Sequence record: MK327931.1
Strand: one strand, 5' to 3'
Length of the DNA stretch: 64,000 nucleotides
DNA from: Escherichia phage vB_EcoM_G17
In this document: piece by piece, positions 1 through 64,000 of the stretch
How positions within the stretch are numbered: position 1 is the stretch's first letter
Layout: each line of letters starts with the position of its first letter
Translations under genes and position numbers: made by a program
Notes under the pieces: model-generated
Told to the model about the DNA's origin: nothing
What the model saw: only the letters and a program-made list of their open reading frames with translations
Database searches by the model: none

Positions 1-871
1 CTTTAAAGAGGAAGTCTGCCCAAGCTTCTTCTTGACGGATAGCAGACATAAACATTTCCAGTACTTCATCATAACACTCTTCTGCTATTTTTACCATATC
101 TGGATCTTCTTTTTTCAGAAGACGTAGAATCATTTGGGTTGCTGCTAGGTGTAGGTTTTCATCACGACAGATTAGACGGATAATCTTAGCATTACCTTCC
201 ATTAGATTGTTTTCAGCAAACGCCCAAGAACACGCAAAGCTTGCATAAAAACGAACACCTTCAAGAATGTTAATACTATTCAGACACAACCAAAGTTTTT
301 TCTTTAGTTCGTACAAACTAATTTCAACTGTTTCACCATTGATTGTATGTGTCCCAACGCCCAATGCACGGTATAAAGTTCCTAATACATCAAGTTCATC
401 GTAGTATTTGGAAACATCAGCCGCACAATCTGTGATTTCTGGAATGTCCAACATAGTATCAAATACTTCAGATGGATTAGGATAAATGTTACGAATAATG
501 TGAGTGTATGATTTGCTATGAATCGCACCTTCAAAGAATGCCCATGTCTCTATAAAGTTCTCTAGTTCAGGTAGAGATGCATATGGAAGTAACATTAGGT
601 TTGGACCACGACCTTGTACGGAATCAAGAAGAATTTGACGTTTCAAGTTAGAGGTAAAAATGTGCTTCTCGGAATCATTAAGGTTGGCAAAATCAATTTT
701 ATCTTTAGATACGTCAACTTCACCAGGAGTCCAGAAGAAACTTTTCTGTTGCTCTGTTAGTTTTTCAAGTGTAGAGTATTTGTTACTTTCAAAGCGTTGG
801 ATATCAACACTTTCATCAAAAAACATATTTTTTTCTAGGTGAGACTTCTCGTTAATTTTGAAAACTGACAT
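1..871 (-). CDS. nrdB: Ribonucleotide reductase class Ia beta subunit (NrdB); C-terminus cut by window edge
   Basis: Not in ORF track because it is open at the edge. Manual minus-strand translation from ATG at 869-871 gives MSVFKINEKSHLEKNMFFDESVDIQRFESNKYSTLEKLTEQQKSFFWTPGEVDVSKDKIDF...ETWAFFEGAIHSKSYTHIIRNIY..., closely resembling E. coli/T4 NrdB as recalled. Lies directly downstream of nrdA. Confidence 0.9.
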   Translation of the reverse strand, partial: MSVFKINEKSHLEKNMFFDESVDIQRFESNKYSTLEKLTEQQKSFFWTPGEVDVSKDKIDFANLNDSEKHIFTSNLKRQILLDSVQGRGPNLMLLPYASLPELENFIETWAFFEGAIHSKSYTHIIRNIYPNPSEVFDTMLDIPEITDCAADVSKYYDELDVLGTLYRALGVGTHTINGETVEISLYELKKKLWLCLNSINILEGVRFYASFACSWAFAENNLMEGNAKIIRLICRDENLHLAATQMILRLLKKEDPDMVKIAEECYDEVLEMFMSAIRQEEAWADFLFK

Positions 872-901
872 ATATATTCCTTTATATATTTTGAAATAAT
901 A

Positions 902-919
902 ATCCCGCCGAAGCGGGAT
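902..919 (-). terminator. Intergenic stem-loop between nrdA and nrdB (attenuator or partial terminator)
   Basis: Inverted repeat atcccgc-cgaa-gcgggat, 7-bp GC-rich stem with a 4-nt loop, followed on the minus strand by a U-rich stretch. Confidence 0.4.
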
Positions 920-925
920 CTTAAA

Positions 926-3244
926 TTAGATTTTACAACTATCACAATCACCTTCATCCAAATCAGGAAGTGATGGTAATACAAATTGTCCAGATTCTGG
1001 TTTGGCAGCTTCTTTCAGTACTTTTTCAACGTCTACTTCATCTGAACCATCATTTGTATTATGATAATAAAGATTTTTCAAACCAACTTTATATGCATAC
1101 ATAAGTTCAGTTAGAAGAGTTGACATTGGCAACTTACCATCAGGGAAGTGTATTGGGTTATAACTAGTATTAACACTGATACTTTGGTCAATGTATTTTT
1201 GTAGAACACCACAGATTTGTAGATAACCAATGTTATCTTTCTGATCCCATAGTAAATCATATTTGTTTTTCAACTTATTGATTTCTGGAACTACTTGTTT
1301 AAGAATACCATCCTTAGATAGTTTCTTCGTTACAAGAGAACGTGGCTTTTCAATACCGTTAGTACTGTTACTGATTTGTGCACTTGTTTCTGCTGGCATT
1401 AATGCCATTGTTGTTGCGTTACGAATACCATATTCTTTGATATCGGCACGTAAGGATTCCCAATCTTGTTTTAGTTCTTTAGTTACTAATTCATCAATGT
1501 CCGATTTATAAGTATCGATTGGAAGGATACCTTTGGCATATTTTAGATTATCAAATCCTTCACACTTACCTTTCTCTTTAGCAAGCTGTACAGAAGATTT
1601 AATTAGATAGTAAGACCATGCCTCGGCCCACTCGTTAACTGTTTCTAGTGCTGCTTCATTATAACGTAAACCACGTTTAGCAAGGAAGTATGCAAAGTTA
1701 ATAATACCAACACCTAGTGGACGATACATTTTTGTAGCACGGTCAGCATGAACTACTGGGTAGTCTTGATAGTCTAATAGAGAATCAAGAGCACGAACAG
1801 AAAGATCACATGCCGTTTCCATATCTTCTGGACGGTCAAAGTTACCCCAGTTGATTGCACTCAATGTACATAAACTAATCAAACCTTCCCCAGTATTAAT
1901 GTCATCAAATGGCACAGATGGTAGTGCGATTTCTTGACACAAGTTGGATTGTTCAATAGGTGCAATAGATTCAATAAATGTTGAATGAGTGTTTGCATGG
2001 TCAATATTTTGAATATAGATACGCCCAGTTTCAGCACGCTCAGTCATTAAAGTACTGAATACTTCAACAGCAGGTACGGATTTTTTACGGATGCTTTGGT
2101 CAGCTTCGTATTTTTTATATAACTTTTCAAATTCTTTTTGATCAGAGCAGAATGCTTCATATAGCCCAGGGACTTCATTAGGACTAAAGAATGTAATATT
2201 CTTTCCATCAACCAAACGTTGATACAAAGTTTTGTTTACTTGGAAACAATAGTCCAGTTGACGCACACGGTTAAACTCAGTACCTTTGTTATTTTTAAGG
2301 ACTACCAAGTTATCAAATTCCAAATGCCACAATGGGAAGTGAACAGTTGCTGCACCACCACGAACACCACCTTGTGAACAGCTTTTAACAGTCTTAGCAG
2401 TAGCTGCAATGAACGGAATCAGCCCAGTGTGTACTGCATCACCTGAACGAATCTCGGAGTCCAGAGCACGAATGCGGCCCATATTAATACCAAGACCAGC
2501 TTTACGTGAAATATAACGTAGAATAGCGTGGTTAGAGGAACCAATACTATCCAAGCTGTCACCAACGTTTAGTACTACACAAGAGCTAAACTGACGTGTA
2601 TTTGTACGTAGACCAGCCATAATAGGCGTAGGAAGACTAATGTCAAAGTTACTTACTGCATCATAAAACTTTTTAACATATGACATACGAACAGAACGAT
2701 CATACTCCATAAAGATGATTGCTGCAATAGTCATATATGCCATTTGTGGAGTTTCATAAATTTTCTTAGTAACGCGATTTTTGTAAAGGTATTTTCCTTC
2801 CCATTGACGCATTGCAACATAAGTAAATTTATCGTCACGTTTATGTTTGATATAACGTCCAAGCTCTTCTATTTCTTGAAGAGTATATTTCTCAAGAATT
2901 TCAGGATCATATATTTTGGTATCAACCATTTCTTGAAGATGAGCAGTATATTTAATTGGGTCATACTGCCCATATACTTGCTTACGAATACTATAGTTTA
3001 ATAGTCTTCCAGCAACATATTGGTAATTAGGTGTATCTTCTGAAATAAGTTCTGCTGCTGCTTTAATAAGAATATCATGAATAGTACTAGTTTCAATACC
3101 TTCATAAAACTGAAGCTGTGCTCGGATTTCAATTTCAGAAACTGAAATACCACTTAAACCTTCAGCAGCGAAAAATAAAATTTGATGGATCTTATCCAAT
3201 GATAACGGCTCTTTCATTCCATTACGCTTGGTTACGTTAATCAT
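926..3244 (-). CDS. nrdA: Ribonucleotide reductase class Ia alpha subunit (NrdA)
   Basis: 772-aa ORF, ATG confirmed at 3244. N-terminal ATP-cone-like region and overall NrdA-like sequence; followed by nrdB. Confidence 0.92.
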   Translation of the reverse strand: MINVTKRNGMKEPLSLDKIHQILFFAAEGLSGISVSEIEIRAQLQFYEGIETSTIHDILIKAAAELISEDTPNYQYVAGRLLNYSIRKQVYGQYDPIKYTAHLQEMVDTKIYDPEILEKYTLQEIEELGRYIKHKRDDKFTYVAMRQWEGKYLYKNRVTKKIYETPQMAYMTIAAIIFMEYDRSVRMSYVKKFYDAVSNFDISLPTPIMAGLRTNTRQFSSCVVLNVGDSLDSIGSSNHAILRYISRKAGLGINMGRIRALDSEIRSGDAVHTGLIPFIAATAKTVKSCSQGGVRGGAATVHFPLWHLEFDNLVVLKNNKGTEFNRVRQLDYCFQVNKTLYQRLVDGKNITFFSPNEVPGLYEAFCSDQKEFEKLYKKYEADQSIRKKSVPAVEVFSTLMTERAETGRIYIQNIDHANTHSTFIESIAPIEQSNLCQEIALPSVPFDDINTGEGLISLCTLSAINWGNFDRPEDMETACDLSVRALDSLLDYQDYPVVHADRATKMYRPLGVGIINFAYFLAKRGLRYNEAALETVNEWAEAWSYYLIKSSVQLAKEKGKCEGFDNLKYAKGILPIDTYKSDIDELVTKELKQDWESLRADIKEYGIRNATTMALMPAETSAQISNSTNGIEKPRSLVTKKLSKDGILKQVVPEINKLKNKYDLLWDQKDNIGYLQICGVLQKYIDQSISVNTSYNPIHFPDGKLPMSTLLTELMYAYKVGLKNLYYHNTNDGSDEVDVEKVLKEAAKPESGQFVLPSLPDLDEGDCDSCKI

Positions 3245-3288
3245 GTGTCATCCTTGTTTTTTGATGTAAATTTCTTTTTTTAGTGGAA

Positions 3289-3310
3289 GAAAAAGGCGGG
3301 ACGCCTTTTA
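3289..3310. terminator. Bidirectional rho-independent terminator-like hairpin
   Basis: aaaggcg-gga-cgccttt stem-loop flanked by an A-run and a T-run, between the 193-aa gene and nrdA. Confidence 0.5.
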
Positions 3311-3889
3311 AGGTTTGTCCCACCCACGATATACAAATTCTATATGATATCCTGAATTTAAATAATCCGAGTTAACTATGTTAAATTGCATATTTCCAGT
3401 TGTAGAATCATATGCAGGATCTTCAAATGAGATAGAAATAATTGCGTCAGTTCTATTTGTATTATTTGACTGTGCAATCATCGTGTTTGTACCAGCAGCT
3501 ACAATTTGAATAGTTCCTGATTCCAAAACCGTTTCGGTATCATCATATGCAATATAATCGATGAATACTCTACTTTCACTTTCAAGAATAACTTCTATAC
3601 TTTCTTGATTTTGTGGAAGATCAACTTTAAACGGTCTGTTAATTATTTTTGATACCGTTCTCCACGGTGAAAATTCTGTAATTATTTCTACGTTTTCTTT
3701 ACCTGAATTTGGATCAGTAGTCCAAGTTCTACCTGCAACTAAGCTGGCGGGGTCAGATGATGATGGAAGGCCAATAAAAACACGACCCACATCAGTACTG
3801 AATCCTATCTGACCTTTTTCTAATGCATCAGGTAAGTCTCTCTGTTTACCAGTTCTTACTTGTTGTAAAGCAATTTGTTGTTGTGCCAT
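3308..3889 (-). CDS. Hypothetical protein (193 aa)
   Basis: ORF with ATG at 3889 and SD AGGAGA upstream. No recognisable motifs. Confidence 0.6.
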   Translation of the reverse strand: MAQQQIALQQVRTGKQRDLPDALEKGQIGFSTDVGRVFIGLPSSSDPASLVAGRTWTTDPNSGKENVEIITEFSPWRTVSKIINRPFKVDLPQNQESIEVILESESRVFIDYIAYDDTETVLESGTIQIVAAGTNTMIAQSNNTNRTDAIISISFEDPAYDSTTGNMQFNIVNSDYLNSGYHIEFVYRGWDKP

Positions 3890-3917
3890 AAAAACTATCT
3901 CCTATAGTATTATAGGA

Positions 3918-4472
3918 TTATTTAGCTTTTTCTTTAACTTCCGCAATACGCTCATTAATTAGTTGAGATACAACTGAGCTATCTACAGAAGATAAAATTT
4001 GTTCTGGTACTAAAGATTTTAAATGTTTAACATAGTTGGAAACACTTTTAAATTCTTTAGTCTGTAATGCTTCTTTGATAATGTCCAAATCTTCTTTAGA
4101 TGAAACAACACGCTCAATAACGACTTCATCTTCTTCCAATTCAGGAGCAAGTTCTTCTGCAATAATTTCAACTTCTTCAGAAACTTTAACTTGTTCTTCA
4201 CTATCAACAACATACTCTTGGATAACTTCTGGTGGTACATTGCGTGATACTTCATCAACACTAATATCTTGTGCAATTTGTTCTTTAATTTCTTCAACAG
4301 GTTTAGCACCACGTTGTTTATAATCTTTGATATTTAGAATTAGCTTATTTGATAAATCAAGTTTATCAATCTCTTCTTCACTAAGTTTAATTACTTCTTC
4401 TAAATCATAACCTTTACTTACTAGTGCACGAATTGTATATAGATCTTGTTTCATTTTTTTATGCTGCTCCAT
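3918..4472 (-). CDS. Hypothetical acidic helical protein
   Basis: ORF-track start at 4490 is GTG; first ATG at 4472 has a GGAGA SD. E/K-rich sequence. Confidence 0.5.
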   Translation of the reverse strand: MEQHKKMKQDLYTIRALVSKGYDLEEVIKLSEEEIDKLDLSNKLILNIKDYKQRGAKPVEEIKEQIAQDISVDEVSRNVPPEVIQEYVVDSEEQVKVSEEVEIIAEELAPELEEDEVVIERVVSSKEDLDIIKEALQTKEFKSVSNYVKHLKSLVPEQILSSVDSSVVSQLINERIAEVKEKAK

Positions 4473-5178
4473 TTGATTCAATTTCTCCACGTAAAATATA
4501 GTATTGTTCTACACGTTCAATCCACATATTGACTGCATCTTTGAAGTCTTGACCTTCTATGACAAACTCTTGATATTGTAGATTGTTAGGATCTTTTCTT
4601 ACACAGATGAAAATCACACCACGTTCTATATTAGTACCAAACATTTGATTATGGGCTAATGCATATGCTGCAATTTGCATACGATAATTTTCGATTTGTC
4701 CCCACTTCTTAACTTTACGGGAATTTTTATAATCCATAATGGTTGGGATTCCATCATGAACACCTACTAAATCAGTTGTTCCGGCCCATAAACCTTCATA
4801 GTACAATGGGACTTCCTGTCCCCATACTTCATTAATTCTAGGCCATGCTTCTTGCTGAATTTTGTCAGCCATTCTACGTGCAAGAACTCGAATTGGCATA
4901 CCGCCTTCATGGTCTGGCTTTCCTTCCAATCTAAATTCCAAGTTCTCATGCATAAAAGTACCAACTGTACATGCTTCTAATGTAATCTCATTAGCCTTTT
5001 CTTCACCAACAAATTCTCTCCATTTCTTTAAACCTTCGTCATTCGAGGTCGCACTTAGAATTGTTGTTACTGACGGCAGATTACCTGTTGGAGTTGAATA
5101 AAGGCGACCTTCTGGGCCGCCTTCAATTCTATTGTAACCAACATATGTATATCTGCTAACAATTGGTGGTGTGTACAT
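4459..5178 (-). CDS. PD-(D/E)XK (RecB/Cas4-like) family nuclease
   Basis: 239 aa with AGGAGT SD. Motifs in order: ...GTFMHE..., ...TTDLVGVHDG..., ...MDYKNS... (D-x-K), ...QIAAYAL... (Q-h-x-x-Y), typical of RecB-family nucleases. Confidence 0.55.
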   Translation of the reverse strand: MYTPPIVSRYTYVGYNRIEGGPEGRLYSTPTGNLPSVTTILSATSNDEGLKKWREFVGEEKANEITLEACTVGTFMHENLEFRLEGKPDHEGGMPIRVLARRMADKIQQEAWPRINEVWGQEVPLYYEGLWAGTTDLVGVHDGIPTIMDYKNSRKVKKWGQIENYRMQIAAYALAHNQMFGTNIERGVIFICVRKDPNNLQYQEFVIEGQDFKDAVNMWIERVEQYYILRGEIESNGAA

Positions 5179-5217
5179 CCGTGTACTCCTAATTATAGCA
5201 TTATATTTTAATTTGTC

Positions 5218-5553
5218 TCAGTTTTTTTGTTTATTTGCTGTCACAGCAGCTTTTGTGGCCCAATCTTCAACTTGCTCTTCAGAATCTTGCTCGACTTCTT
5301 CTGAACCTTCTGCTGAATTTCCTGCAAAAGTTACAACATCAGAATTAGCATCCTGTACAAAAGGAAGGGAATTCAAAATGTCCATCATTACATTGTATGG
5401 AACATCGATGTTGGTTCTCTTTTTAATTTCAGAAATCAAAGATTGAACATTTACTTCTTCTCGACCCGTGGACACTAAAGACAACGCAATAGTAGTAATC
5501 ATATTGCGTATATCTTTACCAGGAGCCTCTTCAGTAAGATCACGAAATCTCAT
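5218..5553 (-). CDS. Hypothetical protein (111 aa)
   Basis: ORF with ATG and AAGGA SD; acidic C-terminal tail. Confidence 0.55.
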   Translation of the reverse strand: MRFRDLTEEAPGKDIRNMITTIALSLVSTGREEVNVQSLISEIKKRTNIDVPYNVMMDILNSLPFVQDANSDVVTFAGNSAEGSEEVEQDSEEQVEDWATKAAVTANKQKN

Positions 5554-5569
5554 GTAGAATTGTCCTTAA

Positions 5570-6202
5570 TTATTTTTTAACGTATCCTAGAACACGTTTA
5601 ACTTTCTTTTCATTCTCAGAAAGCCATGTTTTCATTTCTTCTTTTGAACTAAAGTATTTAGTACCCACAGTTCCGCGAATACTTTCCATTTTTACACCAA
5701 CTTTACTTGGTTTAACAGATTCTTTCATTTCACGTTCAGTTGGTACTGGCTCAGAGATAATGTCTTCTTCAAAGTCTGCGTCTGCATCCATATCAAAAGT
5801 TGGGGTATCTGCTGCAATATCAATATCAACATCTTCACTTCCAATATCAGAAACATCTGGACCGTCAGTGATATCACCAGTTAGTTTAAGTGTTTCAGTA
5901 CTGATTTTGTCTTTTACATCCATTAAGGTAGTAACTGCATGTTGTAGTAGATGGCGAACATTATCACTAAAATTTTGTGCAGCATCTAGACCTTGCTCGG
6001 CTTTAATACGGTCAAGTAATGGGCCTAGTACGTCAACACCCATGTTGTTAATAACCTCAGATTGACGTTGGAGTTTATCCACAATCTCACCTTTTACTGA
6101 AAGAACAATTTCTGCTTTTTCAATATTAGATTCATTTAGTTGAATAAACTTCATAGCTTCTGCACGAGAAGCTGCTTCCATTAGTTTTTTATATTTTGAC
6201 AT
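5570..6202 (-). CDS. Hypothetical acidic protein
   Basis: ORF-track start is GTG; ATG at 6202 (MSKYKK...) has an AAGGAAA SD. Contains a D/E-rich segment. Confidence 0.5.
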   Translation of the reverse strand: MSKYKKLMEAASRAEAMKFIQLNESNIEKAEIVLSVKGEIVDKLQRQSEVINNMGVDVLGPLLDRIKAEQGLDAAQNFSDNVRHLLQHAVTTLMDVKDKISTETLKLTGDITDGPDVSDIGSEDVDIDIAADTPTFDMDADADFEEDIISEPVPTEREMKESVKPSKVGVKMESIRGTVGTKYFSSKEEMKTWLSENEKKVKRVLGYVKK

Positions 6203-6234
6203 TTGTATTTCCTTATAAAATATCACTCATTTAT

Positions 6235-6906
6235 TTACTTTATATAACCTTCGCCTTTTAGAAAGTTTAATACACGCTCTTTTAATTTATACGCTTCAGC
6301 TTTCTTTTCTGCAATAATTATATCTAAATCTTTTGCTTCATCATACTTCGATTCATTAAGTACGCGTTGACGTTTCTGGGCTGCTTTCAATGCTTCACTA
6401 ATCACATTCGTGTATTGAAGACCCGAACTGATTATACCAAGTACTTTTGCATCTGTCAACATTCTTCCTTCATTAAGAAGATTAACTAATGTAAGTGCTG
6501 CTTCATACATCATAATATTATTCATGATAATTTGTGAACTATGATTACACTTAATGCTATAAACTTTAGTAGATTTAGTACCTTGTACTTTTTCTTCCAC
6601 TAAACTCCAATTAGTTTTTGGTTTAAGAGGTGCTTGTGATGGTCGTGGCGAAGGTACTGGTGAATTCCCTGATAAATGTTCATTATACGGAGAATTGTAT
6701 TGAACCATATGTGGATGTTGTGGTTCACCATAATCCATACCTGCTTCATTTAATGAAGTTAAAATAGAAGCCATAGCACCGATATCACCACCAGTTTTAT
6801 ATGGAACCCCCGATGCGTTATGTGTTTCACCAGCTTCAATGTCATTCAATCCACTTAACAAATCAGCCATCTGATTAACTGATTGTTGATCATATTCGTA
6901 ATTCAT
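6235..6906 (-). CDS. Hypothetical protein (223 aa)
   Basis: ORF with ATG start; start overlaps the stop of the upstream gene. Confidence 0.55.
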   Translation of the reverse strand: MNYEYDQQSVNQMADLLSGLNDIEAGETHNASGVPYKTGGDIGAMASILTSLNEAGMDYGEPQHPHMVQYNSPYNEHLSGNSPVPSPRPSQAPLKPKTNWSLVEEKVQGTKSTKVYSIKCNHSSQIIMNNIMMYEAALTLVNLLNEGRMLTDAKVLGIISSGLQYTNVISEALKAAQKRQRVLNESKYDEAKDLDIIIAEKKAEAYKLKERVLNFLKGEGYIK

Positions 6907-7121
6907 TTACTACTCCTAACTGTTTGGTAAGATTCAGTACCGTCATCATTTTCTATTTTATTTAGAACACCACGTGATACCATCTTATCAGCTAATTCCT
7001 GATAATATTCATTTACCTTTTCAACTGGAACAGTACCGCGTGCTTTTATCTTTTGTAATAGTTTATATTCTTCATTAGAAACCATTGTATTGTGACCATG
7101 CACATTTAGTACTGTTCTCAT
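6903..7121 (-). CDS. Hypothetical small protein (72 aa)
   Basis: ATG at 7121 shares one nucleotide with the upstream stop (TAATG); GAGGT SD. Confidence 0.5.
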   Translation of the reverse strand: MRTVLNVHGHNTMVSNEEYKLLQKIKARGTVPVEKVNEYYQELADKMVSRGVLNKIENDDGTESYQTVRSSK

Positions 7122-8065
7122 TAACGACCTCGCATACGATGACAGAAATCGATAATTTGGTCTACCATGTCATCATTATCAGATTGTGATGTGTTTGCCA
7201 TAACACTTTCATCACCATAGATATCATCTTCTTTTTCAATATCAGAAATTGCATGTATCATTTCGCCCATACCAGGTGCGTGATGTGACAATGGTGATGG
7301 TGTATCAGGATTACTATCAGGCTCTAAACTGGAATTAGCCATAAGTTCACTGTTAATTTCTTGTGGAGATTTTTCTTCACGAATTGGATTATTTTGATTA
7401 TCAATAGGATTAACATCACTCAAAGGAAAAACGTTCAACTCATTTGGCTTAGTCCCACTTTTAGTAATAACTAATGATTGCTCCGGTGTTTGTCCTGGGT
7501 CAACACCAACTACAGGTTCAACCGAATCTGTCCCGCTTTGTGTACCAGGAACACTAACTTTCATATTATTAGCATTTCTTTGCAACTCAGCTTGTTTCAT
7601 TTTAGCTTGAGTTTGTGGATTGACTTGTTGTTGACCCTGAGAAACATTCATTTTAGCAATTTGTTTTGCTTGCATTTGTGTGGCTTGATTTTGTAAATCT
7701 TCAAATACAATTGCTTTTAATTCTTGTGTGGTTAGTTTTGTTATATCTGAATATGTATAATTTTTATGATACTCTTCTGCTAATTGCTTTAGTGACATTG
7801 AATCAACAATACTATGAAGTTCAGTGCTTTCATTAATATGTTTGTTAACATTTTTAGTACTAAAATAATTATAACATTCACTCATCTGTGCTTTGTATTT
7901 TTGTAAAATTTGGAATATTTCACGATTGTCAGAATTATCAATCGCAGAATTTAAAGTGATAAAATCACCTGCATCCATATTATCAAGAATAACAGAAACA
8001 TCAACATTCAAATTATGTGCATCTGCGAACTTTTGAAGTTCAGTTGCTGTTTGGTTTATATCCAT
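7121..8065 (-). CDS. Hypothetical Q/N-rich protein
   Basis: ORF-track start at 8119 is GTG; ATG at 8065 (MDINQTATELQKF...) has a GGAGAAA SD 5 nt upstream. Confidence 0.5.
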   Translation of the reverse strand: MDINQTATELQKFADAHNLNVDVSVILDNMDAGDFITLNSAIDNSDNREIFQILQKYKAQMSECYNYFSTKNVNKHINESTELHSIVDSMSLKQLAEEYHKNYTYSDITKLTTQELKAIVFEDLQNQATQMQAKQIAKMNVSQGQQQVNPQTQAKMKQAELQRNANNMKVSVPGTQSGTDSVEPVVGVDPGQTPEQSLVITKSGTKPNELNVFPLSDVNPIDNQNNPIREEKSPQEINSELMANSSLEPDSNPDTPSPLSHHAPGMGEMIHAISDIEKEDDIYGDESVMANTSQSDNDDMVDQIIDFCHRMRGR

Positions 8066-8121
8066 AATTTCTCCATATAAAATAAAAAGACCTCTGTCTT
8101 GCTTTATGATATTTATCACAA

Positions 8122-8514
8122 TTAAGAAAAGGTCTGTTTGCTGATGCTAATGTTAATATCATCACCAGATGTGATAAATTTTGTTATTCGTTTTCCATTT
8201 AATTCGGTTGGTAGAACCAATGGTATACCATTCAAACGAAGTTCGACATCCATTGGTAATGCGAATTTGAATGTGCTTATGGTACATTTTCCCCAAGAAA
8301 TTGGCATGTTATAAAAAGATGAATTATTATCTTTATATAAATCGACTTCATTTTTAACAACGCTTACCATCATTGGATAGTCATATACCATAATAGCTTC
8401 CAACAACCTAGACAAGTTCATAGCACCAGTGAACTTAGAATCTATGATTGTTGGGGTTTTACCATCACCAATATCTACTACAGTGTGAATTGTGTAGAAT
8501 GTATATGGTTTCAT
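8122..8514 (-). CDS. Hypothetical protein (130 aa)
   Basis: ORF in the same-strand gene array; start not verified. Confidence 0.45.
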   Translation of the reverse strand: MKPYTFYTIHTVVDIGDGKTPTIIDSKFTGAMNLSRLLEAIMVYDYPMMVSVVKNEVDLYKDNNSSFYNMPISWGKCTISTFKFALPMDVELRLNGIPLVLPTELNGKRITKFITSGDDINISISKQTFS

Positions 8515-8675
8515 TCTTTGTCCTTATCTTTTTTCTCTACGACTTTGTATCCAAAGAAGTTAGTAGGAGGCAATCTACGATGTAATGGATAATGTAAACC
8601 AGTACTGACTGATGCAATAGCACCTGCTGAAGTAGCTCCAGAAGATGCATTTTCTTTGATATTCTTTTTCTTCAT
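8511..8675 (-). CDS. Hypothetical small protein (about 54 aa)
   Basis: Internal ATG at 8675 with an AAAGGAAA SD avoids overlap with the upstream gene. Confidence 0.3.
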   Translation of the reverse strand: MKKKNIKENASSGATSAGAIASVSTGLHYPLHRRLPPTNFFGYKVVEKKDKDKE

Positions 8676-8676
8676 A

Positions 8677-8949
8677 TTAATTTCCTTTATTACGTTTTTC
8701 ATCAAGTGCTATATTCTCTAACCCTTTTTGAAACTTTTTATAATCTCGGTTTTTTATACTTAGAAATAAGCGTTTTTTTAAATCTTCAGCATCAGTTTGG
8801 TTAAACTCATCTTCAATGCTCTCCAATAAATGAATCACAGAGTTTATTGCGTGGTCGGCACGATTACTAAAACTCTGTAATGTATCTTTCTCTGGCGTAT
8901 AGTCAACTATACTATCAAGTAGATTCTTTTTATTGGATTTACTAGACAT
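8677..8949 (-). CDS. Hypothetical protein (90 aa)
   Basis: ORF in a tightly packed same-strand array. Confidence 0.45.
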   Translation of the reverse strand: MSSKSNKKNLLDSIVDYTPEKDTLQSFSNRADHAINSVIHLLESIEDEFNQTDAEDLKKRLFLSIKNRDYKKFQKGLENIALDEKRNKGN

Positions 8950-8952
8950 TTA

Positions 8953-10473
8953 TCATTTCCTTTGATTTAACCATTGCTTCATTGCATGAACACGATCAGT
9001 ACCAGCATGTGTCTGTGGATTCTGTATTTCGTTTTGTGTCGTAGAGTTAGGAGCACTATCAGTATTTAGTGTTACTGTATTGTCAGGTTGCACAGATGGT
9101 GATTTAGCTGCACCAGAAAGCGAATGACGTAATGTTTGCATAGTGCTGGGTGGTAACGCCATGTTCCCTCCACCAATCTTAGAAACACCGCTGTGACGGA
9201 ATCCATTACCTTCGGTTTCCATTTGTTGTACTGTAGTTGCGTGGTCAAGAACTCTCAATGAATCAATATCATATGACATACGCAAACGGGAACCTACTGC
9301 ACTACTGTTACGTGTTTTTTGGAAATCAAACCATAGTTCGCCAGTTTCTTTTTTTGCTTCAATATAAATTACGTTATCAGCAGTATAAATTTTTGAAATA
9401 CCACCAGCAATCTGACTTTGACTTTTCTTATCTTCGTCCATACCACTACGGTTAAACTGAGATGCAGTGAAAACAGTCAAATCCATTTTGGATGCAAGAG
9501 CACGTAATTCTTCTGATACAAATTTATCTTTAGTAAATGTATTGGATTTATCATTTGGTCCAAGACGATTAGAAGTTAATAGATCCAAATAGTCCACGCA
9601 TACATAATCAAGTTTGATTTCCATCTTAATTTGTAATTCACGTAGATAACTTTCAATATCGTCTGTGGTTGTTACAGATTCAGGTAAGCGTTTAATACGC
9701 AACATACCACTGTTTTTACCTTCAACTTTAACAGCAAATCCAATCTTTTCAGCTTCATTTTTTACGTTACTGAGTTTTGATTCAGTCATCATACCATAGA
9801 TACGAACAGCAACCAACTCTTCAGCTAGTTCAAGTGAAATGTATGCACCATTCATTCCAGCTTTCGCAAAGTTAACTGCTAAATTTTGCAGTACTACTGA
9901 TTTACCACCACCTGATGCAGCAGCAAAGATCTCTAACTCTCTACGCCCAAATCCACCGAAAAGTTTGTAATCAAGAGTTTCCCAACCACTCTTAAATGAT
10001 CCTTGCATTGTACTGAGTGAGCGGATTGTATCTTCAGGGTTTTCAAAAATATCCAAACCTAACTCATTCTGTACCGTTACCAACATTGCTTCTCGGATTA
10101 GTTCTTCGATTCCACCATATTTTTTCTGATGGACAAGTTCCATTCCTTTTTCAACGGCTAAAGCTAATGCTTTATGGCGACAAAATTCACCACAGGTATC
10201 AAGTACTGATTGTTTATGTAATTCTTGAACTTCATATTGATCGTATTGATAACCACCTTTAACTTCAATATCTTTCAAAGTAGGTGATGAACTATATTTT
10301 GCAGCATAATCATGCACGTATTGAATACTTTCATGAAATGTTTTATCAAAATATTCTGGTTTAAGGATATTTTTACAACGTACATATAAATCAGGATTAC
10401 TGAAAATCTGAGATAATAAGTATTGTTGTGCATTAATCCCATATTGTTTCACATCCACTGTGCTTTGAATCAT
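8953..10473 (-). CDS. gp41: DnaB-family replicative DNA helicase (T4 gp41-like)
   Basis: 506 aa with Walker A AASGGGKS and RecA-like helicase core; ATG confirmed with GAGGGAA SD. Immediately downstream of the primase gene, as 61 then 41 in T4. Confidence 0.85.
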   Translation of the reverse strand: MIQSTVDVKQYGINAQQYLLSQIFSNPDLYVRCKNILKPEYFDKTFHESIQYVHDYAAKYSSSPTLKDIEVKGGYQYDQYEVQELHKQSVLDTCGEFCRHKALALAVEKGMELVHQKKYGGIEELIREAMLVTVQNELGLDIFENPEDTIRSLSTMQGSFKSGWETLDYKLFGGFGRRELEIFAAASGGGKSVVLQNLAVNFAKAGMNGAYISLELAEELVAVRIYGMMTESKLSNVKNEAEKIGFAVKVEGKNSGMLRIKRLPESVTTTDDIESYLRELQIKMEIKLDYVCVDYLDLLTSNRLGPNDKSNTFTKDKFVSEELRALASKMDLTVFTASQFNRSGMDEDKKSQSQIAGGISKIYTADNVIYIEAKKETGELWFDFQKTRNSSAVGSRLRMSYDIDSLRVLDHATTVQQMETEGNGFRHSGVSKIGGGNMALPPSTMQTLRHSLSGAAKSPSVQPDNTVTLNTDSAPNSTTQNEIQNPQTHAGTDRVHAMKQWLNQRK

Positions 10474-10495
10474 CTATGTTCCCTCATTATATGTA

Positions 10496-11551
10496 TTACA
10501 TCCATTTATCCGTTTGAGCTTTAATATAAAATGGCTCATCTACTATACTATCATGTATTAATTGTAAACAAAATAACCTACCAAATCGTGCACAAGCTTC
10601 TTCAAAGTCTTTGATATGACGTATTGTACTACCTTCTCTTACAGCACCAAAGTCTGGGAAGGAAACACTGAATCCATTTTCAAGTGCTTGGTCTATAGTT
10701 ATTAATCCATCTTTATCTCTATCTGGAACAATAACTATTTTTTTACCTTTTTGCTGTGCATCTTTTAATACATCAATCTGTACGTTTGATAATTTAAAGT
10801 TATTAGCAGATACACCACCCATTAATGCTGCGTCTAACGGACCCTCACATACTAAAATTGTTTTTATTCGTTCATCTTTTAATAAATCATAGTTATATAG
10901 TATATTAGTACTTACTTGATTTATGAACCTGTATGTACTTCCAGGATCTTTTAATTTATGTCGTGCAGTATAACCAATAATTTTACCATTCATGAAATAT
11001 GGAATAATAAATCTGTCATACATTTTATGTTCTTTATTAGGTGACCAATATAATTCTAAGTCTAACAGATATGGGTTTCTTTCATTGACATTATGCAAAA
11101 CACTTATAAATTCTTGTGGAATTTTATCTTCAGGTAAAGAAGCCCATTCCCAAAATGTTTTTGCATTTGATGGCAAATCACGTACTGTTACTCGGTCATA
11201 CAATTTTGATGCAACAGTTTCTTGTGCAGCAAAATCACCGCTGTCAACCATTTCTTTAATATAAAACTTAACTAATTCTATTTCTTTATCTTGTGCACCA
11301 AAAGAAATGAGCAAAGACTCCATATCTTTGCTCATATATTTTCCTGGTTGCCAACCAGTTTTTAAACTACAGTTAAAGCAGTTATATGAAACGGAACCAT
11401 CTGCATTGAACATATGATTACCACGGTGCTTTGTATCCGGCCTTGAATGTCCTCTGAACACACAAGCTGGACAGTTGTGTTGTGACCATGTACCAATCGC
11501 AGGTACTGGATCATTCATAATTTGTGCCATTATGTTTTGTACAGCGTTCAT
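10496..11551 (-). CDS. gp61: DNA primase (T4 gp61-like; zinc-binding plus TOPRIM)
   Basis: 351 aa. N-terminal Cys cluster (HNCPAC...YNCFNC) and TOPRIM-like VCEGPLDA; ATG with AAGGA SD. Confidence 0.8.
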   Translation of the reverse strand: MNAVQNIMAQIMNDPVPAIGTWSQHNCPACVFRGHSRPDTKHRGNHMFNADGSVSYNCFNCSLKTGWQPGKYMSKDMESLLISFGAQDKEIELVKFYIKEMVDSGDFAAQETVASKLYDRVTVRDLPSNAKTFWEWASLPEDKIPQEFISVLHNVNERNPYLLDLELYWSPNKEHKMYDRFIIPYFMNGKIIGYTARHKLKDPGSTYRFINQVSTNILYNYDLLKDERIKTILVCEGPLDAALMGGVSANNFKLSNVQIDVLKDAQQKGKKIVIVPDRDKDGLITIDQALENGFSVSFPDFGAVREGSTIRHIKDFEEACARFGRLFCLQLIHDSIVDEPFYIKAQTDKWM

Positions 11552-11606
11552 AAGTTAATCCTTGTCTTTTCTTACAAATGATTATAGCACACCTTCTAGT
11601 TTTGTC

Positions 11607-12584
11607 TCATCTACGTATCAAAATTTTAGGTACTGTTAGGAAAGGGTCATACACTTTTCGGACAGCAGCATAGTCATATGGTACTGGAACAATTTTGGGA
11701 TGAATAGCAACCACCAAACGTAACCACATATAATTTCCTTTAAAATTAAATGCTTGTATTCCGTCAAGTTCTTTTGGAAAACCTTCTGAATCAATTCCAT
11801 TTTCAATATAATCCTTTCCATCTAATTTAATAATAAACCATTTATAGTTTTCATTATCATTAGGTACGTTGTTACACAAGCACCCTTGTAGCTGTATTCT
11901 ACCAATAAATTTATCAAAATAGATTGCAATACTACTTAATCCATCTACTAATCCAAACTGCATTTGTGCTGGTAGTGGAGTTGATGCGAGAATATCATAT
12001 TCACCAATCATACCATTTCCAATTGGTTCATGATATAAACGCTTTATAGTTGTCCATGCTGGATTTTTATTAACTGATATTTCAGTACTGGGGACAAATA
12101 CAGGTGCTGCTTGGTCTGAAATTATTAGCTCTGCTGATGCCTCAAAGTTCATCCCTGTATATAGATATTGTGTTGGTTCTATAAGTGAACCATCCATTGT
12201 TACTTTAGTAATGCTCCATCTATATTTTGAACCAGGACTGGTATCTTGAATAACTCCTGCTGGAACAATACATCCATAATATACTTTCTTTTTATTTCCT
12301 AATGTTTGTCTTGCTTGTCCACTTTCTGATAACCAACTGGGTTCTTGTTTTTCTAATACAACATCAAATAGTTTAGTATTATTTCGTGCATCAAAAATCA
12401 TAAATGTAAGATATTCATTATCTTTCAATAAAGTATATTTTCCATCAGCGTTGTGAACAGTAAAAGATAAATTATTATTTGCCCCTCTATATATAGTTAG
12501 TTTTTCATTGCTATATGGCATATTAAAATTGCCCAATGATACTTCCTGATTATAAGGGTACATAAACACGCCGTGATGAGCCAT
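11607..12584 (-). CDS. Hypothetical protein
   Basis: Likely start MAHHGVFMYPY at 12584 with a GGAAGG SD; the longer ORF-track start would overlap the divergent plus-strand ORF. Confidence 0.5.
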   Translation of the reverse strand: MAHHGVFMYPYNQEVSLGNFNMPYSNEKLTIYRGANNNLSFTVHNADGKYTLLKDNEYLTFMIFDARNNTKLFDVVLEKQEPSWLSESGQARQTLGNKKKVYYGCIVPAGVIQDTSPGSKYRWSITKVTMDGSLIEPTQYLYTGMNFEASAELIISDQAAPVFVPSTEISVNKNPAWTTIKRLYHEPIGNGMIGEYDILASTPLPAQMQFGLVDGLSSIAIYFDKFIGRIQLQGCLCNNVPNDNENYKWFIIKLDGKDYIENGIDSEGFPKELDGIQAFNFKGNYMWLRLVVAIHPKIVPVPYDYAAVRKVYDPFLTVPKILIRR

Positions 12585-12609
12585 AGTTTTTCCTTCCATA
12601 AATAATAGG

Positions 12610-12617
12610 TATAAATT
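12610..12617 (+). promoter_or_regulatory. Late-promoter-like TATAAATT element, palindromic
   Basis: gtATAAATTTATac lies 25 nt upstream of the ATG at 12642 and reads similarly on both strands. Confidence 0.25.
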
Positions 12618-12641
12618 TATACTAATATTTATGGAACTAAT

Positions 12642-12995
12642 ATGAATCAATATAACACTATTCCACCATTCATTACTGTAATCCAGTATGATGGTAAAAC
12701 GTTTGTTGGTATCATCAAAATCAAAAGCAAACAGTATACAACTCTTTACTGTTTCGATGATATGGATGATTCAATGCAAGACGAATTGTTAGGTATAGCA
12801 CACGATTGGTGGTGGCAAAGTAATAGAACCATTCCAGTTTGTCTATTCTTTCAAGAAGAGATGGAGAAATTTGAACCGTACACACAGAGATTCGATACAC
12901 CGTCGGTGAATTTCGTATGTGGTCCAGTAGTTTCTTTAAGCAATTTGCCACAGAAACGCATCAAGCGTCGTAATGTGGCTCTTAAGAAGAAGTAA
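12642..12995 (+). CDS. Hypothetical protein (117 aa), plus-strand gene inside the minus-strand block
   Basis: ORF exactly fills the 330-bp gap between two minus-strand genes; Trp-rich (HDWWWQ); basic C-terminus. Confidence 0.4.
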   Translation: MNQYNTIPPFITVIQYDGKTFVGIIKIKSKQYTTLYCFDDMDDSMQDELLGIAHDWWWQSNRTIPVCLFFQEEMEKFEPYTQRFDTPSVNFVCGPVVSLSNLPQKRIKRRNVALKKK

Positions 12996-13620
12996 GATGT
13001 TCAACTAAAGCATTTAGTTGTACAACAATCATTAAGCTATATGCGTAAGCATGTGGCTTTTTGAAATATCGTAATTTATTTCCTGCTTGGTCAGTGCCTA
13101 TAGTACTATAATCCCATATGGTAGCTTTAACTTCGTCCCATGTGTTCATACTTTGGCACTGCCTTTTTCCTGGGCGAATCATTGCAATAAACATTGCTAG
13201 TTCGTCTATAGATTTAGGCTTCCATACATTTAATAAAGTTACATGTTTTTTAATTTGCGATAGATGTTCTACAATTTCGGGTTCTAACAATAGATCCCAA
13301 TTTGGTTCCTGATTCATTAGTTCTTTTAAATGCTCTCTATCACGAACATACATGTAAGCTGACTGTGAAAGAATATCAACTTTTTGATACCCTAACCTTT
13401 CAGCTTCTTTATATTGTATACTTGCCAATCCAGTGATTGGATCAATAGGTATATTATCAAAATGAACACCACTATTATGGGGGATTAAACCATCCTCCGT
13501 AATTTTTTCAGTACTTCGCACACATGGAAGTTTAGCGATTACGCTTTTACTATCCTTGAAGTCAATGTCAATATCAGTTCGGGCTTTTCTATAATGTTTA
13601 GAATCGGTCGAATCCTGCAT
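12982..13620 (-). CDS. Hypothetical protein (212 aa) with local DnaE-like motifs
   Basis: Contains ...VDILSQSAYM..., ...AMFIAMIRPGKR..., ...FKKPHAYAYSLMIV... in the order of fingers-region motifs of bacterial Pol III alpha as recalled; by-eye only. Confidence 0.5.
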   Translation of the reverse strand: MQDSTDSKHYRKARTDIDIDFKDSKSVIAKLPCVRSTEKITEDGLIPHNSGVHFDNIPIDPITGLASIQYKEAERLGYQKVDILSQSAYMYVRDREHLKELMNQEPNWDLLLEPEIVEHLSQIKKHVTLLNVWKPKSIDELAMFIAMIRPGKRQCQSMNTWDEVKATIWDYSTIGTDQAGNKLRYFKKPHAYAYSLMIVVQLNALVEHLTSS

Positions 13621-13927
13621 TTTTTATTTGCTCCTGTAACTGTTTAACTGTATTAGTCAAAGTTGATATTTGATTCTCTAATAATCTACAATTTTGTTTT
13701 GTCTTTGCCAATTCTTGACTTAAACTGAAAAAGCGTTCTTCGTGTCTTTCTACCAAAGAAATAATTTTTTCAATACGAGCAGGATCATGAACTTGAAATG
13801 TTTTACCATCTAAAGTTATTTCAGTAATAGATCCTTGTCTAAGTAGAGATATTTGTTTTGATTTTTGTTCTTTAGGTACAGGTACATACCCTTCTGGTAT
13901 TTTATTATATATACTTTTTCCATTCAT
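13598..13927 (-). CDS. Hypothetical protein (109 aa), C-terminal coiled-coil
   Basis: Heptad-like ...QELAKTKQNCRLLENQISTLTNTVKQLQEQIKN... Confidence 0.5.
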   Translation of the reverse strand: MNGKSIYNKIPEGYVPVPKEQKSKQISLLRQGSITEITLDGKTFQVHDPARIEKIISLVERHEERFFSLSQELAKTKQNCRLLENQISTLTNTVKQLQEQIKNAGFDRF

Positions 13928-14634
13928 AATCCTGCCTCACATAGCATAATCTTAATTTCATCACAATCCTTTTTGTATTTTATAGTTTTGATTTCAAAAT
14001 AACTTGGATCGATGTATTTAAGTATATATTCAATTTCTGAGTTTGATAGTTTTTTAAAAAACTTATTAGTACTTTTTTTAGGAGCAAGCCAGATAATCCA
14101 AGGTGAAATTTTACCACTCTCAATCCATGCAATTGCACGGGCAGAACTTACATTTTCAAAGAAAGTATTCCATTGTACATTCAAATTTTCAGCCCATTCA
14201 ACCAGTGAGATAACACTTCTTGCAATTGCTTCTTTTGGGTGCTCGGCACGAATTGTTTTTAATATCCATTCATCTTTTGCTTTATATGTACTCCATTCCG
14301 TGATTGGTTTGTTATTGATAATCAAGTACTTTACAAACTCGTCCACATTAATAATATCTCTATTATTCAAATAGTATTCGGCAAAACTATAAAAATCATT
14401 AAAGTACTTTGACTTTATAAAAGCAATAAAAGGCTCTACGCCTTTTTTAAATGGGAACTTATTCAATTCCATAAATTGCATATATATACGAAAAGCCTCC
14501 ATCATCTGGCGGCTTTGGCGGTCTTCGTATCGGTCACGTTTTATACATTTATGTGTGTTTACAGTTTCTTCACGTTTAAATTCACGATCACAAAATCTAC
14601 AGGTATATACTTTATTACTTGATTTCTTTGCCAT
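13924..14634 (-). CDS. Hypothetical protein with N-terminal zinc-finger-like motif
   Basis: YTCRFCDREFKREETVNTHKC at the N-terminus (C-x2-C-x12-H-x-C). Confidence 0.5.
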   Translation of the reverse strand: MAKKSSNKVYTCRFCDREFKREETVNTHKCIKRDRYEDRQSRQMMEAFRIYMQFMELNKFPFKKGVEPFIAFIKSKYFNDFYSFAEYYLNNRDIINVDEFVKYLIINNKPITEWSTYKAKDEWILKTIRAEHPKEAIARSVISLVEWAENLNVQWNTFFENVSSARAIAWIESGKISPWIIWLAPKKSTNKFFKKLSNSEIEYILKYIDPSYFEIKTIKYKKDCDEIKIMLCEAGL

Positions 14635-15460
14635 ATTTTTTACATTCTTCTTTAAACAATTTCATCATAGATTTCTTTTCATTATCTTGAAAACCATTAT
14701 TGTCAAGAAATGTCTCAAATGTTTTTTTATCATACTGCAATAGAACAATTTTGTACTCATCTTCATTCATTTGAGTAGATATAGTATCAGGTTGTGAGCT
14801 TTTAATTAACTCAAATAATTCGTTATTTGCCTTTTTGAAATTCTTAGAAAAGTTTAACCAGTTACGTGGCATTTCTTGTCCACCAATCATATCATGGACT
14901 GAACACATAAGCTGATATACTAATTCTGGATGTTCTTTCATATCCCAAAATCCATCATTAACCATATCATTTAGCATAATAAGTTGGTATTTGACAACTT
15001 CAGTATCTACTAATGAAACAATTTCTGAACCTGATACGCCAAATTCGACCATTGAGGATATTAATTTTTGTGCGTCATCTTTTGATTGGACTGCAAATTT
15101 AATACGCCAATCATAATCACTATGACAGTACTTAGTTACTGATGAAACATTTGTCCCTGAAGACTTTAATTCAGTAACTAGTTCAGTCAGTGCTTCTTTA
15201 CCACCAGATTTCCATTTTCCAAATACACTTTCAACTTTACTACTAGGGTAGGTTACTTGTAACGAATCATCTAAAGAGCTTACCCATCGCAAAACAGTAT
15301 ATGGAGTAAACTCTTTTCGTTCTTTTTCGGTCATGTCATTATAGTACTTATAATCAGCACGGTCAATGTGTTTTAGAAATTCAGCAATAGAAAAAGAATG
15401 CTGTGTTGGTTTTTCATCATCATCGACCGACTTATTTTTAATATCACTGAAATCAAACAC
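14615..15460 (-). CDS. Hypothetical protein (281 aa)
   Basis: ORF in the same-strand array; no recognisable motifs. Confidence 0.5.
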   Translation of the reverse strand: MFDFSDIKNKSVDDDEKPTQHSFSIAEFLKHIDRADYKYYNDMTEKERKEFTPYTVLRWVSSLDDSLQVTYPSSKVESVFGKWKSGGKEALTELVTELKSSGTNVSSVTKYCHSDYDWRIKFAVQSKDDAQKLISSMVEFGVSGSEIVSLVDTEVVKYQLIMLNDMVNDGFWDMKEHPELVYQLMCSVHDMIGGQEMPRNWLNFSKNFKKANNELFELIKSSQPDTISTQMNEDEYKIVLLQYDKKTFETFLDNNGFQDNEKKSMMKLFKEECKKYGKEIK

Positions 15461-15464
15461 TATT

Positions 15465-15962
15465 TTATACTCCTAGATACAAATCTTGAATTTTTTCGTT
15501 TTCATCTGCAAAGTACACACATGGTGGATTTTCACCACTATGTAGTGGGACGCATAGTAAATTCTTTTTAGGTAACATTGGTATCTGCCACTTTGTAGTT
15601 AATGCAAATACACGTAGTACTTTGACTGGTTCAAACTTAGGATACATTGAACGGATAGGATTGTAAACAAAAGCTTTTGGTTCTTTCATGTTAAGAATGT
15701 TTTCAATTGTACACATCTCAACCATACCAGTTTCTTCATCACCTAACATAATTTGCCATCCTAGAGGCACTTGAATAATCTTTTCACCAATTTGAAGATC
15801 AGCACTAATACTATTAAATGATACGGTGTTTAGAATATGTCTAAAATAAAAATCAGATTCACCATTTGGGCTTAGATCCAAAACACAATACATTTCTTCA
15901 GGGATATGTTCTGTTACTAAATCCATGTCAAAAGAATTATTTTCAGGTGTTAATACGTTCAT
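15465..15962 (-). CDS. Hypothetical protein (165 aa)
   Basis: ORF in the same-strand array. Confidence 0.5.
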   Translation of the reverse strand: MNVLTPENNSFDMDLVTEHIPEEMYCVLDLSPNGESDFYFRHILNTVSFNSISADLQIGEKIIQVPLGWQIMLGDEETGMVEMCTIENILNMKEPKAFVYNPIRSMYPKFEPVKVLRVFALTTKWQIPMLPKKNLLCVPLHSGENPPCVYFADENEKIQDLYLGV

Positions 15963-15971
15963 GTCATCTCC

Positions 15972-16400
15972 TTAGTACTGCGAATCTTCTTCGTCATCAT
16001 AATATTCTTCATCATCTTGGTCTTCTACCCCATAAAATTCAAGTCCATAAGTTTCACACATCTCTTGAATTTTATCTACATCAGTATCCAGATATGAATC
16101 AAAATTACCACTTAGACTTACTACATCAATAAAAGTTTTCGTGTCAGTACTTGCATAGATGATATCATATTTCAATGATTCTACTTTAGAATCAATTCGT
16201 GTCTGTAATTCATAGATATTAATCCAAGAATCACTATCAATATTACATCTCCATACGTTAGTATCATCCGTTTCTAGCTCAGGTATATAGTCAAGAGAAG
16301 ATACCATGTCATCCATAATACCATCATCGTTCAACAATACATCCATAACTTCTAAAGTTTCTTGGTCACAAATAAAAGCAATACTAGATCTCAATTCCAT
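15972..16400 (-). CDS. Hypothetical highly acidic protein (142 aa)
   Basis: D/E-rich C-terminus (EDQDDEEYYDDEEDSQY). Confidence 0.5.
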   Translation of the reverse strand: MELRSSIAFICDQETLEVMDVLLNDDGIMDDMVSSLDYIPELETDDTNVWRCNIDSDSWINIYELQTRIDSKVESLKYDIIYASTDTKTFIDVVSLSGNFDSYLDTDVDKIQEMCETYGLEFYGVEDQDDEEYYDDEEDSQY

Positions 16401-16447
16401 TTTATTTTACATCCTTGTTGTTGTCATATGACACATTATATCACAAA

Positions 16448-16466
16448 CAGCGGGTTTATCCCGCTG
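16448..16466 (-). terminator. Stem-loop at the 3' end of uvsW (terminator or attenuator)
   Basis: cagcggg-tttat-cccgctg, 7-bp stem, followed on the minus strand by UUUGUG. Confidence 0.4.
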
Positions 16467-17940
16467 TGTTTTCCCAATCTTTAACATCTATTATACTATG
16501 AGGATATTGTGCTTCCTTATAGTAAGCTAAACGTTCTCGTAAATGCTTAGCACTATACTTATTAGAACCACTAATATCATATATTTCTACGTGGTCTTTA
16601 TCTTCTGCTCGGCGTAATCCACGTCCAATTGACTGTATAGTTCTTACAAAACTTTTTCCTGGCTCAATCAATACTACATTATATAACCTTGAAATACTAA
16701 TACCAGTACTGGCAACGCCGTATGTCGCAATAAGTATTTTATTATCAGCCCAACGAATTTCACCATAAGATGATTCTCGATCTTTCTTTTTAGTTTCTCC
16801 ACGAACGAATTCTGATTTGGGAATGCCTAAAAATTCACATAGCAACTCACCTGCTTCAAGTCTATCTACTAAAACTAAAGTGTTTCCTGATTCAGATAAC
16901 GCAGATATCAATGACGCTACATATGCCATCCTATCTCTGTCAGTTACTAAGTATTTCAACTCTTCAGCATATGATGCAAACTTCATACTACTTTTTAGTT
17001 TGATGCAATTCACATTACATGTACTTAGTATTTGTTTATCTTGTAATTCCTTTGCAGTTATTTTAAATATAACATCACCAACATTACATTTGATTTTCGC
17101 GGCAACTACCGGATCTTTAGGAATTGTTCCAGTAAGACCCCAACGTAATGGTACGTTATTCATAACTTTAGAAAGTACTTGAACTAATGCGTCACCGCCT
17201 GCACCTTGACACTCATCAACGATAACACAAACTACTCCATCGATAAAATCATTCACGTCTTGTTCAGTTAATTCAATTTCACCTTTCTTGGTTTTCTTCC
17301 ATAGAGAGTTAAATGATTGCCAAGTCGTAATAGTATGTTGGTGACCAAAATCTTTTTGTGAACCATAGAACATGCCAGTATCCAACCCACACATAATGTA
17401 GTCATCATATGTTTGTTGTACTAAGTCAGTACTTGGTACTATTATAACAGAACGTCCATACTCTTGCACTTTCTTTGACAATGCAGCAGTAATGAGAGTT
17501 TTACCTGCACCAGTAGCTGCCAATAGCAGTCCGTGTGGATTAGCCAAACATGCATTAACCGCATTAACTTGATGTTCACGTAGTTTTATGGATTTACCTT
17601 CCATGTGGTGTCCTGCACCGAATACAACATCACTAAAAATATCTTCATCAATGGGGTCAAATTTAAATCCATAATCTACCCTATGATCTACTAATTCAAT
17701 GTCAATCTTAGCTTCATCAAGAATAGGCAATAACTTATCTAACATATGATAATAAGTTGTTCCGCCTAAATTCATAAACTGAACTTTACCATCCCAACGT
17801 CCAATACGTCCTGCTGGTGTGAACTTTGCATATGGTAACACATATTCAGTTGCACGAATCATCTTTTGTCTAATTGAGGGATCAAGTCCCTCAAATTTAC
17901 AATTCACCTCATCCAATAAGGTTAACTTACAAGTTTTCAT
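16456..17940 (-). CDS. uvsW: SF2 DExH-box helicase, UvsW-like
   Basis: 494 aa. Walker A LLAATGAGKT, motif II VIVDECQ, motif VI-like QSIGRGLRR; ATG confirmed. Confidence 0.7.
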   Translation of the reverse strand: MKTCKLTLLDEVNCKFEGLDPSIRQKMIRATEYVLPYAKFTPAGRIGRWDGKVQFMNLGGTTYYHMLDKLLPILDEAKIDIELVDHRVDYGFKFDPIDEDIFSDVVFGAGHHMEGKSIKLREHQVNAVNACLANPHGLLLAATGAGKTLITAALSKKVQEYGRSVIIVPSTDLVQQTYDDYIMCGLDTGMFYGSQKDFGHQHTITTWQSFNSLWKKTKKGEIELTEQDVNDFIDGVVCVIVDECQGAGGDALVQVLSKVMNNVPLRWGLTGTIPKDPVVAAKIKCNVGDVIFKITAKELQDKQILSTCNVNCIKLKSSMKFASYAEELKYLVTDRDRMAYVASLISALSESGNTLVLVDRLEAGELLCEFLGIPKSEFVRGETKKKDRESSYGEIRWADNKILIATYGVASTGISISRLYNVVLIEPGKSFVRTIQSIGRGLRRAEDKDHVEIYDISGSNKYSAKHLRERLAYYKEAQYPHSIIDVKDWENTAG

Positions 17941-17955
17941 CCATGATTACCTTTA

Positions 17956-18774
17956 TTAATTAGTTCGAGTATTATATTCGTACTCAAATGTATATACTAA
18001 ATCTTTATCACAGTTAGGGTTACTTGCATCTAAAATGTCACTATTAGTAATCATCCATTCAATGTAATTCAATGGAACTGTACTCATTGGCTCACCTTTG
18101 TGTTTACCAAATGGCATGAATTGATAACGCATTGGTGTGTTGCAGAAAGTTACAATTTGCTCACCAATATCACCATTAGGTTCGATATGTCCACGTTCGA
18201 TTGCAATTTCAACTAATTTGATTAGAACCTGATAACACATAAACACATCGTCTTTTGCTGCGTGTGCATTAACAGGTCGATGAACATCACGATAACATCC
18301 AAACTTATACCACAAATAACTTAGAGTTAAGTTTTTAAATTCAATATCTTCTGCGAACATTTTCTTAGCAAGACGAAGGGTACAAATCCATTTATTTTCA
18401 TCAAGTAAGTACTGTGAAATTGAGTTACGATATTTATATTCGTTATCTACCATCATTCTACGGTCAAATTGTACATTATGACCAACAAAATACTTACGGC
18501 ATCCCATAAGTGCATCAATGTTATCTAAATCATCTTTATACCCAACACAATTAGCTACATCCTCAGTACTGATAAAGTGCACAGCAGATGCCTCTGGTGG
18601 AATATCTTTCAAGGGTTTGTATCTCAATGTATAGTTATCAATAGTATCAATGTTTTCATGTGAAGTATGTGGATACGAGATACTAAATTCAATAATATCA
18701 TCTTCACTCTCAACCCCAGTAGTTTCAGTATCTAGAACTGCTACATTTGATAAAAACTCATTTAATTTTGTCAT
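17956..18774 (-). CDS. DnaQ-like 3'-5' exonuclease (DEDDh) with C-terminal DUF3820-like extension
   Basis: Exo I VLDTETTG, Exo II FVGHNVQFD, Exo III HAAKDD; C-terminal ...MPFGKHKGEPMSTVPLNYIEWM... resembles the DUF3820 motif. Functional analogue of T4 DexA. Confidence 0.7.
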   Translation of the reverse strand: MTKLNEFLSNVAVLDTETTGVESEDDIIEFSISYPHTSHENIDTIDNYTLRYKPLKDIPPEASAVHFISTEDVANCVGYKDDLDNIDALMGCRKYFVGHNVQFDRRMMVDNEYKYRNSISQYLLDENKWICTLRLAKKMFAEDIEFKNLTLSYLWYKFGCYRDVHRPVNAHAAKDDVFMCYQVLIKLVEIAIERGHIEPNGDIGEQIVTFCNTPMRYQFMPFGKHKGEPMSTVPLNYIEWMITNSDILDASNPNCDKDLVYTFEYEYNTRTN

Positions 18775-18785
18775 TTTATTCTCGC

Positions 18786-18812
18786 ATAGAAAAAGGACGC
18801 GATATGCGTCCT
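18786..18812 (-). terminator. Rho-independent terminator (minus strand)
   Basis: aggacgc-gatat-gcgtcct stem-loop followed on the minus strand by UUUUUCU. Confidence 0.55.
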
Positions 18813-18821
18813 TAATGATAA

Positions 18822-19283
18822 TTATTCTAAACGTGCATCCTCAATACCAGCGGCACGTAGTCTCACAATATTGTTTAACTGAAAAGCTTTCATCTCTAAG
18901 GATTTAACAATACTTGAATATGTATTTCTTATATAAGATACCTCGTTTATAAGTTCTGCTAACTCACAAACATCTTTATCACCTTCAACATACTTTTTAC
19001 AGTCAGATGAAGATAGTGCACGGCGGTATCCTTCGAGAAAGTATTTGAACTTCTCGGCTTGTACCTGACGCATTTCAATTTCTAACATTTCCAATACTGC
19101 TTCAAGTTCTTGAAGCTGGCTTAGACGCGTCTCATGCCAGCCAGGAATCTCTTGAGCAATTTTTTCAATGATGCCAATCTTCTTTACTTCACGACGAGCT
19201 TCTTCAACTTCGTTGTTAAAGAACTCAATCATTTCAATAATTTTAGATTTATCATCTTTGATAATCCAATGCCAAGGTTTCAT
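18822..19283 (-). CDS. Hypothetical helical protein, possible UvsY-like recombination mediator
   Basis: 153 aa, immediately downstream of uvsX; helical, contains DKDV; size similar to T4 UvsY (137 aa). Assignment is context plus weak resemblance. Confidence 0.3.
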   Translation of the reverse strand: MKPWHWIIKDDKSKIIEMIEFFNNEVEEARREVKKIGIIEKIAQEIPGWHETRLSQLQELEAVLEMLEIEMRQVQAEKFKYFLEGYRRALSSSDCKKYVEGDKDVCELAELINEVSYIRNTYSSIVKSLEMKAFQLNNIVRLRAAGIEDARLE

Positions 19284-20401
19284 TATTCCTCACTAATATC
19301 CACATCAGTACCAAAAGTTTCATCACCTTTTTCTTCTTCTTTAACTTCTTCAATCAAAGGATGATTTTTAAATTGATGCATTACCAAATCAAGACATGAA
19401 TCTTCATTACGCATCCACTCTTTGCGATATTTTAGAATCTGTTCGCCAGTTACAATATCAACATACAATAGACGGTTACCTGATTTAGTGATTAGACCGT
19501 ATTTTTCAAACATATCTAGTAGACCACTACGTGGGTCCATACCTTTATCCCAAGGAATTTTAATTTCTACATCTTCGAACGGCTTGTTGTAACGAGTCTT
19601 CATGACTTTACATTTAGCACGAATACCATTTACTTCGGAAGTTTTATTTCCGTCTTCATCTTCTTTAAGTTTTAATTTACCCATTGCGATAACCATAGAT
19701 GAAGCATAAATCAAGCCACTACCACCTGAAACTTTAGGATCTGGGTTAAACATGTCCTGAGATTCATAACTGTGGTTAACGCAAACCATACCAATGTTCA
19801 ATGAACCAATAGAGTTTACACAGTTTGTGATATATGCTTTAAGCTGTTTGGGTTTATGACCCATGTCACCTTTAAGGTTACCCGCTTTCATTTGATCATT
19901 GGCTACTTCAGTGTTTAGCATACCAATTGAATCAATAATAAACAATACTTTTTGACGTTCATCTTTAGGTGTATTTTCGTATTCTTTACGATATCCTTCA
20001 ATGAACTCATAGGTGAATTTTGCAACGTCACCAATCATACCCATATTGACTTTCAAAAGTTTTTCTTCAGAAGTGTCAACACCAAGTGCTTGAAGCCAAT
20101 CTGAATCCAATGCGTTCTCTGAGTCAATCATAACAACAAAGATGCCTTGTTTTTGAGCTTCACGTGCAATATTACCAGATACGATAAAAGATTTACCACT
20201 ACCTGATTCACCAGCAAACATCGTTACTTTGCCTAGTGGGATACCACGGTCAAAATAGCCACTGATGCGATAATTTAGTGCATAGTTACCAGTACTAACC
20301 CATGTATCTGGATCATGAAAACCAACACTAACACCAGTATTCTTTTTAACACTACCAGTACTGTTTTTAAGAATGTTCGCAAAACCACTTGTCATTTTCA
20401 T
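19283..20401 (-). CDS. uvsX: RecA-like recombinase UvsX
   Basis: 372 aa. Walker A FAGESGSGKS and RecA-core layout; ATG with AAGGAG SD; acidic C-terminus. Confidence 0.85.
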   Translation of the reverse strand: MKMTSGFANILKNSTGSVKKNTGVSVGFHDPDTWVSTGNYALNYRISGYFDRGIPLGKVTMFAGESGSGKSFIVSGNIAREAQKQGIFVVMIDSENALDSDWLQALGVDTSEEKLLKVNMGMIGDVAKFTYEFIEGYRKEYENTPKDERQKVLFIIDSIGMLNTEVANDQMKAGNLKGDMGHKPKQLKAYITNCVNSIGSLNIGMVCVNHSYESQDMFNPDPKVSGGSGLIYASSMVIAMGKLKLKEDEDGNKTSEVNGIRAKCKVMKTRYNKPFEDVEIKIPWDKGMDPRSGLLDMFEKYGLITKSGNRLLYVDIVTGEQILKYRKEWMRNEDSCLDLVMHQFKNHPLIEEVKEEEKGDETFGTDVDISEE

Positions 20402-20423
20402 AATTCGCTCCTTGAATTTTATG

Positions 20424-20452
20424 AAATAAAACGGGGCAAACTCCGTTGCCCC
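20424..20452 (-). terminator. Rho-independent terminator after gp32
   Basis: ggggcaa-actccg-ttgcccc stem followed on the minus strand by GUUUUAUUUC. Confidence 0.55.
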
Positions 20453-20470
20453 TTAACTTTTCAAAAACTA

Positions 20471-21523
20471 TTACTTACCTTGTTGTTTCAAACGAGCAAC
20501 TAGTGCAGATGCAGATAGTTGTTCTTTTGGTGCTTCAGGAGTGGTTGCTGCTGGGGTAGCGACTGGAGTTACTGGAGCAGCTTGTGGGGCTGGTGTAACT
20601 GGAGCAGTAGGTGCTACTGGTGCAGGTGCTGACTCTTGTTGTACTGGAGCAGGAGTTGGTTTTGATTCAGTAACAGTTCCAGAGTTAGGTTTTGGTACAC
20701 CTGCTGGACGATATGCAAATGCCCAACGTGCTGGATCATATGCTTCACCATTTACTGATGCTTCGAACATTTCTTCAATTGCTTTCAACTCTTCTGGAGT
20801 TGGTTGTTTTGGCATAAAATCATTTAGATTGTATAGGCCATATTTTTCAATTGCTGCTAGTTCTTCTTCGTTTAGTGGACGCTCAGACATGGAGAATTGA
20901 GACATGTCGTAGCTATTATAACCACCACCATTCTTAGTTTTAACAATACCAAAATCACGACCTTGAACGTAGTGAGTTGGAGACTCTTTGATGCCTGGGT
21001 TTAGCAGGATGGATTTAACTTTATCAAAGATATCTTTGTTAGCCAGAATACGACGAATTGGATTTTCTGGTGCAATGTCGTCTTTTACTGCAACGCTATC
21101 AGGAGCAATAAAACATTGCATTAGATAGGTTTTCTTCTTCCAGTAACGACCAGCCATTGCTTTTAGTTCTTCGTTCCCTGTTTCATTCGCACTTTGGAAC
21201 CATTGACGTACTTCTTTCAGAACCGGACAGGATTTAGGAACCCACATTTCGTTACAAGGTACTTGAACGGTAACTTTATCAGTGTGCATACCGACTACAC
21301 CATTGAAAGTTAGGTTAATCATGTCACGTTCACGCCAGAAGAATGGGTTAGACTCATCTGCATCTGGTAGAAAACGTAGGTTTAGTGGTTCGTTATAAGG
21401 TACGTTCCAGAAAGCTAAGAACGAATCAGCTTTACGCTCGCCAGTAAATGTACCATTCTTTTGAGCTTCTGCTTTTTCTTGTTCTGCTTTTAGGTGTGCA
21501 CGAATTTCAGCTAGAGATTTCAT
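20471..21523 (-). CDS. gp32: Single-stranded DNA-binding protein (T4 gp32-like) with Pro/Ala-rich C-terminal tail
   Basis: 350 aa. ...LNLRFLPDADESNPFFW..., ...YLMQCFIAPDSVAVKDDIAPENPIRRIL... parallel gp32 core motifs as recalled; ATG with AAGGAAG SD. Confidence 0.7.
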   Translation of the reverse strand: MKSLAEIRAHLKAEQEKAEAQKNGTFTGERKADSFLAFWNVPYNEPLNLRFLPDADESNPFFWRERDMINLTFNGVVGMHTDKVTVQVPCNEMWVPKSCPVLKEVRQWFQSANETGNEELKAMAGRYWKKKTYLMQCFIAPDSVAVKDDIAPENPIRRILANKDIFDKVKSILLNPGIKESPTHYVQGRDFGIVKTKNGGGYNSYDMSQFSMSERPLNEEELAAIEKYGLYNLNDFMPKQPTPEELKAIEEMFEASVNGEAYDPARWAFAYRPAGVPKPNSGTVTESKPTPAPVQQESAPAPVAPTAPVTPAPQAAPVTPVATPAATTPEAPKEQLSASALVARLKQQGK

Positions 21524-21650
21524 ATATATCTTCCTTGATTTTGGGTTTCTTTGTTATTTGTTAATTGGCTTCAATGTTTCAGAAACTTCATTGTTCCTTC
21601 AACGTTTTACATTATAGCACAGGTTTTTATACTGTCCCATATTTTTTTAA

Positions 21651-26908
<5,258 letters not shown>

Positions 26909-26953
26909 TCATTGATAATTATAGCACATCTTGAATCACTTTCCCAGATTTGA

Positions 26954-26968
26954 TAAATAATATCATAG
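26954..26968 (+). promoter_or_regulatory. Extended late-promoter-like element ATAAATAATATCATA
   Basis: Same 14-15-nt core as the elements upstream of the capsid and acidic core genes (reverse complement at 39637-39652 and 42402-42417). Confidence 0.45.
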
Positions 26969-27016
26969 AAATTCATTAAATATCTCAGTAAATTTAAATG
27001 CTAGTGATATTTTTTG

Positions 27017-27024
27017 ATAAATAA
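27017..27024 (+). promoter_or_regulatory. Late-promoter-like GATAAATA element
   Basis: Lies 46 nt upstream of the ATG at 27070; 7 of 8 match to TATAAATA. Confidence 0.35.
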
Positions 27025-27069
27025 CTTTAAGCAGGATATACCTGCACAAAATTTGACAAGGAGATTTTC

Positions 27070-27669
27070 ATGAGTCTTAATTCTTTTAACCGTAACTATG
27101 GTATGTCTAGCGTTGCTCGCGAATGGTGGGGTGGTAATAACGGTTTCGTTACCATCGTAATCGATCTACCAACTGATGTTGAACTAGGTACTACCAAAGT
27201 TACTTCTGACGGTTCTGATGTTCAAGCTGAAGCGTATCAAACTGCTCTAAGTAATGCTCAATATAACCTATTCATGGTTACCCAACTACTACAACAACGT
27301 GCAGTTCTAGTTACTACCTCTCTACTAGCTCTTGATTCAGAAGTTGTTATTCCTGCTGATTTCAAAAATGCTAATCCAAACGTAGTTGCATTCGGTACTA
27401 GTGGTGCTGATGTAGCAGGTGGTGCTAATTCTGTTGCATTGACTTTCATCTGTGAACGTCAAGACGTATTTAACAAGCAAGAAGTTCGTCCTGGTTCAGC
27501 ATGTCCTGCTCCAGTTGATCCAACTGTTGACCTAGCTAAGTCTATCGCTCAAGCTAAAGTTTTCCGTACCAAAACTTTCGTAAGTCAAGGTACTGATGGT
27601 GTTGGTGATGCAGGTGCATCTACTGCTGTAGCAATTAAAGTACGTGCTGCTCTTCCTGTTCAACTATAA
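27070..27669 (+). CDS. Abundantly expressed protein, paralog A (199 aa), unknown function
   Basis: AAGGAG SD 7 nt upstream; strong capsid-like codon bias (Leu CTA, Arg CGT, Gly GGT); paralogous to the next gene. Confidence 0.7.
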   Translation: MSLNSFNRNYGMSSVAREWWGGNNGFVTIVIDLPTDVELGTTKVTSDGSDVQAEAYQTALSNAQYNLFMVTQLLQQRAVLVTTSLLALDSEVVIPADFKNANPNVVAFGTSGADVAGGANSVALTFICERQDVFNKQEVRPGSACPAPVDPTVDLAKSIAQAKVFRTKTFVSQGTDGVGDAGASTAVAIKVRAALPVQL

Positions 27670-27683
27670 TAGGAGGATAGATT

Positions 27684-28373
27684 ATGTCATATACTAATAC
27701 TTCTTTTGAACGTATCAATGGTTATTCCTTTGAACGTATTCTAGGTTACTTTTGTGGCACTAACGCCCTAGCATCCATTGCTATCAGTAAGCTAGGAAAC
27801 GTAAACGTTCTAGTTACTGGTGCAGTTTCTTCTTATGCTGGTCTACAACGTTTTCTAAACACTGATATTCCAGAAGAAATTCTAGCATATCTAAATGATA
27901 AAGGTATCAAACGTATTGATGGAACTGCATTTGTTCTTGGCACACTAGAAGCTGATTACAATGCATCTTATGCAGCACAAACTAACGTTAAACGTATTGT
28001 CGATGTTGTTCAACAACGTGCGGTTATCATCGCTACCTCTAACATCGCAGGTAATGGTCTTGAAGTATTTCCAGTTACTGGTTTCACCAACGCACCTGAT
28101 GGTGTATTGAGTGCAGGTTCAGTTAGTATTGCTGATGCTTCCGTTGTAACCTTCCTAGTTGAACGTGCTGGTGTCTTTAACAAAGATCTTAAATCACCAC
28201 AAGGTGTACCAAGTACTGAATCCGAAGAAGGCCGTCTACTAATTGATGATCTAACTGGTGTTCCGCTACTTGCTAAAGATGGTGTTACTGAAGTTTATCT
28301 ACGTTCCCAGTCTGCTGATGCAGCAGGGGATTTCGGTGTTAAACTTTTCCAATACATCCCAGCATTGGTTTAA
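27684..28373 (+). CDS. Abundantly expressed protein, paralog B (229 aa), unknown function
   Basis: AGGAGG SD; shares VQQRAVIIATS / ERAGVFNK with paralog A (QQRAVLVTTS / ERQDVFNK); same codon bias; followed by a terminator. Confidence 0.7.
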   Translation: MSYTNTSFERINGYSFERILGYFCGTNALASIAISKLGNVNVLVTGAVSSYAGLQRFLNTDIPEEILAYLNDKGIKRIDGTAFVLGTLEADYNASYAAQTNVKRIVDVVQQRAVIIATSNIAGNGLEVFPVTGFTNAPDGVLSAGSVSIADASVVTFLVERAGVFNKDLKSPQGVPSTESEEGRLLIDDLTGVPLLAKDGVTEVYLRSQSADAAGDFGVKLFQYIPALV

Positions 28374-28384
28374 TATTTTACAAA

Positions 28385-28420
28385 AGAAAAGGAGAGCAAA
28401 TGCTCTCCTTTTTTTATTTT
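28385..28420. terminator. Bidirectional rho-independent terminator
   Basis: ggagagc-aaat-gctctcc stem flanked by an A-run and a T-run, between convergent genes. Confidence 0.7.
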
Positions 28421-29145
28421 TATCTATATGAACGAAATCCTTCAGGTAAACCAGGTAGCTTGTCTAATCCTTCGTTCGCACTCACTAGCTTTGTGTCGTA
28501 ATCATCACTGAAATCATCCGTAGCAAGTTTACGCCCCAAGTCTCTAACAAAGTTATCTATGATTTCTTCTTCATCATTACCTGGATGACCTTCGGCTTTC
28601 AACTTTTTCCAGAAATATTCGTTATAGTCAAAAACAAACTCAACTTCATTTGTTTCAGGATCAAGAACCACATCCAAATCAATCCAAGGCTCTTTTCGAA
28701 GTGTATATATCTCCTTTGAATATTCACTTTGAGTGATTTCTTCATAACGATATGCAAATTCTATAGCCTTAAGCCTTTTTTCATCACCGTCTGGCATTAA
28801 CTCAATGATTTCCATATCATATTCTTTTTCAGTAATAGAACCAGTACTTAGTTTTGCATCAAGAACTTTAACATTATACTGTTCACGAGTAATTTTAGAA
28901 TATTTTAGTTCAACATCAAGTACAGTAATTAGATATTCCAAATCTCCAATTACGCTATATTTCTTTTTAATATCCAATTGGGCCAGTTCAACTTCATATG
29001 GAGTTAGATATGTCAATTCAGCAACTTTCATATCAGCTTCATAATCATCATTGTAGTAGTATGCTTTAGCTATCTCTTTTGCCTTTCCAGAAAGTCCCCA
29101 GTGAGCAGGGACCATCCAAAATGGAATAAATTTCTTTTTAGCCAT
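28420..29145 (-). CDS. Hypothetical protein (about 241 aa)
   Basis: ORF; probable start MAKKKFIPFW; overlaps the 3' end of the gp31-like gene by a few nucleotides. Confidence 0.5.
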   Translation of the reverse strand: MAKKKFIPFWMVPAHWGLSGKAKEIAKAYYYNDDYEADMKVAELTYLTPYEVELAQLDIKKKYSVIGDLEYLITVLDVELKYSKITREQYNVKVLDAKLSTGSITEKEYDMEIIELMPDGDEKRLKAIEFAYRYEEITQSEYSKEIYTLRKEPWIDLDVVLDPETNEVEFVFDYNEYFWKKLKAEGHPGNDEEEIIDNFVRDLGRKLATDDFSDDYDTKLVSANEGLDKLPGLPEGFRSYR

Positions 29146-29437
29146 TTTTCTTACCAAAAATCTCTTCGATTTTCATTACATAATATGTATCTTCACCACC
29201 ACCAAGATCTTCAGTCAGAGGTGTGTTCAAAGATGAACGACCAAACACAACCATATCACCTTCTTTAATATTATGTTCTGCAAGTTGTCCGTTCGGAAGA
29301 ATTTTACCTGGACCAACGGAAATTACCATCCCAATACATGGTGGTTCAACATTACCTAGAATAATACCACCAGTACTTTTATTCTGTGCTTCAATTTGTC
29401 GAACAAGAACGTAATCATTAATCATTTTAATTTTCAT
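29138..29437 (-). CDS. GroES-like co-chaperonin (T4 gp31-like)
   Basis: Start placed at MKIKMINDYVLVRQ; ...STGGIILG...VISVGPGK...EGDMVVFG... matches the GroES/gp31 pattern. Confidence 0.5.
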   Translation of the reverse strand: MKIKMINDYVLVRQIEAQNKSTGGIILGNVEPPCIGMVISVGPGKILPNGQLAEHNIKEGDMVVFGRSSLNTPLTEDLGGGEDTYYVMKIEEIFGKKNG

Positions 29438-29438
29438 A

Positions 29439-29645
29439 TTAGTAACCTCCAGTATTTGCAAACCATTTTCCACGGAAATAAAGATTAGCACCCTTATCAC
29501 CTGGAGTGAACACTTCCAACTTCATAGTTTTTTCACCATTACATTTAGGACAATCATGAGGTTCATCACGATTTGCAATTTTAACAATTTTTTCCATGCT
29601 ATGTTTGCATTCTTCTTTTTCACAACGATATGTATATAATGGCAT
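29439..29645 (-). CDS. Small zinc-ribbon protein (FmdB-like)
   Basis: 68 aa: MPLYTYRCEKEEC...HDCPKCNG..., a CxxC...CxxC zinc ribbon. Confidence 0.45.
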   Translation of the reverse strand: MPLYTYRCEKEECKHSMEKIVKIANRDEPHDCPKCNGEKTMKLEVFTPGDKGANLYFRGKWFANTGGY

Positions 29646-29680
29646 TTTGTATTCCTTTACTTTTTAAATCAAACTAATTT

Positions 29681-29699
29681 GGGGAACATAGTGTTCCCC
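29681..29699 (-). terminator. Stem-loop (possible attenuator)
   Basis: ggggaac-atagt-gttcccc, 7-bp stem; weak U-tract. Confidence 0.3.
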
Positions 29700-29709
29700 G
29701 TTATTTATA

Positions 29710-30441
29710 TTAGCAGCCTGTTACGTAAAATTTGTATACTGCAATTCCAGTATCTAGTGTTACATTTAGCATACCAGTTTTAGTAATACCAAGTGATACT
29801 GATTCGGCATTAGATACGCGAGATAATGCTTGAAGTACGCGATCAATATTATAACCAAAACCAAGACCTAATTCACCTTCAGTTTTAGAAAAAGCTAGAG
29901 AACCAACGTGGTTACTTTTGTTTTTCTCACCAACGTGAAAGTATAGGGTGTCGCCTTCAGTATACGGAGTTACAAGAGAACTAAAAGATTTAAATACACC
30001 AGAAAAACTCTTTAGTTCCTGAACTTTTGCTGCACTAGGAATAACCTGTACGTCATATGGTTGTTCATGAAAACGTGGTTGAACTGGAATAAGTTTTTCA
30101 GCTTGTACCATAAATGTAGTGCTTGCATCTTCAGATTTAAATGCCAGACTTTTAACTGAACCATCTTTAACATTTGATGTGATTGTGGTTCCTTCGGTAC
30201 TGTATGTTTTTAGAGACATTAGACCCTGAAGAAGACCTAGATTACCTAAGCCAAAACGACCCTGAACTTCAGGAACATCTTCTTTAGTATATGCTCGCAT
30301 TACAAGAGTTCGGTCATCTGTGTACGCTTCTAGATATACACGTTGTCCTTCACCACGGTCTTCACTGCTTACTGCAATACAAGAGAAGTCAATACCACTG
30401 GTTGTGTTTACGAGGTCACGTAGTACGTTGCGTAGATCCAT
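29710..30441 (-). CDS. Hypothetical protein (243 aa); possible sliding clamp by size and context
   Basis: Acidic 243-aa protein near the DNA polymerase gene; no sequence match to gp45 was confirmed. Confidence 0.3.
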   Translation of the reverse strand: MDLRNVLRDLVNTTSGIDFSCIAVSSEDRGEGQRVYLEAYTDDRTLVMRAYTKEDVPEVQGRFGLGNLGLLQGLMSLKTYSTEGTTITSNVKDGSVKSLAFKSEDASTTFMVQAEKLIPVQPRFHEQPYDVQVIPSAAKVQELKSFSGVFKSFSSLVTPYTEGDTLYFHVGEKNKSNHVGSLAFSKTEGELGLGFGYNIDRVLQALSRVSNAESVSLGITKTGMLNVTLDTGIAVYKFYVTGC

Positions 30442-30542
30442 TATATAATTCTCCGTTTTATTTGTTAATCAAAAAATGTTTTTATGTAAGATTACTACAA
30501 GCACCATTATATCTCAAAAATGATGCTTGTCTCAATTTTTTA

Positions 30543-30839
30543 TCAGTATTTTGTATTCCAACGTTGAAGATAAGGCTTATCAATTGTAGAACTCATGCCA
30601 ATTTTATCGCGTAATTTTTTCAAGTCTTTTAATGTATGTACATCATCGACAAAAACAACTTTACGCTTTTTCACAAGAGTGTAAACATCAGCAATCTCTC
30701 CGTCAACTTCCACTGAACCAGTGCGAGTAAAACCCGCACCAATTAGAACTACTTCTTCATCATTATCATATGCTAGTACAGAATTAATGATACCATTACC
30801 TTCTAATACTTCACCAATACGCTTATATATATTACTCAT
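30543..30839 (-). CDS. Hypothetical protein (98 aa)
   Basis: ATG start overlaps the stop of the small upstream ORF (ATGAGTAA). Confidence 0.45.
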   Translation of the reverse strand: MSNIYKRIGEVLEGNGIINSVLAYDNDEEVVLIGAGFTRTGSVEVDGEIADVYTLVKKRKVVFVDDVHTLKDLKKLRDKIGMSSTIDKPYLQRWNTKY

Positions 30840-30981
30840 TATTTTTACCTTGTAATGAAGTCCATTCTACATATTTTTCCCATGCCTCATTTACACTTTC
30901 TTCAGTAAGATTCAACATCTCATTAGTGAAAGTATCGTTTACTTCATCATAGTTTAGTTCAATTTCATTTACAATAACCAT
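30832..30981 (-). CDS. Small hypothetical protein (49 aa), translationally coupled
   Basis: Manual translation MVIVNEIELNYDEVNDTFTNEMLNLTEESVNEAWEKYVEWTSLQGKNNE; AGGAGT SD overlapping the polymerase stop; below the ORF-track length cutoff. Confidence 0.35.
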   Translation of the reverse strand: MVIVNEIELNYDEVNDTFTNEMLNLTEESVNEAWEKYVEWTSLQGKNNE

Positions 30982-30992
30982 ATTATTACTCC

Positions 30993-33900
30993 TTACCAAG
31001 TGAAGAATCCATTGTTTACTGACGCAGTACTTTTTTCATGAATACCAATATCCATATCCAAAATACCAAAAATATTCTCTAATTTTTTAGTTAGAACAAT
31101 CTCTTCCATTTTTTCAGTATCAAATGGTAGTTCCAAGAACCATTCTGGTAGATACTCAACACAGTCAATTGGATATCCAACAGCTTTAATTCCCATAGGA
31201 TTATCTTTTAAGTTACAGACAATTACTTTTGTTCCATCTGTTACTTCTGGAACAGATTTATCATCATAAACTTCACGTAGACGGTTCCATTGGATACCAG
31301 CAAGAACGTGACCAACTTTACACTTACCAGTTAGCTGATATTCAGCCTCTAAATTAGTGTAGTTTTTTACAGTTTTTGGTGAACCTTTTTCATGTACAGG
31401 CATATCCTTAAATACGTCCTTAAACTCACGTACACGCTGTTTTAGCTGCTGTTCACTCTCACCTACCAGTAATGCGATTAGAGTCTCTTCTAGGAAGTTC
31501 TGGATGTATTTTGGCGTGTCTGAGCGTTTAATTTCAAGACCCATCGCTTTGATTTCACCTGGTTTACCATCAATATCTTTACGGAACCCATCTTCCCAGT
31601 ACTTCAGAATTGCATAACGTTTTTTCTTCAAGAATAGGCCACGTGAACCAACCATCTCAAGGTCTGCACCAACAATCTTACCTTTTTCAATACCAGTGTT
31701 GAACATCTCATGCATAAATGATGGGAAAGATTCACCAACTTCTTCACCAATTTTAATATACATATCAACAATCTCTTCTTTAGATAGATTATATGGAATA
31801 CCTTGTTCTTTCAGATAATGCGTTACACTAAAGTAAACTGAGTCAGTATCACCATAAATTACTGAACCACCTTGGTGATTATATACACCAGTAGTAATCT
31901 CATTGATACGACTTGCCATATGTTTGGTCATAGAACGTCCAGTTAATGTTACGGATTGACCTAAACGTTTGTCAAAGAAACGAGAACCTTTGTTCAATAG
32001 TGCACCATATAGACTGTTTAGAAGAATCTTACGAATCTGTTGGTTCTGTTTCCAGAAAGCACTACGTTGTTTGAAGTAATCTTTTTCTTCTTTAGGACAG
32101 AAAATACGACCATCTTTTAGTACTAAACCATTTTCTACAATCAACTTAGCAACTTCATCCCATTGTCCTTTACCAATTTCTTTACGAAGTAAGTATACAG
32201 GATCATTATCATGAATATTAGTTCTAAACATTGTACCAGGGGTATAGTTTGATAGTAGTGGTTCGACTTTTTCATAGCCATTAAACTCCCAACCATCAGT
32301 ATACATATGTTTATAGTCAATGACCATTTTTTGCTGTGCTTTACGTTCAGAATACCATTGAGTTAGAATGTCAGGAATTACACCAGACTTAGACTTATCA
32401 AAAAGTGTTCCGTTTGCACTAAGTACAATAGTACTATCTTCTGCAAAAATAATATCATATAGCTCTTTGCCCGTTGCTTTAAAAGAACTCCCATCTTCTA
32501 AATCAACAATCAATGTTTCTTCTGACTTTTCATGAACCATTGTAAATTCAACAGCAGCAAATAAACCATGCCATGCCGCAGTCCAATCTGGTTCAAATGA
32601 TTTAGATTTAGATTTGTTCTTCTGTTCTTGGATTTTAGCTGCAAGATACGCATCGGTGTAATCTTGACGTAATTGACCAAGAATACATTCAGTACTCATA
32701 CCCAAAGTACGTAGAACAGTAGGGTAAAGAGAGTTAAAGTCAGTACACCCAAGGTCACTTACAAGTCCTAGTACTGGATCTTGTACCCATGCACCTGCTG
32801 CTTTTGCACTAATTTTCTCATCTTCATCTTCACCATCTTCACCATAATATTCCATTTCTGGATCAAACTCAAGATCATCTTTAGGTGCTTTGTTAAAAAC
32901 AACTTCACCACGAGTATGTGCTAAGTTGATAATAGCAGTGTCGATTAGTGCTACTGAACCCATTGTTGTGCTGATAAGTACACATTCTTTGTGTGCAAGT
33001 CGATTGTGTAGGTTGATATAGTCACATTTAGCATCAATCTTTTTAAGAAGAATACTATCCTGTTTAGAATAACGCAAGAAAGTAATGTAATCCTCTCTGT
33101 AAAGTTTATCCAATGAACCTTCATATGATACTTTATTTTCTTTAGTTACTTTTTCAGCAATATAATCTAGTTTATAAGATTGTTCAACTTGACCAGCATG
33201 TTTCTTATACAAAGCCAAATAATCAAGATGGACGCGACCTACCAGATCATATGTTTGAACAGTTTTACCAAAGTTGTCTGCTTCACGTGAATTTGGTTTT
33301 TTATTCCATAAACACCAACGAGCAGTTGTTGCTTCATTGAAGATTTTTTTAGTTCGATTGATCATATATGGAATATCAAAGAATTCACTATTCCATCCTG
33401 AAATAACATCAGAATCATCAATTAAACTAAAGAATTCCATAAACATTTCCTTTTCGTCTGTATATAAAATTACAGTACTGTTAGGATCGTTTGTTTCTTC
33501 ATTTAGTTGGCGAACAATATCTTGTGCTTCATAAATTTCCATATCAGCAGGTGGTAAAGTAAGTACATAATCCTTTCCAGTCCACGATTGATATAGAGAA
33601 ATAGCGGTTACTCGGTTAAACGGGTCTGATGGTGGAGCATAACCAAATTTCTTATGGAAATCAGTCTCGATATCGAAGAACACGATGTTCAAATCGGGTG
33701 AACCTTTTCCCATATATTCTTTAGCTAATGTTTTAAATGTAATGTTACAATCACTTTCAAAAATACGTAGACCTTCACTTTTGTGTTGCTCTACACTTTT
33801 ATTCATTTGAGCTTGAGTTTGAAACTCAAAATGTTTAGCCATTGTACCATAAACAGTTTTATGTGTTCCTTGTGGGGATTCAACATAATATTCATATACT

Positions 33901-33998
33901 GGATCTAATTCGCGTAGAATACGTTTACCATTCTTACGTTCAACTACATGAAGAATATCACCAGTACGTTTACGTTCCATATAAGCATCGATATACAT
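30993..33998 (-). CDS. gp43: Family B DNA polymerase (T4 gp43-like)
   Basis: 1001 aa; B-family signature ...VIYGDTDSVYF...; N-terminal exonuclease-like region; ATG confirmed. Confidence 0.9.
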   Translation of the reverse strand: MYIDAYMERKRTGDILHVVERKNGKRILRELDPVYEYYVESPQGTHKTVYGTMAKHFEFQTQAQMNKSVEQHKSEGLRIFESDCNITFKTLAKEYMGKGSPDLNIVFFDIETDFHKKFGYAPPSDPFNRVTAISLYQSWTGKDYVLTLPPADMEIYEAQDIVRQLNEETNDPNSTVILYTDEKEMFMEFFSLIDDSDVISGWNSEFFDIPYMINRTKKIFNEATTARWCLWNKKPNSREADNFGKTVQTYDLVGRVHLDYLALYKKHAGQVEQSYKLDYIAEKVTKENKVSYEGSLDKLYREDYITFLRYSKQDSILLKKIDAKCDYINLHNRLAHKECVLISTTMGSVALIDTAIINLAHTRGEVVFNKAPKDDLEFDPEMEYYGEDGEDEDEKISAKAAGAWVQDPVLGLVSDLGCTDFNSLYPTVLRTLGMSTECILGQLRQDYTDAYLAAKIQEQKNKSKSKSFEPDWTAAWHGLFAAVEFTMVHEKSEETLIVDLEDGSSFKATGKELYDIIFAEDSTIVLSANGTLFDKSKSGVIPDILTQWYSERKAQQKMVIDYKHMYTDGWEFNGYEKVEPLLSNYTPGTMFRTNIHDNDPVYLLRKEIGKGQWDEVAKLIVENGLVLKDGRIFCPKEEKDYFKQRSAFWKQNQQIRKILLNSLYGALLNKGSRFFDKRLGQSVTLTGRSMTKHMASRINEITTGVYNHQGGSVIYGDTDSVYFSVTHYLKEQGIPYNLSKEEIVDMYIKIGEEVGESFPSFMHEMFNTGIEKGKIVGADLEMVGSRGLFLKKKRYAILKYWEDGFRKDIDGKPGEIKAMGLEIKRSDTPKYIQNFLEETLIALLVGESEQQLKQRVREFKDVFKDMPVHEKGSPKTVKNYTNLEAEYQLTGKCKVGHVLAGIQWNRLREVYDDKSVPEVTDGTKVIVCNLKDNPMGIKAVGYPIDCVEYLPEWFLELPFDTEKMEEIVLTKKLENIFGILDMDIGIHEKSTASVNNGFFTW

Positions 33999-34024
33999 CG
34001 TTTGTATTCCCTTACGTTTATTAA

Positions 34025-34055
34025 GTTAAAAAGAAAGCCTCCGTCATTGGAGGCT
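34025..34055 (-). terminator. Rho-independent terminator upstream of the polymerase gene
   Basis: agcctcc-gtcatt-ggaggct stem followed on the minus strand by UUCUUUUU. Confidence 0.55.
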
Positions 34056-34077
34056 ATTTAATATATTTTAGTACTAA

Positions 34078-34380
34078 TTAGTAATCATCTGCTTGTGGAA
34101 GATTATTAGTAACACTAAGAATAGTTTCGATATTATCGAGTTTATTTTGTTTGTCAAAGTAATCACCTTTGTACATACGTTGTGCAGCTTGTTTGATATC
34201 AGATGCATCGATACCAAGTTCATCAGAAACACTAGAAACAAAATCAGATAAGGATGCTTTGGTATCATCAATGAAAGTTAGTTGTACAACAATGTTGTTA
34301 AGTGCATCGCCGAGACGTTTACGTTGTTCATCGTTTAGATCACGAATTTCAACTTTAACTTCTTTTTTAGATTTAGCCAT
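34078..34380 (-). CDS. Hypothetical protein (about 100 aa)
   Basis: ORF-track start is TTG; ATG at 34380 (MAKSKKEVKV) has a GGAGAAA SD. Confidence 0.5.
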   Translation of the reverse strand: MAKSKKEVKVEIRDLNDEQRKRLGDALNNIVVQLTFIDDTKASLSDFVSSVSDELGIDASDIKQAAQRMYKGDYFDKQNKLDNIETILSVTNNLPQADDY

Positions 34381-34404
34381 TTTGTATTTCTCCATGTGTG
34401 TTTT

Positions 34405-34436
34405 CAAAAAAATGTCACCTCACCACAATCGGTGAG
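34405..34436 (-). terminator. Terminator-like hairpin after the tail-fibre assembly gene
   Basis: ctcacc-acaatc-ggtgag stem followed on the minus strand by a run of seven U. Confidence 0.45.
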
Positions 34437-34470
34437 ATGACTTAATTGTATCACGTCTTTACGTGTTGTC

Positions 34471-34986
34471 TCATTTTTTTTCCGGTTTAACTGGAAATGA
34501 AAATGTTTTCTTGATCATGTCTGCTGGTTTGATTGAATTCAATTGCGTTACATAATCTTTCAATTTTACAAACAATACAGCTTCTTCATCAGTTGCTAAC
34601 TCAAGATCCATAGCAGTTTTTAAGTGTCCAAGTTCTTGAATTGCAATGTATTTCAAATTAGATAATTCATTTTTTAGGCGTTCAATTTTTTCTTCTTTAG
34701 TTTCAATATAGTCATGAATAGTATTTCCATCGTAAACCATACCATAAAGTTTGTTAATATCACCATCATATTCAATTTCAGAAACACTAAAACCTAAAGG
34801 TACTAGATCATAAATGTTATATGATGCTGAAACAATTAAACCATTAGTATCATACATAAATTTTGCTTTATTAATGTCAAACAATTCACGAGATTCATAC
34901 CAATCCATACCTTCATCGGACATCATATACAAAGAATTAGGATTACCACCTTCTTTTTCATACATCTTAAAATTTGTTAGTTGCAT
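34471..34986 (-). CDS. Tail fibre assembly chaperone (Tfa-like)
   Basis: Start placed at MQLTNFKMYEKEGGN (ATG 34986, AAGGAA SD); ...DWYESREL...GFSVSEIEYDGD... pattern of Tfa proteins; directly downstream of the tail fibre gene. Confidence 0.55.
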   Translation of the reverse strand: MQLTNFKMYEKEGGNPNSLYMMSDEGMDWYESRELFDINKAKFMYDTNGLIVSASYNIYDLVPLGFSVSEIEYDGDINKLYGMVYDGNTIHDYIETKEEKIERLKNELSNLKYIAIQELGHLKTAMDLELATDEEAVLFVKLKDYVTQLNSIKPADMIKKTFSFPVKPEKK

Positions 34987-34996
34987 TACACATTCC

Positions 34997-36607
34997 TTAT
35001 TGTTGACGTACTGTTTCCCAGTTACCATTTATTTGCATTTGAACATAGCGATAACTAATTCGTTCTAAGTGAGTGCCTGAACTACCATTAACAGAAATCC
35101 ATACGCCATCCATAAATGCACCTTCTGGTGTATATGTCCATGAAGAATCAGGTATTTTACTTGTTTCAATACGTGCACTCAAACGAATACTTTGTACGTT
35201 ATTAGTACTAATTTGCAAAGTAACGTTGCCACTAGCATCAGCAGCAGTACCGTTAATTGAACGAACAATATTTTTACCACCAACAGTAGCTGAGTTGTTA
35301 GAAACAGTTAATGATGGAGCAGCTAACGTACCAGAAGAGTTTACAGTAACTTCTGCTCCACCGGAACGTAATCTCAATGTATTATTTGAAGAGTTATGAT
35401 ACACTGCCGCACGCTCACCACCGCTTGCGTTACGGAAATATAGAACTAATGATGTATCATTTGACTTAATTGACGCACTGTTTGCAATAGTCAATGAACC
35501 AGTCATTGTATCACCAGTTTTTAGTACATAACGAGTGTTTGCAACTTTTTCACTCAATGCGACGTTAGATTCAGCAATGTTATATAGATATGCAACGTTA
35601 AAGTGTTCCACATCAATGTTACTAATACCATGATAGTGTGGTTGGTTTCCACCAAGTGTGTTAGTGTTTCCACTAAATGAGTGAATGTGGTCTGGTGCTT
35701 CGTTAATGTTATTGATTACAGTTGGTATACCGTTATCATTACTTGAAGTTAACGCATTTAGACCACTACGGTCCATACCTTTTAGTGCTTGACTATGACC
35801 ATGACGACCAGCAGCCCCTGTGGTCCCACTAAAACTAAATGAGTGTGATGGTAATTGGGCAACACTTAATACTGTGCCGCTAATATTACCGCTACTACCA
35901 ATAACACTATCAGTTTTAGTTACACCTGATGTGGATATCCCTTTTAAGTACGCGTTTTGGTTAAGGTTTGGTACTTGTTTGGTAATTGTACCATTTTCCC
36001 CCTCCCATTGCCACCACATACCATCAGCAAAACACCAACCGTCAGACGTTTTCCACGGAGCACCTTGTGAACCGTTTCTCCCACTTTGTCCATTCGATTG
36101 TCCTGACATTTGTTCACGTATACTAGCAACAGATTGACCAGAAGTCAATGAATATTGTGTAATAGCACCAGGTTTAAGTGAAGTGTAAAGACCAGTTGGA
36201 CCAGAACCACCACTAGAAGCAGTAGGGAATACAATGTTTAAGTTTGTTCCACTAATACTTGCACTAGGAACAGTACTACTACTATAAGTTACACTTTCTA
36301 CTTTTAAATTTAGTTTTCTATTTACTTCATCAAGTGAAATTCTAATTGGTTCTAAAATGGTATCAGTATCGTATACTGCAATCCAACTAGTACCGTTATG
36401 ATACTTCAAAACTAACTCGTTTCTATCAAAGACCATTGCACCTTGTTCACCAGTTGGTAAAGTTTGTACTGGTATGATAACTGATGACGAGTTAAAACGA
36501 ATAGGTCTTGGGTTAGTTGGTGTACCACCAAGCACTATTAGTTCTAAAGATCCATTAGCACCAGTACTGGTCATTGTATCCAATGGGTTATTAAAACTTA
36601 TGCTCAT
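34997..36607 (-). CDS. Tail fibre protein with tail-collar-type domain
   Basis: 536 aa, Ser/Gly/Thr/Asn-rich; ...LSVAQLPSHSFSFSGTTGAAGRHGHSQ... resembles the tail-collar motif; followed by a Tfa-like gene. Confidence 0.7.
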   Translation of the reverse strand: MSISFNNPLDTMTSTGANGSLELIVLGGTPTNPRPIRFNSSSVIIPVQTLPTGEQGAMVFDRNELVLKYHNGTSWIAVYDTDTILEPIRISLDEVNRKLNLKVESVTYSSSTVPSASISGTNLNIVFPTASSGGSGPTGLYTSLKPGAITQYSLTSGQSVASIREQMSGQSNGQSGRNGSQGAPWKTSDGWCFADGMWWQWEGENGTITKQVPNLNQNAYLKGISTSGVTKTDSVIGSSGNISGTVLSVAQLPSHSFSFSGTTGAAGRHGHSQALKGMDRSGLNALTSSNDNGIPTVINNINEAPDHIHSFSGNTNTLGGNQPHYHGISNIDVEHFNVAYLYNIAESNVALSEKVANTRYVLKTGDTMTGSLTIANSASIKSNDTSLVLYFRNASGGERAAVYHNSSNNTLRLRSGGAEVTVNSSGTLAAPSLTVSNNSATVGGKNIVRSINGTAADASGNVTLQISTNNVQSIRLSARIETSKIPDSSWTYTPEGAFMDGVWISVNGSSGTHLERISYRYVQMQINGNWETVRQQ

Positions 36608-36638
36608 GTATAAATCCCTTTATGATTAATATATACTA

Positions 36639-36646
36639 TATTTATT
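36639..36646 (-). promoter_or_regulatory. Late-promoter-like AATAAATA element upstream of the tail fibre gene
   Basis: Plus-strand tatttatt, 32 nt upstream of the tail fibre ATG. Confidence 0.3.
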
Positions 36647-36647
36647 C

Positions 36648-36956
36648 CTATAGCAAGTCGTTATCCATATCATCCCATACGGAATCAATAATGTTGGCTG
36701 CTATCTTTTTAGACATTTTAAACCACTCGGTATTGGGTTGTCTAGTTGCATTCATCTGCTTAAGCCTTTTATGTATTTCTTTTTCAGCCAAACGTGCATC
36801 ATCAAAATGAACTTCATGATATACTTCAAAGTCACGAAATGGTGTAGCAGTCTGATACGTTCTTAGACGTTCTGTCATTTCTGATTTTGAAGTAAAACCA
36901 ATTTTAACATACTCAGGCCATGCAGAATTTATTATAACATAACATATCTGTGACAT
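36648..36956 (-). CDS. T5orf172 / GIY-YIG-like domain protein (stand-alone)
   Basis: Start placed at MSQICYVIINSAWPEYVKIGFT (GGAGA SD); CYVII...KIGFT...RL..Y pattern typical of the T5orf172 family. Confidence 0.5.
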   Translation of the reverse strand: MSQICYVIINSAWPEYVKIGFTSKSEMTERLRTYQTATPFRDFEVYHEVHFDDARLAEKEIHKRLKQMNATRQPNTEWFKMSKKIAANIIDSVWDDMDNDLL

Positions 36957-36995
36957 AGATTCAATCTCCATCATTAATATGGAGATATTTATCTA

Positions 36996-37355
36996 TCAAC
37001 TAATAGTGAATTTCAAACCAATATCTATTAAACGTTGAAAAGGATTATGGGGCTGAAATTCAGAAGGTTCTTGTGTAATGTTTAGTACTGGAGCGTCTGA
37101 GTGTAATTGTGACATACGTTCCCTATAATGATCTATGTATTCTTCATATAACATATCTTCAGTATGTGTGTTTAGTATATCTTCTATAAAAGAATCTAAA
37201 CTATAATCCAATCTATCATCATTATAATACAATGTTTCAGTGGCTTCATCATATCCAACTAACGTACCATAAGGAACATTTATTTCTATATTTGAGTACT
37301 GACTCTTTAAGTACTCTTCTTTGTTAAATTTGTATACAGTTAACATCCGTGTCAA
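36996..37355 (-). CDS. Hypothetical protein (119 aa)
   Basis: ORF between the two T5orf172-type genes. Confidence 0.45.
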   Translation of the reverse strand: MTRMLTVYKFNKEEYLKSQYSNIEINVPYGTLVGYDEATETLYYNDDRLDYSLDSFIEDILNTHTEDMLYEEYIDHYRERMSQLHSDAPVLNITQEPSEFQPHNPFQRLIDIGLKFTIS

Positions 37356-37369
37356 CTCCTTTAGATTGT

Positions 37370-38293
37370 TTACTTAAAAGTATTTACAATTTCTAAAACA
37401 CTTTCAAGATACTTAGCATCAAATGTTTCAGTAAATCCTGACGGTAACTCTTCAGTACTTACAACACCACTTTCAATGTATTTCTTTATGAACTTTTCCA
37501 ACAGTAATGGTTGATTGCCATCTTCAAAGTAGCGTTCTACAAGTACTTCATGCTCGAACTCAGAATTGCGACTTTGTTCGTTTACACGGCGTTTCATATC
37601 ACCAGTGATTCCATACTTGTACACCGTCTTGTCATTGTTAGTTAGTTTTTGAACATAGAAATATCCAGGTTTTGATGGTTGATAACCATACTCACCACAT
37701 GATGGACATCCTCTTCCTGCCATATGAGATTTGGGTATTTGTTTAAAGACACCATGTTCAGGACAAATAATATCCACATGTTCATCACTAGTCTTGTAAT
37801 CCACCAAGCTATAATCATACTTATGGTTATGGATAGGCGACACAAGTTCAATGAAACGTTCAGTACTTCTTCCACCTTTACCAGAACATATTCCACAACT
37901 AGTTTTTCCTTTTAATAATGTTGCGGCTGATACTTCCCAATCATGCACATCATTCGGATCATTATGACATGTAACGATGACTCGCCCATTACTGTCACTT
38001 TGTTTTTTGTAGATAGTTTTCTCAAATGACAATGTTGGATGGATGGTTTTAACTTTTTCAATAAACGTTTCGGTCGTGTATGCTGTGTTTTTTTGACAAA
38101 TGTTACATCCTTTTGCAGAAGGTCGGACTATTTGCATAGGAGTGATTTTGAAATAATGACAACCTTCTACACAATAAAGTTCAACCTGTTTATGAGCATT
38201 AATATATACCATTTTATCAAACAAATACACACCAGTACCATACTTTTCATTCACTGCATTAATAAATTTTTCTTCATTTGGATTCATTGTCAT
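37370..38293 (-). CDS. Homing-endonuclease-like protein: three Cys/His zinc-ribbon-like repeats plus C-terminal T5orf172 domain
   Basis: Three ~60-aa repeats (FIEKV...IHP...Y.Y...V.I.C..HG.F......H..G.GCP.C); C-terminal KTVYKYGITGDMKRRVNEQ T5orf172-like domain. Confidence 0.5.
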   Translation of the reverse strand: MTMNPNEEKFINAVNEKYGTGVYLFDKMVYINAHKQVELYCVEGCHYFKITPMQIVRPSAKGCNICQKNTAYTTETFIEKVKTIHPTLSFEKTIYKKQSDSNGRVIVTCHNDPNDVHDWEVSAATLLKGKTSCGICSGKGGRSTERFIELVSPIHNHKYDYSLVDYKTSDEHVDIICPEHGVFKQIPKSHMAGRGCPSCGEYGYQPSKPGYFYVQKLTNNDKTVYKYGITGDMKRRVNEQSRNSEFEHEVLVERYFEDGNQPLLLEKFIKKYIESGVVSTEELPSGFTETFDAKYLESVLEIVNTFK

Positions 38294-38351
38294 TTCTCTT
38301 CTTCATTTATAATGTACGCGTATTATTACACAAAAAATGTGACATGTCAAC

Positions 38352-38392
38352 ACAAAAAAGAAAAGGGACTCCGAAGAGTCCCTATTGTTTTT
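38352..38392. terminator. Bidirectional rho-independent terminator after the capsid gene
   Basis: gggactc-cgaa-gagtccc stem flanked by an A-run and a T-run. Confidence 0.65.
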
Positions 38393-38426
38393 AATTTCTT
38401 GATTAAATCTTTTAAATCGATTACAA

Positions 38427-39602
38427 TTACATGAAAGTAACGTTTTTGATAGCGATTTTGCTGTAGTAGTCAGCAGCGTTACCAAGAGAAGAAGTACTAT
38501 CAGTCAATTGTACATAACCATACCTGGTAAGGAAAGTTGTGACCAATTCCCCAGTGTTAGGGTCCATTACAGTACCGGAAGCCATTAGTGGGATGTATGG
38601 GCAATAGAACACACCAGCATCAGTTTCTGCATTACCTTTATAACCAATTAGAATATCTTCTGCATCACTTGCATAAGTATCAACAAAAATACGCATAGTG
38701 CTGTTTAGAGTACCTACAAACTTAACGTTAGTTGGGGCTTCGAAAGTACCTTCAGTGGTACGTGCAAAGCTAGAAGTAGTAGCAGATTGTAGAATGGTTA
38801 GTGCAGTTGGGGAAACAACAGCCCAGTTTGCAGCACCACGCTTAGTACGACGAGCAACTTCGTTTGCTTGACGGTTAATTAGAGTTGCTAGAGCAGCGTG
38901 CTCATCACCAACGAAGGTTGCAACACCAGTAACTTTAGATTGGTCATAAGTTACAGCAGCAGCACCAGGTAGTGCACGTAGACGGCTTAGTAGCTCTTGG
39001 TCGATTTCTACGGTAACTTCTTGAGCGATTGCAGCCATTAGTTCTGCTTCAACGTCAACACCATGTTGGGATTGTGCATCTTGTGCAGATTCAACAGTCC
39101 AACGTGCAGATAGACGACGAGATTTCGCTTCAACAGTTTCACGTAGAATACGGATGTTAACGCGACGACCCATAGTACCTTCTAGTTGGCTAGTAGGAGC
39201 AGCTTGTGGGTTGCTATTATCCGCATTTAGATCACCAGAGTAAGATTTAGCGATTTTGTATGGAGAAAGCATTTCTTCACCAGCGATTACACCAGGTGCG
39301 TTATCAGCATATTGTACACGTAGGGTGTGGATCTGACCAACTGGACCAGTCATAGGTTGAACACCGATGATTTCGTTAGCAATAACGGTTGGCATTACAC
39401 GACGCATAATTGGTAGAATCACTTTGTTTAGAGTAGCGATGTTACCAGCGGTAGTTGCACCAGAAGTTGCGGATTCAGTTAGCATAACTTTACGATGGTT
39501 ATCAAGAACAGTTTCCATTACAGACTTACGAGTACCCTGTAGACCTTCAACTAGTTTCTCTTTTACTGCTACCCATTTGGATTCATTTAGTAGTTGTGAC
39601 AT
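38427..39602 (-). CDS. gp23: Major capsid protein (T4 gp23-like)
   Basis: 391 aa. ...IANEIIGVQPMTGPVGQIHTLRVQY..., ...VEAKSRRLSARWTVESAQD..., ...IGYKGNAETDAGVFYCPYIPL... collinear with T4 gp23 as recalled; AAGGAG SD; strong codon bias. Confidence 0.88.
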   Translation of the reverse strand: MSQLLNESKWVAVKEKLVEGLQGTRKSVMETVLDNHRKVMLTESATSGATTAGNIATLNKVILPIMRRVMPTVIANEIIGVQPMTGPVGQIHTLRVQYADNAPGVIAGEEMLSPYKIAKSYSGDLNADNSNPQAAPTSQLEGTMGRRVNIRILRETVEAKSRRLSARWTVESAQDAQSQHGVDVEAELMAAIAQEVTVEIDQELLSRLRALPGAAAVTYDQSKVTGVATFVGDEHAALATLINRQANEVARRTKRGAANWAVVSPTALTILQSATTSSFARTTEGTFEAPTNVKFVGTLNSTMRIFVDTYASDAEDILIGYKGNAETDAGVFYCPYIPLMASGTVMDPNTGELVTTFLTRYGYVQLTDSTSSLGNAADYYSKIAIKNVTFM

Positions 39603-39636
39603 TATATATCTCCTTAAAGATGTTATATTCGTTTTT

Positions 39637-39667
39637 CAGTATGATATTATTTATAGAACTGAAAAAT
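39637..39667 (-). promoter_or_regulatory. Late promoter (TATAAATA) with extended conserved element, upstream of the capsid gene
   Basis: Minus-sense ...cagttcTATAAATAATATCATACTgaaaaa...; TATAAATA at 39647-39654, about 45 nt upstream of the ATG. Confidence 0.6.
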
Positions 39668-39693
39668 TTGATTATTAAAATGCTTTAAAATGT

Positions 39694-40809
39694 TTATTTT
39701 TTATTGATACCTGAAAGAACATCTAGTTCTTTTAGGAATGCCATATCGTCAGCGGTCATTTCTTCGCTTTCAACAATAGCCTGACGGTTGCCAGTGATTA
39801 CTTTACCTTCTGCAAGAGTTTTCTTAGCGGAAGACTGAACTGCTTGACGAGTGGTAGCAGATTCATTTACTTTAGTACCGTTAAGTACTGACTTATGGTA
39901 CTTGCTGAAATCTTCTTTAAGCTTTTCAGTAGGTGAAGTAGCTAGAAGGGATTCCATAATTTGTTTTTGCTGTGCAGTTAGTGGTTTTACTAGTTCAGAC
40001 ATAATCGCATTACGTGCTTGTGCATCTTCCATAATACGTAGTTTGGTTTTAGCAGCTTTAACGGCATTAGCAGTTTCATGTAGTTCTTGCTTAACTTGAG
40101 CAATTTCATCTTCTTTAGATTTAATTGATTCAGTTAGGGAACGTAGCAATGAGTTTTCATTAAATTGTTTGACATTAAACTCTTGAGCAAATGCTTCAAA
40201 GATTTTACGACCAAACATATTTTGTTTTGCTTCCACTAGATCTTGTTTCAACGCATATAGATTCTTCTGAGTGGTTTCTGCAATATATTTAGCAGCACTT
40301 TCAGATGTACGTTTGATGAAGTTATTACGAGCTTCAGCAATTTGACGTGAACCTTCAGCAAGTAGTTTAACGCGAGTTTCTACTAGTTGGCGTTTTTCAG
40401 TGTGGAATTCTTTTAGCTCTTCTGCTAGGATACCGTTAGAAAAATTAACGAATTTACCCATGCATTCATGAAGATGCTTACGTTCTTTACGCATTTGTTT
40501 AACTTCTTCAGCCAAAACAGAGTTTGAAAACGCAGAGAAATTGCTTAGTGTTTTACGTAGAGTTACACGATCTTCAACGAGACGTTTTTTCTCTTCATAT
40601 ACAGCACCCATTTCTTCAGCAATGACTTGAGTAACCATCGTGTTCAAACCTTCGGTTAGTTCAGCCAAATCTTGCTGATAACGGCCTTTCATTTCTTCAC
40701 GCATCTCTGCGGCTAGTGTATTCTTTTCTTCATTCCATGCTTCCTGAATTAGCTGTTTTGCCTCATCAGAAAGAGATGATTCTTTTAGAAGCTTTTCTAA
40801 TTTAGACAT
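39694..40809 (-). CDS. gp22: Prohead core scaffolding protein (T4 gp22-like)
   Basis: 371-aa coiled-coil-rich E/K/A/Q protein between the protease and capsid genes; AAAGGAGA SD. Confidence 0.6.
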   Translation of the reverse strand: MSKLEKLLKESSLSDEAKQLIQEAWNEEKNTLAAEMREEMKGRYQQDLAELTEGLNTMVTQVIAEEMGAVYEEKKRLVEDRVTLRKTLSNFSAFSNSVLAEEVKQMRKERKHLHECMGKFVNFSNGILAEELKEFHTEKRQLVETRVKLLAEGSRQIAEARNNFIKRTSESAAKYIAETTQKNLYALKQDLVEAKQNMFGRKIFEAFAQEFNVKQFNENSLLRSLTESIKSKEDEIAQVKQELHETANAVKAAKTKLRIMEDAQARNAIMSELVKPLTAQQKQIMESLLATSPTEKLKEDFSKYHKSVLNGTKVNESATTRQAVQSSAKKTLAEGKVITGNRQAIVESEEMTADDMAFLKELDVLSGINKK

Positions 40810-40856
40810 TCGTTCTCTCCTTTAAGTACTGAAATATCTGTACTTCAACATACAGA

Positions 40857-40864
40857 TATTTATA
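40857..40864 (-). promoter_or_regulatory. Late-promoter-like TATAAATA upstream of the scaffold gene
   Basis: Plus-strand tatttata, about 50 nt upstream of the scaffold ATG. Confidence 0.45.
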
Positions 40865-40875
40865 TTTTTAAAATG

Positions 40876-41499
40876 TTAACCTTTTAATTTCTTGAAAAAA
40901 TCGTATATTTCAGAATCTAAATTATTTACTTTTTTAGATTCAGTGATTTTTTTAGAACTATTACAAGGTGATCCGTACTTACTCATCAGAGATTCAAATA
41001 CCGCTGTTGGGTATGCTTCTGGAGCACTAGGTTGAGCAACAATATCAATAGTGATAATTTCAAAATCAGAAACTATTCCATTATAATCAACGTTACCGGA
41101 ACCGCGAGAACTTACACCAAGTTTTACACCAGCCTCTAGCATTTTACGGATATTCTGACCATGTGCAGTATCAAGTAGTTTGATTTCTGCCATACCATTA
41201 GCACCTTCCATCCAAACCTTAGTAATCATTGCTGCTACACGGTCTAGGTTAATAGTTAGTGTTTCTGGATGGTCACATTCAACAAGAATGCTTTCACCTT
41301 TAGCTAAACGCTGGTTCATGTTATTTACTGCCCTTGTAATTTCAGATAAAGGGTAAATTCTCTCGTTCAAATTTCGTTGGTCGGCTTGAATAGCAATACC
41401 ACGAAGATAGCAGTCACGCCCACCAAATCCATTATCACGATGTTCCAAAACAACTTTAGAATCATTGAATGAAGACCATTCACGAATCATACTACTCAT
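40876..41499 (-). CDS. gp21: Prohead core protease (T4 gp21-like)
   Basis: 207 aa; position between core proteins and scaffold; ...ECDHPE..., ...GVSSRGSG...; AAAGGAG SD. Confidence 0.6.
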   Translation of the reverse strand: MSSMIREWSSFNDSKVVLEHRDNGFGGRDCYLRGIAIQADQRNLNERIYPLSEITRAVNNMNQRLAKGESILVECDHPETLTINLDRVAAMITKVWMEGANGMAEIKLLDTAHGQNIRKMLEAGVKLGVSSRGSGNVDYNGIVSDFEIITIDIVAQPSAPEAYPTAVFESLMSKYGSPCNSSKKITESKKVNNLDSEIYDFFKKLKG

Positions 41500-41519
41500 A
41501 ATGATCTCCTTTCAGATAT

Positions 41520-42368
41520 TTATTTTAGTTTAGGTTGTGCTTTGCTTAGTGGTGATTTAGAATTAGATGCAGTAGTTTTTGGTGCTTTAACATCTTTCAT
41601 TTCACCGCGAGCATTTTTACCAAGATCTAGGCTATCTTTTGGTAGAACAGATTTATCATCTAGGTCTAGTAGTGGGGCTTGGTCAGTTTTCTTAGCGAAT
41701 TTAACTGGCTCTGCTCCTGCTACTGGAGATTTAGCTTCTGGTGCTACTGGAGATTTGGAATGAGTGCCAGCTTTTTCTTTCTTATCAACTGGAGCAACTT
41801 TTTCTAGTTTGAAGGATTCACCGAATTTTTCATCGCCGAATTCAACATCAGCAAATTCGTCGTCACCGTCAACACCAACTTCTTCTTCGCTATCTTCTAC
41901 TTCTTCTTCAGAATCTAGATCAACTTCACCGTCACCGATTTCATCAAACATTTGTTGTAGGCCACGGAAAGCATCTTGGATTGATTCCCATTGGTCTTCG
42001 GAAGGAACATCAGCATCAGCTTTCACTTCAACGTCAACATCGTCTTCACCGTCACCATCTGCATCAGCAGAGAATTCAACTTCTTCTTCTGCACTTTCAT
42101 CTTCTTCACCAAGGGTGTATTCGATTTCAGCATTTAGACCTTCGTCTGGTTGTACATCAAAATCTTCGTCAAGCTTTTCTTCATCTTTGACTTTAACTTC
42201 GACTTCACAATCTTCATCGTCGTCTTCATCTTCCATGCTTTCTTCTAGTTGTTTGTTAATTTCTTGAGCTTGCTCAACGAAATACTTACGCATTTTTTTA
42301 TCAGCAATATCTTGTTCGCCATTTGCAAACGCCGCAATTGCTTCTTGTAGTAGTTTTAAATTCGCCAT
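41520..42368 (-). CDS. Highly acidic prohead core / internal protein (gp67/gp68-position)
   Basis: Start placed at MANLKLL (GGAGGA SD); long D/E-rich segments; between portal and protease as the T4 core proteins. Confidence 0.5.
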   Translation of the reverse strand: MANLKLLQEAIAAFANGEQDIADKKMRKYFVEQAQEINKQLEESMEDEDDDEDCEVEVKVKDEEKLDEDFDVQPDEGLNAEIEYTLGEEDESAEEEVEFSADADGDGEDDVDVEVKADADVPSEDQWESIQDAFRGLQQMFDEIGDGEVDLDSEEEVEDSEEEVGVDGDDEFADVEFGDEKFGESFKLEKVAPVDKKEKAGTHSKSPVAPEAKSPVAGAEPVKFAKKTDQAPLLDLDDKSVLPKDSLDLGKNARGEMKDVKAPKTTASNSKSPLSKAQPKLK

Positions 42369-42401
42369 TATATCCTCCATAGATATATTACATTCGTATA
42401 A

Positions 42402-42431
42402 AGTATGATATTATTTAGTACTGAATAAAAT
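42402..42431 (-). promoter_or_regulatory. Late-promoter-like element (CTAAATAATATCATACT) upstream of the acidic core gene
   Basis: Shares the core agtatgatattattta plus actgaa(a/t)aaaat with the capsid-gene upstream element at 39637-39667. Confidence 0.45.
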
Positions 42432-42469
42432 CGCCTTTTTTAAAAGCTTTAAAAAGTGCGATTTTCGGT

Positions 42470-42697
42470 TTACATTAACCCAGAACCGTCACCTGTTGGT
42501 GCAGCGGCATAAACAACTGCAACCACATTTTTGCGGCGTTGTTCTTCATGTGCTTTAAATTCACGGTACTTTCTTAAGTTGTTTAATACTTGTAATGTTA
42601 GTTTCGGTTTTCTGGAATCAGTAATTTTATATACGTTCTGATCATCTTCAGGGTCGTACATTGAATCACTGCTAGATTCAAAGATGTCCTTTAACAT
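42470..42697 (-). CDS. Small hypothetical protein (75 aa), possible prohead core component
   Basis: ATG with AAGGAG SD; directly downstream of the portal gene. Confidence 0.4.
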   Translation of the reverse strand: MLKDIFESSSDSMYDPEDDQNVYKITDSRKPKLTLQVLNNLRKYREFKAHEEQRRKNVVAVVYAAAPTGDGSGLM

Positions 42698-42711
42698 TTG
42701 ATCTCCTTGAA

Positions 42712-42748
42712 ATATGCATTATAAATGAGGGTAAAAATAAACCCTCAT
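42712..42748 (-). terminator. Stem-loop after the portal gene (attenuator or terminator)
   Basis: atgagggt-aaaaataa-accctcat stem followed on the minus strand by UUUAUAAU. Confidence 0.35.
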
Positions 42749-42770
42749 TCTTATACATTGTTATTTATGT

Positions 42771-44510
42771 TTAAAAAGAATTGCCTAAATTATTAGGGTC
42801 GAAACCACCACTTCCACTCTGTTGCTCTTGGTATTCGGCATCAGCACTTTCCAAATTACCTTCTCCATCAATACCAAGATCCATTCCAGGATCATTTGGA
42901 GCATCAATACCAACAGACTGCAATCCTGCGGAATCTTCTTCACCACCAGAAGGTTGGGAACCATCTTGTGGATTCTCTTGTAACCACATTTGTTCATTCT
43001 TAACAATATCAGCTTTAGAAAAGCCCATTTTTTCAAGAATTGTTTGTTTTGCCATATAAGGCAAGTCATTAAGAGGAAGATATGTATTAATTAGTTTAGC
43101 ATCTAGTTCAGCTTTACGATAAGAAGCTAAGTTAATAGGTGGATTCATAATAACTTCAAAAGATGAAGTACTAATGTTATATCCATTTTTAACCATAAAT
43201 CTTTTGAATTCAGCATCAAAATGTTTTGCAACTAAACGTTGATAACGCATACATTGATTATTGAATCGCAATTCACTTGCCATAGCTTGTGTAGCACCAT
43301 CACCAAATAATGAAACACCACCATCATCTGGACCTTGTGGTAGATATGAAGCTGGTATTTGAAGACCACGAATCAATTTATTATTGAAATAACGTAAGTC
43401 ATCAATTTGTCCTAAGTTATCACCGCCTGGTAATGTTTGAACATCTGAACCACGACCTTCAGAAGTTTGTGGGAAAAAGTAGTCTTCTAAAATGCTTAAT
43501 GGATTATACGCTGCATCCATTAGTGAAGTACTTCCACCTTTGTTTGAAGGTATTCTACGCTGGTGGATTTCATTTTTAAATCTTTCAACATAAGCCATCG
43601 CTTGGTGTGCTTGCATATCACCAACATCAATTTTAAATACACGACGCTCAGGTGCACGTTGTACACGATAAATTATGATACTATCTTCCAGAAGTTCTTT
43701 TTGCTTATAGACTTTAAATACGTCCTCAAGTATACTAGTACCAAAAGGCCATACCCCATCTTGTCCTGTATTTAGTGTTAGATGAATTACGTGTTCTGCA
43801 CCAACAGGAATAACGTCTAATTGACCGTTAGTACTGAATGGGTCAGCCGTATTTCCTTGACTTGTAAAACCAGATGCACCACCAGCAGCTACTGAACCAC
43901 CACCACCCATTGTTGTTGGAATAGCTCCTGGATAAGCGGTTTTATCAAATCCTACTTGAAGGTTACTAAAAACTTTATCTTTCAAATTTAATGATACGTC
44001 ACGTATATAATAAATTACTGGTGTTTTACCAGTGGCTTCGTTAACAAATACTTGCTCAACATTTTTGGGACTTACCCAATACCAATCGAATGTTTCTGGA
44101 TCTCGAATGAAAAATTGATCACCATATTTCAGAAGACCACGCACAATTTCATACATTCGTGTTTTAAAATCATTTTGTTCAGTCCATGCATCTAAACGAT
44201 CTTCAATAGTCGTTACTTCAGTATCACCAATATCATCTTTATATTTGATTTTATATGGTAAACCAAAATCTTCAGTACTTTGAGTACAAAAGTCAGCAAT
44301 TATATTCAATGCAGTTCTAATTTCAGGATCTTGGTCCATTTGCTCATACTGACTATAACGCTCAGTACGATTTGCCAATCCATTATATACAACAGGAAGA
44401 TAGGAAGCGAAATTTGTTTTCGTTCCTGTTGATTTATTGCTATTACTGGACTGATTTGGGATGGTCGATAGTTTAGACCTTCCCACTGTCATATGTCGTT
44501 TCCAACTCAT
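42771..44510 (-). CDS. gp20: Portal vertex protein (T4 gp20-like)
   Basis: 579 aa; position upstream of core, protease, scaffold and capsid genes; acidic C-terminus; AAGGA SD. Confidence 0.65.
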   Translation of the reverse strand: MSWKRHMTVGRSKLSTIPNQSSNSNKSTGTKTNFASYLPVVYNGLANRTERYSQYEQMDQDPEIRTALNIIADFCTQSTEDFGLPYKIKYKDDIGDTEVTTIEDRLDAWTEQNDFKTRMYEIVRGLLKYGDQFFIRDPETFDWYWVSPKNVEQVFVNEATGKTPVIYYIRDVSLNLKDKVFSNLQVGFDKTAYPGAIPTTMGGGGSVAAGGASGFTSQGNTADPFSTNGQLDVIPVGAEHVIHLTLNTGQDGVWPFGTSILEDVFKVYKQKELLEDSIIIYRVQRAPERRVFKIDVGDMQAHQAMAYVERFKNEIHQRRIPSNKGGSTSLMDAAYNPLSILEDYFFPQTSEGRGSDVQTLPGGDNLGQIDDLRYFNNKLIRGLQIPASYLPQGPDDGGVSLFGDGATQAMASELRFNNQCMRYQRLVAKHFDAEFKRFMVKNGYNISTSSFEVIMNPPINLASYRKAELDAKLINTYLPLNDLPYMAKQTILEKMGFSKADIVKNEQMWLQENPQDGSQPSGGEEDSAGLQSVGIDAPNDPGMDLGIDGEGNLESADAEYQEQQSGSGGFDPNNLGNSF

Positions 44511-44521
44511 TATTTTCGTCC

Positions 44522-46726
44522 TTAACTGTTTCTCTCACCTTGAGTGTTTTCAGAGATAGTTCTTAGATAGTTATTTGTCTGTTGCACAGCAGATAGAGAT
44601 TGCTCATTAACATCAGCAAGTTTTTTAAGTAACTCTTTCATGTCTTCTGATATTGTGGCATTATTATTAGCATTTGCCATACTACTACCACTATTTATCA
44701 TCGCTTTCATGGACTCATAATCGTCCGGTTCAGCTTGAATTGGTAGATCATTTGGTCCCCATGCTGATTTGTCAAATGTTTTTGGAGTTATCGTTACATA
44801 TGGTGCAACATGTTCAGATTTTTCAATTCTCGCAGTAGCTCTTGGCTTATTTTCAAGACCACTACTAATAAGTTTTTCAGCAACTGATTCATCAAGGGGT
44901 TTTGGTTGTTTAAAGTTTCTACTTGAATTCCATTTTAAAAAACCATCAAATGAACTAGAAATATAATCACCAAATGAATTCATTTTTTCTTCAAAATAAT
45001 TATTAACTTTTTCTGCACCATCGGTAACAGAATTGTTTTCTACTTTTACTTTGTCGTCTGAACCACCAAACCAACCTTTAACAGAATCCCAAAGTTTACC
45101 AGGAAGATCCATTAGGTTATTCATAAAGCTATCAAATGCTTCTGAAACTTTATTATATCCACTACCAAAAATTTCAGTACCTAACCCTTCTAACCACTGC
45201 TCAAACTCACCACCAATCCTATCCAAATACGCAACTGCATCTTTCGCAATAGGAACCAAACCAAAACCATCAAGTGCTAACTCTCCGATAAATTCCCATG
45301 CACCATCAGTACGGTCTGCAATATCAGTAAGGTAATCCGCAATAGAATTTTGTGTATCTGCATACATTTTATTAAATGGTTCAGTAAATTCTTTACTAAT
45401 CCATCTATTGAATCTATCCGTGAATTGTGTTAGTTTATCTGCTGGTTGACTCTTAGGATCATTAATCGCAGCTTCCATATCAAGTAGCTGTTGGTTGAAG
45501 GTTGCTGCTGTAGTGTTTCCTAATTGTATCTGATTTAATAAATCTTGCTTTATTAGTTCTTTGTTCTTTTTAACAAATTCCAATTGTTGACGGCGAATTT
45601 CTTGTGAATCAGTAACACCACTACGTACCAAGTTCTCACCTAAATCAGCAAATTGGTTCAGTACTGGAGTCAATAAATCATCTGGTACTCCACCAATAGT
45701 TAAACGATGTGAAATTAAACGTAGAAAATCTGCACCAGCATCACCCATACTGGCAGCCGCTTCGTTAAATGCTTTTGATGTTGCAACTGCTGCTTTACTA
45801 GATAATCCAGAATAGTTTTGTAATGCGATTTGCATTGAACGTGTGTCTAATGATTTATCTAAGTTTTGTGTTTTATTTAATAGTGCATCAACTGACTCAC
45901 CCATGCTTTTACTGAACTTAGTCATGCTCATGATAAACTGTTCAGTACTTTTTGCTTGATCCATACTACGTAACATTTCTCTTCCACCAAATTGCTTTTG
46001 GAATTTAATATTACGTGCAGTTAAATCAGTTAATGTTTTTTGTGAAACACCATATAAACCTAATTGATTTTGTGCTTGTTGCACAGTACCCAATAATTTA
46101 CCAAATGTAGAAACACCATCACCATATGCACCATCTAATTGTGCAACAACGGCACTATGAGTTTGTAATGCTTCACCAAATGCATCAATACTCATCATTG
46201 ATGCACCAGCACCTTTTAATATGGAGCCGTAACCTTCAGATAGAGCGACACCAGCACTGTTTATTCTATTATAAACTTCAAGCTGTGCATTTAACACATT
46301 ATAAACTGCTAAACCAGCGTCAGCAACCAATTTGAAGGCAGATGCTGCTGCACCAACTGGACCTGGGATCATTGCTAATGAACCAGCAAATGAAGATGCA
46401 CTCATTCCTAGTGAGTTTACAACATTGCTAACGTTTGCAGACGTACTCATCATAGTTTTGCCGACATTCGATACTTCAGATGATAATGATTTAAATATTT
46501 TTCCAAATTCTTTACCATCATCAGCTTTGTTATTTGTTCGAGAGCCACGGTTTCCAGTACTTGATGAATTACTTCCATTACGTTTTCCACTTTTAGAACC
46601 GGATTTCTTTCTATCATTTTTTATATTTTCAGCCAATAACTCACGTATAGCACTCAAACTATCGTTGTTATCTTTAGTTTGATTAACCAACTGCTGGAGT
46701 AGGTAATCACTTGTATTTCCAGCCAT
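44522..46726 (-). CDS. Large low-complexity helical virion protein (tape-measure-like or internal/ejection protein)
   Basis: 734 aa, Ala/Gly/Ser/Gln-rich with basic S/N/G-rich N-terminus; AAAGGGAA SD; directly precedes the portal gene. Confidence 0.35.
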   Translation of the reverse strand: MAGNTSDYLLQQLVNQTKDNNDSLSAIRELLAENIKNDRKKSGSKSGKRNGSNSSSTGNRGSRTNNKADDGKEFGKIFKSLSSEVSNVGKTMMSTSANVSNVVNSLGMSASSFAGSLAMIPGPVGAAASAFKLVADAGLAVYNVLNAQLEVYNRINSAGVALSEGYGSILKGAGASMMSIDAFGEALQTHSAVVAQLDGAYGDGVSTFGKLLGTVQQAQNQLGLYGVSQKTLTDLTARNIKFQKQFGGREMLRSMDQAKSTEQFIMSMTKFSKSMGESVDALLNKTQNLDKSLDTRSMQIALQNYSGLSSKAAVATSKAFNEAAASMGDAGADFLRLISHRLTIGGVPDDLLTPVLNQFADLGENLVRSGVTDSQEIRRQQLEFVKKNKELIKQDLLNQIQLGNTTAATFNQQLLDMEAAINDPKSQPADKLTQFTDRFNRWISKEFTEPFNKMYADTQNSIADYLTDIADRTDGAWEFIGELALDGFGLVPIAKDAVAYLDRIGGEFEQWLEGLGTEIFGSGYNKVSEAFDSFMNNLMDLPGKLWDSVKGWFGGSDDKVKVENNSVTDGAEKVNNYFEEKMNSFGDYISSSFDGFLKWNSSRNFKQPKPLDESVAEKLISSGLENKPRATARIEKSEHVAPYVTITPKTFDKSAWGPNDLPIQAEPDDYESMKAMINSGSSMANANNNATISEDMKELLKKLADVNEQSLSAVQQTNNYLRTISENTQGERNS

Positions 46727-46814
46727 AACATTCCCTTTTAATAGATGTATTATAGAAATATTTATGAAACTATAGAGAATATAAAAATTAGTTTAATTTA
46801 ATCTTTTTTGGTCT

Positions 46815-46822
46815 TATAAATA
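46815..46822 (+). promoter_or_regulatory. Late promoter TATAAATA
   Basis: Exact TATAAATA 35 nt upstream of the ATG at 46857. Confidence 0.5.
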
Positions 46823-46856
46823 CTAAAACACATTTATTACATGGAGATTTAATAAA

Positions 46857-47693
46857 ATGGCTATGAATCCACTTGCTAAGTACACTAAAATTGAAGAGAT
46901 CAGTACTAAGTTAGTTACAAACGGCGTTATTCCTTATAAAGAAGGAGTTCTAGGTCCAAAAGGTGTCAAATGTGGAGTTTGTGCACGTAGTGCACGTGAT
47001 GAAATGACACTTAATACCCCCGATATGTTACTAAACGGAGATGCAGTATCCCGTGTTATTGAAAACTGTGTTCCTAATGTAATTGACGCTGATGAGTTGT
47101 ATGTAAATGACGTTGAAATGCTTCTTATTGCTATTAAAGTTGCTTCCAAAGAAGAAACATATGATATTAACGTTGTATGTCCTGAATGTGAAAAAGAAGG
47201 TCGATTTGAGCGTAATCTATCATATCTTCTTGAAACTGCACAAGCATTTGAAGAAATCCCATCAATTGATTTAGATAATGGACTCCGTTTAGAATTTAGA
47301 CCACTGACATGGAAAGAATATTCATCGTTTGCTGAACGCATGTTCAGTGAGCAGCAGAAGACTAAGTTTCTTGAAACTGCTGATATTGATAAAGATGAAA
47401 AAGTAAAAATATTTTCTGAAGTATTTGAAAACATGGCTCAACTTAACTTCGACATGATCGGTGGAGTTATTGCAAAAATTATAACACCAGATGGTGATGA
47501 AGTAGTTGAAAAAGAATTTATTAATGAATGGCTTGGACAACAATCGAAGGGAGTACTTAAACTAATTCGTGAAAAAATGGATGAAGTACTTGAAATTGGA
47601 GTATCACATAGTATGGAAGTAGAATGTGATGGATGTAATCATCAATGGGAAATTGATGGACTAAAATATGATCCTAGTCATTTTTTCGAGTAA
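46857..47693 (+). CDS. Hypothetical protein with two CxxC pairs
   Basis: 278 aa; CGVC...CPECEKEG and CDGCNH; TGGAGA SD; preceded by a late-promoter element. Confidence 0.5.
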   Translation: MAMNPLAKYTKIEEISTKLVTNGVIPYKEGVLGPKGVKCGVCARSARDEMTLNTPDMLLNGDAVSRVIENCVPNVIDADELYVNDVEMLLIAIKVASKEETYDINVVCPECEKEGRFERNLSYLLETAQAFEEIPSIDLDNGLRLEFRPLTWKEYSSFAERMFSEQQKTKFLETADIDKDEKVKIFSEVFENMAQLNFDMIGGVIAKIITPDGDEVVEKEFINEWLGQQSKGVLKLIREKMDEVLEIGVSHSMEVECDGCNHQWEIDGLKYDPSHFFE

Positions 47694-47902
47694 TGCTTCT
47701 CCAGTCATCTCCTGAAGAAATACAAGAAGTACTGAAGGAGATAGAACTGAATAAGTCAGAAATCAAAAATGCACTAATGGAATGTTCTGTATATATGGAT
47801 AACATTGACTATGGAACACTCCTTAATATGCCATTAATAGATAGAGACTTATTAGTTAAGTCTTTTAATAAAAAAATTAAAAAACAAAACGAGAAGCACT
47901 AA
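47693..47902 (+). CDS. Hypothetical small protein (69 aa)
   Basis: Start overlaps the upstream stop (TAATG); followed by a strong terminator. Confidence 0.45.
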   Translation: MLLQSSPEEIQEVLKEIELNKSEIKNALMECSVYMDNIDYGTLLNMPLIDRDLLVKSFNKKIKKQNEKH

Positions 47903-47911
47903 TTTTCATAT

Positions 47912-47938
47912 AGCCAGCACATTGTTGCTGGTTTTTTT
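47912..47938 (+). terminator. Rho-independent terminator
   Basis: ccagca-cattgt-tgctgg stem followed by a run of seven T. Confidence 0.7.
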
Positions 47939-47939
47939 G

Positions 47940-48737
47940 GTTTTAAACTACAGAATTATTTGAATTGAATTATGAAAGGATTAATTTTAATATTATTGGA
48001 TTCATCTAACTCATTTCATTCGTTAGCTGAAGAATATTCGTTACTACGTAACTCATATTCATTTAATTAAATTAATTATAAAGAACTTTAAAAGATTTAA
48101 TACTTGACGGGATTTGTTGAGGACATTTTCATCCCCCCGCAGGGGAATGAAGACAATAAAAAAGAGACAATGAAGTCTCTATTTCTTGACGCTGATGGTT
48201 TCAGCATTTATTGTATTGCGAATTTCTTAAAAATATATTAAGAACGAAAGCGGGTTGCTCTGTTTCTCTCTATCGCAGTCATGTGCAACGGTCGTCAGTC
48301 TTAATCATCCTGACACTCACCTGAAAGTCTATACAATCAAACTTCAGGCTGTTTATTAAAATCACTTAATAAACTCCCTTAGCAAATCTGGTAAGGTGCG
48401 ATCCTTATATGTCTATCGAGGAACTCTCTGTATGCTTATCGGAGTTCTTTATTGAGCCGCATTGCCGTGAGGGGTTCAAACTATGCCCACATCTAACGGG
48501 TTTCTTTTGCTCATCGCACTGTTGAACTGCTCATCTGCCATCTACATTTTCGATAGGATCAGGTTCTAATTTATATGCATTTCTGCATTCAACAGGATTG
48601 TCATTACTACAACAAACATTATAGCACAAACTTTAAAGTTGTCTCACTATTTTTATAAAAATATTCATTAAGTACTTAAAATATTGCAAATAACTAATCT
48701 ATAAATATTTTGATAACAAATAGTTTGGTGAGGAATT
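47940..48737. other. ORF-free, hairpin-rich intergenic region of about 0.8 kb
   Basis: No ORF of 60 aa or more on any frame; local GC about 40-50% at 48120-48540 against about 30% in flanks; several perfect short inverted repeats. No tRNA cloverleaf could be drawn. Confidence 0.5.
48700..48707 (+). promoter_or_regulatory. Late promoter TATAAATA upstream of the Endo VII-like gene
   Basis: Exact TATAAATA 31 nt upstream of the ATG at 48738; GAGGAA SD. Confidence 0.5.
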
Positions 48738-49229
48738 ATGAAAAAAAGATTAAAAGATAGTAAGGATGCTGCAAACTATCGAAACGAATTACTAAAGAAA
48801 CAAAATGGAATAGATCCTATAATTAAAGAACCAATAACTAAACCAGTACTGGATCACTACCACTATGGTAACCAACATTGTAGACAAGTTCTTCAAAATG
48901 AAGTCAATGCTTGGGAAGGAAAGGTACAAAACAGCTTCAATCGATATATGAAGCACTTAACTGATAAACCATTATATGAGGTACTCAGAAATCTTGCTGA
49001 TTACTTAGAGCGTAATAACAGCATTCCTGACGATGAACAAGTTATACATCACACTGCACTAACTGTGGATGTTAATAAGTTTAAAAGGCTTCCAGCAACA
49101 CAGCAAAACGCGATTCTGGAAGGGTTAGGAGTTGTCCCTGGTAGTAACACTACTGCTCGTGTAAAGCAAGCCAGAAAGCTGATTAAGGACGGTAAATTAA
49201 ATATGGTTGATATAAAAAAAGGGAGCTAA
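48738..49229 (+). CDS. gp49: Endonuclease VII-like Holliday-junction resolvase (T4 gp49-like), zinc ligands apparently replaced
   Basis: 163 aa. QNGIDPII / VLDHYHY / NEVNAWEGKVQNSFNR parallel T4 Endo VII QNGKCLIC / HLDHDHE / NLCNAAEGQMKHKFNR as recalled; the four Zn-ligand Cys positions read D, I, Q, V here. Confidence 0.55.
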   Translation: MKKRLKDSKDAANYRNELLKKQNGIDPIIKEPITKPVLDHYHYGNQHCRQVLQNEVNAWEGKVQNSFNRYMKHLTDKPLYEVLRNLADYLERNNSIPDDEQVIHHTALTVDVNKFKRLPATQQNAILEGLGVVPGSNTTARVKQARKLIKDGKLNMVDIKKGS

Positions 49230-49245
49230 GGCTCCCTTTATCTTT
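49211..49245. terminator. Bidirectional terminator between convergent gp49-like and gp46 genes
   Basis: aaagggagc-taag-gctcccttt stem flanked by an A-run and T-rich sequence; the gp49-like stop codon lies in the loop. Confidence 0.6.
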
Positions 49246-49247
49246 AA

Positions 49248-51395
49248 TTAGAAAACATCGTCAAGGGTTGCATATTCAACAGTACTGAAACCGTCCTCTT
49301 TAACAACTTTGAGGATTTTTTCAGTCTTAGATAGTAACTCTTCTCTGTGGGAAATAGCATAAACGTTCTTACCACGTACAGCAGCCATATCTTGGAAGAT
49401 AGACCACACACGTAGAACACCACTTGAGTCAAGACCTTGGTCAATCATCTCATCAATGATAAGAATATTAATACTTTGGTATAATGACTCATATGTATCA
49501 CGGAAAGCACAAGATAATGCGATGTTTACCCTTGTACGCTCACCTCTACTAAGCTGTTTATAGTCAAAGTACTGTCCACTCTTCTCAATTTCAACACTCA
49601 AATCATTCAAAAACACAACATTATGCTCAGAACCGCACATATCGATATAGTACTGAAGTCGTGTATTCAAATATGATATATTTTGCTCAATAATACGTTT
49701 ACGGACATAAGAATCCTTGTTTAAAAGTAATTTAACCAAGAAATCTTGGTGATTTGACATTTTATCAAGATTATTATAGTCGCTATAATCAATTGGTACT
49801 AAAGAATCAGTCTTCAGGGTATTAATTTGGCTAATAAATGTGTTAGTAGTCTTCAATTCACGATCTAATTGCTGTGATAATGAATTTACAGTCATTTCTA
49901 ACTCTTTAACTTCATATTTGTTTAATGTATCTGGAACTTCCATTAGTTCATATGAGTTAAGTTCATCATATGATGACATAAGTTCATTTGCATAGATGTT
50001 TATTTGTTCTTCTTCACTCTTTCTGACCAATTCTTGAAGCTTATGTTCATGCATTTGTGCTTCTGAAAGTGTATTATAATATGTCACAGGCTTAGGTGGC
50101 ATATCAAAAATCTCAATACTATCAATTTCTTGAAGTAATGTTTCAATTTCAGAAGAAGAACTATCAATTTTAGCTTGAAGATCATTAATAGTACTTTGGA
50201 TTTTGTCTTTAATTGAAGAAGTATGTTCGTTATGTTCCAATTCAGACATACAAAGTGGACATTTGCTGTTTTCAACTGTTGATAATTTGTCAATTTCAGC
50301 ATTAATTGAACATTCATATCCTTTTAAAGCTATTTTTAGTGAGTTTAGTTTTTGTTCTTTGAAACGTTTTTGGTTATTATTCTCTTTTAGAATACCCTCT
50401 AACTGTTTCCATATCTCCAACTCATTATGATTTTCCAATTCTGCACTAATATCAATAGTTTTTAGCTTATCAATGCTTAGATTTAATGCTCTTTTAGATC
50501 TTTCAAGTTCACGGTCATATGCATCAAATTTTAAAGCCAACTCTTGTACACGGCGTTCGATTTCACCACGCTTTGCGTTATGAATAAGAGCTTTCTCTTT
50601 TATGTCCGCAGCTTCATAGAGGTCATTAAAGTCTAAAGTTTTATATATATTCAACTCTTCATTTAACTTATATACTCTATTATTTTTATCAATTTCAAAC
50701 TGGTTTGCCTGTTCTTGTAGTGCCTCAATACTTTTTTGAATACGTTCATTACTTGCAGCTACAGTTTCATTTTTGAACTTTTCTTGTTCGGCTAAACGTT
50801 TAGTATCCTTATACATCTCCTTTAGCATTTCAGCTTTTTCCGTCAACTGTGTTATTCCAAGAAGTTCTTCTATCATATCACGTTGTTTTTGTGTGGATAA
50901 AGCTAAGAAAGGTTCAACGTTAGCATTCAGTACTACAATATGTTCAAATAATAATTGAGATATACCAAGAATTTCATTCAAATCTTCTTGTGTGTCTTTC
51001 TTTTCTCCCCTTGATTCATCTTCAATTTTATTATCTTTCCCTAAAGTAACAAAATTGAAATACGTGGGACTTCTCCCACGTTCAACCAGATATTGTACAC
51101 CATCTTTTTCAAACTCTACAACTACTTCACAATTTTTTCCATTAGTTTTATTGACTAGGTTAGGAATTTTAATATCGTTACCAATACTTTTACCAAATAA
51201 TCCAAAAACTAATCCTTGAATAATAGCACTTTTCCCTACACCATTTCGACGTCCGGTACTGTCACCACCTTCAATAACTGCATCATTATTTTGACCCAGT
51301 ACTAATGAAATGTCGGAACCATTCAAGTCAATTGATTGTGGTGCATTACCAAATGAAAAGAAGTTCCTCATAGATATACGTGTAATGTTTAGCAT
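49248..51395 (-). CDS. gp46: Recombination endonuclease subunit gp46 (Rad50/SbcC-like ATPase)
   Basis: 715 aa. N-terminal Walker A (GVGKS), long coiled-coil, zinc-hook-like CPLCMSE, C-terminal signature/Walker B (...ILIIDEMIDQGLD...). Confidence 0.85.
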   Translation of the reverse strand: MLNITRISMRNFFSFGNAPQSIDLNGSDISLVLGQNNDAVIEGGDSTGRRNGVGKSAIIQGLVFGLFGKSIGNDIKIPNLVNKTNGKNCEVVVEFEKDGVQYLVERGRSPTYFNFVTLGKDNKIEDESRGEKKDTQEDLNEILGISQLLFEHIVVLNANVEPFLALSTQKQRDMIEELLGITQLTEKAEMLKEMYKDTKRLAEQEKFKNETVAASNERIQKSIEALQEQANQFEIDKNNRVYKLNEELNIYKTLDFNDLYEAADIKEKALIHNAKRGEIERRVQELALKFDAYDRELERSKRALNLSIDKLKTIDISAELENHNELEIWKQLEGILKENNNQKRFKEQKLNSLKIALKGYECSINAEIDKLSTVENSKCPLCMSELEHNEHTSSIKDKIQSTINDLQAKIDSSSSEIETLLQEIDSIEIFDMPPKPVTYYNTLSEAQMHEHKLQELVRKSEEEQINIYANELMSSYDELNSYELMEVPDTLNKYEVKELEMTVNSLSQQLDRELKTTNTFISQINTLKTDSLVPIDYSDYNNLDKMSNHQDFLVKLLLNKDSYVRKRIIEQNISYLNTRLQYYIDMCGSEHNVVFLNDLSVEIEKSGQYFDYKQLSRGERTRVNIALSCAFRDTYESLYQSINILIIDEMIDQGLDSSGVLRVWSIFQDMAAVRGKNVYAISHREELLSKTEKILKVVKEDGFSTVEYATLDDVF

Positions 51396-51403
51396 ATAGT
51401 CCC

Positions 51404-52435
51404 TTATAACGATCTGTAAATTTGGATTAGAAGATTTTTATCAAACATTGGTGAATCAATTTCCATAATTTGCTGCAAAACTATCTCATCAACTGATTCA
51501 GTACTTTCAAAACTAACACCATCTTCGATTAATTCTGAAATACTTTGCTTGCTTGTCACAACATTAAACTCTCTAATGTTATAAAGTTTAGTAAATGTAT
51601 CACGAATAAAACTAATCTCATCAGTTGTTATTGATATATCAACTTGAACTTTTGATATTGTGTTATCTTGTAGATAATAGCTTGGATCAGTCAACAATTC
51701 AGAAAGTGTGAATGTTCTATATTTTGGTGCATTATCCCATGACTTGAAAATAGGTTCTTTGCCATGTTCAAGAATCATCACACCTCTTGCATCATCCCAT
51801 GTATCGGAAAAATTATGTGGAAAACAATTACCAGTATAAACTACACGAGTTCCTTTTGAAGTTGTTTTTGACTGTCGTTTATGAAAATGTCCACTAAAAA
51901 CATACTCACATCCACCAAAAGAACCTTCTGTTTCTTTTCCATGATCAGGCATTTCTACCATCTTGTTAAGCAAGTAACCTGGTAACTCTAAGTGACCAAA
52001 AACATACTTACTTTTTAGTTGAGGTAACAACTTATATTCATCTTCAATCATAAATGGAATGAAAGTACAATCATCAAAGGTTGTAATTTCATTAATGAAT
52101 TCTATATTTTCATAAACTTGAGCCATATTGATACTTGTTATATCACGTTTGTTTTTATGATACATATCATGGTTGCCGACTAAAAAATATACTTTTTCAA
52201 AATTATCATTTAATAATTGAAGAATTTGTAAACCATAGTTTAGTGTTTGAATATTGATATTACTTCTATTATGAAAATAATCTCCCATAAAAACACAAAC
52301 TTTGATATTATTTTTTTTAGCTACATCAATCATGAATTTAATGAAGTTTAAACAATCTTCATTGTGTTGCTTGCTGTTATTCTTTAAACCTAAGTGAATA
52401 TCAGTGAATGTAATTGCTTTATCAAACAGAGCCAT
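51404..52435 (-). CDS. gp47: Recombination endonuclease subunit gp47 (Mre11/SbcD-like nuclease)
   Basis: ORF-track start is TTG; ATG at 52435 (MALFDKAITFTDIHLG) has an AAGGA SD. Phosphoesterase motifs DIHLG, GDYFH, GNHD, GHFH. Confidence 0.85.
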   Translation of the reverse strand: MALFDKAITFTDIHLGLKNNSKQHNEDCLNFIKFMIDVAKKNNIKVCVFMGDYFHNRSNINIQTLNYGLQILQLLNDNFEKVYFLVGNHDMYHKNKRDITSINMAQVYENIEFINEITTFDDCTFIPFMIEDEYKLLPQLKSKYVFGHLELPGYLLNKMVEMPDHGKETEGSFGGCEYVFSGHFHKRQSKTTSKGTRVVYTGNCFPHNFSDTWDDARGVMILEHGKEPIFKSWDNAPKYRTFTLSELLTDPSYYLQDNTISKVQVDISITTDEISFIRDTFTKLYNIREFNVVTSKQSISELIEDGVSFESTESVDEIVLQQIMEIDSPMFDKNLLIQIYRSL

Positions 52436-53261
52436 CTTCATTTTTCCTTTCAATCATGTTCAATTCAATTTCAATTTGACGTGTATGTGATGGCGTAAAG
52501 CCATGCATTTCAAGTAAATCATCACGTATATTTCGAACATTTTTCTCACTATTCAATATAGAACGAAAACTATTGTTTACGAATGATGTATAGTAAGAGA
52601 AAGGATTTAGCTGAACTGCTGGTTTATCTTTTTTATAAAGAATGCTCTCTTTAAAGAGAAGTGCGTTTTTAACTAATTGTATTCTTGCATCACCCATCAT
52701 TTCATCTAAGTATGTATAGTTTCTGTAATTAGATTTATGAGAGATTTCCTCAGCAAGTTTAATGAACATCTTCCCTAGTTCATTTGTAATTTTACCATGA
52801 ACAGTACTGAATTCACCAGTTTCAAGATCTCCTTTCCAATGAGAACGACATACTTCATAGAGAATTCCTTCATTATCTACAATGTAATGCTTGAATGGTT
52901 CAAAGTTAACTCTAGTGTCGGGTGGAATATGTTCATCAGTGATAACACGAATAACAACTTCATCGATTGGAACATCAGTGATAACTAAATTATTTTCATC
53001 TGCATATTCTTTAGCTTTTTTAGCACTCATACTTTCCTTTTCACGAATACTATCAAGCATTTCATTGTTTAGTCGTTTGATTCGTGCTGCTTTGGCTTTT
53101 TCAAGTAACTCAGTAGTAATTTCTGACTCATGAAAAACAATATAATCATACATACTATATGATTTGTCTAATAACCAGCAGTATGAAATCTTACTTTTTT
53201 GTATTTCACGAAGTAAATCAGCATTATTGAGATACTTTTTACGCTTTGGCCTATTTGTCAT
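52422..53261 (-). CDS. gp55: Late-transcription sigma factor (T4 gp55-like)
   Basis: N-terminus ...KKYLNNADLLREIQKSK... parallels T4 gp55 ...PKYNYVNNKELLQAIIDWK... as recalled; synteny 55-47-46 as in T4. 279 aa, longer than T4 gp55. Confidence 0.6.
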   Translation of the reverse strand: MTNRPKRKKYLNNADLLREIQKSKISYCWLLDKSYSMYDYIVFHESEITTELLEKAKAARIKRLNNEMLDSIREKESMSAKKAKEYADENNLVITDVPIDEVVIRVITDEHIPPDTRVNFEPFKHYIVDNEGILYEVCRSHWKGDLETGEFSTVHGKITNELGKMFIKLAEEISHKSNYRNYTYLDEMMGDARIQLVKNALLFKESILYKKDKPAVQLNPFSYYTSFVNNSFRSILNSEKNVRNIRDDLLEMHGFTPSHTRQIEIELNMIERKNEDGSV

Positions 53262-53349
53262 TGTATTTTACTCTCCATGTTTAAATCCAATAGGTACAAT
53301 CCTTGTACCATCAATGTTATTATAGCACCAAAAAGCATTTTGTCCCACG

Positions 53350-53357
53350 TATAAATA
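53350..53357 (+). promoter_or_regulatory. Late promoter TATAAATA for the baseplate operon
   Basis: Exact TATAAATA 36 nt upstream of the ATG at 53393; GGAGA SD. Confidence 0.55.
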
Positions 53358-53392
53358 CATCAAATGTTCCCTTATTATGGAGAATCAAAAAG

Positions 53393-54124
53393 ATGATTGA
53401 TCGTAGAATTCGATTACGACCTAAAGCCGCAGGTGCTAACTATGTATATGGTGATTTCGGGGATAGCTCCGAACCAACACTACTTTCGTTTCTGCGTCCA
53501 ACTAATGGGTTGGTTTGGACTGTAACACCAACAATTACTGAACAAAGGTCAATTCAGTATGAAACACAGTCTCCTATACATACCAACAGTAACTATAACA
53601 ACTATAAGAACACTACTAATACAGTTTTCACTATTCAGGGTGAATTTTATGCAAATACAGCAGCAGAAGCTATGTATGCGTTGGCATGTGTTCATTTTAT
53701 ACGTTCTGTTTCATTGATGGATTTTGGTAGACAAGCTGCTTCGGCTAATAACCCCGAACTCGCAATTGCGGGTGCACCACCACCAATCTTACTTCTAAGT
53801 GGATATGGTCGTTATACATATAATGATATTCCTGTTATTTTAAAATCTTATAATTTTACTTACCCAAATGATGTTTCTTATATTCAAGTTCCATTGAATA
53901 GTAGCGATAGTACTTTTAATTTATCCGACATGGATAGTAGAAAATTCTTCGAACAACTTAGAAGTACTGGATATATGAACCCACAAGATGAAGTTTGGGT
54001 TCCACAAAAAATCTCAGTTATGTTACAACTTGAAGAACAACCAACATCGGATTATATGACTAAAACGTTCAACCTCAATGCATTCAAACGTGGTGAACTA
54101 TTACGTAAAGGAGGATTCATTTAA
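53393..54124 (+). CDS. Putative baseplate/tail structural protein (243 aa)
   Basis: ORF-track start at 53303 would include the promoter; ATG at 53393 has a proper SD. First gene of the baseplate operon. Confidence 0.45.
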   Translation: MIDRRIRLRPKAAGANYVYGDFGDSSEPTLLSFLRPTNGLVWTVTPTITEQRSIQYETQSPIHTNSNYNNYKNTTNTVFTIQGEFYANTAAEAMYALACVHFIRSVSLMDFGRQAASANNPELAIAGAPPPILLLSGYGRYTYNDIPVILKSYNFTYPNDVSYIQVPLNSSDSTFNLSDMDSRKFFEQLRSTGYMNPQDEVWVPQKISVMLQLEEQPTSDYMTKTFNLNAFKRGELLRKGGFI

Positions 54125-54438
54125 TGTCCAACTATAGTCAATACTCACCTTACGCTAAGGTGAAACAAACATGGTATCTTGGGTATAATTTACCACGTGA
54201 TATTGTTCCGGCTGATACTGATGATTTTTATGAGATCCCATTGAAATATGAATATCAACCTTGGCGTTTAGCATACGAAATGTATGGTAATGAACGCTTA
54301 TATTATATTTTCGCATTGTTAAATCCAGACATACTAGGAGAAGATCCTATATATAATTTTAAAAGTGGAGTAACAATTAGAATACCAGCAAATCAAAGAG
54401 TACAGAATTATCTTAATGGTACTCGAAACATAGGCTAA
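54124..54438 (+). CDS. LysM-like small baseplate protein (gp53/gpX-like?)
   Basis: 104 aa; ...YEIPLKYEYQPWRLAYEMYGNERLYYIFALLNPDILGEDPIYNFKSGVTIRIP... resembles the LysM pattern; AGGAGG SD; TAATG coupling. Confidence 0.4.
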   Translation: MSNYSQYSPYAKVKQTWYLGYNLPRDIVPADTDDFYEIPLKYEYQPWRLAYEMYGNERLYYIFALLNPDILGEDPIYNFKSGVTIRIPANQRVQNYLNGTRNIG

Positions 54439-54449
54439 TGGAGTAACGT

Positions 54450-56699
54450 ATGGCAGATTTACGAAGTACAGTTGATAATTTTCAAAATGATATTACAAGT
54501 ATTACTGGTAAGGCTAAAACCACCACATCTAATGCACTTGATAGTTTGAAAGCTACAGCAAATACATTACAAAATGATGTAAAAACTATTACAAAAAATA
54601 ATTACAAAGCAAATGTAAGTAATGTAGTATCATTACCAAAACAAAGTGCTAGTGTTGATCAAGTTTATGAAGATCTCGATTTAAGTCAGTTTGTAATACC
54701 GTATGACAATAAATTATTGAAATATGATAACCCAACTTGGCACTTTTGTTTATTTGCCTTAGATAAAGATGATTTTAAAAACTTTTGGCTTTACCCAGAT
54801 GCAGAAGTGCAACGACATGTGATATCAGAAAGTGGTGTTACTGGCAAATATAATATCACTAGTGTACAAATGACACAAGCTGGACCTTCAACACCAGGAA
54901 TGACAACAAACTATTGTTTTAATACAGCAGTACTTAATATGTCTGAAAATAATAGTATGAGTCTATATGATGAATTAATTTCGTTAAGTAACAAACTTAG
55001 ATATCATAAATTTATGGACTTGCCATTGATCTTGGAATTAAAGTTTATTGGCTTTAATAAAAATGGAATACCTGAAATTATCCCAGAAACAACAAGACGC
55101 TGGTCAGTTAAAATTAATAGTGTTACTGCAAGTGCTTCACAAAGTGGTAGTACTATGATGTATACTATGAACTTAGTTCATAATAGAGCAGCTTTAGTTG
55201 ATAACATTGAATGGACCTTAAAAGAACCATTCAATTGTACTGCTGAAAACTTTGGTGACTTCTGCTTTGATTTAGAAGATAAATTAAATCAGATGGCTGA
55301 CCAACAATATGGTTATCTTAGATATAAATTTGGTGAATTATCCGAAGGTAAATTTTTCGAATTTAAAGTAGCACCTGATTTGCAAGATTTGTTTATAAAC
55401 TATGATTCTAAACAAATGGCAGAGGCCGGAACAACTAAAAGTGGTGCACAAGGTTCTAAAAACTTTTCATGGAACCCAAGTACTCCTATATCTCGAATTA
55501 TTGATGACGTTATTGATACATGTACTGTACAAGCCGATGATAGTACTAGTGTGCGTCAATTTGTAAACATTATACCAGTTAAACAATACGTTGGTTTTGA
55601 TAATTATCGTAATACTTCTGTGTATAAAGTAATTTTTTATATTGTTAGATTTAAAATAGGTGATATTGTTCATGAATCGGATTTACAACCTGAAAATTTC
55701 ACATTTGAGTACTTTTTTGAGAACGCAGAAAAATACGTAGATCCTAATGATCAAAAACCAAAAATAAACATGAAAACTTATAATTATCAATTTAGTGGGC
55801 TTAATAGTGAGATACTTGATTTGGATTTGAAATTTGATCAGCAATTTTTCGTAGCCACTACACGTAACCCTGGTCCGATACAAGATGTAGCGAACCATGC
55901 AGGTACACATACATCCCAAGAACTCAATATTCAAGGTGTACAATACAATAGTATACCAGACGCATGGGCAAAAACAAGTGATTTACGTGTAACTCGTGAT
56001 TTAGGAGGGATGTTAACACAAGCCCAACAACAATTGTTAACTGAAGTTGAAACTTTAGCAAAAAATCAAATGCAGGTTGGTAACGCAGAAGAACAAGACC
56101 GTTATAATAACTATCAAGTCAATGTTTTACCTCAATATATTGAAGATTATGTAACCACTTATGAAGAAAACGATGGTGGCACTGATGGTGTTGGTCACCG
56201 TTATGGTGAAGTGTTCACAATGCCAACCGAAGCAACTAACAATGAAACAACTTTATCCGCTTCGTTAAACGATAACAGCAGCACATATGAAATGGATAGA
56301 CGTAAAATACGTGACAACTATTACAATAGACCTTTTTTGTGTAAACTCGATATGCGTGTAGTAGGCGACCCGTACTGGTTAGGGTGGAGTGATTACTCTT
56401 ACTTACAATATCTAGAACAAGTAATTAATGGTGAAGATATGGAAATTAACCCAGATGATTATCATGTAGCAAATTATATAACATCTGAAGCGTATCTATT
56501 ACTAAAATTACAACCAGTAATATCAATAAATGATAACACTGGTGTTTTGGATATTAATACACCAACCACATTTAACCAAACAATTTATCGTGTTAATAAA
56601 ATTGTTCATGATTTTGGTGCAGGTGGTTCTTTTACACAACAAATTCAAGCTGCAATTGTAATTCGTGCACTCAAACGTCACGATAGTATAGTTGATTAA
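54450..56699 (+). CDS. Large baseplate structural protein (749 aa; possibly hub-associated)
   Basis: ORF with TGGAG SD, directly upstream of the gp5-like spike gene; no motif recognised. Confidence 0.4.
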   Translation: MADLRSTVDNFQNDITSITGKAKTTTSNALDSLKATANTLQNDVKTITKNNYKANVSNVVSLPKQSASVDQVYEDLDLSQFVIPYDNKLLKYDNPTWHFCLFALDKDDFKNFWLYPDAEVQRHVISESGVTGKYNITSVQMTQAGPSTPGMTTNYCFNTAVLNMSENNSMSLYDELISLSNKLRYHKFMDLPLILELKFIGFNKNGIPEIIPETTRRWSVKINSVTASASQSGSTMMYTMNLVHNRAALVDNIEWTLKEPFNCTAENFGDFCFDLEDKLNQMADQQYGYLRYKFGELSEGKFFEFKVAPDLQDLFINYDSKQMAEAGTTKSGAQGSKNFSWNPSTPISRIIDDVIDTCTVQADDSTSVRQFVNIIPVKQYVGFDNYRNTSVYKVIFYIVRFKIGDIVHESDLQPENFTFEYFFENAEKYVDPNDQKPKINMKTYNYQFSGLNSEILDLDLKFDQQFFVATTRNPGPIQDVANHAGTHTSQELNIQGVQYNSIPDAWAKTSDLRVTRDLGGMLTQAQQQLLTEVETLAKNQMQVGNAEEQDRYNNYQVNVLPQYIEDYVTTYEENDGGTDGVGHRYGEVFTMPTEATNNETTLSASLNDNSSTYEMDRRKIRDNYYNRPFLCKLDMRVVGDPYWLGWSDYSYLQYLEQVINGEDMEINPDDYHVANYITSEAYLLLKLQPVISINDNTGVLDINTPTTFNQTIYRVNKIVHDFGAGGSFTQQIQAAIVIRALKRHDSIVD

Positions 56700-56712
56700 G
56701 GAATAAAATATT

Positions 56713-59376
56713 ATGGCAGATACAAGTAAAAAGTATGCACAACAGCAGTTGGGTCGTTTTGACCCATCTTATCCGCAGTTAGCAACTGTTATGGATAACA
56801 GAGATCCAACTAAATCAGGAAAACTGAAAGTTTGGATACAAGGTTCTCAAAGTGATAAAAACTCAAAAGAATCATGGATAGAAGCATCTTACATGTCTCC
56901 TTTTGCTGGTAAAACACCAGGTATTCCAAGTGCTGATGCATATGGTCAATATCCAAAAGGATACGGTTTTTGGGCAGTACCACCAGACGTAGGGTGTACA
57001 GTTGTTGTAATTTTTGCACAAGCCCGTACATTCCAAGCATATTGGATTGGTTGTGTATATGACCAGCGTATGAATACTATGGTTCCGGGTATGGCAACTG
57101 AAGTAAGTAATTATGGTGGAACTGATATGCCACTTCCTGTTACTGACTATGATCGTAACACTATCACTACCGATATGCAAGACAAATATGCTAACGTTCC
57201 AATCATCGCAGGTCTTAAAAAGCAAAACCTTTTATATGACGAAGAAGCTGGGTTGGCGAATCGTAGTAGTACTCGACAAACCACAAGTACTGTATATGGA
57301 ATGTCATCACCACGTGGAAATAGTTTCATTATTGATGATGGATATACTGAAGAGGAATTAACTGCACCCACATGGGATCAAGACCCAGATGGATATCAAG
57401 ATACGCAATTTAATAACCCAGTAAACGATACCCGTGTTGGTTCTCGTAAAAATGAAGGTGTTGTAATAAAAACACGTAGTGGTGCACAACTTCTTTTATC
57501 AGAAGCAACTGGTGATGTTCTTTTAATTAACCGTGACGGTACTGCACGTATTAAATTCACTGGTGAAGGTGATATTGACATGCATTGTGACAAGAATATC
57601 AATATTCGTGCAGGACAAGATATTAATATTACGGCTGGACGTTCATACAACATTGAAACCGGACAAGATTTCAATGCACGCGTTGGTGCAAATACTAAAT
57701 TAGATCTAATTGGTGCTCTTGATGCAAAAGTTGGTGGACAAGTGGTGGTTAATTCAGGTGCTGACCTTCGTTTAGTTACGGCTGCATCATTACGTATGCA
57801 AAGTGGTAGCAGTACTGATATTACGGCTGGTTCAAATGCTTCTATTTCTGCCGCAACATCTGCAAACCTAATTGGATCATCATCAGCAATTATTAGTGGT
57901 GGTGGTCAAACATTAACAGTTAATAGTGGTGGTAATAGCGGTACTGCTGAATTTACTGCACCAAACTTTAGAACACCATCTGCTGGTCTTAATGAACACA
58001 TTCATGATATCGCTGCATGGGTTAACGCTGAAAATCATGGTAGTTATGTTGAACCACCAAGACAAGGTGGTGGAAGTGGTTCTAGTGAATCACCAGTACA
58101 ACCACAACCAGCAAATGATGTATCACCAGAATTACCCGTAGCACAAGACACTGAAGCTGTTCAGTTTGTTAACTATACATCAGAAACTGAACAAGTTCAA
58201 TCACAAGATTTGATGACATCTGATCCTGGGATGACTGGATATAGTATTACATATGAAGGTTTACATATGTTAATGCCATGTAGCGGTACTATTCGACAAT
58301 ATGGTTACTGGGGGAAAGGTGTTCCAACACAAAGTGGAGGAAAGGCAGACCGTTCAGGTTGGGAAATACAATGTAAAGGTGATGTAGTTGCACCAGATGG
58401 TGGTGTGGTAGTAATTACTAATGGTGCTCTTTTAATACAACATAAGTCTGGATATAAATCTATTTTTTATAATATTCAATCTGATTTATTAAACAAAGAT
58501 GTTGTTCAAAAAGGTCAAGTTGTTGGAAAAGCAAATGGTGTCATACAGTTTGAAATTCGTGTTACATCAGCAAATGTTCTTGGATTCAGTGGTTCTGTTG
58601 ACCCAGGATTATTTTATGCTTCACAAACAGGAACAGGGTCTGATGCGGCGAATAAAACATTAATTGGTGGTCAAGCAACTAATCAATCTGCTCCAAAAGC
58701 AGTTGTACAACCTTCAGTTGATAGTGATGAATTGGTAGTTACAACAAAAATCAAAACGATAGGTACTGGATATTCTCAACGTGGTTCTCGTCATGTGCCT
58801 CGTAGGAGAAGAACACAGAGAAGTGGAGCTTCAACAACTCCGGTGGAGCAACCTACCTATAATATTGGAAATGTTGATAAAACTGCAATCGATTGGAAAG
58901 TTGTTCCAGGTGATGCACAATTTATTTCTGAATTAAAAGAATATGAAGGTACATTACAATACCAACAAGCAAAAGGATATTATCGTAATGGTAAATTCTG
59001 GCGTTATTTGGATAGTCGTGGGTATCCAACTATTGGTTATGGTCACTTGATTATTAGTGGTGAAAACTTTTCAGATGGAATAACTGAACAGCAAGCCAAC
59101 GATATGTTAGTTCGTGATAGTAGTAAAGCTATATATGATGCTAAATCAATTTATGCTTCATATAACATGAAAACACCTTATTTGGCTCAACAAGTACTAT
59201 GCCAAATGGTATTCCAGATGGGTAAAGGTGGGGTACTTAAATTTAAAACTATGTTGTCTGAATTAGCTAAAGGTAATTATAAACAAGCTGCTGCTCAAAT
59301 ACGTAATTCAGCTTGGTATCGCCAAACTACTCGCCGTGCTGAGTTAATGGCTCGTCGTTTAGAGGCATGTCAATAA
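56713..59376 (+). CDS. gp5: Baseplate central spike / tail-associated lysozyme (gp5-like): beta-helix repeats plus C-terminal T4-type lysozyme domain
   Basis: 887 aa. Mid-region repeats (INIRAGQDINITAGRSYNIETGQDFNARVGANTKL...); C-terminal 160 aa match T4 lysozyme (GYPTIGYGHL, MVFQMGKGGVLKFK, NSAWYRQTTRRAE) with Glu/Asp/Thr at catalytic positions; AAGGAA SD. Confidence 0.8.
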   Translation: MADTSKKYAQQQLGRFDPSYPQLATVMDNRDPTKSGKLKVWIQGSQSDKNSKESWIEASYMSPFAGKTPGIPSADAYGQYPKGYGFWAVPPDVGCTVVVIFAQARTFQAYWIGCVYDQRMNTMVPGMATEVSNYGGTDMPLPVTDYDRNTITTDMQDKYANVPIIAGLKKQNLLYDEEAGLANRSSTRQTTSTVYGMSSPRGNSFIIDDGYTEEELTAPTWDQDPDGYQDTQFNNPVNDTRVGSRKNEGVVIKTRSGAQLLLSEATGDVLLINRDGTARIKFTGEGDIDMHCDKNINIRAGQDINITAGRSYNIETGQDFNARVGANTKLDLIGALDAKVGGQVVVNSGADLRLVTAASLRMQSGSSTDITAGSNASISAATSANLIGSSSAIISGGGQTLTVNSGGNSGTAEFTAPNFRTPSAGLNEHIHDIAAWVNAENHGSYVEPPRQGGGSGSSESPVQPQPANDVSPELPVAQDTEAVQFVNYTSETEQVQSQDLMTSDPGMTGYSITYEGLHMLMPCSGTIRQYGYWGKGVPTQSGGKADRSGWEIQCKGDVVAPDGGVVVITNGALLIQHKSGYKSIFYNIQSDLLNKDVVQKGQVVGKANGVIQFEIRVTSANVLGFSGSVDPGLFYASQTGTGSDAANKTLIGGQATNQSAPKAVVQPSVDSDELVVTTKIKTIGTGYSQRGSRHVPRRRRTQRSGASTTPVEQPTYNIGNVDKTAIDWKVVPGDAQFISELKEYEGTLQYQQAKGYYRNGKFWRYLDSRGYPTIGYGHLIISGENFSDGITEQQANDMLVRDSSKAIYDAKSIYASYNMKTPYLAQQVLCQMVFQMGKGGVLKFKTMLSELAKGNYKQAAAQIRNSAWYRQTTRRAELMARRLEACQ

Positions 59377-59388
59377 ATATTTTAGTAC

Positions 59389-59396
59389 TATAAATA
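59389..59396 (+). promoter_or_regulatory. Late promoter TATAAATA upstream of the free lysozyme gene
   Basis: Exact TATAAATA 17 nt upstream of the ATG at 59413. Confidence 0.45.
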
Positions 59397-59412
59397 AAAC
59401 GAGGATATCTTT

Positions 59413-59901
59413 ATGAGTAAATGGGAAATTAAAAATACAGATGAGCAATTTTTTAAGGAAATTAAAGAATTTGAAGGAACTATTGCTTATCAGAAAAAAC
59501 TTGGTTATTTTAAAAATGATAAGTTTTGGGTATATAAAGACAGCTTAGGTCTTGATACAATTGGCTATGGTCACCTAGTTTTACCTGGTGAAAATTTCAA
59601 GAATGGTTTAACAGAAGCACAAGCTGACCAACTTCTTCTTAAAGATGCTCAAACTGCGTACAATGATGCAAAATCAATTTATGAACAATTTGGTATGACC
59701 GCACCTATACAGGTTCAACGTGTATTATGGTTGATGGTATTCCAGATGGGCAAAACCAAAGTTTTAAAATTTAAAAAAGCAATGACCGCATTAGGTAAGG
59801 CTGATTATAAAACTGCTGGTAAGGAATTGCGTGATAGTACATGGTATAAACAAACCACTTCAAGAGCGGAAAAGATGGCACGTATTGTTGAATCCGTATA
59901 A
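59413..59901 (+). CDS. e: T4-type lysozyme (endolysin, GH24; gene e-like)
   Basis: 162 aa; EFEGTIAYQKKLGY...DSLGLDTIGYGHL...LMVFQMGKTKVLKFK...DSTWYKQTTSRAEKMA closely parallels T4 lysozyme; paralog of the spike C-terminal domain. Confidence 0.9.
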   Translation: MSKWEIKNTDEQFFKEIKEFEGTIAYQKKLGYFKNDKFWVYKDSLGLDTIGYGHLVLPGENFKNGLTEAQADQLLLKDAQTAYNDAKSIYEQFGMTAPIQVQRVLWLMVFQMGKTKVLKFKKAMTALGKADYKTAGKELRDSTWYKQTTSRAEKMARIVESV

Positions 59902-59916
59902 TAAAGGAAATAGTCA

Positions 59917-60312
59917 ATGGCAGTTGTTTTTAAAGGTTTTTCTACCCCAGTAGTGGGTAGAACTGAAACATTGTATGATAGTGAATTGGTTCGCCAAGAT
60001 TTAATGAATCATTTCAATACAAAAAAAGGCGAAAGAGCATTTGATGCTGACTATGGTTTTATTGCATGGGATTTGCTGTTTGAATTGGAAGGTTATAATA
60101 CTATCAACCTTTTGGAAGCAGATGCCCGTAGAATAATTAGCTTAGATCCACGCTTAAATCTTAAGAAATTGCAAATTTCAAGAATAGAATATGGATACCA
60201 AATGAATATTGTATTACAGTACGTAGTATTGGATACATTAGAAGAACTTACTATTGTATTCGATGCAAGAAGTAATAACAGAATGGCAACATATTCAGTA
60301 TCGTCTTTATAA
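59917..60312 (+). CDS. gp25: Baseplate wedge protein gp25-like
   Basis: 131 aa; ...KGERAFDADYGFIAWDLLFE... parallels T4 gp25 ...KGSRPFDPEFGCDLSDQLFE... as recalled; AAAGGAAA SD. Confidence 0.7.
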   Translation: MAVVFKGFSTPVVGRTETLYDSELVRQDLMNHFNTKKGERAFDADYGFIAWDLLFELEGYNTINLLEADARRIISLDPRLNLKKLQISRIEYGYQMNIVLQYVVLDTLEELTIVFDARSNNRMATYSVSSL

Positions 60313-60316
60313 TTAC

Positions 60317-60346
60317 AAAAGCACTCTTCGGAGTGCTTTTCTTTTT
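60317..60346 (+). terminator. Rho-independent terminator after the gp25-like gene
   Basis: aaagcactc-ttcg-gagtgcttt stem followed by ttctttttg. Confidence 0.65.
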
Positions 60347-60413
60347 GAATAAATATTTCTATATATAATTCCCAGTACTGAACTAGTACTTTACTGATTT
60401 AAAGGAATAAATT

Positions 60414-63400
60414 ATGTCACAACAAAAAAGGCAATCAAATTTATACGCTGGTGAGGATTGGACTCAAGTATATGAAAGTTTTTATAAAATCAATCTTACA
60501 GCTTATGACTTCGATACTATCCGTCAGAGTATGATTGATTATCTACGTGCAACTTACCCAGACTCATTCAACGACTGGATCGAAAACGACCAGTTTATTT
60601 TTATTTTAGATACGATTTCTATGCTAGGGCAGAACTTGGCATTTCGTATGGATTTGAACACACGTGAAAACTTTTTAGATACTGCAACTCGTCGTGCATC
60701 AGTACTAAAACTAGCTAAAATGATTTCTTACTCACCACGCCGCTCATATCCAGGTCGTGCAGTTGCTAAATTAACCGAAATTAAAACAAACCAAGATGTT
60801 CGTAATAGTTTTAATGAATCATTAAAAGATAAAATCATTCGTTGGAATGACCCGATGGATGCTAACTGGTATGAAAACTTCATTCTAGTAATGAACAGTT
60901 CATTTGTCAGTACTAACCAATTTGGTAATCCAGTCAAGCGTATTGATGTTAATGGTGTCTCTCGTCAACTATATCGAATGAACACCATCCCAATGACAGC
61001 ACCCAGTATTCCATTTATTGCAACTGTCAATGGTGAATCTATGACATTTGAAGTAGTGAATCCTGATATTACGTCTGTTGGTGTTGAAGAACGACATCCA
61101 GAACCACAAGAGCAAAAATATATTGTTTATCAAAATGATGGTAATGGATTTAGTTCACCAAATACTGGTTTTTTTGTATATTTCGTACAAGGTACATTGA
61201 CATATCAAGATTATCAATATGCTATCCGTGAAGAGAACCGTATACAAGATATTAACGTTGATAATATCAACGAAACTGATGTATGGGTTCAAGAAATAAA
61301 TGAAGATGGTATTGTTCGTACCAAATGGACAAAAGTTCCATCAATGGAAAGTATTGCATATAACACTGTTAATCGTCAATTAAAAACAATTTTTGCTGTT
61401 ACTACTCGTGATAAAGATCAAATAACAATTAAGTATCCAGACTCAAGAAGTGGTGTTGTTCCCCGTGGGACGTTCCGCGTATGGTATCGTGTTAGTAATG
61501 GTAAAACATATAACATTAAAACTTCTGAAATTCAAAACAAAAGCGTAAAATATACATATCGTACAAAAACACAGTCAAGTTATGAATCTAGTACATTGGA
61601 TATACGTTTTTCATTACAATATGAGTCCGACCGTGCACAAAGTGCAGAGACTATTGAGCAGATTAAAGCACGTGCACCACAAATGTACTATACACAAAAC
61701 CGTTTTGTCAATGGTGAAGATTATAATATTGCACCACTTAGTTTAGGCAATACTGTACTTAAATCTAAAGCTATTAATAGAATTTATAGTGGACAATCAA
61801 GATTTATTGATATTAATGATCCTACTGGTAAGTATCAAAATACCGATGTTTTTAGTGATGATGGTGCATTATATCAAGAAAACACACAATTTAATAGATC
61901 ATTATTGCTACCAACTACAAAAACAAATGCTAGTATTGTTATTGACAATATTCAACCATTGATTGGTGAAAATGCGGTAATACAACGTTACCAAGCGTTT
62001 CCATCAAATACAATTGGTATTGAAATACAACAAGCATGGACTCCGGTATACAATTCAAATTATACAACTAACACATATGGTAGAATTTTGGGTTCATCTG
62101 GTACAGTTTATGGTTCATATCAGGTTGGTACTCTAATTAAATTTTCTAATTCTGGAACTACTATATGGGCTAGTGTAGTTAGTGTATTGGATAATGGATT
62201 TTATGTACTGAGTACATCGGTTCCAAGTGGAATGCAAGCCATAGAGTACATTTTACCATATAGAACTAGATTTAACTCGGTTGAAGTTCAAGCAATTTCT
62301 GCTATGCTAGATAAAAAAACTGATTTTGTTATTGTACATGACAAAGAAACGACATCATGGGTTCCTATTGAAGTAAGTACCAATGATGATACTATTGTAT
62401 ATAATGGTAATGAAGTTTTAATTATAATTAATGTAAAATATACAGCAGAAACTTGGGAATTTGATGCTAACGGTATTGAATATATTTTTGTGGGTGGAGA
62501 AAAAGTAAGATTTTACTTTGTATCATCTAAAAAAATTACTGATATTAGTACTGGTACAGTTCAAAGTGATAAGATTGAAATTTTATCATCTAACACTACT
62601 AGTAGTAGTAATTCAGGATTGACAAGTAATATAGATTTTCAAATTTATGACACAATTCAACAAGAGAATGGCTATCTAGATGGTTCTCGTGTTATTGTTA
62701 CATCTAGGAAAGTAGATAGTAATGGTATACCATTGGAACCAAACCAATTTAAAGAAATTGTTCCTACTTGGACTGGAACCGATGCATTAAAATATGGTGG
62801 TATTTTGGTATTTCAGGAAAATAGTGATTTCACTATATCAGTACTGTCGTTACCAAATGATACCTTCACACTTCTTGATTCATCGTGGTCTTATACAATG
62901 GAACAAGCCTTGGCAGAGCCGAATGCATATAAAAGAACTGAATTTGTTAGAAATAACGCAATTCGTTCAACCACATTGAGTGGATTATATAGTAAAGGTT
63001 CTGGATTTTTAGTTGGTTTTAACTATGATGGTAAATATTATTTTATTGAACAAACAGTTGGTAACAACAATGATCGTTTAGGACAGCTAATTAGTAATTT
63101 AACTTATTCCGATGATACTGGCACTGTTAGTCCTGAATTGGCTTTTTATCGTGCAATTAATAACATGGGAACTAATGCTGACGAGAATCAGAAGCTAGAT
63201 TATTATGGATACAAAGATGTTACTTCACAGTACACTGTTAAAACTAATGCACGTACTAGTATAGACTTCCATTGGAAACACTATGCACCTGACGACAATC
63301 GCATTGATCCTAGTAGAACAAACTTAATTGATATGTATGTATTAACCAATTCATATAAAACTGAAGTTGACGTTTGGTTGAAAAATAATGCTGTTGGTAG

Positions 63401-63875
63401 TATTCCTAAACCACCTACATCGGTTGAATTGAAAGATATGTTCAAAGATGTTGAACAAAAAATAGTCATTAGTGATAGTATTATTTGGCATAGTGCTGAG
63501 TACTTACCTTTATTTGGCAACAGTGCTGCTGAAGATTACAAAGCTGATTTTAAAGTAGTGAAATTACCAAACAGCACAATGAGTGACGATGAAATTCGTC
63601 AAAATGTTATAGCATTAACTAATGAATACTTCAATGTTGACAACTGGGATTTCGGTGAAAGTTTCTATTATACTGATTTGTGTACTTACATACACTCACA
63701 GTTAGGTAGACATATTAGTACCATTGTTATAGTTGCACAAAATCCAAATTCAAAATTTGGCTCTCTATTTGAAATCCCTTCACGTTCAGACCAAATATTT
63801 TTGAGTACTGCATCTGTTGAAAATGTTCAAATTGTTAACTCACTAGCTAAAAGTAATATTAATATCGGTTCTTAA
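60414..63875 (+). CDS. gp6: Baseplate wedge protein gp6-like (baseplate J family), unusually large
   Basis: 1153 aa; N-terminal region follows the baseplate-J/gp6 pattern by eye; follows the gp25-like gene; AAAGGAA SD. Confidence 0.55.
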   Translation: MSQQKRQSNLYAGEDWTQVYESFYKINLTAYDFDTIRQSMIDYLRATYPDSFNDWIENDQFIFILDTISMLGQNLAFRMDLNTRENFLDTATRRASVLKLAKMISYSPRRSYPGRAVAKLTEIKTNQDVRNSFNESLKDKIIRWNDPMDANWYENFILVMNSSFVSTNQFGNPVKRIDVNGVSRQLYRMNTIPMTAPSIPFIATVNGESMTFEVVNPDITSVGVEERHPEPQEQKYIVYQNDGNGFSSPNTGFFVYFVQGTLTYQDYQYAIREENRIQDINVDNINETDVWVQEINEDGIVRTKWTKVPSMESIAYNTVNRQLKTIFAVTTRDKDQITIKYPDSRSGVVPRGTFRVWYRVSNGKTYNIKTSEIQNKSVKYTYRTKTQSSYESSTLDIRFSLQYESDRAQSAETIEQIKARAPQMYYTQNRFVNGEDYNIAPLSLGNTVLKSKAINRIYSGQSRFIDINDPTGKYQNTDVFSDDGALYQENTQFNRSLLLPTTKTNASIVIDNIQPLIGENAVIQRYQAFPSNTIGIEIQQAWTPVYNSNYTTNTYGRILGSSGTVYGSYQVGTLIKFSNSGTTIWASVVSVLDNGFYVLSTSVPSGMQAIEYILPYRTRFNSVEVQAISAMLDKKTDFVIVHDKETTSWVPIEVSTNDDTIVYNGNEVLIIINVKYTAETWEFDANGIEYIFVGGEKVRFYFVSSKKITDISTGTVQSDKIEILSSNTTSSSNSGLTSNIDFQIYDTIQQENGYLDGSRVIVTSRKVDSNGIPLEPNQFKEIVPTWTGTDALKYGGILVFQENSDFTISVLSLPNDTFTLLDSSWSYTMEQALAEPNAYKRTEFVRNNAIRSTTLSGLYSKGSGFLVGFNYDGKYYFIEQTVGNNNDRLGQLISNLTYSDDTGTVSPELAFYRAINNMGTNADENQKLDYYGYKDVTSQYTVKTNARTSIDFHWKHYAPDDNRIDPSRTNLIDMYVLTNSYKTEVDVWLKNNAVGSIPKPPTSVELKDMFKDVEQKIVISDSIIWHSAEYLPLFGNSAAEDYKADFKVVKLPNSTMSDDEIRQNVIALTNEYFNVDNWDFGESFYYTDLCTYIHSQLGRHISTIVIVAQNPNSKFGSLFEIPSRSDQIFLSTASVENVQIVNSLAKSNINIGS

Positions 63876-63881
63876 TATAAC

Positions 63882-63907
63882 GGGCGTTCTTCGGAACGCC
63901 TTTTTTA
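63882..63907 (+). terminator. Rho-independent terminator after the gp6-like gene
   Basis: ggcgttc-ttcg-gaacgcc stem followed by a run of six T. Confidence 0.7.
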
Positions 63908-63954
63908 TATCATAAATAAATCAAATGAATGAACGAATTATATGGAGTCCAAAA

Positions 63955-64000
63955 ATGACTAATAATTTTAAGTTTCAACCTACACAGATGGCTGAAGCAG
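63955..64000 (+). CDS. 5' end of a further gene (cut by window edge), probably a baseplate component
   Basis: ATG at 63955 with TGGAG SD; reads MTNNFKFQPTQMAEA... to the window end. Confidence 0.3.
   Translation, partial: MTNNFKFQPTQMAEA

Follow-up and report, generated by a model that had tools for sequence, protein, structure and literature searches.

Expression-linked enrichment of the leucine codon CTA in a few genes of Escherichia phage Sharanji

Introduction

Codon usage by gene class in phage T4 is said to have been described by Cowe and Sharp in J Mol Evol in 1991. T4 resembles Escherichia phage Sharanji in that both are AT-rich myoviruses of E. coli with a Gp23-type capsid protein, and in both the abundant proteins are encoded with codons that differ from, and are more strongly selected than, those of most other genes. 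The two phages differ in the codons that are selected. T4 gene 23 follows the host, with CTG at 18 of 29 leucines and CTA at none of them, CAG at 20 of 28 glutamines, and CCG at 10 of 22 prolines, whereas CTA, CAA and CCA take these places in Sharanji and its relatives. They also differ in where the divide between gene classes falls, which in Sharanji follows protein abundance and not stage.

Selection of optimal codons for translation in E. coli was reportedly described by Ikemura and by Sharp and Li; Sharanji resembles this host-type selection at most amino acids and is opposite to it at leucine, proline and glutamine. A further described system is the co-adaptation of phage tRNAs and codons, which Bailly-Bechet et al. 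are said to have treated in 2007 (cited in PMC7318152). Other cases of such co-adaptation are Shigella phage Sf14 (PMC12482277) and phage CBB (PMC5259590). CBB and its relatives carry their own tRNAs for Leu(UAG), Pro(UGG) (two copies in CBB) and Gln(UUG), which match the non-host preferences of the abundant genes. Sharanji is unlike these systems in that its enriched codon, CTA, has no cognate phage tRNA. The Pseudomonas jumbo phage PA5oct is like Sharanji in having a CTA-enriched capsid gene (13 of 28 leucines) but differs in that it encodes two tRNA-Leu(UAA), uses TTA at 10 of the 28 capsid leucines, and infects a host of 66% GC (PMC7318152).

That codon bias in phage structural genes goes with expression is already well known, and the finding reported here is mostly ordinary with one odd detail. 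In a coliphage capsid gene, 80% of the leucines are encoded by the leucine codon that is rarest in the host, and the phage has no tRNA to match, a mismatch that sets it apart from T4, which uses the host's best. We found no prior description of this CTA bias in the literature searched.

Materials and Methods

The complete genome of Escherichia phage Sharanji, a jumbo phage (Asteriusvirus; 350,079 bp), was analyzed. The window is a 64,000-nucleotide stretch that corresponds to positions 143631-207630 of this genome, and gene coordinates refer to the window. Leucine codons were counted in 583 ORFs genome-wide, and the excess of CTA was assessed by a binomial test on 432 testable genes with a significance line of p<1e-5. 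Host codon preferences were measured directly on 25 E. coli ribosomal-protein and rpoA genes, which contain 269 leucine codons. The host-optimal codon index was computed over 14 non-leucine amino acids and used to rank 237 genes. Genes were assigned to timing classes by function and by promoter-like motifs. The search for tRNA genes used ARAGORN, applied to the genome in eight pieces and as one joined sequence, with introns permitted and a lowered threshold.

Results and Discussion

The gene with the strongest bias encodes a 391-residue Gp23-type major capsid protein (PF07068; score 301.7 bits, cutoff 24.4) that is 100% identical to Sharanji gp356 and to the annotated major capsid proteins of phages 121Q and PBECO4. 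Its leucines are encoded by CTA (24), CTT (4) and TTG (2), and TTA, CTC and CTG are absent; in the genome background of 583 ORFs, CTA accounts for 18.1% of leucine codons and TTA for 34.5%. This excess of CTA is the most significant among the 432 genes (binomial p=2.8e-13, or approximately 1e-10 after Bonferroni correction). A sequence-only reading of the window had claimed that leucine is encoded overwhelmingly by CTA in the capsid gene and in two islet paralogs, gp341 and gp342, alongside a preference for CGT, GGT, ACT/ACC and ATC. The leucine counts bear this out for all three genes (Table 1), and the accompanying preferences were confirmed in the capsid gene, where CGT encodes 19 of 21 arginines, GGT 25 of 26 glycines, ACT or ACC 39 of 40 threonines, and ATC 12 of 21 isoleucines. 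The capsid gene likewise ranks first in its fraction of host-optimal codons at amino acids other than leucine (0.73 versus a median of 0.43). Reassignment of CTA to another amino acid is ruled out, because Sharanji CTA sites in conserved leucine columns align with the leucine codons CTG, CTT, CTC, TTG and TTA in RaK2, CBB and EJP2, as expected under the standard code. G is unusually scarce on the coding strand of the capsid gene, and the GC skew there is opposite in sign to that of the neighboring genes.

Across the whole genome, only eight of the 432 genes show an excess of CTA at p<1e-5. They encode the capsid protein, the scaffold-like gp357, the virion protein gp359, gp341 and gp342 (which are paralogous; BLASTP E=8e-9), the gp32-like single-stranded-DNA-binding protein (SSB), the tail sheath, and the large protein gp387. 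The CTA-rich genes are dispersed at 164, 171, 182-186, 230 and 252 kb of the genome amid ordinary genes, and the protease gene, which lies between two of them, uses CTA at 4 of 15 leucines. Judging by the identity of the proteins and by the relatives, the CTA-rich genes would encode abundantly made proteins. In the relative RaK2, the virion contains more of the capsid protein than of any other (PMC3622015).

Table 1. Genes with elevated CTA usage and promoter-like motifs in the window
Feature	Coordinates	Strand	Evidence
Major capsid protein gene (Sharanji gp356)	38427..39602	-	Pfam Gp23 E=1.3e-89; CTA 24/30, p=2.8e-13
gp357, CTA-rich	39694..40809	-	CTA 21/37, p=1.6e-7; scaffolding protein in phage 121Q annotation; phrog_10922
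gp359, CTA-rich	41520..42368	-	CTA 14/18, p=5.8e-8; phrog_15696 'virion structural protein', E=3e-126
gp341, first islet paralog, virion structural protein	27070..27669	+	CTA 11/15, p=4.5e-6; phrog_9326, E=1e-86
gp342, second islet paralog, virion structural protein	27684..28373	+	CTA 15/22, p=3.4e-7; phrog_9326, E=4.5e-86
gp335, gp32-like single-stranded-DNA-binding protein, non-virion	20471..21523	-	CTA 15/21, p=1.3e-7; Pfam gp32 E=5e-7; phrog_1192 SSB, E=2e-101
gp346, function unassigned, weaker CTA enrichment	29710..30441	-	CTA 11/24, p=1.6e-3, n.s. after correction
gp314, weaker CTA enrichment	5570..6202	-	CTA 8/15, p=2.2e-3, n.s. after correction; phrog_14154, virion structural protein family
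Late-promoter-like 14-mer TAAATAATATCATA, upstream of capsid gene	39640..39653	-	overlaps TATAAATA at 39648-39655
14-mer TAAATAATATCATA, upstream of gp359	42404..42417	-	exact match
14-mer TAAATAATATCATA, upstream of gp341-gp342 pair	26954..26967	+	exact match
TGCTATAATG, extended -10 (sigma70-like), upstream of SSB gene	21610..21619	-	sequence match, putative promoter

The sequence-only reading had interpreted the bias as a temporal split in translational optimization, in which late genes use CTA, early genes such as nrdA use mainly TTA and TTG, and an abundant tRNA-Leu(UAG) serves the late class. Consistent with such a split, most of the CTA-rich genes are virion genes with a late-promoter-like TAAATAA motif. 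The whole 350-kb genome has just three exact copies of the 14-mer TAAATAATATCATA, all of them upstream of CTA-rich virion genes; when up to one mismatch is allowed, the window contains 5 matches where 0.24 would be expected, and none of 100 shuffles reached 5. However, late genes as a class do not share the bias. Twelve other late or morphogenesis genes in the window (terminase, portal, protease, tail fiber, tail-fiber assembly protein, gp362, baseplate gp363, and gp371-375) use CTA at 65 of 436 leucines when pooled (15%), which is lower than the 88 of 413 (21%) seen in nine replication and nucleotide-metabolism genes (p=0.016) and contrasts with 100 of 143 (70%) in the abundant-protein set (p=3e-34 versus the other late genes). 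Furthermore, the SSB, a replication protein whose gene has the sigma70-like -10 sequence TGCTATAATG upstream, shares the CTA bias, the phage has no tRNA-Leu, and highly expressed host genes avoid CTA. Taken together, these observations leave the late-versus-early model with very little credibility.

Parts of the earlier interpretation do survive. The contrast with TTA and TTG holds for the bulk of the genes, though not for nrdA itself (926-3244, minus strand), in which these two codons make up 39% of 71 leucines (TTA 14, TTG 14, CTT 22, CTA 17, CTG 4). Gene by gene, enrichment is found in a few abundant-protein genes and not in the late genes as a class, and the early/late division is corrected to one of protein abundance. 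The distinct, non-random codon set of the capsid gene and the islet paralogs does look like translational optimization, as had been proposed.

Evidence for such selection comes from the reading frame. The ratio of codon frequency in the high set of genes to that in the rest is 3.67 for CTA in frame and 1.25 and 0.58 in the two other frames; the corresponding ratios are 0.13 (0.88 and 0.69 out of frame) for TTA, and 0.19 (2.14 and 0.75 out of frame) for CTG. The bias also covaries with codon choice at other amino acids. The genes for the capsid protein, gp341, gp359, gp357, gp342 and the SSB are all among the top 7 of 237 by the non-leucine host-optimal index, and this index is correlated with the CTA fraction (Spearman 0.34, p=7.5e-8). 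The high set shifts toward the host at CGT, GGT, ACT/ACC, ATC, GTT, TCT/TCC, GCT, TTC, AAC and GAA; for example, CGT accounts for 93% of its arginine codons versus 48% in the rest, and AGA for 0% versus 25%. Because the bias is seen only in frame and tracks host-optimal codons elsewhere, we attribute it to translational selection on abundant proteins.

The composition of the capsid coding strand, with its scarcity of G and inverted skew, might instead suggest selection acting on the sequence itself, such as avoidance of a nuclease or restriction motif, or import of the genes from a donor of different composition. We consider either of these very unlikely. Motif avoidance is largely ruled out by the frame test, since TTA and CTG are depleted in frame only, and horizontal transfer is rejected given that the CTA-rich genes are scattered among ordinary ones, that the protease gene between two of them lacks the bias, and that orthologs across genera keep it.

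The CTA bias is thus real and expression-linked, and its cause is partly explained. Translational selection on abundant proteins would have driven a handful of very-high-demand genes to a restricted codon set made up mostly of host-optimal codons, but with the A-ending codons CTA, CCA and CAA at leucine, proline and glutamine. At these three amino acids, the high set runs opposite to the host genes (CTA 65% versus host CTG 78%, CCA 71% versus CCG 61%, and CAA 88% versus CAG 75%). As had been claimed from the sequence, CTA is rare in the host, where it encodes only 2 of the 269 leucines (0.7%) of the 25 ribosomal-protein and rpoA genes. The preferred codons are consistent with host usage at most amino acids and contradict the usage of highly expressed host genes at leucine, proline and glutamine. 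It is likely that the codon bias is one of expression level and is not stage-specific; the choice of CTA over CTG or TTA in E. coli lies outside this explanation. As a counter-point, optimal codons are normally those read by abundant tRNAs, a rule that the preferred leucine codon contradicts.

We detected seven tRNAs and no tRNA-Leu in the 350,079 bp of Sharanji with ARAGORN, including intron-tolerant and lowered-threshold runs, in agreement with the published description of this phage (PMC11895373). These runs added only low-scoring, non-leucine candidates, a 'Val-GAC' at genome position 207712 and an 'Asp-ATC' at 325346. No RNA family was found in the window by a search against Rfam, in line with the earlier placement of any phage tRNA-Leu outside it; in the tRNA island this search gave the seven tRNAs and nothing else. 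The abundant tRNA-Leu(UAG), host- or phage-encoded, that the bias had been taken to imply finds no support, as the phage has no tRNA-Leu and host ribosomal-protein genes scarcely use CTA. Two long-arm phage tRNAs with the anticodons CAU and ACU were considered as CUA readers and rejected, their anticodon loops (CUCAUAA and CUACUAA) being unfit by standard rules. Because Sharanji has no tRNA-Leu of its own, we infer that CUA must be decoded by the host tRNA-Leu(UAG), leuW. We located one leuW gene, within the metT tRNA operon, and to our knowledge it is the sole tRNA-Leu(UAG) gene in K-12. The leuW tRNA is a minor species. The tRNAs of the metT operon include UUG glutamine tRNAs in addition to leuW.

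The tRNAs that Sharanji does encode mostly read codons that its abundant genes avoid. Comparing the high set with the rest, the codon AGA read by Arg-UCU falls to 0 from.25, ACA read by Thr-UGU to.11 from.37, GGA read by Gly-UCC to.06 from.24, and TCA read by Ser-UGA to.16 from.28; the CAU tRNA, if lysidine-modified, would read ATA, which is used at.02 in the high set versus.21 in the rest. Asn-GUU is the exception, as AAC rises to.53 in the high set from.32. The phage tRNAs therefore mostly serve the bulk genes and not the top-expressed ones, which inverts the usual view that phage tRNAs support the late structural genes.

One way to account for the choice of CTA is that infection alters the effective tRNA pool, for example by putting the C34 isoacceptors Leu(CAG), Pro(CGG) and Gln(CUG) out of use or by raising leuW, which would make CUG, CCG and CAG poor codons and CUA a good one. 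The codon bias would then be the footprint of a host shut-off or counter-defense mechanism. The abundant genes keep CTG, CCG and CAG below even the phage's own background (1% versus 7%, 2% versus 8%, and 12% versus 26%, respectively), T4 shows no such avoidance in the same host, and the Sharanji gene set includes a TadA-like deaminase, a CCA-adding enzyme, an RNA ligase and IF3. However, each of the 13 G-ending codons is less frequent in the high set, a pattern that a general avoidance of third-position G accounts for with no need of tRNA loss, and no candidate nuclease was identified. We thus consider it improbable that infection remodels the pool in this way, and similarly doubtful that the preference of the top-expressed genes for CTA, CCA and CAA over CTG, CCG and CAG is the footprint of an infection-specific change among the RaK2-like jumbo phages as a group. 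Such a change could consist of a loss of the host C34 isoacceptors for leucine, proline and glutamine, or of a boost to the metT-operon tRNAs. If it took place, host messages would stall while phage structural messages passed. The mismatch at the capsid CTA codons bears on whether jumbo phages reshape the tRNA pool of their host.

The CTA bias is conserved across the RaK2-like clade. CTA encodes 25 of 31 capsid leucines in WPEC5, 25 of 30 in EJP2, 25 of 29 in CBB and 16 of 26 in RaK2, with the weaker enrichment in PA5oct given above. Within the genus, the bias is maintained in the capsid gene: when it was compared with WPEC5 and EJP2, a CTA codon had changed in only 1 of 47 cases, versus 133 of 651 for other synonymous codons (p=8e-4). 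This above-average conservation is confined to the capsid gene and is not seen in gp359 or in the scaffold-like gene, in which 17 of 21 CTA codons are unchanged relative to WPEC5 and 7 of 18 relative to EJP2.

The distribution of tRNA-Leu(UAG) is narrower than that of the bias. It is limited to a tRNA-rich sister group (CBB, GAP32, and Yersinia and Erwinia phages), with homologs of the CBB tRNA present in several sister phages. The Asteriusvirus tRNA island, as annotated, has no tRNA-Leu, nor does RaK2, and PA5oct has its two Leu(UAA) but no Leu(UAG). In CBB, the site of the tRNA-Leu(UAG) gene adjoins Pth2; in RaK2 and EJP2, Pth2 abuts the next gene, with no remnant or space, and Sharanji lacks the Pth2 block altogether. 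Synteny at this site is a weak argument for polarity, and a gain in the CBB group is suggested by this one locus and by capsid identities standing in for a phylogeny. The CTA preference is probably older than the tRNA-Leu(UAG) of the sister group, and that group most likely gained the tRNA in response to a codon habit already in place. The capsid codon mismatch also bears on which of the two comes first in phages, the tRNA or the codon habit.

The opposite history, in which an ancestor had a large tRNA set with tRNA-Leu(UAG), Pro(UGG) and Gln(UUG) to which the abundant genes adapted, most of this set was lost in Asteriusvirus, and the CTA bias is inherited or decaying, would account for the exact correspondence between the non-host codons CTA, CCA and CAA and the tRNAs of CBB, and for the homologs of its tRNA-Leu(UAG) in several sister phages. 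We nevertheless judge a relic of this kind to be unlikely, if somewhat less so than a remodeled tRNA pool. A blastn-short search of Sharanji for a remnant of the CBB tRNA-Leu(UAG) gave only chance matches of 11-13 nt, RaK2, EJP2 and PA5oct are biased although they also lack tRNA-Leu(UAG), and a single gain calls for fewer events than two or three losses. Moreover, the within-genus conservation of capsid CTA codons runs counter to decay, and there is no drift toward TTA, which occurs only 0-2 times in each of three Asteriusvirus capsid genes.

Leucine codons of the capsid gene

The window matches positions 143631-207630 of Sharanji (OR545507.1) at 100% identity. Sharanji is a jumbo myovirus of 350,079 bp in the genus Asteriusvirus (121Q/PBECO4 group, RaK2-like) with E. 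coli K-12 MG1655 as its isolation host. We joined its whole genome from eight pieces and called 583 ORFs, and 432 genes were testable for an excess of CTA. The interval in which CTA preference had been noticed coincides exactly with the gene for the major capsid protein, gp356 (Pfam Gp23, E=1.3e-89). Of its 30 leucine codons, 24 are CTA, 4 are CTT and 2 are TTG, with no TTA, CTC or CTG; usage across the 583 ORFs is TTA 34.5%, CTT 19.4%, CTA 18.1%, TTG 17.5%, CTG 6.9% and CTC 3.6%. Against this background, the CTA excess of the capsid gene (binomial p=2.8e-13) ranks first among the testable genes. Eight of the 432 genes reach p<1e-5 (see the table), and the next in rank reaches only p=8e-4.

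The sequence-only reading had proposed that CTA dominates in the capsid gene and in both "islet" paralogs, gp341 and gp342, and gene-by-gene statistics over the genome confirm this observation with high significance. The companion preferences that it listed are likewise present in the capsid gene (CGT 19/21, GGT 25/26, ACT+ACC 39/40, ATC 12/21). Its description of nrdA as mainly a TTA/TTG user was imprecise (TTA+TTG 28/71, CTT 22, CTA 17), but the contrast with bulk genes stands.

Positions of CTA-rich genes, promoter-like sequences and unusual tRNA genes (window positions unless marked Sharanji)
Feature	Position	Strand	CTA/Leu	Remark
Major capsid gp356	38427-39602	-	24/30	
Tail sheath gp408			35/64	
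gp387			54/144	
gp359			14/18	
gp32-like SSB gp335			15/21	
Scaffold-like gp357			21/37	
Islet paralog gp342	27684-28373	+	15/22	
Islet paralog gp341	27070-27669	+	11/15	
TGCTATAATG	21610-21619	-		Putative extended -10 upstream of SSB gene, sequence match
TAAATAATATCATA 14-mer	39640-39653	-		Upstream of capsid gene
TAAATAATATCATA 14-mer	42404-42417	-		Upstream of gp359
TAAATAATATCATA 14-mer	26954-26967	+		Upstream of gp341/342
Type II tRNA, CAU	Sharanji 95373-95462	-		Unusual long variable arm, discriminator A73; annotated Met (Ile in phage ph0011)
Type II tRNA, ACU	Sharanji 95470-95561	-		Unusual long variable arm, rare A34 anticodon, G73; annotated Ser

Product abundance and timing

A temporal split between early and late genes had also been proposed, and this does not hold. 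Twelve other late or morphogenesis genes of the window (terminase, tail fibre, tail-fibre assembly protein, protease, portal, gp362, baseplate gp363 and gp371-375) use CTA for 65 of 436 leucines (15%) and TTA for 41%. This lies below the 88/413 (21%) of nine replication and nucleotide-metabolism genes (Fisher p=0.016) and far below the 100/143 (70%) of the abundant set, the CTA-rich genes for proteins presumed abundant (Fisher p=3e-34). Furthermore, the SSB gp335 is a replication protein and yet belongs to the CTA set. Therefore, the genes divide according to how much product they yield rather than by stage, with timing classes inferred from function and promoter-like sequences.

The 350-kb genome contains just three exact copies of TAAATAATATCATA, one closely upstream of each of the capsid gene, gp359 and gp341, and the genes behind them are among the most codon-biased virion genes. 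TAAATAATATCATA probably represents a variant, akin to the T4 motif TATAAATA, that acts as a strong late promoter. Promoter-like sequences also lie at the right end of 47903-48737 (TATAAATA at 48700-48707, +; TGCTATAATG at 48617-48626, -), a stretch of about 835 bp between gp364 and gp365 that has no annotated gene, no ORF of at least 46 aa and no matching Rfam family.

Directly downstream of the capsid gene, 36648-38293 (-) holds gp355, a DUF4379 treble-clef zinc-finger match named "endonuclease" in 121Q and RaK2, and gp353, which has a T5orf172 domain. Relatives match the 8-kb region beside the capsid gene in two pieces (94-95% coverage), which suggests that mobile endonuclease genes next to the capsid gene vary in presence between phages.

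Probable selection at the level of decoding

Within the high set, TTA has a ratio of 0.13 as a codon (eight-fold depletion) and 0.88 and 0.69 in the other two frames, CTG has 0.19 as a codon and 2.14 and 0.75 out of frame, and CTA is enriched 3.7-fold in frame only. Since these effects are confined to the reading frame, motif avoidance is ruled out. The bias extends to other amino acids: in seven high-bias genes (gp387 left out), Arg is CGT in 93% versus 48% elsewhere, and AGA in 0% versus 25%. A non-leucine index built from codons favoured by highly expressed E. coli genes places the capsid gene, gp341, gp359, gp357, gp342 and the SSB gene in the top 7 of 237 genes, and CTA fraction correlates with this index across genes (Spearman 0.34, p=7.5e-8). 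PHROGs families identify gp341, gp342 and gp359 as virion structural proteins and gp335 as an SSB, and in RaK2 no virion protein is more abundant than the capsid protein (PMC3622015). Frame specificity, covariation with other amino acids and products needed in bulk together point to selection at the decoding level; the feature is an expression-linked translational codon bias, already a known kind.

The genes are unlikely to have been imported from a foreign donor, because the CTA-rich ones are dispersed amid ordinary genes and the prohead protease gene, flanked by two of them, has CTA at 4/15. A nonstandard code at CTA is rejected, since CTA columns in orthologue alignments pair with other leucine codons. 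The higher GC of 38001-40000 (0.384) is accompanied by a GC skew opposite in sign to that of adjoining minus-strand genes. Here the codon bias leaves its mark on base composition, with coding-strand third positions that are G-poor and C-richer.

Evidence for continuing selection on CTA is limited to the capsid gene. CTA is unchanged at 24/24 positions against WPEC5 and 22/23 against EJP2, where 16% and 25% of other synonymous codons differ, respectively (pooled changes 1/47 versus 133/651, p=8e-4). Where lineages differ at leucine codons, some changes lead to CTA and others away from it, and TTA remains at 0-2. In gp359 and the scaffold-like gene, conservation of CTA does not exceed that of other codons.

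tRNA supply and host preference

The abundant tRNA-Leu(UAG) that had been postulated, host- or phage-encoded, was not found. The window has no tRNA gene, and the complete genome encodes seven tRNAs (Thr-UGU, Asn-GUU, Arg-UCU, Ser-UGA, Gly-UCC and the two type II tRNAs with anticodons CAU and ACU) with no tRNA-Leu even by intron-tolerant or relaxed ARAGORN, in agreement with the Sharanji paper (PMC11895373). Syntenic island annotations in other Asteriusvirus list only Ser, Met, Arg, Thr, Asn, Gly and, once, Ile. On the host side, CTA makes up 2 of 269 leucines (0.7%) and CTG 78% in 25 E. coli K-12 ribosomal-protein/rpoA genes. We located one leuW gene, inside the metT tRNA operon; to our knowledge it is the sole such gene in K-12, and its tRNA was reportedly the least abundant leucine isoacceptor in the work of Dong et al. 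in 1996.

Most phage tRNAs (Arg-UCU, Thr-UGU, Gly-UCC, Ser-UGA; Sharanji 93.7-98.0 kb) are cognate to AGA, ACA, GGA and TCA, which abundant genes avoid and bulk genes use. If lysidine-modified, the CAU tRNA possibly reads ATA, another avoided codon; Asn-GUU is the exception, as AAC rises in the high set. Phage tRNAs that mostly serve bulk genes reverse the usual model, in which they serve late structural genes. The TadA-like tRNA adenosine deaminase gp491 could convert A34 of the ACU tRNA to inosine.

Compared with E. coli ribosomal-protein genes, abundant phage genes move toward host-preferred codons at Arg, Gly, Thr, Ile, Val, Ser, Ala, Phe, Asn and Glu, but go against host preference at Leu (CTA 65%; host CTG 78%), Pro (CCA 71%; host CCG 61%) and Gln (CAA 88%; host CAG 75%). 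There, host-preferred codons fall below phage background (CTG 1% versus 7%, CCG 2% versus 8%, CAG 12% versus 26%). AT pressure as the sole cause is rejected, since T4, equally AT-rich in the same host, shows the opposite pattern in gp23 (CTG 18/29, CTA 0/29, CAG 20/28, CCG 10/22). It is odd that the host's rarest leucine codon is optimal for RaK2-like phages, without a cognate phage tRNA in Asteriusvirus. The least conventional reading, that the tRNA pool changes specifically during infection, seems to us quite improbable.

CTA preference and tRNA-Leu(UAG) in relatives

A preference for CTA in the capsid gene extends throughout the clade: 25/31 in WPEC5 (a close relative that infects E. coli, with 98.7% capsid identity), 25/30 in EJP2 (Asteriusvirus) and 25/29 in CBB of the tRNA-rich sister group, and, in relatives more distant by capsid identity, 16/26 in RaK2 (besides 7 CTG) and 13/28 in the Pseudomonas phage PA5oct (besides 10 TTA). 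Among the 32-33 tRNAs of CBB are Leu(UAG) (280358-280440), Gln(UUG) and two Pro(UGG) (PMC5259590 supplement), exact counterparts of the three non-host preferences. None of the five tRNAs of RaK2 is for leucine, and PA5oct, with two Leu(UAA), lacks Leu(UAG). Among the best 60 of 258 matches, homologues of CBB tRNA-Leu(UAG) occur in XbC2, fHe-Yen9-04, Erwinia phages and GAP32, and none in Asteriusvirus or the RaK2 group. CBB carries its tRNA-Leu(UAG) insertion beside the Pth2 gene; in RaK2 and EJP2, Pth2 abuts the next gene and there is no tRNA remnant, and Sharanji lacks the entire Pth2 block. With RaK2 and PA5oct placed farther away by capsid identity, a single gain in the CBB group would, at this one locus, be more parsimonious than several losses, which suggests that the CTA habit came first in the clade and that the CBB group acquired its tRNA-Leu(UAG) afterwards. 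CBB 272001-322000 also contains a tRNA whose anticodon is CUA (amber suppressor or "Pyl") and several tRNAs that ARAGORN calls as intron-containing and assigns otherwise than the GenBank annotation does.

Follow-up and report, generated by a model that had tools for sequence, protein, structure and literature searches.

The 14-nt element TAAATAATATCATA, located upstream of virion-protein genes of an Escherichia coli jumbo phage, is best read, at a probability of about 0.6, as an extended late promoter composed of a core, an easily melted spacer and an initiator. Its three exact copies would represent the best matches to the form preferred in Asteriusvirus. In the window (the whole 64,000-nt stretch of DNA analysed), these copies lie at 39640-39653 (-), 42404-42417 (-) and 26954-26967 (+), compared to 0.00 matches in 100 dinucleotide-preserving shuffles. 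The initial annotation had proposed that the upstream regions of the capsid gene, an acidic protein gene (gp359) and an islet of paralogs share an element longer than the core, and the exact 14-mer is indeed present at all three. A search for this motif across the whole 350,079-bp genome, which had been suggested as a check, retrieved the same three copies and no other; all are intergenic and directed at a downstream virion-protein gene (capsid, gp359 and gp341/342). Internally, the 14-mer has no symmetry, dyad or repeat.

The phage, with E. coli as host, a genome of 350 kb and an A+T content of 66%, belongs to the 121Q/RaK2-like jumbo phages. The capsid region is 100% identical to that of Escherichia phage Sharanji and at least 99% identical to those of 121Q, PBECO4, slurp01 and phAPEC6. 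Genome-wide counts were made on the Sharanji genome (OR545507.1, Asteriusvirus, 350,079 bp), assembled from annotated pieces and the window, with identical overlaps; adding 143,630 to a window position gives its Sharanji coordinate. These statistics rest on heuristic gene calls (664 ORFs vs. 592 annotated features), which give an intergenic fraction of 8.6%. The promoters and genes discussed below are the following.

39640..39655 (-), site A, late promoter of the major capsid protein: core TATAAATA at 39655-39648, extension ATATCATA at 39647-39640; start predicted from the T4 core rule at the A at 39642; capsid ATG at 39602
38427..39602 (-), major capsid protein gene, served by site A
42404..42418 (-), site B, late promoter of virion protein gp359: core CTAAATA at 42418-42412, ATATCATA at 42411-42404; predicted start at 42406; gp359 ATG at 42368
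41520..42368 (-), gp359 gene, acidic virion structural protein, served by site B
26952..26967 (+), site C, distal late promoter of the gp341/gp342 pair: GATAAATA plus ATATCATA; predicted start at 26965, 105 nt ahead of the ATG at 27070
26918-26926 (-), middle-type promoter TGCTATAAT of the divergent RNase H-like gene, back to back with site C
27016..27045 (+), proximal gp341 late promoter GATAAATAACTTTAAG (predicted start at 27029) and 5'UTR hairpin, without the ATATCATA extension
27031-27045 (+), 5'UTR hairpin GCAGGatataCCTGC of gp341, directly after the proximal promoter
27070..28373 (+), gp341 and gp342, paralogous virion proteins that both match phrog_9326, served by site C
23024..23037 (-), site D, one-mismatch copy TAAATAATATTATA upstream of virion protein gp336 (ATG at 23002); predicted start at about 23026
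52422..53261 (-), gene of gp368, a gp55-like late sigma (279 aa), presumed reader of the ATAAATA promoters

The proteins served by these sites are found in virions. In phAPEC6, mass spectrometry (MS) detected gp228c, the counterpart of gp359, as well as gp210 and gp211, the counterparts of gp341 and gp342, with a coverage of about 70%. When up to two mismatches are allowed, eight copies of the 14-mer are counted vs. 3.2 ± 2.0 expected, so degenerate copies are mostly noise. Two one-mismatch copies nevertheless occupy real promoter positions: site D, where the TAA of the core is the stop codon of the terminase, and a copy outside the window, at Sharanji 273177-273190 (-), upstream of an Rz-like spanin. 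Sites A, B, C and D are found at the same positions and next to the same neighbour genes in Ecwhy_1, WPEC5, RaK2, GAP32 and fENko-Kae01.

The core, as a T4-type late promoter, is the part already known. The late core of this phage family is ATAAATA and not TATAAATA, the core that the initial annotation had assigned to all three regions. The latter holds for site A only (39648-39655), with aCTAAATA in its place at site B and GATAAATA at site C. ATAAATA has 53 copies in the genome, 32 of which fall within the intergenic 8.6%; 31 of these are correctly oriented, with 30 placed 17-65 nt before a start codon. The base preceding it is a T in just 10/28 late promoters. Upstream of the cores of these 28 promoters, a T-rich tract was the sole informative feature, and no -35-like signal was found. 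Across the genome, words that include TAAATA are rarer than expected (TAAATAA: 69 copies vs. about 252 expected). The genes behind the late promoters (capsid, gp359, gp341/342, gp336, tail tube, sheath, spanin and baseplate) have virion or lysis functions, and the virion proteins are confirmed by the phAPEC6 MS data. For the relatives CBB and GAP32, a late motif consisting of ATAAATA “with a concentration of A and T downstream” was proposed earlier (PMC5259590). Taken together, the distribution of the core, the lack of a -35 element, the depletion of TAAATA words, the gp55-like sigma gene and the CBB/GAP32 motif identify these sites as T4-type late promoters.

The CBB/GAP32 prediction concerns the same phage group, core and gene class, and its published description ends at the 7-mer. 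In the present comparison, the bases that follow can be divided into a spacer specific to the lineage and a YAYA at the start site, kept across genera. Apart from the CBB paper, no late-promoter literature was found for this phage group, and the literature searched contained no transcript 5' ends or expression levels for 121Q/RaK2-like phages. With the late promoters of T4, the sites share an A/T-only -10-type element without a -35 element, a position ahead of virion and lysis genes, and a phage-encoded sigma factor of the gp55 family. They differ in that the first T is not conserved and a preference for ATAT and YATA(C) is visible downstream. The T4 late core lies at -13 to -6, and its first T is variable in other T4-like phages too (PMC1524935). 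Late promoters of Aeromonas phage Aeh1 have CTAAATA from -12 (PMC1524935); the core of site B is an Aeh1-type variant, the single exception among the ATAAATA promoters of Sharanji. In other genera, the gp359 promoter has a core of (A/T)TAAATA, except in RaK2, where it is also CTAAATA.

The gp55-like sigma matches phrog_12791 (“sigma factor for late transcription”, E = 2e-154) and phrog_234 (“late sigma transcription factor”, E = 8e-18), and its WPEC5 orthologue is annotated as “55 superfamily”. It is about 100 aa longer than gp55 of T4, which has 185 aa, and its match to the T4-type family is confined to residues 125-262. Neither a phmmer search against the PDB nor a Pfam search with this protein gave any match. 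In T4, late transcription uses the gp55 sigma and is activated through gp33 and the gp45 sliding clamp, which couple it to replication. Homologues of gp33 and gp45 were not found by the CBB authors (PMC5259590). The gene at window 29710-30441, a putative clamp gene, has a fENko-Kae01 orthologue annotated as similar to RB69 gp45 (HHpred); it belongs to a PHROGs family of unknown function and had no phmmer match in the PDB.

A second promoter class was observed in this genome, with (T/G)GAGACAA or GGGACAA followed, after about 13-15 nt, by TG(C/A)TATAAT. It precedes replication genes as well as the gene of the late sigma and resembles the “divergent RpoD-like” motif of CBB and GAP32 (PMC5259590). 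Its sites in the window, all on the minus strand, are listed here.

53319-53327 (-), second promoter class
48618-48626 (-), second promoter class
26918-26926 (-), second promoter class
21687-21695 (-), second promoter class
21611-21619 (-), second promoter class
16435-16443 (-), second promoter class
11581-11589 (-), second promoter class
5192-5200 (-), second promoter class

The eight bases that extend the core probably consist of an AT-rich spacer, ATAT, and a start-site motif, YATA(C), spanning the predicted -5 to +3. In T4, the core occupies -13 to -6, which makes +1 the sixth base downstream of it. With this spacing carried over to the present promoters, ATAT would occupy -5 to -2, C-A would fall on -1/+1 and T-A(-C) on +2 to +4. 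This sixth base is an A in 20/28 other Sharanji late promoters and in 36/39 distinct versions of orthologous promoters. YATA placed four bases past the core (-1 to +3) was counted at 11/44 promoter sites vs. 9/172 other TAAATA sites (p = 3e-4), and at 18/44 vs. 14/172 when a shift of ±1 nt was allowed (p = 9e-7). The spacer is also associated with promoters. TAAATAATAT, the core plus ATAT, has eight copies in the genome, seven of them at late-promoter positions (7/46 promoter TAAATA sites vs. 1/183 other sites, Fisher test, p = 6e-5). An 8-nt downstream consensus common to all late promoters was also considered and rejected, as only the A at the sixth position is informative. Bacterial promoters follow start-site and discriminator rules, with a pyrimidine at -1, a purine at +1 and a core recognition element, which were defined for the sigma-70 holoenzyme. 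The conserved C-A / T-A would fall on the predicted -1/+1 of these rules, although their sigma-70 origin may not carry over to a gp55-like holoenzyme.

The seven TAAATAATAT promoters serve the capsid, gp359, gp341/342, gp336, tail tube (phrog_4542) and spanin genes and the gene of a 14-kDa virion protein (75% MS coverage), a set which fits a strong subclass. The initial annotation had suggested a stronger late-promoter subclass or a binding site for an extra late factor. The extended element does exist and marks a subclass, given the seven of eight TAAATAATAT copies at late promoters and the enrichment of YATA; that it is a stronger one is judged only from the kinds of gene served. The sheath gene, which encodes one of the two most abundant virion proteins, has a promoter without the ATAT spacer, and the spanin gene has a near-exact motif. 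Nothing points to an extra factor: the 14-mer is free of symmetry or repeats and its extension covers the predicted -5 to +3, where RNA polymerase acts. As noted at the outset, the promoters at 46815, 48700, 53350 and 59389 lack the extension. A degenerate form, TAAATA-N4-YATA, occurs at other late promoters of the window (46751, 60350, 36978 and 12618).

The comparison across genera was based on Ecwhy_1, WPEC5, RaK2, GAP32, fENko-Kae01 and IMG/VR contigs. As the search of IMG/VR with gp341 gave two loci only, GenBank relatives were taken instead, and more distant capsid relatives at or below 69% amino acid identity had no promoter directly upstream and were thus uninformative. The capsid promoter appears as ATATCATAC, ATAACATAC, AAAGCATAC and AAGTATAC, with the spacer and start reading ATAT-CATAC, ATAA-CATAC, AAAG-CATAC, AAG-TATAC or ACTT-TATAT, and TAAATA-A-N3-YAYA is kept in nine distinct versions. 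The gp359 promoter appears as ATATCATAC, ATGACATAC and AGGACATAC (ATAT-CATAC, ATGA-CATAC, AGGA-CATAC and CTA-CATAT), and sheath promoters have A-N3-TATA in 7/7 distinct versions. In these three sets, the spacer drifts while YAYA stays. Among the 39 versions, most of those from capsid, gp359, distal gp341, gp336 and sheath promoters have YAYA, which is missing from the tail tube and proximal gp341 promoters. The ATAT spacer is confined to Asteriusvirus, where five orthologous promoters carry it; the spacers of the relatives are varied, with TATT or CATT at tail tube orthologues and ATAA or AAAG at capsid orthologues. Exact identity of the 14-mer is likewise limited to Asteriusvirus.

At the gp341 locus, conservation across genera is higher for the proximal promoter than for the distal one. 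When Sharanji is compared with Ecwhy_1/WPEC5, the region separating the two promoters is strongly diverged, unlike the distal promoter block. The stem of the leader hairpin is kept and its loop varies (GCAGG-atata-CCTGC, GCAGG-gtgtt-CCTGC); in RaK2 the stem sequence differs too, with GTAAG-gtgaaaa-CTTAC among the variants.

In the proposed mechanism, the phage gp55-like sigma would direct the host RNA polymerase to a -10-type core, (A/C)TAAATA, without a -35 element. The ATAT at -5 to -2 would be the stretch melting between the core and the start, C-A at -1/+1 the start site and T-A-C at +2 to +4 the first transcribed bases. The form preferred in Asteriusvirus would then be ATAAATA-ATAT-YATA(C), and exact copies would probably give efficient opening, a fixed purine-initiated start and a short unstructured leader; the capsid leader is predicted to be unstructured (-1.8 kcal/mol, z = +0.8). 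We infer the start sites, the effect on strength and the absence of a further protein from sequence. Read in this way, the element refines a known promoter type and a new regulator is not needed to explain it. This provides a sharper, testable model of late promoters in 121Q/RaK2-like jumbo phages (ATAAATA, a 4-nt spacer and YATA(C), with explicit predicted starts), useful for annotation and for choosing strong late promoters for engineering. It suggests a gp55-type holoenzyme with lineage-specific preferences downstream of the -10 element, and leaves the general picture of T4-type late transcription unchanged.

The identity of sites A and B extends beyond the motif. Both are embedded in similar intergenic regions.

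39600..39693 (-), capsid cassette, from the gp357 stop codon to the capsid ATG
42366..42469 (-), gp359 cassette, the whole upstream intergenic region

Between the preceding stop codon and the ATG, the two cassettes match at 74/94 positions (about 79%; local alignment score, 113 vs. 58 ± 5 for shuffles), and the resemblance takes in the leader just ahead of the ribosome-binding site. As the similarity covers the whole intergenic region, the identity of A and B does not count as independent evidence; the two regions may be related cassettes, with part of the identity inherited. By eye, the gp359 cassette of Kae01, GAP32 and RaK2 contains a terminator-like stem (CCGTTTT…AAAACGG in Kae01) and a T-run, then the promoter and a short leader with a ribosome-binding site. 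In Sharanji, the consensus scan flagged no terminator at the gp359 cassette, and sigma-70 and terminator scans of 39400-42800 gave nothing above the shuffle expectation.

It could be argued that the bases beyond ATAAATA are functionless and shared by descent only, through duplication or short-patch gene conversion of a promoter cassette. Besides the A/B similarity, the restriction of exact 14-mer identity to Asteriusvirus would agree with this, as would the gp106-114 paralog array, which duplicates cassettes with their genes, including near-identical TAAATAtagtataatgaataaaggaggg leaders. This explanation is nonetheless unlikely. The promoters of sites C and D, the tail tube, the spanin and gp489 have TAAATAATAT without any flanking similarity, YAYA stands at a fixed distance in orthologous promoters of at least five lineages while the spacer varies, and both YATA and ATAT are enriched at promoter over non-promoter TAAATA sites.

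The array itself, which encodes RCC1-like paralogs (Sharanji 40786-50127 (+), outside the window), has a cassette, ttgtatTAAATAtagtataatgaataaaggaggg, that recurs almost unchanged 26-27 nt ahead of every start codon, indicating that promoter and leader units were duplicated together with genes in the Sharanji genome. T4-type phages are also known for mobile promoter cassettes (PeSL-like), repeated units of a promoter and a stem-loop at variable positions, flanking shuffled genes. Sites A-D do not belong to this type, as they keep constant positions in five relatives and flanking similarity is common to A and B only.

Another reading, also improbable, is that the extension is not a polymerase site: a late DNA-binding regulator could bind it, or the first bases of the mRNA (AUAC...) could act after transcription, e.g., in stability or translation. 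Sites A and B change together within a genome, with YATATT at both in RaK2 and GTAC-TAAATA-N3-GTACAA at both in contig L020. This co-variation fits either gene conversion between the two sites or a lineage-specific preferred start region, and is equally expected if the polymerase and sigma of each lineage have a preference of their own. The roughly 100 additional residues of the sigma, outside the family match at 125-262, would leave room for an extra DNA contact. Against this reading, the 14-mer lacks dyads and repeats, no candidate factor emerged and no Rfam family matched anywhere in the window. A Pfam search of ten neighbouring proteins gave no match. The leaders of the capsid (39616-39624 (-)), gp359 (42381-42389 (-)) and sheath (Sharanji 255316-255324 (-)) genes share ACGAAT(A/G)TA, which might be taken as a post-transcriptional signal; these account for 3/13 copies in the genome. 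However, it is kept across genera at the sheath gene and is Asteriusvirus-specific at capsid and gp359, and as a genome-wide motif it was rejected (13 copies vs. about 11 expected).

Site A differs from the other sites by an inverted repeat bracketing the promoter. The initial annotation had described ttcagt and actgaa as flanks common to A and B; they are instead the two arms of this repeat, complete at site A only. Site B has just the upstream arm (attCAGTAC), followed downstream by no more than ACT.

39658..39666 (-), 5' arm TTTTTCAGT of the repeat on either side of the capsid promoter
39632..39640 (-), 3' arm ACTGAAAAA, at the predicted +3 to +11 of the capsid late mRNA

The repeat is perfect over 9 bp and, as single-stranded DNA, has a predicted folding energy of -5.7 kcal/mol (z = -3.5). 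The arms were enumerated directly in the capsid promoter versions, because the distance from arm to core shifts between lineages; a repeat of 5-9 bp is present in 9/9 distinct versions, and its inner bases co-vary (CAGT/ACTG, CTGT/ACAG, TTGT/ACAA). No bracketing repeat is found at sites B, C and D. Flanking repeats were rejected as a general late-promoter trait, the longest having a mean of 5.1 bp at 44 promoters, 4.6 bp at other TAAATA sites and 4.8 bp for shuffled flanks. The only outliers are site A, with 9 bp, and the gp292 promoter, with 15 bp. The latter, at Sharanji 135457-135530 (-) and outside the window, has a perfect 15-bp inverted repeat, AAAAACTCCAAGATT … AATCTTGGAGTTTTT, whose loop contains the core and which is followed by a T-run. 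It resembles a terminator hairpin that carries a late promoter in the loop, the layout of the capsid promoter in a stronger form.

Each arm of the capsid repeat is similar to one half of CAGTACTG, the 8-mer with the highest over-representation in the genome, and in RaK2 an intact CAGTACTG adjoins the core of the capsid promoter. The capsid late promoter might be a structure-dependent element, its core lying in the loop of a co-varying repeat with arms that, in Sharanji, look like a ttttCAGTACTGaaaa palindrome split by the promoter. It would act either on DNA, by extrusion that pre-opens the promoter or as a site for a palindrome-recognising protein, or on RNA, by marking read-through transcripts for processing. 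We regard this as quite unlikely; if true, it would add a layer of late control not known in T4.

Chance recurrence of an AT-rich word in a genome with 66% A+T, for which only the lack of significant enrichment of copies with up to two mismatches (8 vs. 3.2) speaks, is practically excluded: 100 shuffles gave 0.00 matches compared to three exact copies, which are the only ones in 350 kb and all lie between genes in the correct orientation.

The CAGTACTG sequence, an iterated palindrome, has 199 copies in 350 kb vs. about 3.4 expected (58-fold), 19 of them in the window (e.g., at 3793, 5896, 26428, 36562, 52802 and 60373). These copies are mostly inside genes, in all three reading frames, with flanks that are T-rich on the 5' side and A-rich on the 3' side, and the sequence is also enriched in Ecwhy_1, RaK2, GAP32 and fENko-Kae01. 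AGTACT, with 903 copies vs. 119 expected, is the sole strongly enriched 6-bp palindrome; no paper on CAGTACTG or on the over-representation of AGTACT was found in the literature.

In T4, read-through RNA of genes e, soc, 49 and I-TevI folds into a hairpin that prevents its translation, with a late promoter placed within the 5' strand (PMC3014915). The capsid promoter resembles this arrangement in that its core is enclosed by conserved inverted-repeat arms, so that a hairpin is possible in read-through RNA only. It differs in that the 3' arm covers neither the ribosome-binding site nor the AUG, ending 23 nt before GGAG, and it is thus not a translational hairpin of the gene e type. Sequestering of the ribosome-binding site as in gene e is seen not at site A but at gp353 and the sheath gene.

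Upstream of gp353, a T5orf172-domain protein, window 36954-36997 (-) shows a T4 gene e / I-TevI-like arrangement. A hairpin, AUCUCCAU…AUGGAGAU (-14.2 kcal/mol, z = -1.9 vs. shuffles), includes the late promoter GATAAATA (36993-36986) in its 5' strand and buries the Shine-Dalgarno sequence, while an outer stem buries the AUG at 36956. As the predicted late start, 36980, is inside the stem, only read-through RNA would be blocked. The annotated start at 36974 has no ribosome-binding site, which makes 36956 the more likely start. At the sheath gene (Sharanji 255289-255365 (-), outside the window), AATCCTCCAA, just upstream of the late core, and the ribosome-binding site TTGGAGGATT, which follows about 50 nt later, are complementary. 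In 10/10 distinct versions, the 10-bp pairing predicted for them is near-complete, with four pairs invariant and the others broken in at most two sequences; C-to-U changes preserve G-U pairs, and the pairing can be formed by read-through RNA only. The sheath leader also contains a conserved palindrome, CGAATATTCG.

Directly downstream of the capsid gene lies a gene for an HNH-type endonuclease (37370-38293 (-); phrog_681, E = 8e-63), with a TTGACA-like box and a TAATAAT -10-like box just upstream of it. An endonuclease gene is found downstream of the capsid gene in RaK2 as well, and not in GAP32. Finally, several 6-bp palindromes are absent from the Sharanji genome, with 8-32 copies expected for each: CTCGAG, CGTACG, CCATGG, AGGCCT, AGCGCT, CCCGGG, CCGCGG, CGCGCG and GGTACC. 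This pattern looks like strong restriction-site avoidance.

Follow-up and report, generated by a model that had tools for sequence, protein, structure and literature searches.

A candidate family of large structured non-coding RNAs in Rak2-like jumbo phages

The 835-bp gap at positions 47903-48737 of the window (the whole 64-kb stretch of DNA analysed) contains one copy of a sequence element that occurs four to five times per genome at syntenic positions in Rak2-like jumbo phages, with a conserved base-paired architecture, strand-specific signals and no coding potential. The reading preferred here, tentatively and at slightly less than an even chance, is that of a minus-strand gene for a large structured non-coding RNA (about 460-510 nt), most likely free-standing and acting through its fold. 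The family is found neither in Rfam 15 nor in the literature searched and is best read as a new family of large structured phage RNA. The original prediction had suggested one or more structured non-coding RNAs at this place: a single RNA gene on the minus strand is strongly supported, and the suggestion of several RNAs was not upheld.

According to this preferred reading, the RNA polymerase would start near 48611 from a phage-class promoter (a TGGGACA-like -35 box and a TG-extended -10 box), and the nascent RNA would fold into three domains with 16 covariation-supported helices and three pseudoknots, a fold that would hold about 100 invariant nucleotides in loops and junctions. The transcript of the window copy would end at a hairpin and U-run near 48155, and the RNA may bind a protein or a small partner via its folded shape, rather than acting by antisense pairing or peptide coding.

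The ORF-free region and its neighbouring signals

No ORF of at least 60 aa is present in 47903-48737 in any of the six frames, the longest one there having 45 aa. This gap is the longest stretch free of such ORFs in the window (the runner-up has 167 bp) and ranks second in the entire 350,079-bp genome (Escherichia phage Sharanji, Asteriusvirus), where a genome-wide scan returned exactly the 835-bp interval that had been described as ORF-free. The GC content was 0.40-0.42 in 48100-48600 versus 0.23-0.25 in the flanks, in agreement with the GC-elevated core noted earlier, and as the genome is mostly at 0.31-0.39 per 5 kb, the core is only modestly above the genome average. AT-rich spacers are common in the genome. 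The attcgtta repeat was located twice as claimed (48018-48025 and 48036-48043), and all five inverted repeats of the original prediction are present, each of them corresponding to a feature that relatives have kept: ccccgcagggg forms the G-run hairpin P14, gagacaatgaagtctc is the hairpin followed by the U-run on the minus strand, gctgatggtttcagc is the 3' hairpin of the RNA element, and gaactc..gagttc and atgcatttctgcat are helices P6 and P2, both with three to six pair types per position.

A terminator and a late promoter had been proposed as the boundaries of the region. Both signals exist, but they are not the limits of the element itself, because the RNA gene lies on the minus strand, antisense to both flanking genes, and these plus-strand signals are therefore the property of the neighbours:

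47912-47940, plus strand: intrinsic terminator of the 69-aa ORF (47912-47933 in the terminator scan), outside the RNA gene
48700-48707, plus strand: late-type promoter TATAAATA of the Endo VII-like gene, read from the sequence, divergent from the RNA promoter
Before the ATG at 48738, plus strand: ribosome-binding site GGTGAGGA of the Endo VII-like gene, read from the sequence

The late-promoter motif is as reported for phage CBB (PMC5259590), and the Endo VII annotation of the downstream gene is found in related records. A repeat search within the 64-kb window detected no second copy of the element; a weak match of 48603-48656 with 30491-30543 was rejected as a copy and reflects a shared promoter class. 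Neither tRNA nor tmRNA genes were detected by ARAGORN in the window.

Base-paired architecture and strand of the element

The covariance analysis across relatives, which had been proposed as a check of the original prediction, was carried out with a structure curated from 41 diverged copies that comprises 16 supported helices, 82 pairs and three pseudoknots. In this structure 96.6% of the cells were paired, versus 76.8% in shuffles and 36-43% with slid partners; double compensatory changes were found at 60 of the 82 pairs, and none of 500 shuffles attained any of these measures. In 22 held-out copies 93.9% of the cells were paired (35-42% with slid partners), and RNAalifold predicted 67 pairs, 44 of them with compensatory changes. 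The single-sequence fold also beat shuffles (z of -2.80 for the minus strand and -2.03 for the plus strand), so that the hairpins are better than those of shuffled sequence, a comparison on which the original prediction had been made to depend. Covariation, rather than single-sequence fold energy, is the decisive evidence for structure. The features of the element, including about 100 invariant nucleotides located in loops and junctions, are the following:

48516..48595, minus strand: 5' domain
48595-48588 with 48525-48519, minus strand: helix P1, double changes in 7 of 8 pairs
48587-48583 with 48579-48575, minus strand: hairpin P2, double changes in 5 of 5 pairs
48562-48556 with 48539-48535, minus strand: helix P3 of the 5' domain
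48530-48528 with 48518-48516, minus strand: pseudoknot PKa, 100% paired, middle pair U-A, A-U or C-G
48392..48513, minus strand: central domain, with invariant strands GAAACCCGU, CACGGCAAUGCGGC and GAUAGACAUAU
48513-48509 with 48457-48453, minus strand: helix P4 of the central domain
48499-48496 with 48468-48465, minus strand: helix P5 of the central domain
48447-48442 with 48426-48421, minus strand: hairpin P6, double changes in 6 of 6 pairs, 3-4 pair types each
48407-48404 with 48395-48392, minus strand: helix P7 of the central domain
48374..48381, minus strand: invariant unpaired motif UAAGGGAG, Shine-Dalgarno-like (invariant alignment columns)
48210..48349, minus strand: 3' domain, the most conserved part, with invariant strands CGACCGUUG and AACCCGC
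48349-48344 with 48325-48319, minus strand: PKb hairpin, whose loop forms P8
48337-48331 with 48216-48210, minus strand: helix P8, 99.7% paired, double changes in 5 of 7 pairs
48315-48312 with 48296-48293, minus strand: helix P9 of the 3' domain
48289-48285 with 48258-48254, minus strand: PKc, 100% paired
48277-48273 with 48221-48217, minus strand: helix P11, 100% paired
48270-48266 with 48250-48246, minus strand: helix P12, 100% paired, internal G·U in 27 of 41 copies
48243-48240 with 48228-48225, minus strand: helix P13 of the 3' domain
48191..48205, minus strand: 3' hairpin, GCUGA-AACCA-UCAGC in the window copy (c1) and GACGA-CUAUCA-UCGUC in most copies, ending in the first CGUCA(A/G)
48128..48151, minus strand: G-run hairpin UUCAUUCCCCUGCGGGGGGAUGAA (P14), helix 16, 98% paired
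48103..48116, minus strand: conserved 3' motif CAAAUCCCGUCAAG, the second CGUCA(A/G) (invariant columns)
47998..48060, minus strand: degenerate downstream module with two TAACGAAU repeats (attcgtta) and an imperfect hairpin at 48001-48032

The 3' hairpin was left out of helix scoring because the register of its arms shifts among copies. In P14 five pairs vary on one side, the C side changing from C to U with G·U kept; the G run is mostly invariant or nearly so, and G526-G528 are invariant alignment columns. The UAAGGGAG motif is followed by no conserved start codon or ORF, since the ORFs after it differ in length, frame and presence among copies. Read on the minus strand, the attcgtta repeat belongs to an ACGAA-rich module that is found again downstream of the element in relatives (46 ACGAA versus 8.8 expected and 2 in the reverse complement). 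In other copies, where it immediately precedes the next minus-strand gene, this module consists of ACGAA repeats and a following TTGAC with a palindromic spacer; it may constitute a promoter/operator region for the downstream genes. A palindromic UUGUACAA is found in many copies in the loop of an optional hairpin module, which is absent from the window copy; it may hint at oligomer formation of the kind seen in GOLLD and ROOL.

The strand under selection has been derived from the curated helices, in which G·U pairs outnumbered A·C pairs by 100 to 16 on the minus strand when pairs were picked by a strand-neutral criterion, a clear asymmetry obtained only with curated helices and this choice of pairs (60 versus 84 on automatically predicted pairs). 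This G·U excess points to the minus strand as the selected one.

Copies, transcription signals and alternative readings

Four copies, all on the same strand and about 70-80% identical, are present in Sharanji at genome positions of approximately 81, 192, 270 and 326 kb, and other Rak2-like genera carry the element at 4-5 places per genome. One full-length copy was found in each of 51 out of 52 IMG/VR loci, and a metagenome scan yielded 88 stretches, nearly all bearing a copy or a fragment; the 3' domain is the sole part that BLAST still recognises in Klebsiella RaK2-like phages and in partial metagenome hits. The ortholog groups of copies are conserved and syntenic across genera, against the lack of conservation in relatives that had been named as adverse to the original prediction. 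Members of the c1 group are without exception flanked by the 69-aa ORF and Endo VII, also where the flanking proteins are only 50-75% identical. Copies are 55-110 kb apart inside very long co-directional gene blocks, and at most loci they are followed within about 100-700 nt by a gene of the same orientation; c1 is followed instead by two convergent plus-strand genes.

The intact module, from the promoter to CGUCAG, has also been found in a rare E. coli chromosomal island together with nothing else from the phage. This island copy, whose alignment with the phage copies ends at the 48103-48116 motif, was detected by BLAST in 2 of 5426 complete E. coli genomes, and within the island, at ffs-ybaA, it adjoins a candidate defence system (PDC-M45). 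No match was obtained when 185,579 bacterial species representatives were scanned for the exact pattern, and no plasmid matched the element. The predicted RNA family is specific to Rak2-like jumbo phages.

A Rfam scan, also proposed as a check, matched no family to the element. Rfam 15 (4227 models), which should include GOLLD, ROOL, OLE, HEARO, raiA, RNase P, tmRNA, 6S, group I/II introns, put and EAR, gave nothing at the gathering threshold in the whole 64-kb window; at E up to 10 on 47850-48800, only terminator-like sRNA noise was obtained outside or at the edges of the element, and at E up to 5 no family recurred at the element in nine diverged copies. A by-eye likeness of AACAGAGCAACCCGCUUUCG to conserved RNase P RNA regions was dropped when covariance models gave no support. 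Papers on Sharanji, CBB, phAPEC6 and PA5oct and a 2026 jumbo-phage review contain no description of the RNA, and searches for structured phage RNAs returned no account of the family (the candidate list of a 10,006-candidate survey, PMC10690425, being outside the comparison). The papers searched also contain no transcriptome of a Rak2-like phage.

The transcript has been predicted from nhmmer searches, the 41-copy alignment, structure and covariation, G·U asymmetry and the absence of a conserved ORF, and we infer its start, end and expression from the following sequence signals:

48618..48647, minus strand: promoter of the RNA gene, -35 GAGACA at 48645-48640, -10 TATAAT at 48623-48618, TG before the -10
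About 48611, minus strand: predicted transcription start, from the promoter position, the counterparts in the other copies lying near 81.4, 271.0 and 327.05 kb of the genome
48155..48180, minus strand: terminator-like hairpin AGAGAC-UUCAUU-GUCUCU followed by UUUUUAUU (terminator scan)
48155..48611, minus strand: predicted primary transcript of copy c1, about 457 nt, from the predicted start to the end of the U-run
Ending at 48103, minus strand: longer c1 transcript of about 509 nt, if the hairpin and U-run are read through

In the promoter scan the window copy gave 10 matches out of 12, with TG before the -10. All 43 non-redundant copies have TGGAAC, TGAAAC or GGGACA, about 17 nt and TATAAT (TATACT once), usually with TG ahead, and about 20 promoters of this class were counted on the genome's minus strand. 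The class corresponds to the 'divergent RpoD-like' TGAAACG promoters described in phage CBB, which lie upstream of DNA-synthesis genes (PMC5259590). Plus-strand TTGACG boxes were discarded as promoters of the element in favour of the minus-strand promoter, weak antisense promoters being possible. The terminator-like hairpin is shared by the c1 group, the fifth ortholog group and the E. coli copy and is missing at the sigma-factor and dam loci; as read from the alignments, its stem sequence differs among copies and its pairing is preserved. Conserved sequence (the G-run hairpin and CAAAUCUCGUCAG) extends past the terminator, and the RNA may therefore be longer, or some of the unit may function at the DNA level. 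No model accounts for the hairpin and U-run that immediately follow the promoter in one ortholog group.

Autonomy is suggested by the c1 copy, which is antisense to both neighbours and has its own promoter and terminator on the structure-bearing strand, and by the isolated module in the E. coli island. Nevertheless, considering the fixed positions of the paralogues, their single orientation and the usually co-oriented next gene, a role in cis fits at least as well as one in trans. A cis-acting co-transcriptional element, either a processive antiterminator like HK022 put or a long stabilising or regulatory leader, is a serious but rather unlikely possibility, in which transcription would pass the hairpin and U-run into long minus-strand gene arrays. 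The order of promoter, structured RNA, terminator-like hairpin and genes is that of antitermination systems, the long co-directional blocks between copies are consistent with it, and the E. coli island copy, like those of the c2, c3, c4 and fifth groups, precedes a co-oriented gene; cis-only action would also explain why each copy is kept at its own locus with the same invariant core, and the RNA of the sigma-factor and dam loci is followed by its downstream genes without an intervening terminator. Against this, the c1 copy, conserved in all genera, precedes the two convergent genes, at most loci the RNA and the gene after it are separated by a promoter-like module, and no Rfam family, put and EAR among those that should be included, matches the element. 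In addition, the known RNA antiterminators are several times smaller (put has about 70 nt, EAR about 120 nt) than this element, with its approximately 450 nt and three pseudoknots.

A distinctly less probable explanation is that of an origin transcript, a pre-primer with a persistent RNA-DNA hybrid near the 3' G-run and AT-rich region, the 4-5 copies being origins, as the original prediction had also listed. T4 oriF and oriG consist of a middle promoter and an unwinding element, and it is middle-mode promoters that fire the R-loop origins of T4. The distribution of the four to five copies, which are dispersed, on the same strand and positionally conserved, would suit origins, as would the invariant G6 run and the AT-rich stretch (GC 0.23) that comes after it, at and past the 3' end, and conserved sequence past the terminator would make sense as DNA; a host island with only the module could be replicated by an infecting phage. 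The promoter class is the one reported upstream of DNA-synthesis genes, and the phage encodes RNase H and a T4-like replisome (PMC5259590). On the other hand, the GC skew follows gene orientation and gives no signal at the four sites, the element is neither linked to an initiator gene nor present on any plasmid, and the strongest selection is on the approximately 100 invariant nucleotides and the pseudoknots, far from the 3' end. T4 origin transcripts are not known to need an elaborate conserved fold. An 8-mer next to the G6 run, CTCGTCAG, shared with the pMB1/ColE1 origin, was judged a chance-level match and was not used.

Conserved pairing could also reflect a single-stranded DNA structure (for instance in replication, recombination or packaging), since covariation by itself is unable to separate RNA from single-stranded DNA and both strands fold with similar predicted energy; this is very improbable, however, given the promoter conserved in all copies exactly upstream and the terminator downstream on the same strand, the long-range helices and three pseudoknots typical of RNA, and the 6:1 ratio of G·U over A·C, which indicates selection on one specific strand.

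That the region encodes one or several small proteins, as in several deposited records that place short hypothetical ORFs (4-5 hypothetical proteins) here, and with ORFs of 28-45 aa in the window copy, is hardly credible, because the longest ORFs are inconsistent in strand, frame, position and length across the 41 copies, substitutions track base-pairing instead of codon structure, and indels are frequent and not limited to multiples of three. Judging from these alignments, the region encodes no conserved protein and the structured RNA is non-coding.

A mobile-insertion remnant, named in the original prediction and taken here to be a MITE, an intron or a homing-endonuclease scar, is equally far-fetched: the element is multi-copy within the genome and is also present in an unrelated E. 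coli island, but the copies keep their syntenic sites in distant genera, so that they are ancient and not recently mobile, there is strong purifying selection on structure, and neither terminal or flanking repeats, target duplications nor group I or group II intron matches in Rfam were found.

Beyond the preferred reading of a free-standing RNA, a broader and somewhat doubtful proposal is that the RNA may be part of an undescribed control device of T4-related phages (polymerase-modifying antiterminator/leader or origin pre-primer) that a phage-specific promoter would fire at 4-5 fixed stations, the E. coli island having captured the cassette of promoter and RNA beside PDC-M45. If true, this cassette could work against jumbo phages as a switch triggered by infection, as a decoy or as a hitch-hiking replicon. 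That a host defence island carries an intact copy points to an interaction at the RNA level between jumbo phages and host mobile elements.

Comparison with known systems

Large intricately folded RNAs are rare (ribosomal RNA, RNase P, group I/II introns, OLE, GOLLD, ROOL and raiA), and each of them has revealed new biochemistry or stays an open puzzle. The family described here would add another one, with over 60 diverged sequences, about 100 invariant nucleotides and three pseudoknots that covariation supports; culturable hosts (E. coli K-12 with Sharanji, 121Q or PBECO4) and internal paralogues permit its genetic dissection. In addition, the four Sharanji copies rank among the clearest regulatory landmarks of a 350 kb genome with essentially unmapped transcription and replication programmes, and the finding corrects spurious 'hypothetical proteins' annotated across it in some deposited genomes.

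The RNA resembles HK022 put and EAR in its location, directly after a promoter and ahead of an intrinsic-terminator-like hairpin and long operons, but it is five to six times larger, with an unrelated structure and no Rfam match, and unlike put it has a copy, c1, without an adjacent co-oriented gene. With ColE1 RNA II and T4 oriF/oriG it would share a promoter-driven transcript of several hundred nt whose 3' region lies by a G-run and AT-rich DNA, and with the T4 origins also the copy number (4-5) and a non-early promoter class, a resemblance of layout only.

RNA-seq has defined four non-coding RNAs in PA5oct, ncRNA001-004, two of them abundant (PMC7318152), and one of about 800 nt in ICP1 (PMC7567579). 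Like the RNA of this work, they map to gaps of several hundred bp without ORFs in the genomes of large lytic phages, and PA5oct, a distant relative of the Rak2-like group, has four such RNAs as well. No similarity to PA5oct ncRNA001-004 was detected by nhmmer --max, apart from one noise match (E = 1.7). The PA5oct and ICP1 RNAs are known from their expression, with no reported conserved structure, whereas the new RNA is predicted from sequence and structure.

GOLLD and ROOL often adjoin tRNA genes in phage and prophage genomes and assemble into homo-oligomeric cages or rings. They are large 'ornate' RNAs common in phages and prophages, with Rfam families and cryo-EM structures (PMC12286853). 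The new RNA is similar to them in being phage-borne, non-coding, hundreds of nt long, multi-domain and pseudoknotted, with many invariant unpaired nucleotides. It differs in that ten copies gave no covariance-model match even at E up to 5-10, in its distance from tRNA genes (about 12 kb separate the nearest copy from the Sharanji tRNAs at 93.7-98.0 kb), and in having 4-5 syntenic paralogues per genome and a recognisable phage-class promoter.

The ORF-free stretch and its surroundings

The genome of Escherichia phage Sharanji (OR545507.1, Asteriusvirus), a Rak2-like jumbo myovirus of 350,079 bp to which the window is 100% identical, has been used as reference (window position = OR545507.1 position minus 143,630). 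The original prediction described a GC-elevated, repeat-rich stretch lacking ORFs behind a strong terminator, and the observation stands because all these elements check out: 47903-48737 contains no ORF of at least 60 aa in any frame, GC is 0.40-0.42 in the core vs 0.23-0.25 in the flanks, every quoted inverted and direct repeat was found in the sequence, and the plus-strand terminator lies at 47912-47933. Scanning the assembled genome in all six frames revealed that this is the longest ORF-free stretch of the window (the next one has 167 bp) and the second longest of the genome. It harbors a predicted structured-RNA gene on the minus strand, the window's copy of which is named c1.

Features of c1 and its flanks
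47693-47902, plus strand: 69-aa ORF, one flank of the RNA element
48180-48155, minus strand: hairpin then UUUUUAUU, towards the 3' end of the RNA element
48623-48618, minus strand: promoter -10
48645-48640, minus strand: promoter -35
48738-49229, plus strand: Endo VII-like gene, other flank

Several Asteriusvirus records (e.g. PP886230.1, PQ330092.1, OR699282.2) annotate 2-5 'hypothetical proteins' across 47903-48737, which are probably spurious because a conserved ORF is absent; in UE-S1 (ON568341.1) a 'repeat_region' is annotated there instead of proteins. A second cluster of long ORF-free stretches is located outside the window, at Sharanji 35444-36710 and several places within 22-36 kb (L002; 1267, 741, 621, 464 and 426 bp), and similarity of this cluster to the RNA family was not found.

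Copies in phages and in an E. coli island

Conservation in related phages was evident by BLAST: the RNA core (about 48087-48582) is kept at 70-76% identity in phages of other genera infecting Cronobacter, Pectobacterium, Serratia, Erwinia, Yersinia, Salmonella and Xanthomonas, at 4-5 places in each genome, and is retained in part only in Klebsiella RaK2-like phages. The assembled Sharanji genome contains four copies in one shared orientation, which are about 70-80% identical and have long invariant blocks in common.

Copies of the RNA element in Sharanji
80.9-81.4 kb: copy
191.7-192.3 kb: the window's own copy (c1)
270.4-271.1 kb: copy
326.5-327.1 kb: copy

Two pattern scans of IMG/VR yielded 52 loci, 51 of them with one copy each, and a metagenome scan added 88 further stretches. 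After removal of near-duplicates, 43 RNA sequences remained, which are on average 65% identical in pairwise comparison. Comparison by tBLASTn with the Sharanji neighbour proteins sorted the copies into ortholog groups conserved between genera, so that the paralogues must be ancient, each one having been retained. With ortholog groups at kept positions across genera, the remnant of a mobile insertion, also proposed originally, is unlikely.

Ortholog groups of the RNA copies
Between the 69-aa ORF and Endo VII (16 loci)
Adjoining dam/gp543
Adjoining gp441-443
Near the sigma-factor gene
Fifth group, missing from Asteriusvirus

BLAST searches against 5,426 complete E. coli genomes revealed one full-length copy per chromosome in two of them. 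In strain LR-29-1 the copy, which carries no annotation, sits between ffs and ybaA in an island of about 10 kb with an IS3-disrupted integrase and a resolvase. Phage-DNA similarity of the island is limited to the RNA module, which is intact (phage-class promoter, all helices, hairpin plus U-run, 3' motifs), is nearest to the Endo VII-locus copy of Serratia phage BF (81%) and is followed by three co-oriented hypothetical genes. The DUF4326 domain of the island has a homologue in Sharanji at about 287.1-287.4 kb.

Features of the LR-29-1 island region (L148)
L148:11875-12552 (NZ_AP027515.1 3478955-3479640): RNA copy, identical in NZ_CM130020.1
L148:14996-16727: genes matching the candidate defence system PDC-M45 (DuOB, DUF488, mSLOG-DUF4326)

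Base pairing and transcription signals

Forty-one copies were aligned in RNA sense by MAFFT without fitting to any structure (alignment A1). RNAalifold predicted 67 pairs, 44 with compensatory changes, and three crossing helices (pseudoknots, paired at 100%, 91.7% and 100%) were added by screening every combination of two columns for stacked covarying pairs; the curated structure comprises 16 helices and 82 pairs. Paired cells amounted to 96.6%, vs 76.8% with shuffled partners and 36-43% when the partners were slid by 1-3 columns. Changes on both sides were seen in 60 of the 82 pairs (608 such cells vs 162 in shuffles), and none of 500 shuffles reached any of the five pairing measures. The 22 copies held out from structure derivation (63-95% identical to the nearest A1 sequence) paired at 93.9% vs 35-42% when slid, contributing 36 previously unseen pair types. 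The fold of c1 was also better than that of shuffled sequences (z -2.80).

About 100 positions of the RNA are invariant, many of them unpaired. The element is non-coding because the longest ORFs differ between copies in strand, position and length, and it is unlikely that the region codes for small proteins. A single-stranded DNA structure is likewise an unlikely source of the conserved pairing; in the 60 pairs with at least two Watson-Crick types, a strand-neutral selection criterion, G·U (minus sense) vs A·C was 100 vs 16, and 27 of the 41 copies have a G·U inside helix P12. An optional hairpin module, GUACAAUAUAGAUCCGUCCAAAAUUUG, occupies either of two positions (A1 columns about 405-431 or 567-597); it is missing from c1 and present in the Sharanji copies at 270, 326 and 81 kb, and the palindrome UUGUACAA, found in its loop in many copies, could serve for dimerisation by kissing loops.

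Neither the predicted energy of folding nor raw counts of wobble pairs decided the strand; it was settled by the transcription signals that the flanks carry in minus orientation. Every copy has a -35 box (TGGAAC/TGAAAC/GGGACA), a spacer of about 17 nt and a -10 TATAAT, usually preceded by TG. The class TG(G/A)GACA, about 17 nt, TGnTATAAT occurs at about 20 sites on the Sharanji minus strand and corresponds to the TGAAACG class that was described as 'divergent RpoD-like' in CBB and GAP32, found in CBB with TGAAACG at -35 upstream of DNA-synthesis genes (PMC5259590). One of its sites, 30491-30543, accounts for the only weak match that the region has elsewhere in the window, since both share this promoter class.

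At the 3' end, the stem of the 48180-48155 hairpin varies in sequence between copies with pairing preserved, and the hairpin is found only in some ortholog groups; beyond hairpin and U-run, a G-run hairpin and CAAAUCUCGUCAG are present in all copies. Close to the RNA 3' end there are two occurrences of the motif CGUCA(A/G). ACGAA repeats are enriched downstream, in most copies about 20 nt apart and followed, immediately ahead of the next gene, by TTGAC with a palindromic spacer (L011, L018, L027 and other loci), a module that may be an UP-element/operator-type promoter. It is degenerate at 47998-48060, and no co-oriented gene follows c1. In the dam/gp543 group (L047, L040, L028, L037, L031, L029, L046), a strong hairpin with 6-7 U directly follows the -10 box and precedes the first helix, similarly in L025, L054 and L050; it would act as a terminator close to the promoter or protect the 5' end, and no proposed model accounts for it.

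Possible roles and comparison with known RNAs

The alignment and the flanks show that a structured, non-coding, strand-specific element with predicted transcription signals exists. Among the candidates of the original prediction, the comparative evidence supports well a structured non-coding RNA; the finding is real and represents a new family of large, predicted structured RNAs. As for function, we infer that the RNA could quite possibly be a free-standing molecule that acts through its fold. This is favoured because c1, an antisense unit, is autonomous in having a promoter and a terminator of its own, because the invariant core is similar to that of ribozymes and of RNAs that bind proteins or ligands, and because the module has moved by itself. 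A cis-acting leader or antiterminator, which is rather unlikely, would fit the order of promoter, RNA, terminator and genes, the co-oriented genes that follow in most contexts and the keeping of each copy at its own locus. More doubtful still is a pre-primer of a replication origin, with which copy number, promoter class and the conserved G-run with AT-rich 3' flank agree, but for which GC skew was uninformative.

No Rfam 15 family was matched by c1 or by nine other copies at gathering or relaxed thresholds. PA5oct, a distant relative, has four ncRNAs defined by RNA-seq (PMC7318152), to which no similarity was found. No description of the family was found in the papers searched on Sharanji, CBB, phAPEC6, PA5oct, jumbo phages and structured phage RNAs. 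Membership of GOLLD or ROOL fails on model match and on tRNA context. The closest kind is that of the large 'ornate' phage-associated RNAs, such as these two.

Follow-up and report, generated by a model that had tools for sequence, protein, structure and literature searches.

Among phage junction resolvases, T4 endonuclease VII is the textbook example, and a Cys4 zinc site is regarded as one of its defining features. The wider His-Me finger superfamily already includes members that have lost the zinc knuckle, and these nucleases stabilize the beta-beta-alpha-Me core without a treble-clef zinc. However, these knuckle-less nucleases belong to other families and carry other stabilizing decorations, and endonuclease VII is listed among the proteins that have the knuckle (PMC5714182). 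According to the summary of Giraud-Panis et al. (1995) provided in PMC6083498, the C23S and C61S mutants of the T4 enzyme are inactive and do not bind DNA. Loss of the zinc site is thus not trivially tolerated, and this is the main argument against a functional enzyme that lacks zinc. The same source describes F-CphI, a homing endonuclease of cyanophage S-PM2 that uses the endonuclease VII catalytic motif and retains its CxxC motifs; with the resolvase it shares only the catalytic domain, located at the C-terminus of F-CphI (PMC6083498). A comparative study of jumbo phages reports that the Rak2-like group carries T4 endonuclease VII-like resolvases, in a pattern nearly complementary to that of RuvC, and makes no comment on zinc (PMC7824862).

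The window analyzed here is a stretch of 64,000 nucleotides from Escherichia phage vB_EcoM_G17 (MK327931.1), a Rak2-like jumbo phage of ~350 kb with 34.6% G+C. Positions 48738-49229 on the plus strand constitute an open reading frame that begins with ATG and encodes 163 amino acids plus a stop codon, and a Shine-Dalgarno sequence, GGTGAGGA, can be read from the sequence at 48727-48734, three bases 5′ of the ATG. The translation is 100% identical to annotated proteins of the Asteriusvirus jumbo coliphages phAPEC6, SP27 and G17, which are publicly named ‘EndoVII packaging and recombination endonuclease’, ‘endonuclease VII’ or ‘phage endonuclease’. Given that the gene name in public phage records is already correct, what is gained here is a refinement, and the function is not newly discovered. 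The protein resembles T4 endonuclease VII (gp49; PDB 1EN7, 1E7D, 2QNC) in length (163 versus 157 amino acids), in its D-H-x-H...R...N..E series of residues, in its predicted C-terminal helical domain and in its membership of PHROG 423. It differs in that D, I, Q and V replace C23, C26, C58 and C61, and in having a four-residue deletion after the first knuckle and another deletion in the beta-hairpin loop. The Pfam dimerization domain PF09124, which the T4 protein matches with 115 bits, was not detected in the window protein.

The register of this comparison is the same in four independent alignments. BLASTP aligns the protein to T4 gp49 with E=8e-5 and 34% identity over 77 residues, where the gp49 sequence used itself scores 352.7 bits against PDB 1e7d/1en7 over residues 1-157. 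MAFFT alignments with 120 close homologues and with 139 cluster representatives reproduce the BLASTP register. An HMM built from 61 zinc-less homologues and searched against all PDB sequences has T4 endonuclease VII as its only match (E=1.4e-18, T4 residues 6-154), and hhalign pairs the two with 97.7% probability (E=2.2e-12, 117 columns, reaching T4 residue 135). A phmmer search of the PDB sequences with the single protein yielded no match, and the T4 enzyme was reached only by a profile of homologues. In BLASTP, MAFFT, the profile HMM and hhalign alike, QNGIDPII of the window protein is paired with QNGKCLIC of T4, and VLQNEVNAWEG with LLCNLCNAAEG. The preliminary description of this locus, made from the letters alone, had aligned the catalytic motifs LDHYHY, NAWEG and FNR with those of T4 by eye, and this assignment is borne out, including the conserved FNR.

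The catalytic residues of the beta-beta-alpha-Me motif are all present. T4 D40, H41, H43, R54, N62 and E65 correspond to D39, H40, H42, R49, N57 and E60 of the window protein in all four alignments. The D39-H40-Y41-H42 codons (48852-48863, plus strand) encode the catalytic D-H-x-H, equivalent to T4 D40, H41, D42 and H43, whereas N57 and E60 lie at the end of a second stretch (48894-48917, plus strand) that begins with the second knuckle position. Close homologues with E<0.001 number 139; in the 120 of these that were listed (58-100% identity to the query), D39, H40, H42, N57 and E60 do not vary, and the two homologue alignments (A1, and A2 of 66 sequences) show no variation at R49. Among the more distant cluster representatives described below, the catalytic D, H and H are kept in 138-139 of 139. 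This lack of variation among homologues is a sign of purifying selection at the active site.

The structural zinc site, CxxC...CxxC in T4, is absent. T4 C23, C26, C58 and C61 correspond in the four alignments to D26, I29, Q53 and V56, as the by-eye comparison had also placed them. The first knuckle position (T4 C23-L-I-C26) is occupied by D26-P27-I28-I29 (codons 48813-48824, plus strand), and the second (T4 C58-N-L-C61) by Q53-N-E-V56, the first four codons of the 48894-48917 stretch. A shifted alignment that restores the Cys4 site was considered and is ruled out by the composition of the protein: the 163 residues include a single cysteine, C48, adjoining the conserved R49 (T4 R54), and no change of register can bring four ligands back from one.

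In the T4 enzyme, the zinc serves as a clamp between the loop that follows helix 1 and the N-terminal end of the catalytic helix. In the window protein this clamp would be replaced by an Asp-Pro-Ile turn (D26-P27-I28), an aliphatic I29, a polar Q53 and a small hydrophobic V56. We infer that a hydrogen bond or helix cap centered on D26, possibly involving Q53, and hydrophobic contacts between I29 and V56 jointly take over the stabilizing role of the metal. If so, the D-P-I replacement would represent one way for this fold to do without zinc.

It could be argued that the protein is cysteine-less but not metal-free, with the old site still binding a metal through oxygen or nitrogen ligands such as Asp26, Gln53, the backbone or water. 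Such an arrangement would account for the fact that the residue at T4 position 23 is always Asp in the 120 listed close homologues, and for the residues found at the four positions in other representatives (DTHS, DTHT, DTDT and DTDS), all of which are able to ligate metal. However, two of the four positions in the window protein are Ile and Val, which cannot serve as ligands, and positions 26, 58 and 61 (T4 numbering) vary across the clade, unlike those of a true metal site. We therefore regard a residual metal site as unlikely, and a metal-free former knuckle as the probable state of this protein.

An AlphaFold2 model of the protein, computed from an input alignment of 66 sequences and without metal, has a mean pLDDT of 94.8, with values of 98 in both former knuckle segments. 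The predicted elements, helix 8-21, a hairpin formed by 36-40 and 48-53, helix 54-70, and helices 79-93, 107-116, 120-129 and 138-150, follow the same order as the secondary-structure elements of T4 endonuclease VII, and the model has the T4 protomer fold. Foldseek searches of the PDB with this model gave significant matches only to T4 endonuclease VII (1e7l, 2qnf and 1en7; E=6.6e-7 to 3.4e-6), with an alignment of 157 columns and TM scores of 0.66/0.68. The next matches have E>1, which rules out a better match to another HNH family. The AlphaFold2 model, the HMM and Foldseek agree in extending the correspondence through residues ~79-150 (48972-49187, plus strand), which are probably equivalent to the helical arm and the dimerization and DNA-binding domain of T4.

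Domain databases give a more uneven picture. The protein matches the PHROG 423 ‘endonuclease VII’ profile at positions 1-155 of 159 (E=1.3e-35), a PHROG to which T4 gp49 is also assigned. On the other hand, it scores 14.8 bits on Pfam PF02945 (Endonuclease_7), below the gathering cut-off of 23.6, and an NCBIfam search with the protein gave no match. Zinc-less relatives score 25.8-37.8 bits on PF02945, including the rV5-like and RSB1-type proteins, which lie above the gathering score where the window protein lies below it. Because several zinc-less relatives pass the threshold, the Pfam family already contains zinc-less members. For purposes of annotation, the Pfam model under-scores this subfamily, leaving the present protein below the gathering threshold. 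Together, the shared PHROG, the profile and hhalign matches and the full-length fold match support the assignment of the product as a probable full-length homologue of T4 endonuclease VII.

The subthreshold Pfam score could also be the signature of a degenerate remnant, with no catalysis or a poor fold, left after the structural zinc was lost, as might be suspected from the inactivity of the T4 Cys-to-Ser mutants in the summary cited above. A remnant of this kind is not expected to show what is seen here, namely catalytic residues invariant in the 120 listed homologues (139 at E<0.001), a further 242 clusters at 50% identity that match at E<=0.001, an intact open reading frame with a ribosome-binding site, a promoter-like motif and a terminator, and a confidently predicted fold. 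We consider this explanation highly improbable.

With a probability that we place at roughly 80%, the gene product is a functional, zinc-independent structure-specific nuclease of the T4 gp49 type that is expressed late in infection and debranches DNA for packaging. Most likely it is a homodimeric His-Me finger nuclease dependent on Mg2+, in which D39 and N57 would coordinate the catalytic Mg2+ and H40 would act as the base, with H42, R49 and E60 also retained. Its role would be the cleavage of Holliday junctions and other branched DNA, to make the concatemeric genome fit for packaging. We suggest that a zinc-free endonuclease VII with few cysteines could serve as a more robust reagent in mismatch or heteroduplex cleavage assays.

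The zinc-less state is not peculiar to this protein. In the 120 listed close homologues, the first ligand position is Asp throughout; Ile, Thr or Leu occupies the second and Gln, Asp or Glu the third, and the fourth is Val, except for 18 homologues with Cys. To look further, an exhaustive phmmer search was made of 1.84 billion cluster representatives (50% identity), which returned 242 clusters at E<=0.001. The 139 representatives of 110-259 amino acids among the 150 listed of these 242 were aligned and sorted by their ligand residues. A complete site is present in 11 (CCCC in seven, CCHC in four), a count that includes the T4 reference, so that the classes sum to 140; 54 keep Cys at the first position only, 72 have Asp there, and three have another residue or a gap. 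Of the 139 aligned representatives, 128 lack a complete zinc site, which makes the zinc-less state the majority among the relatives found, although these proportions describe the branch of the query rather than all endonuclease VII homologues because the search began from a zinc-less protein. The four-position patterns are often D-T-H/D-S/T.

These observations bear on the suggestion in the preliminary description that a zinc-free member of the family would be structurally unusual. The complete absence of ligand cysteines stands, but the state itself is widespread among the listed relatives, and knuckle loss has precedents in the superfamily (PMC5714182). Zinc-less forms occur in the rV5-like Vequintavirinae, in Ralstonia phage RSB1 (Autographiviridae) and in the Rak2-like jumbo phages. 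The ‘endonuclease VII’ proteins of these three groups share Asp or another non-Cys residue at the first ligand position, the D-P-I turn and the catalytic residues, with the RSB1 protein being shorter at 121 amino acids. A literature search found no biochemical study of any zinc-less endonuclease VII member and no paper noting zinc-knuckle loss for endonuclease VII homologues, and the branch as a whole does not seem to have been described as zinc-less before.

The turn G-x-[D/C]-P-I, with the first ligand position in its middle, is kept in all ligand classes; D26 does not vary in the 66-sequence alignment, where P27 and I28 reach at least 90% conservation. A search outside the four ligand positions for a compensating residue confined to the zinc-less classes, for example one that could form a salt bridge with D26, found none; R15, Q22, R49, R69 and others show the same degree of conservation among zinc-containing sequences. 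A neighbor-joining tree was computed after masking the four ligand columns. Each of the three classes forms local clusters in it, but members of the zinc class are scattered and parsimony requires ~25 changes; this tree is thus too weak to distinguish one loss from several. We lean towards the view that a large and diverse clade of phage endonuclease VII resolvases folds and works without a structural metal, the Asp-Pro turn and hydrophobic packing having taken the place of the Cys4 clamp. If this is true, the clade would be a natural case of a treble-clef zinc knuckle evolved away inside one enzyme family, and could supply junction and mismatch nucleases that need no zinc and are insensitive to oxidation. 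If most relatives in the branch indeed work without the site, then zinc would be a lineage-specific stabilizer and no requirement of the fold.

Several variants among the relatives deserve mention. The lone first-ligand Cys of 54 listed representatives occurs in patterns such as CLSA, CTSS and CLHA, and these forms may be an intermediate or alternative state between the Cys4 and Asp forms. Cys is found at T4 position 38 in 24 listed representatives. The rV5-like homologue of E. coli O157 typing phage 5 (L002:2914-3519; also P0146) has D, L, S and T at the ligand positions and four other cysteines at T4 positions 27, 38, 53 and 60, and these could form a relocated metal site or disulfides. A protein of 5650 amino acids (P0123) matches query residues 90-155 in 11 separate stretches, from which it seems that this giant protein carries the C-terminal helical module of endonuclease VII in tandem copies.

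The open reading frame sits in a conserved neighborhood of recombination and late genes. On the opposite strand lie genes for gp46-like and gp47-like recombination nuclease subunits and for a gp55-like late sigma factor (~52422-53261, three genes away), and portal and structural genes lie upstream. In T4, gene 49 likewise maps near the genes for gp46, gp47 and gp55. The order portal, structural, endonuclease VII, gp46-like, gp47-like and gp55-like is kept in phAPEC6 (Asteriusvirus), Cronobacter phage GAP32 (Mimasvirus) and Erwinia phage Kaldavass, with endonuclease VII identities to the window protein of 74% for GAP32 and 62% for Kaldavass. This conserved order fits a core gene and not a mobile one.

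The neighborhood is also informative about whether the protein might be a redeployed HNH nuclease, acting in homing or nicking or against a host or another phage in the manner of F-CphI, rather than a junction resolvase. The endonuclease VII catalytic motif is known from the account in PMC6083498 to have been recruited for homing in cyanophage S-PM2, and in Salmonella phage SPLA5a (Vequintavirinae, Seunavirus; L004:2318-3507) a gene with the annotation RuvC-like Holliday junction resolvase lies immediately upstream of a zinc-less endonuclease VII-like gene. A homologue therefore need not always be the only resolvase of its phage, and the presence of both types in SPLA5a raises the question of a division of labor. 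The window protein, however, is homologous to the T4 enzyme over its full length, including the predicted C-terminal helical domain, whereas F-CphI shares the catalytic domain only. Moreover, its gene holds a fixed place in a conserved neighborhood, occurs once in the window and is accompanied by no mobile-element features that could be seen there. Redeployment is accordingly improbable in our estimation, and a packaging resolvase remains the preferred reading.

A signal consistent with late expression precedes the gene. A T4-type late-promoter-like octamer, TATAAATA, is located at 48700-48707 on the plus strand, 31 nucleotides 5′ of the ATG, and may function as the late promoter that the preliminary description had assigned to this gene. 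The window has eight copies of the octamer against ~10 expected, and so there is no overall enrichment, but six of the eight lie 17-48 nucleotides upstream of gene starts (46815, 48700, 53350 and 59389 on the plus strand; 39648 and 40857 on the minus strand) in a genome that is almost entirely coding. This placement, and the presence of a gp55 homologue nearby, are consistent with late promoters of the T4 type. For the copy at 29702 on the minus strand, the next called start is 265 nucleotides away, and a short uncalled gene may lie between. GAP32 and Kaldavass lack the stretch that carries TATAAATA and have a TAAATAC motif in the aligned upstream region.

At the other end of the gene, a terminator-like hairpin spans 49218-49239, with a 9-bp stem (AAAGGGAGC/GCTCCCTTT) and a four-nucleotide loop, TAAG. 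The TAA stop codon (49227-49229) lies inside this loop, as had been noticed earlier, and the hairpin is shared with the convergent gp46-like gene. Since T-runs follow the stem on both strands, the element is terminator-like in both directions and could terminate both convergent genes. Two genes upstream of the endonuclease VII-like gene, a 278-amino-acid protein (46857-47693, plus strand) has three CxxC motifs (CGVC, CPEC and CDGC) and may be of the zinc-ribbon type; its counterpart in Erwinia phage Kaldavass is annotated ‘baseplate hub’.

The region immediately upstream of the endonuclease VII-like gene proved to contain a conserved structured element that may be more novel than the endonuclease VII finding itself. 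The 830 bp from 47903 to 48737 have no open reading frame longer than 45 amino acids and no tRNA. Within them, an element of ~450-550 nucleotides extends over 48085-48650, with a core at 48190-48610 and a strand assignment that leans towards minus. This upstream region is 76% identical, with long invariant blocks, across phages whose flanking endonuclease VII proteins share only 60-74% identity. Rfam has no match in the core at 48100-48600 or at six further loci, and the weak Rfam matches near the element (four at E<=1) all fall at two flanking terminators. A covariance model of the element does not match the four lncRNA loci defined by RNA-seq in the related phage PA5oct (PMC7318152), and a literature search found no account of the element. 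We regard it as a candidate for a new large phage noncoding RNA.

The case for a conserved RNA structure comes from covariation. In the 3′ half, a structure of 45 pairs has 92.9% of its alignment cells paired, compared with 32-46% when the partners are slid by 1-3 columns. Compensatory double changes are found in 25 of the 45 pairs (145 cells), versus 9-13 pairs (15-37 cells) in the slid controls, and among 500 shuffles none reaches the observed value on four of five measures and two reach it on the fifth. A fold of the full-length element has compensatory changes in 35 of 68 pairs.

Folding energies do not discriminate between the strands, but other features tentatively favor transcription from the minus strand. 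At the right end of the element, an extended -10 sequence, TGnTATAAT, with a TGrAAC -35 box 17 nucleotides away (48647-48618, minus strand), points into the element. All 18 of the 18 aligned copies carry its plus-strand equivalent, ATTATAnCA, without variation. At the left end of the element, a hairpin is followed by a T-run (48180-48157, minus strand), and its stem changes in a compensatory manner (AGAGAC/GTCTCT versus AGTACT/AGTACT). The minus strand is co-directional with the flanking genes in three of four contexts. Our best guess is an early transcript of ~450 nucleotides, made by the host sigma-70 RNA polymerase from ~48611 to ~48160 on the minus strand. In about eight of the 18 aligned copies, a second hairpin with a T-run lies directly after the minus-strand promoter.

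The element is found once in the window and repeatedly elsewhere. BLASTN locates it at 286 places in 70 Rak2-like jumbo-phage records, or 4-5 copies per genome. Paralogues within a genome are 56-70% identical, compared with 70-85% for orthologues between genera, which indicates that the copies are old. Other copies include L008:40209-40657 and those at L010-L032, and an exact-pattern scan of IMG/VR added 23 more on 11 contigs. A second copy in phAPEC6 adjoins an RpoD-like sigma gene.
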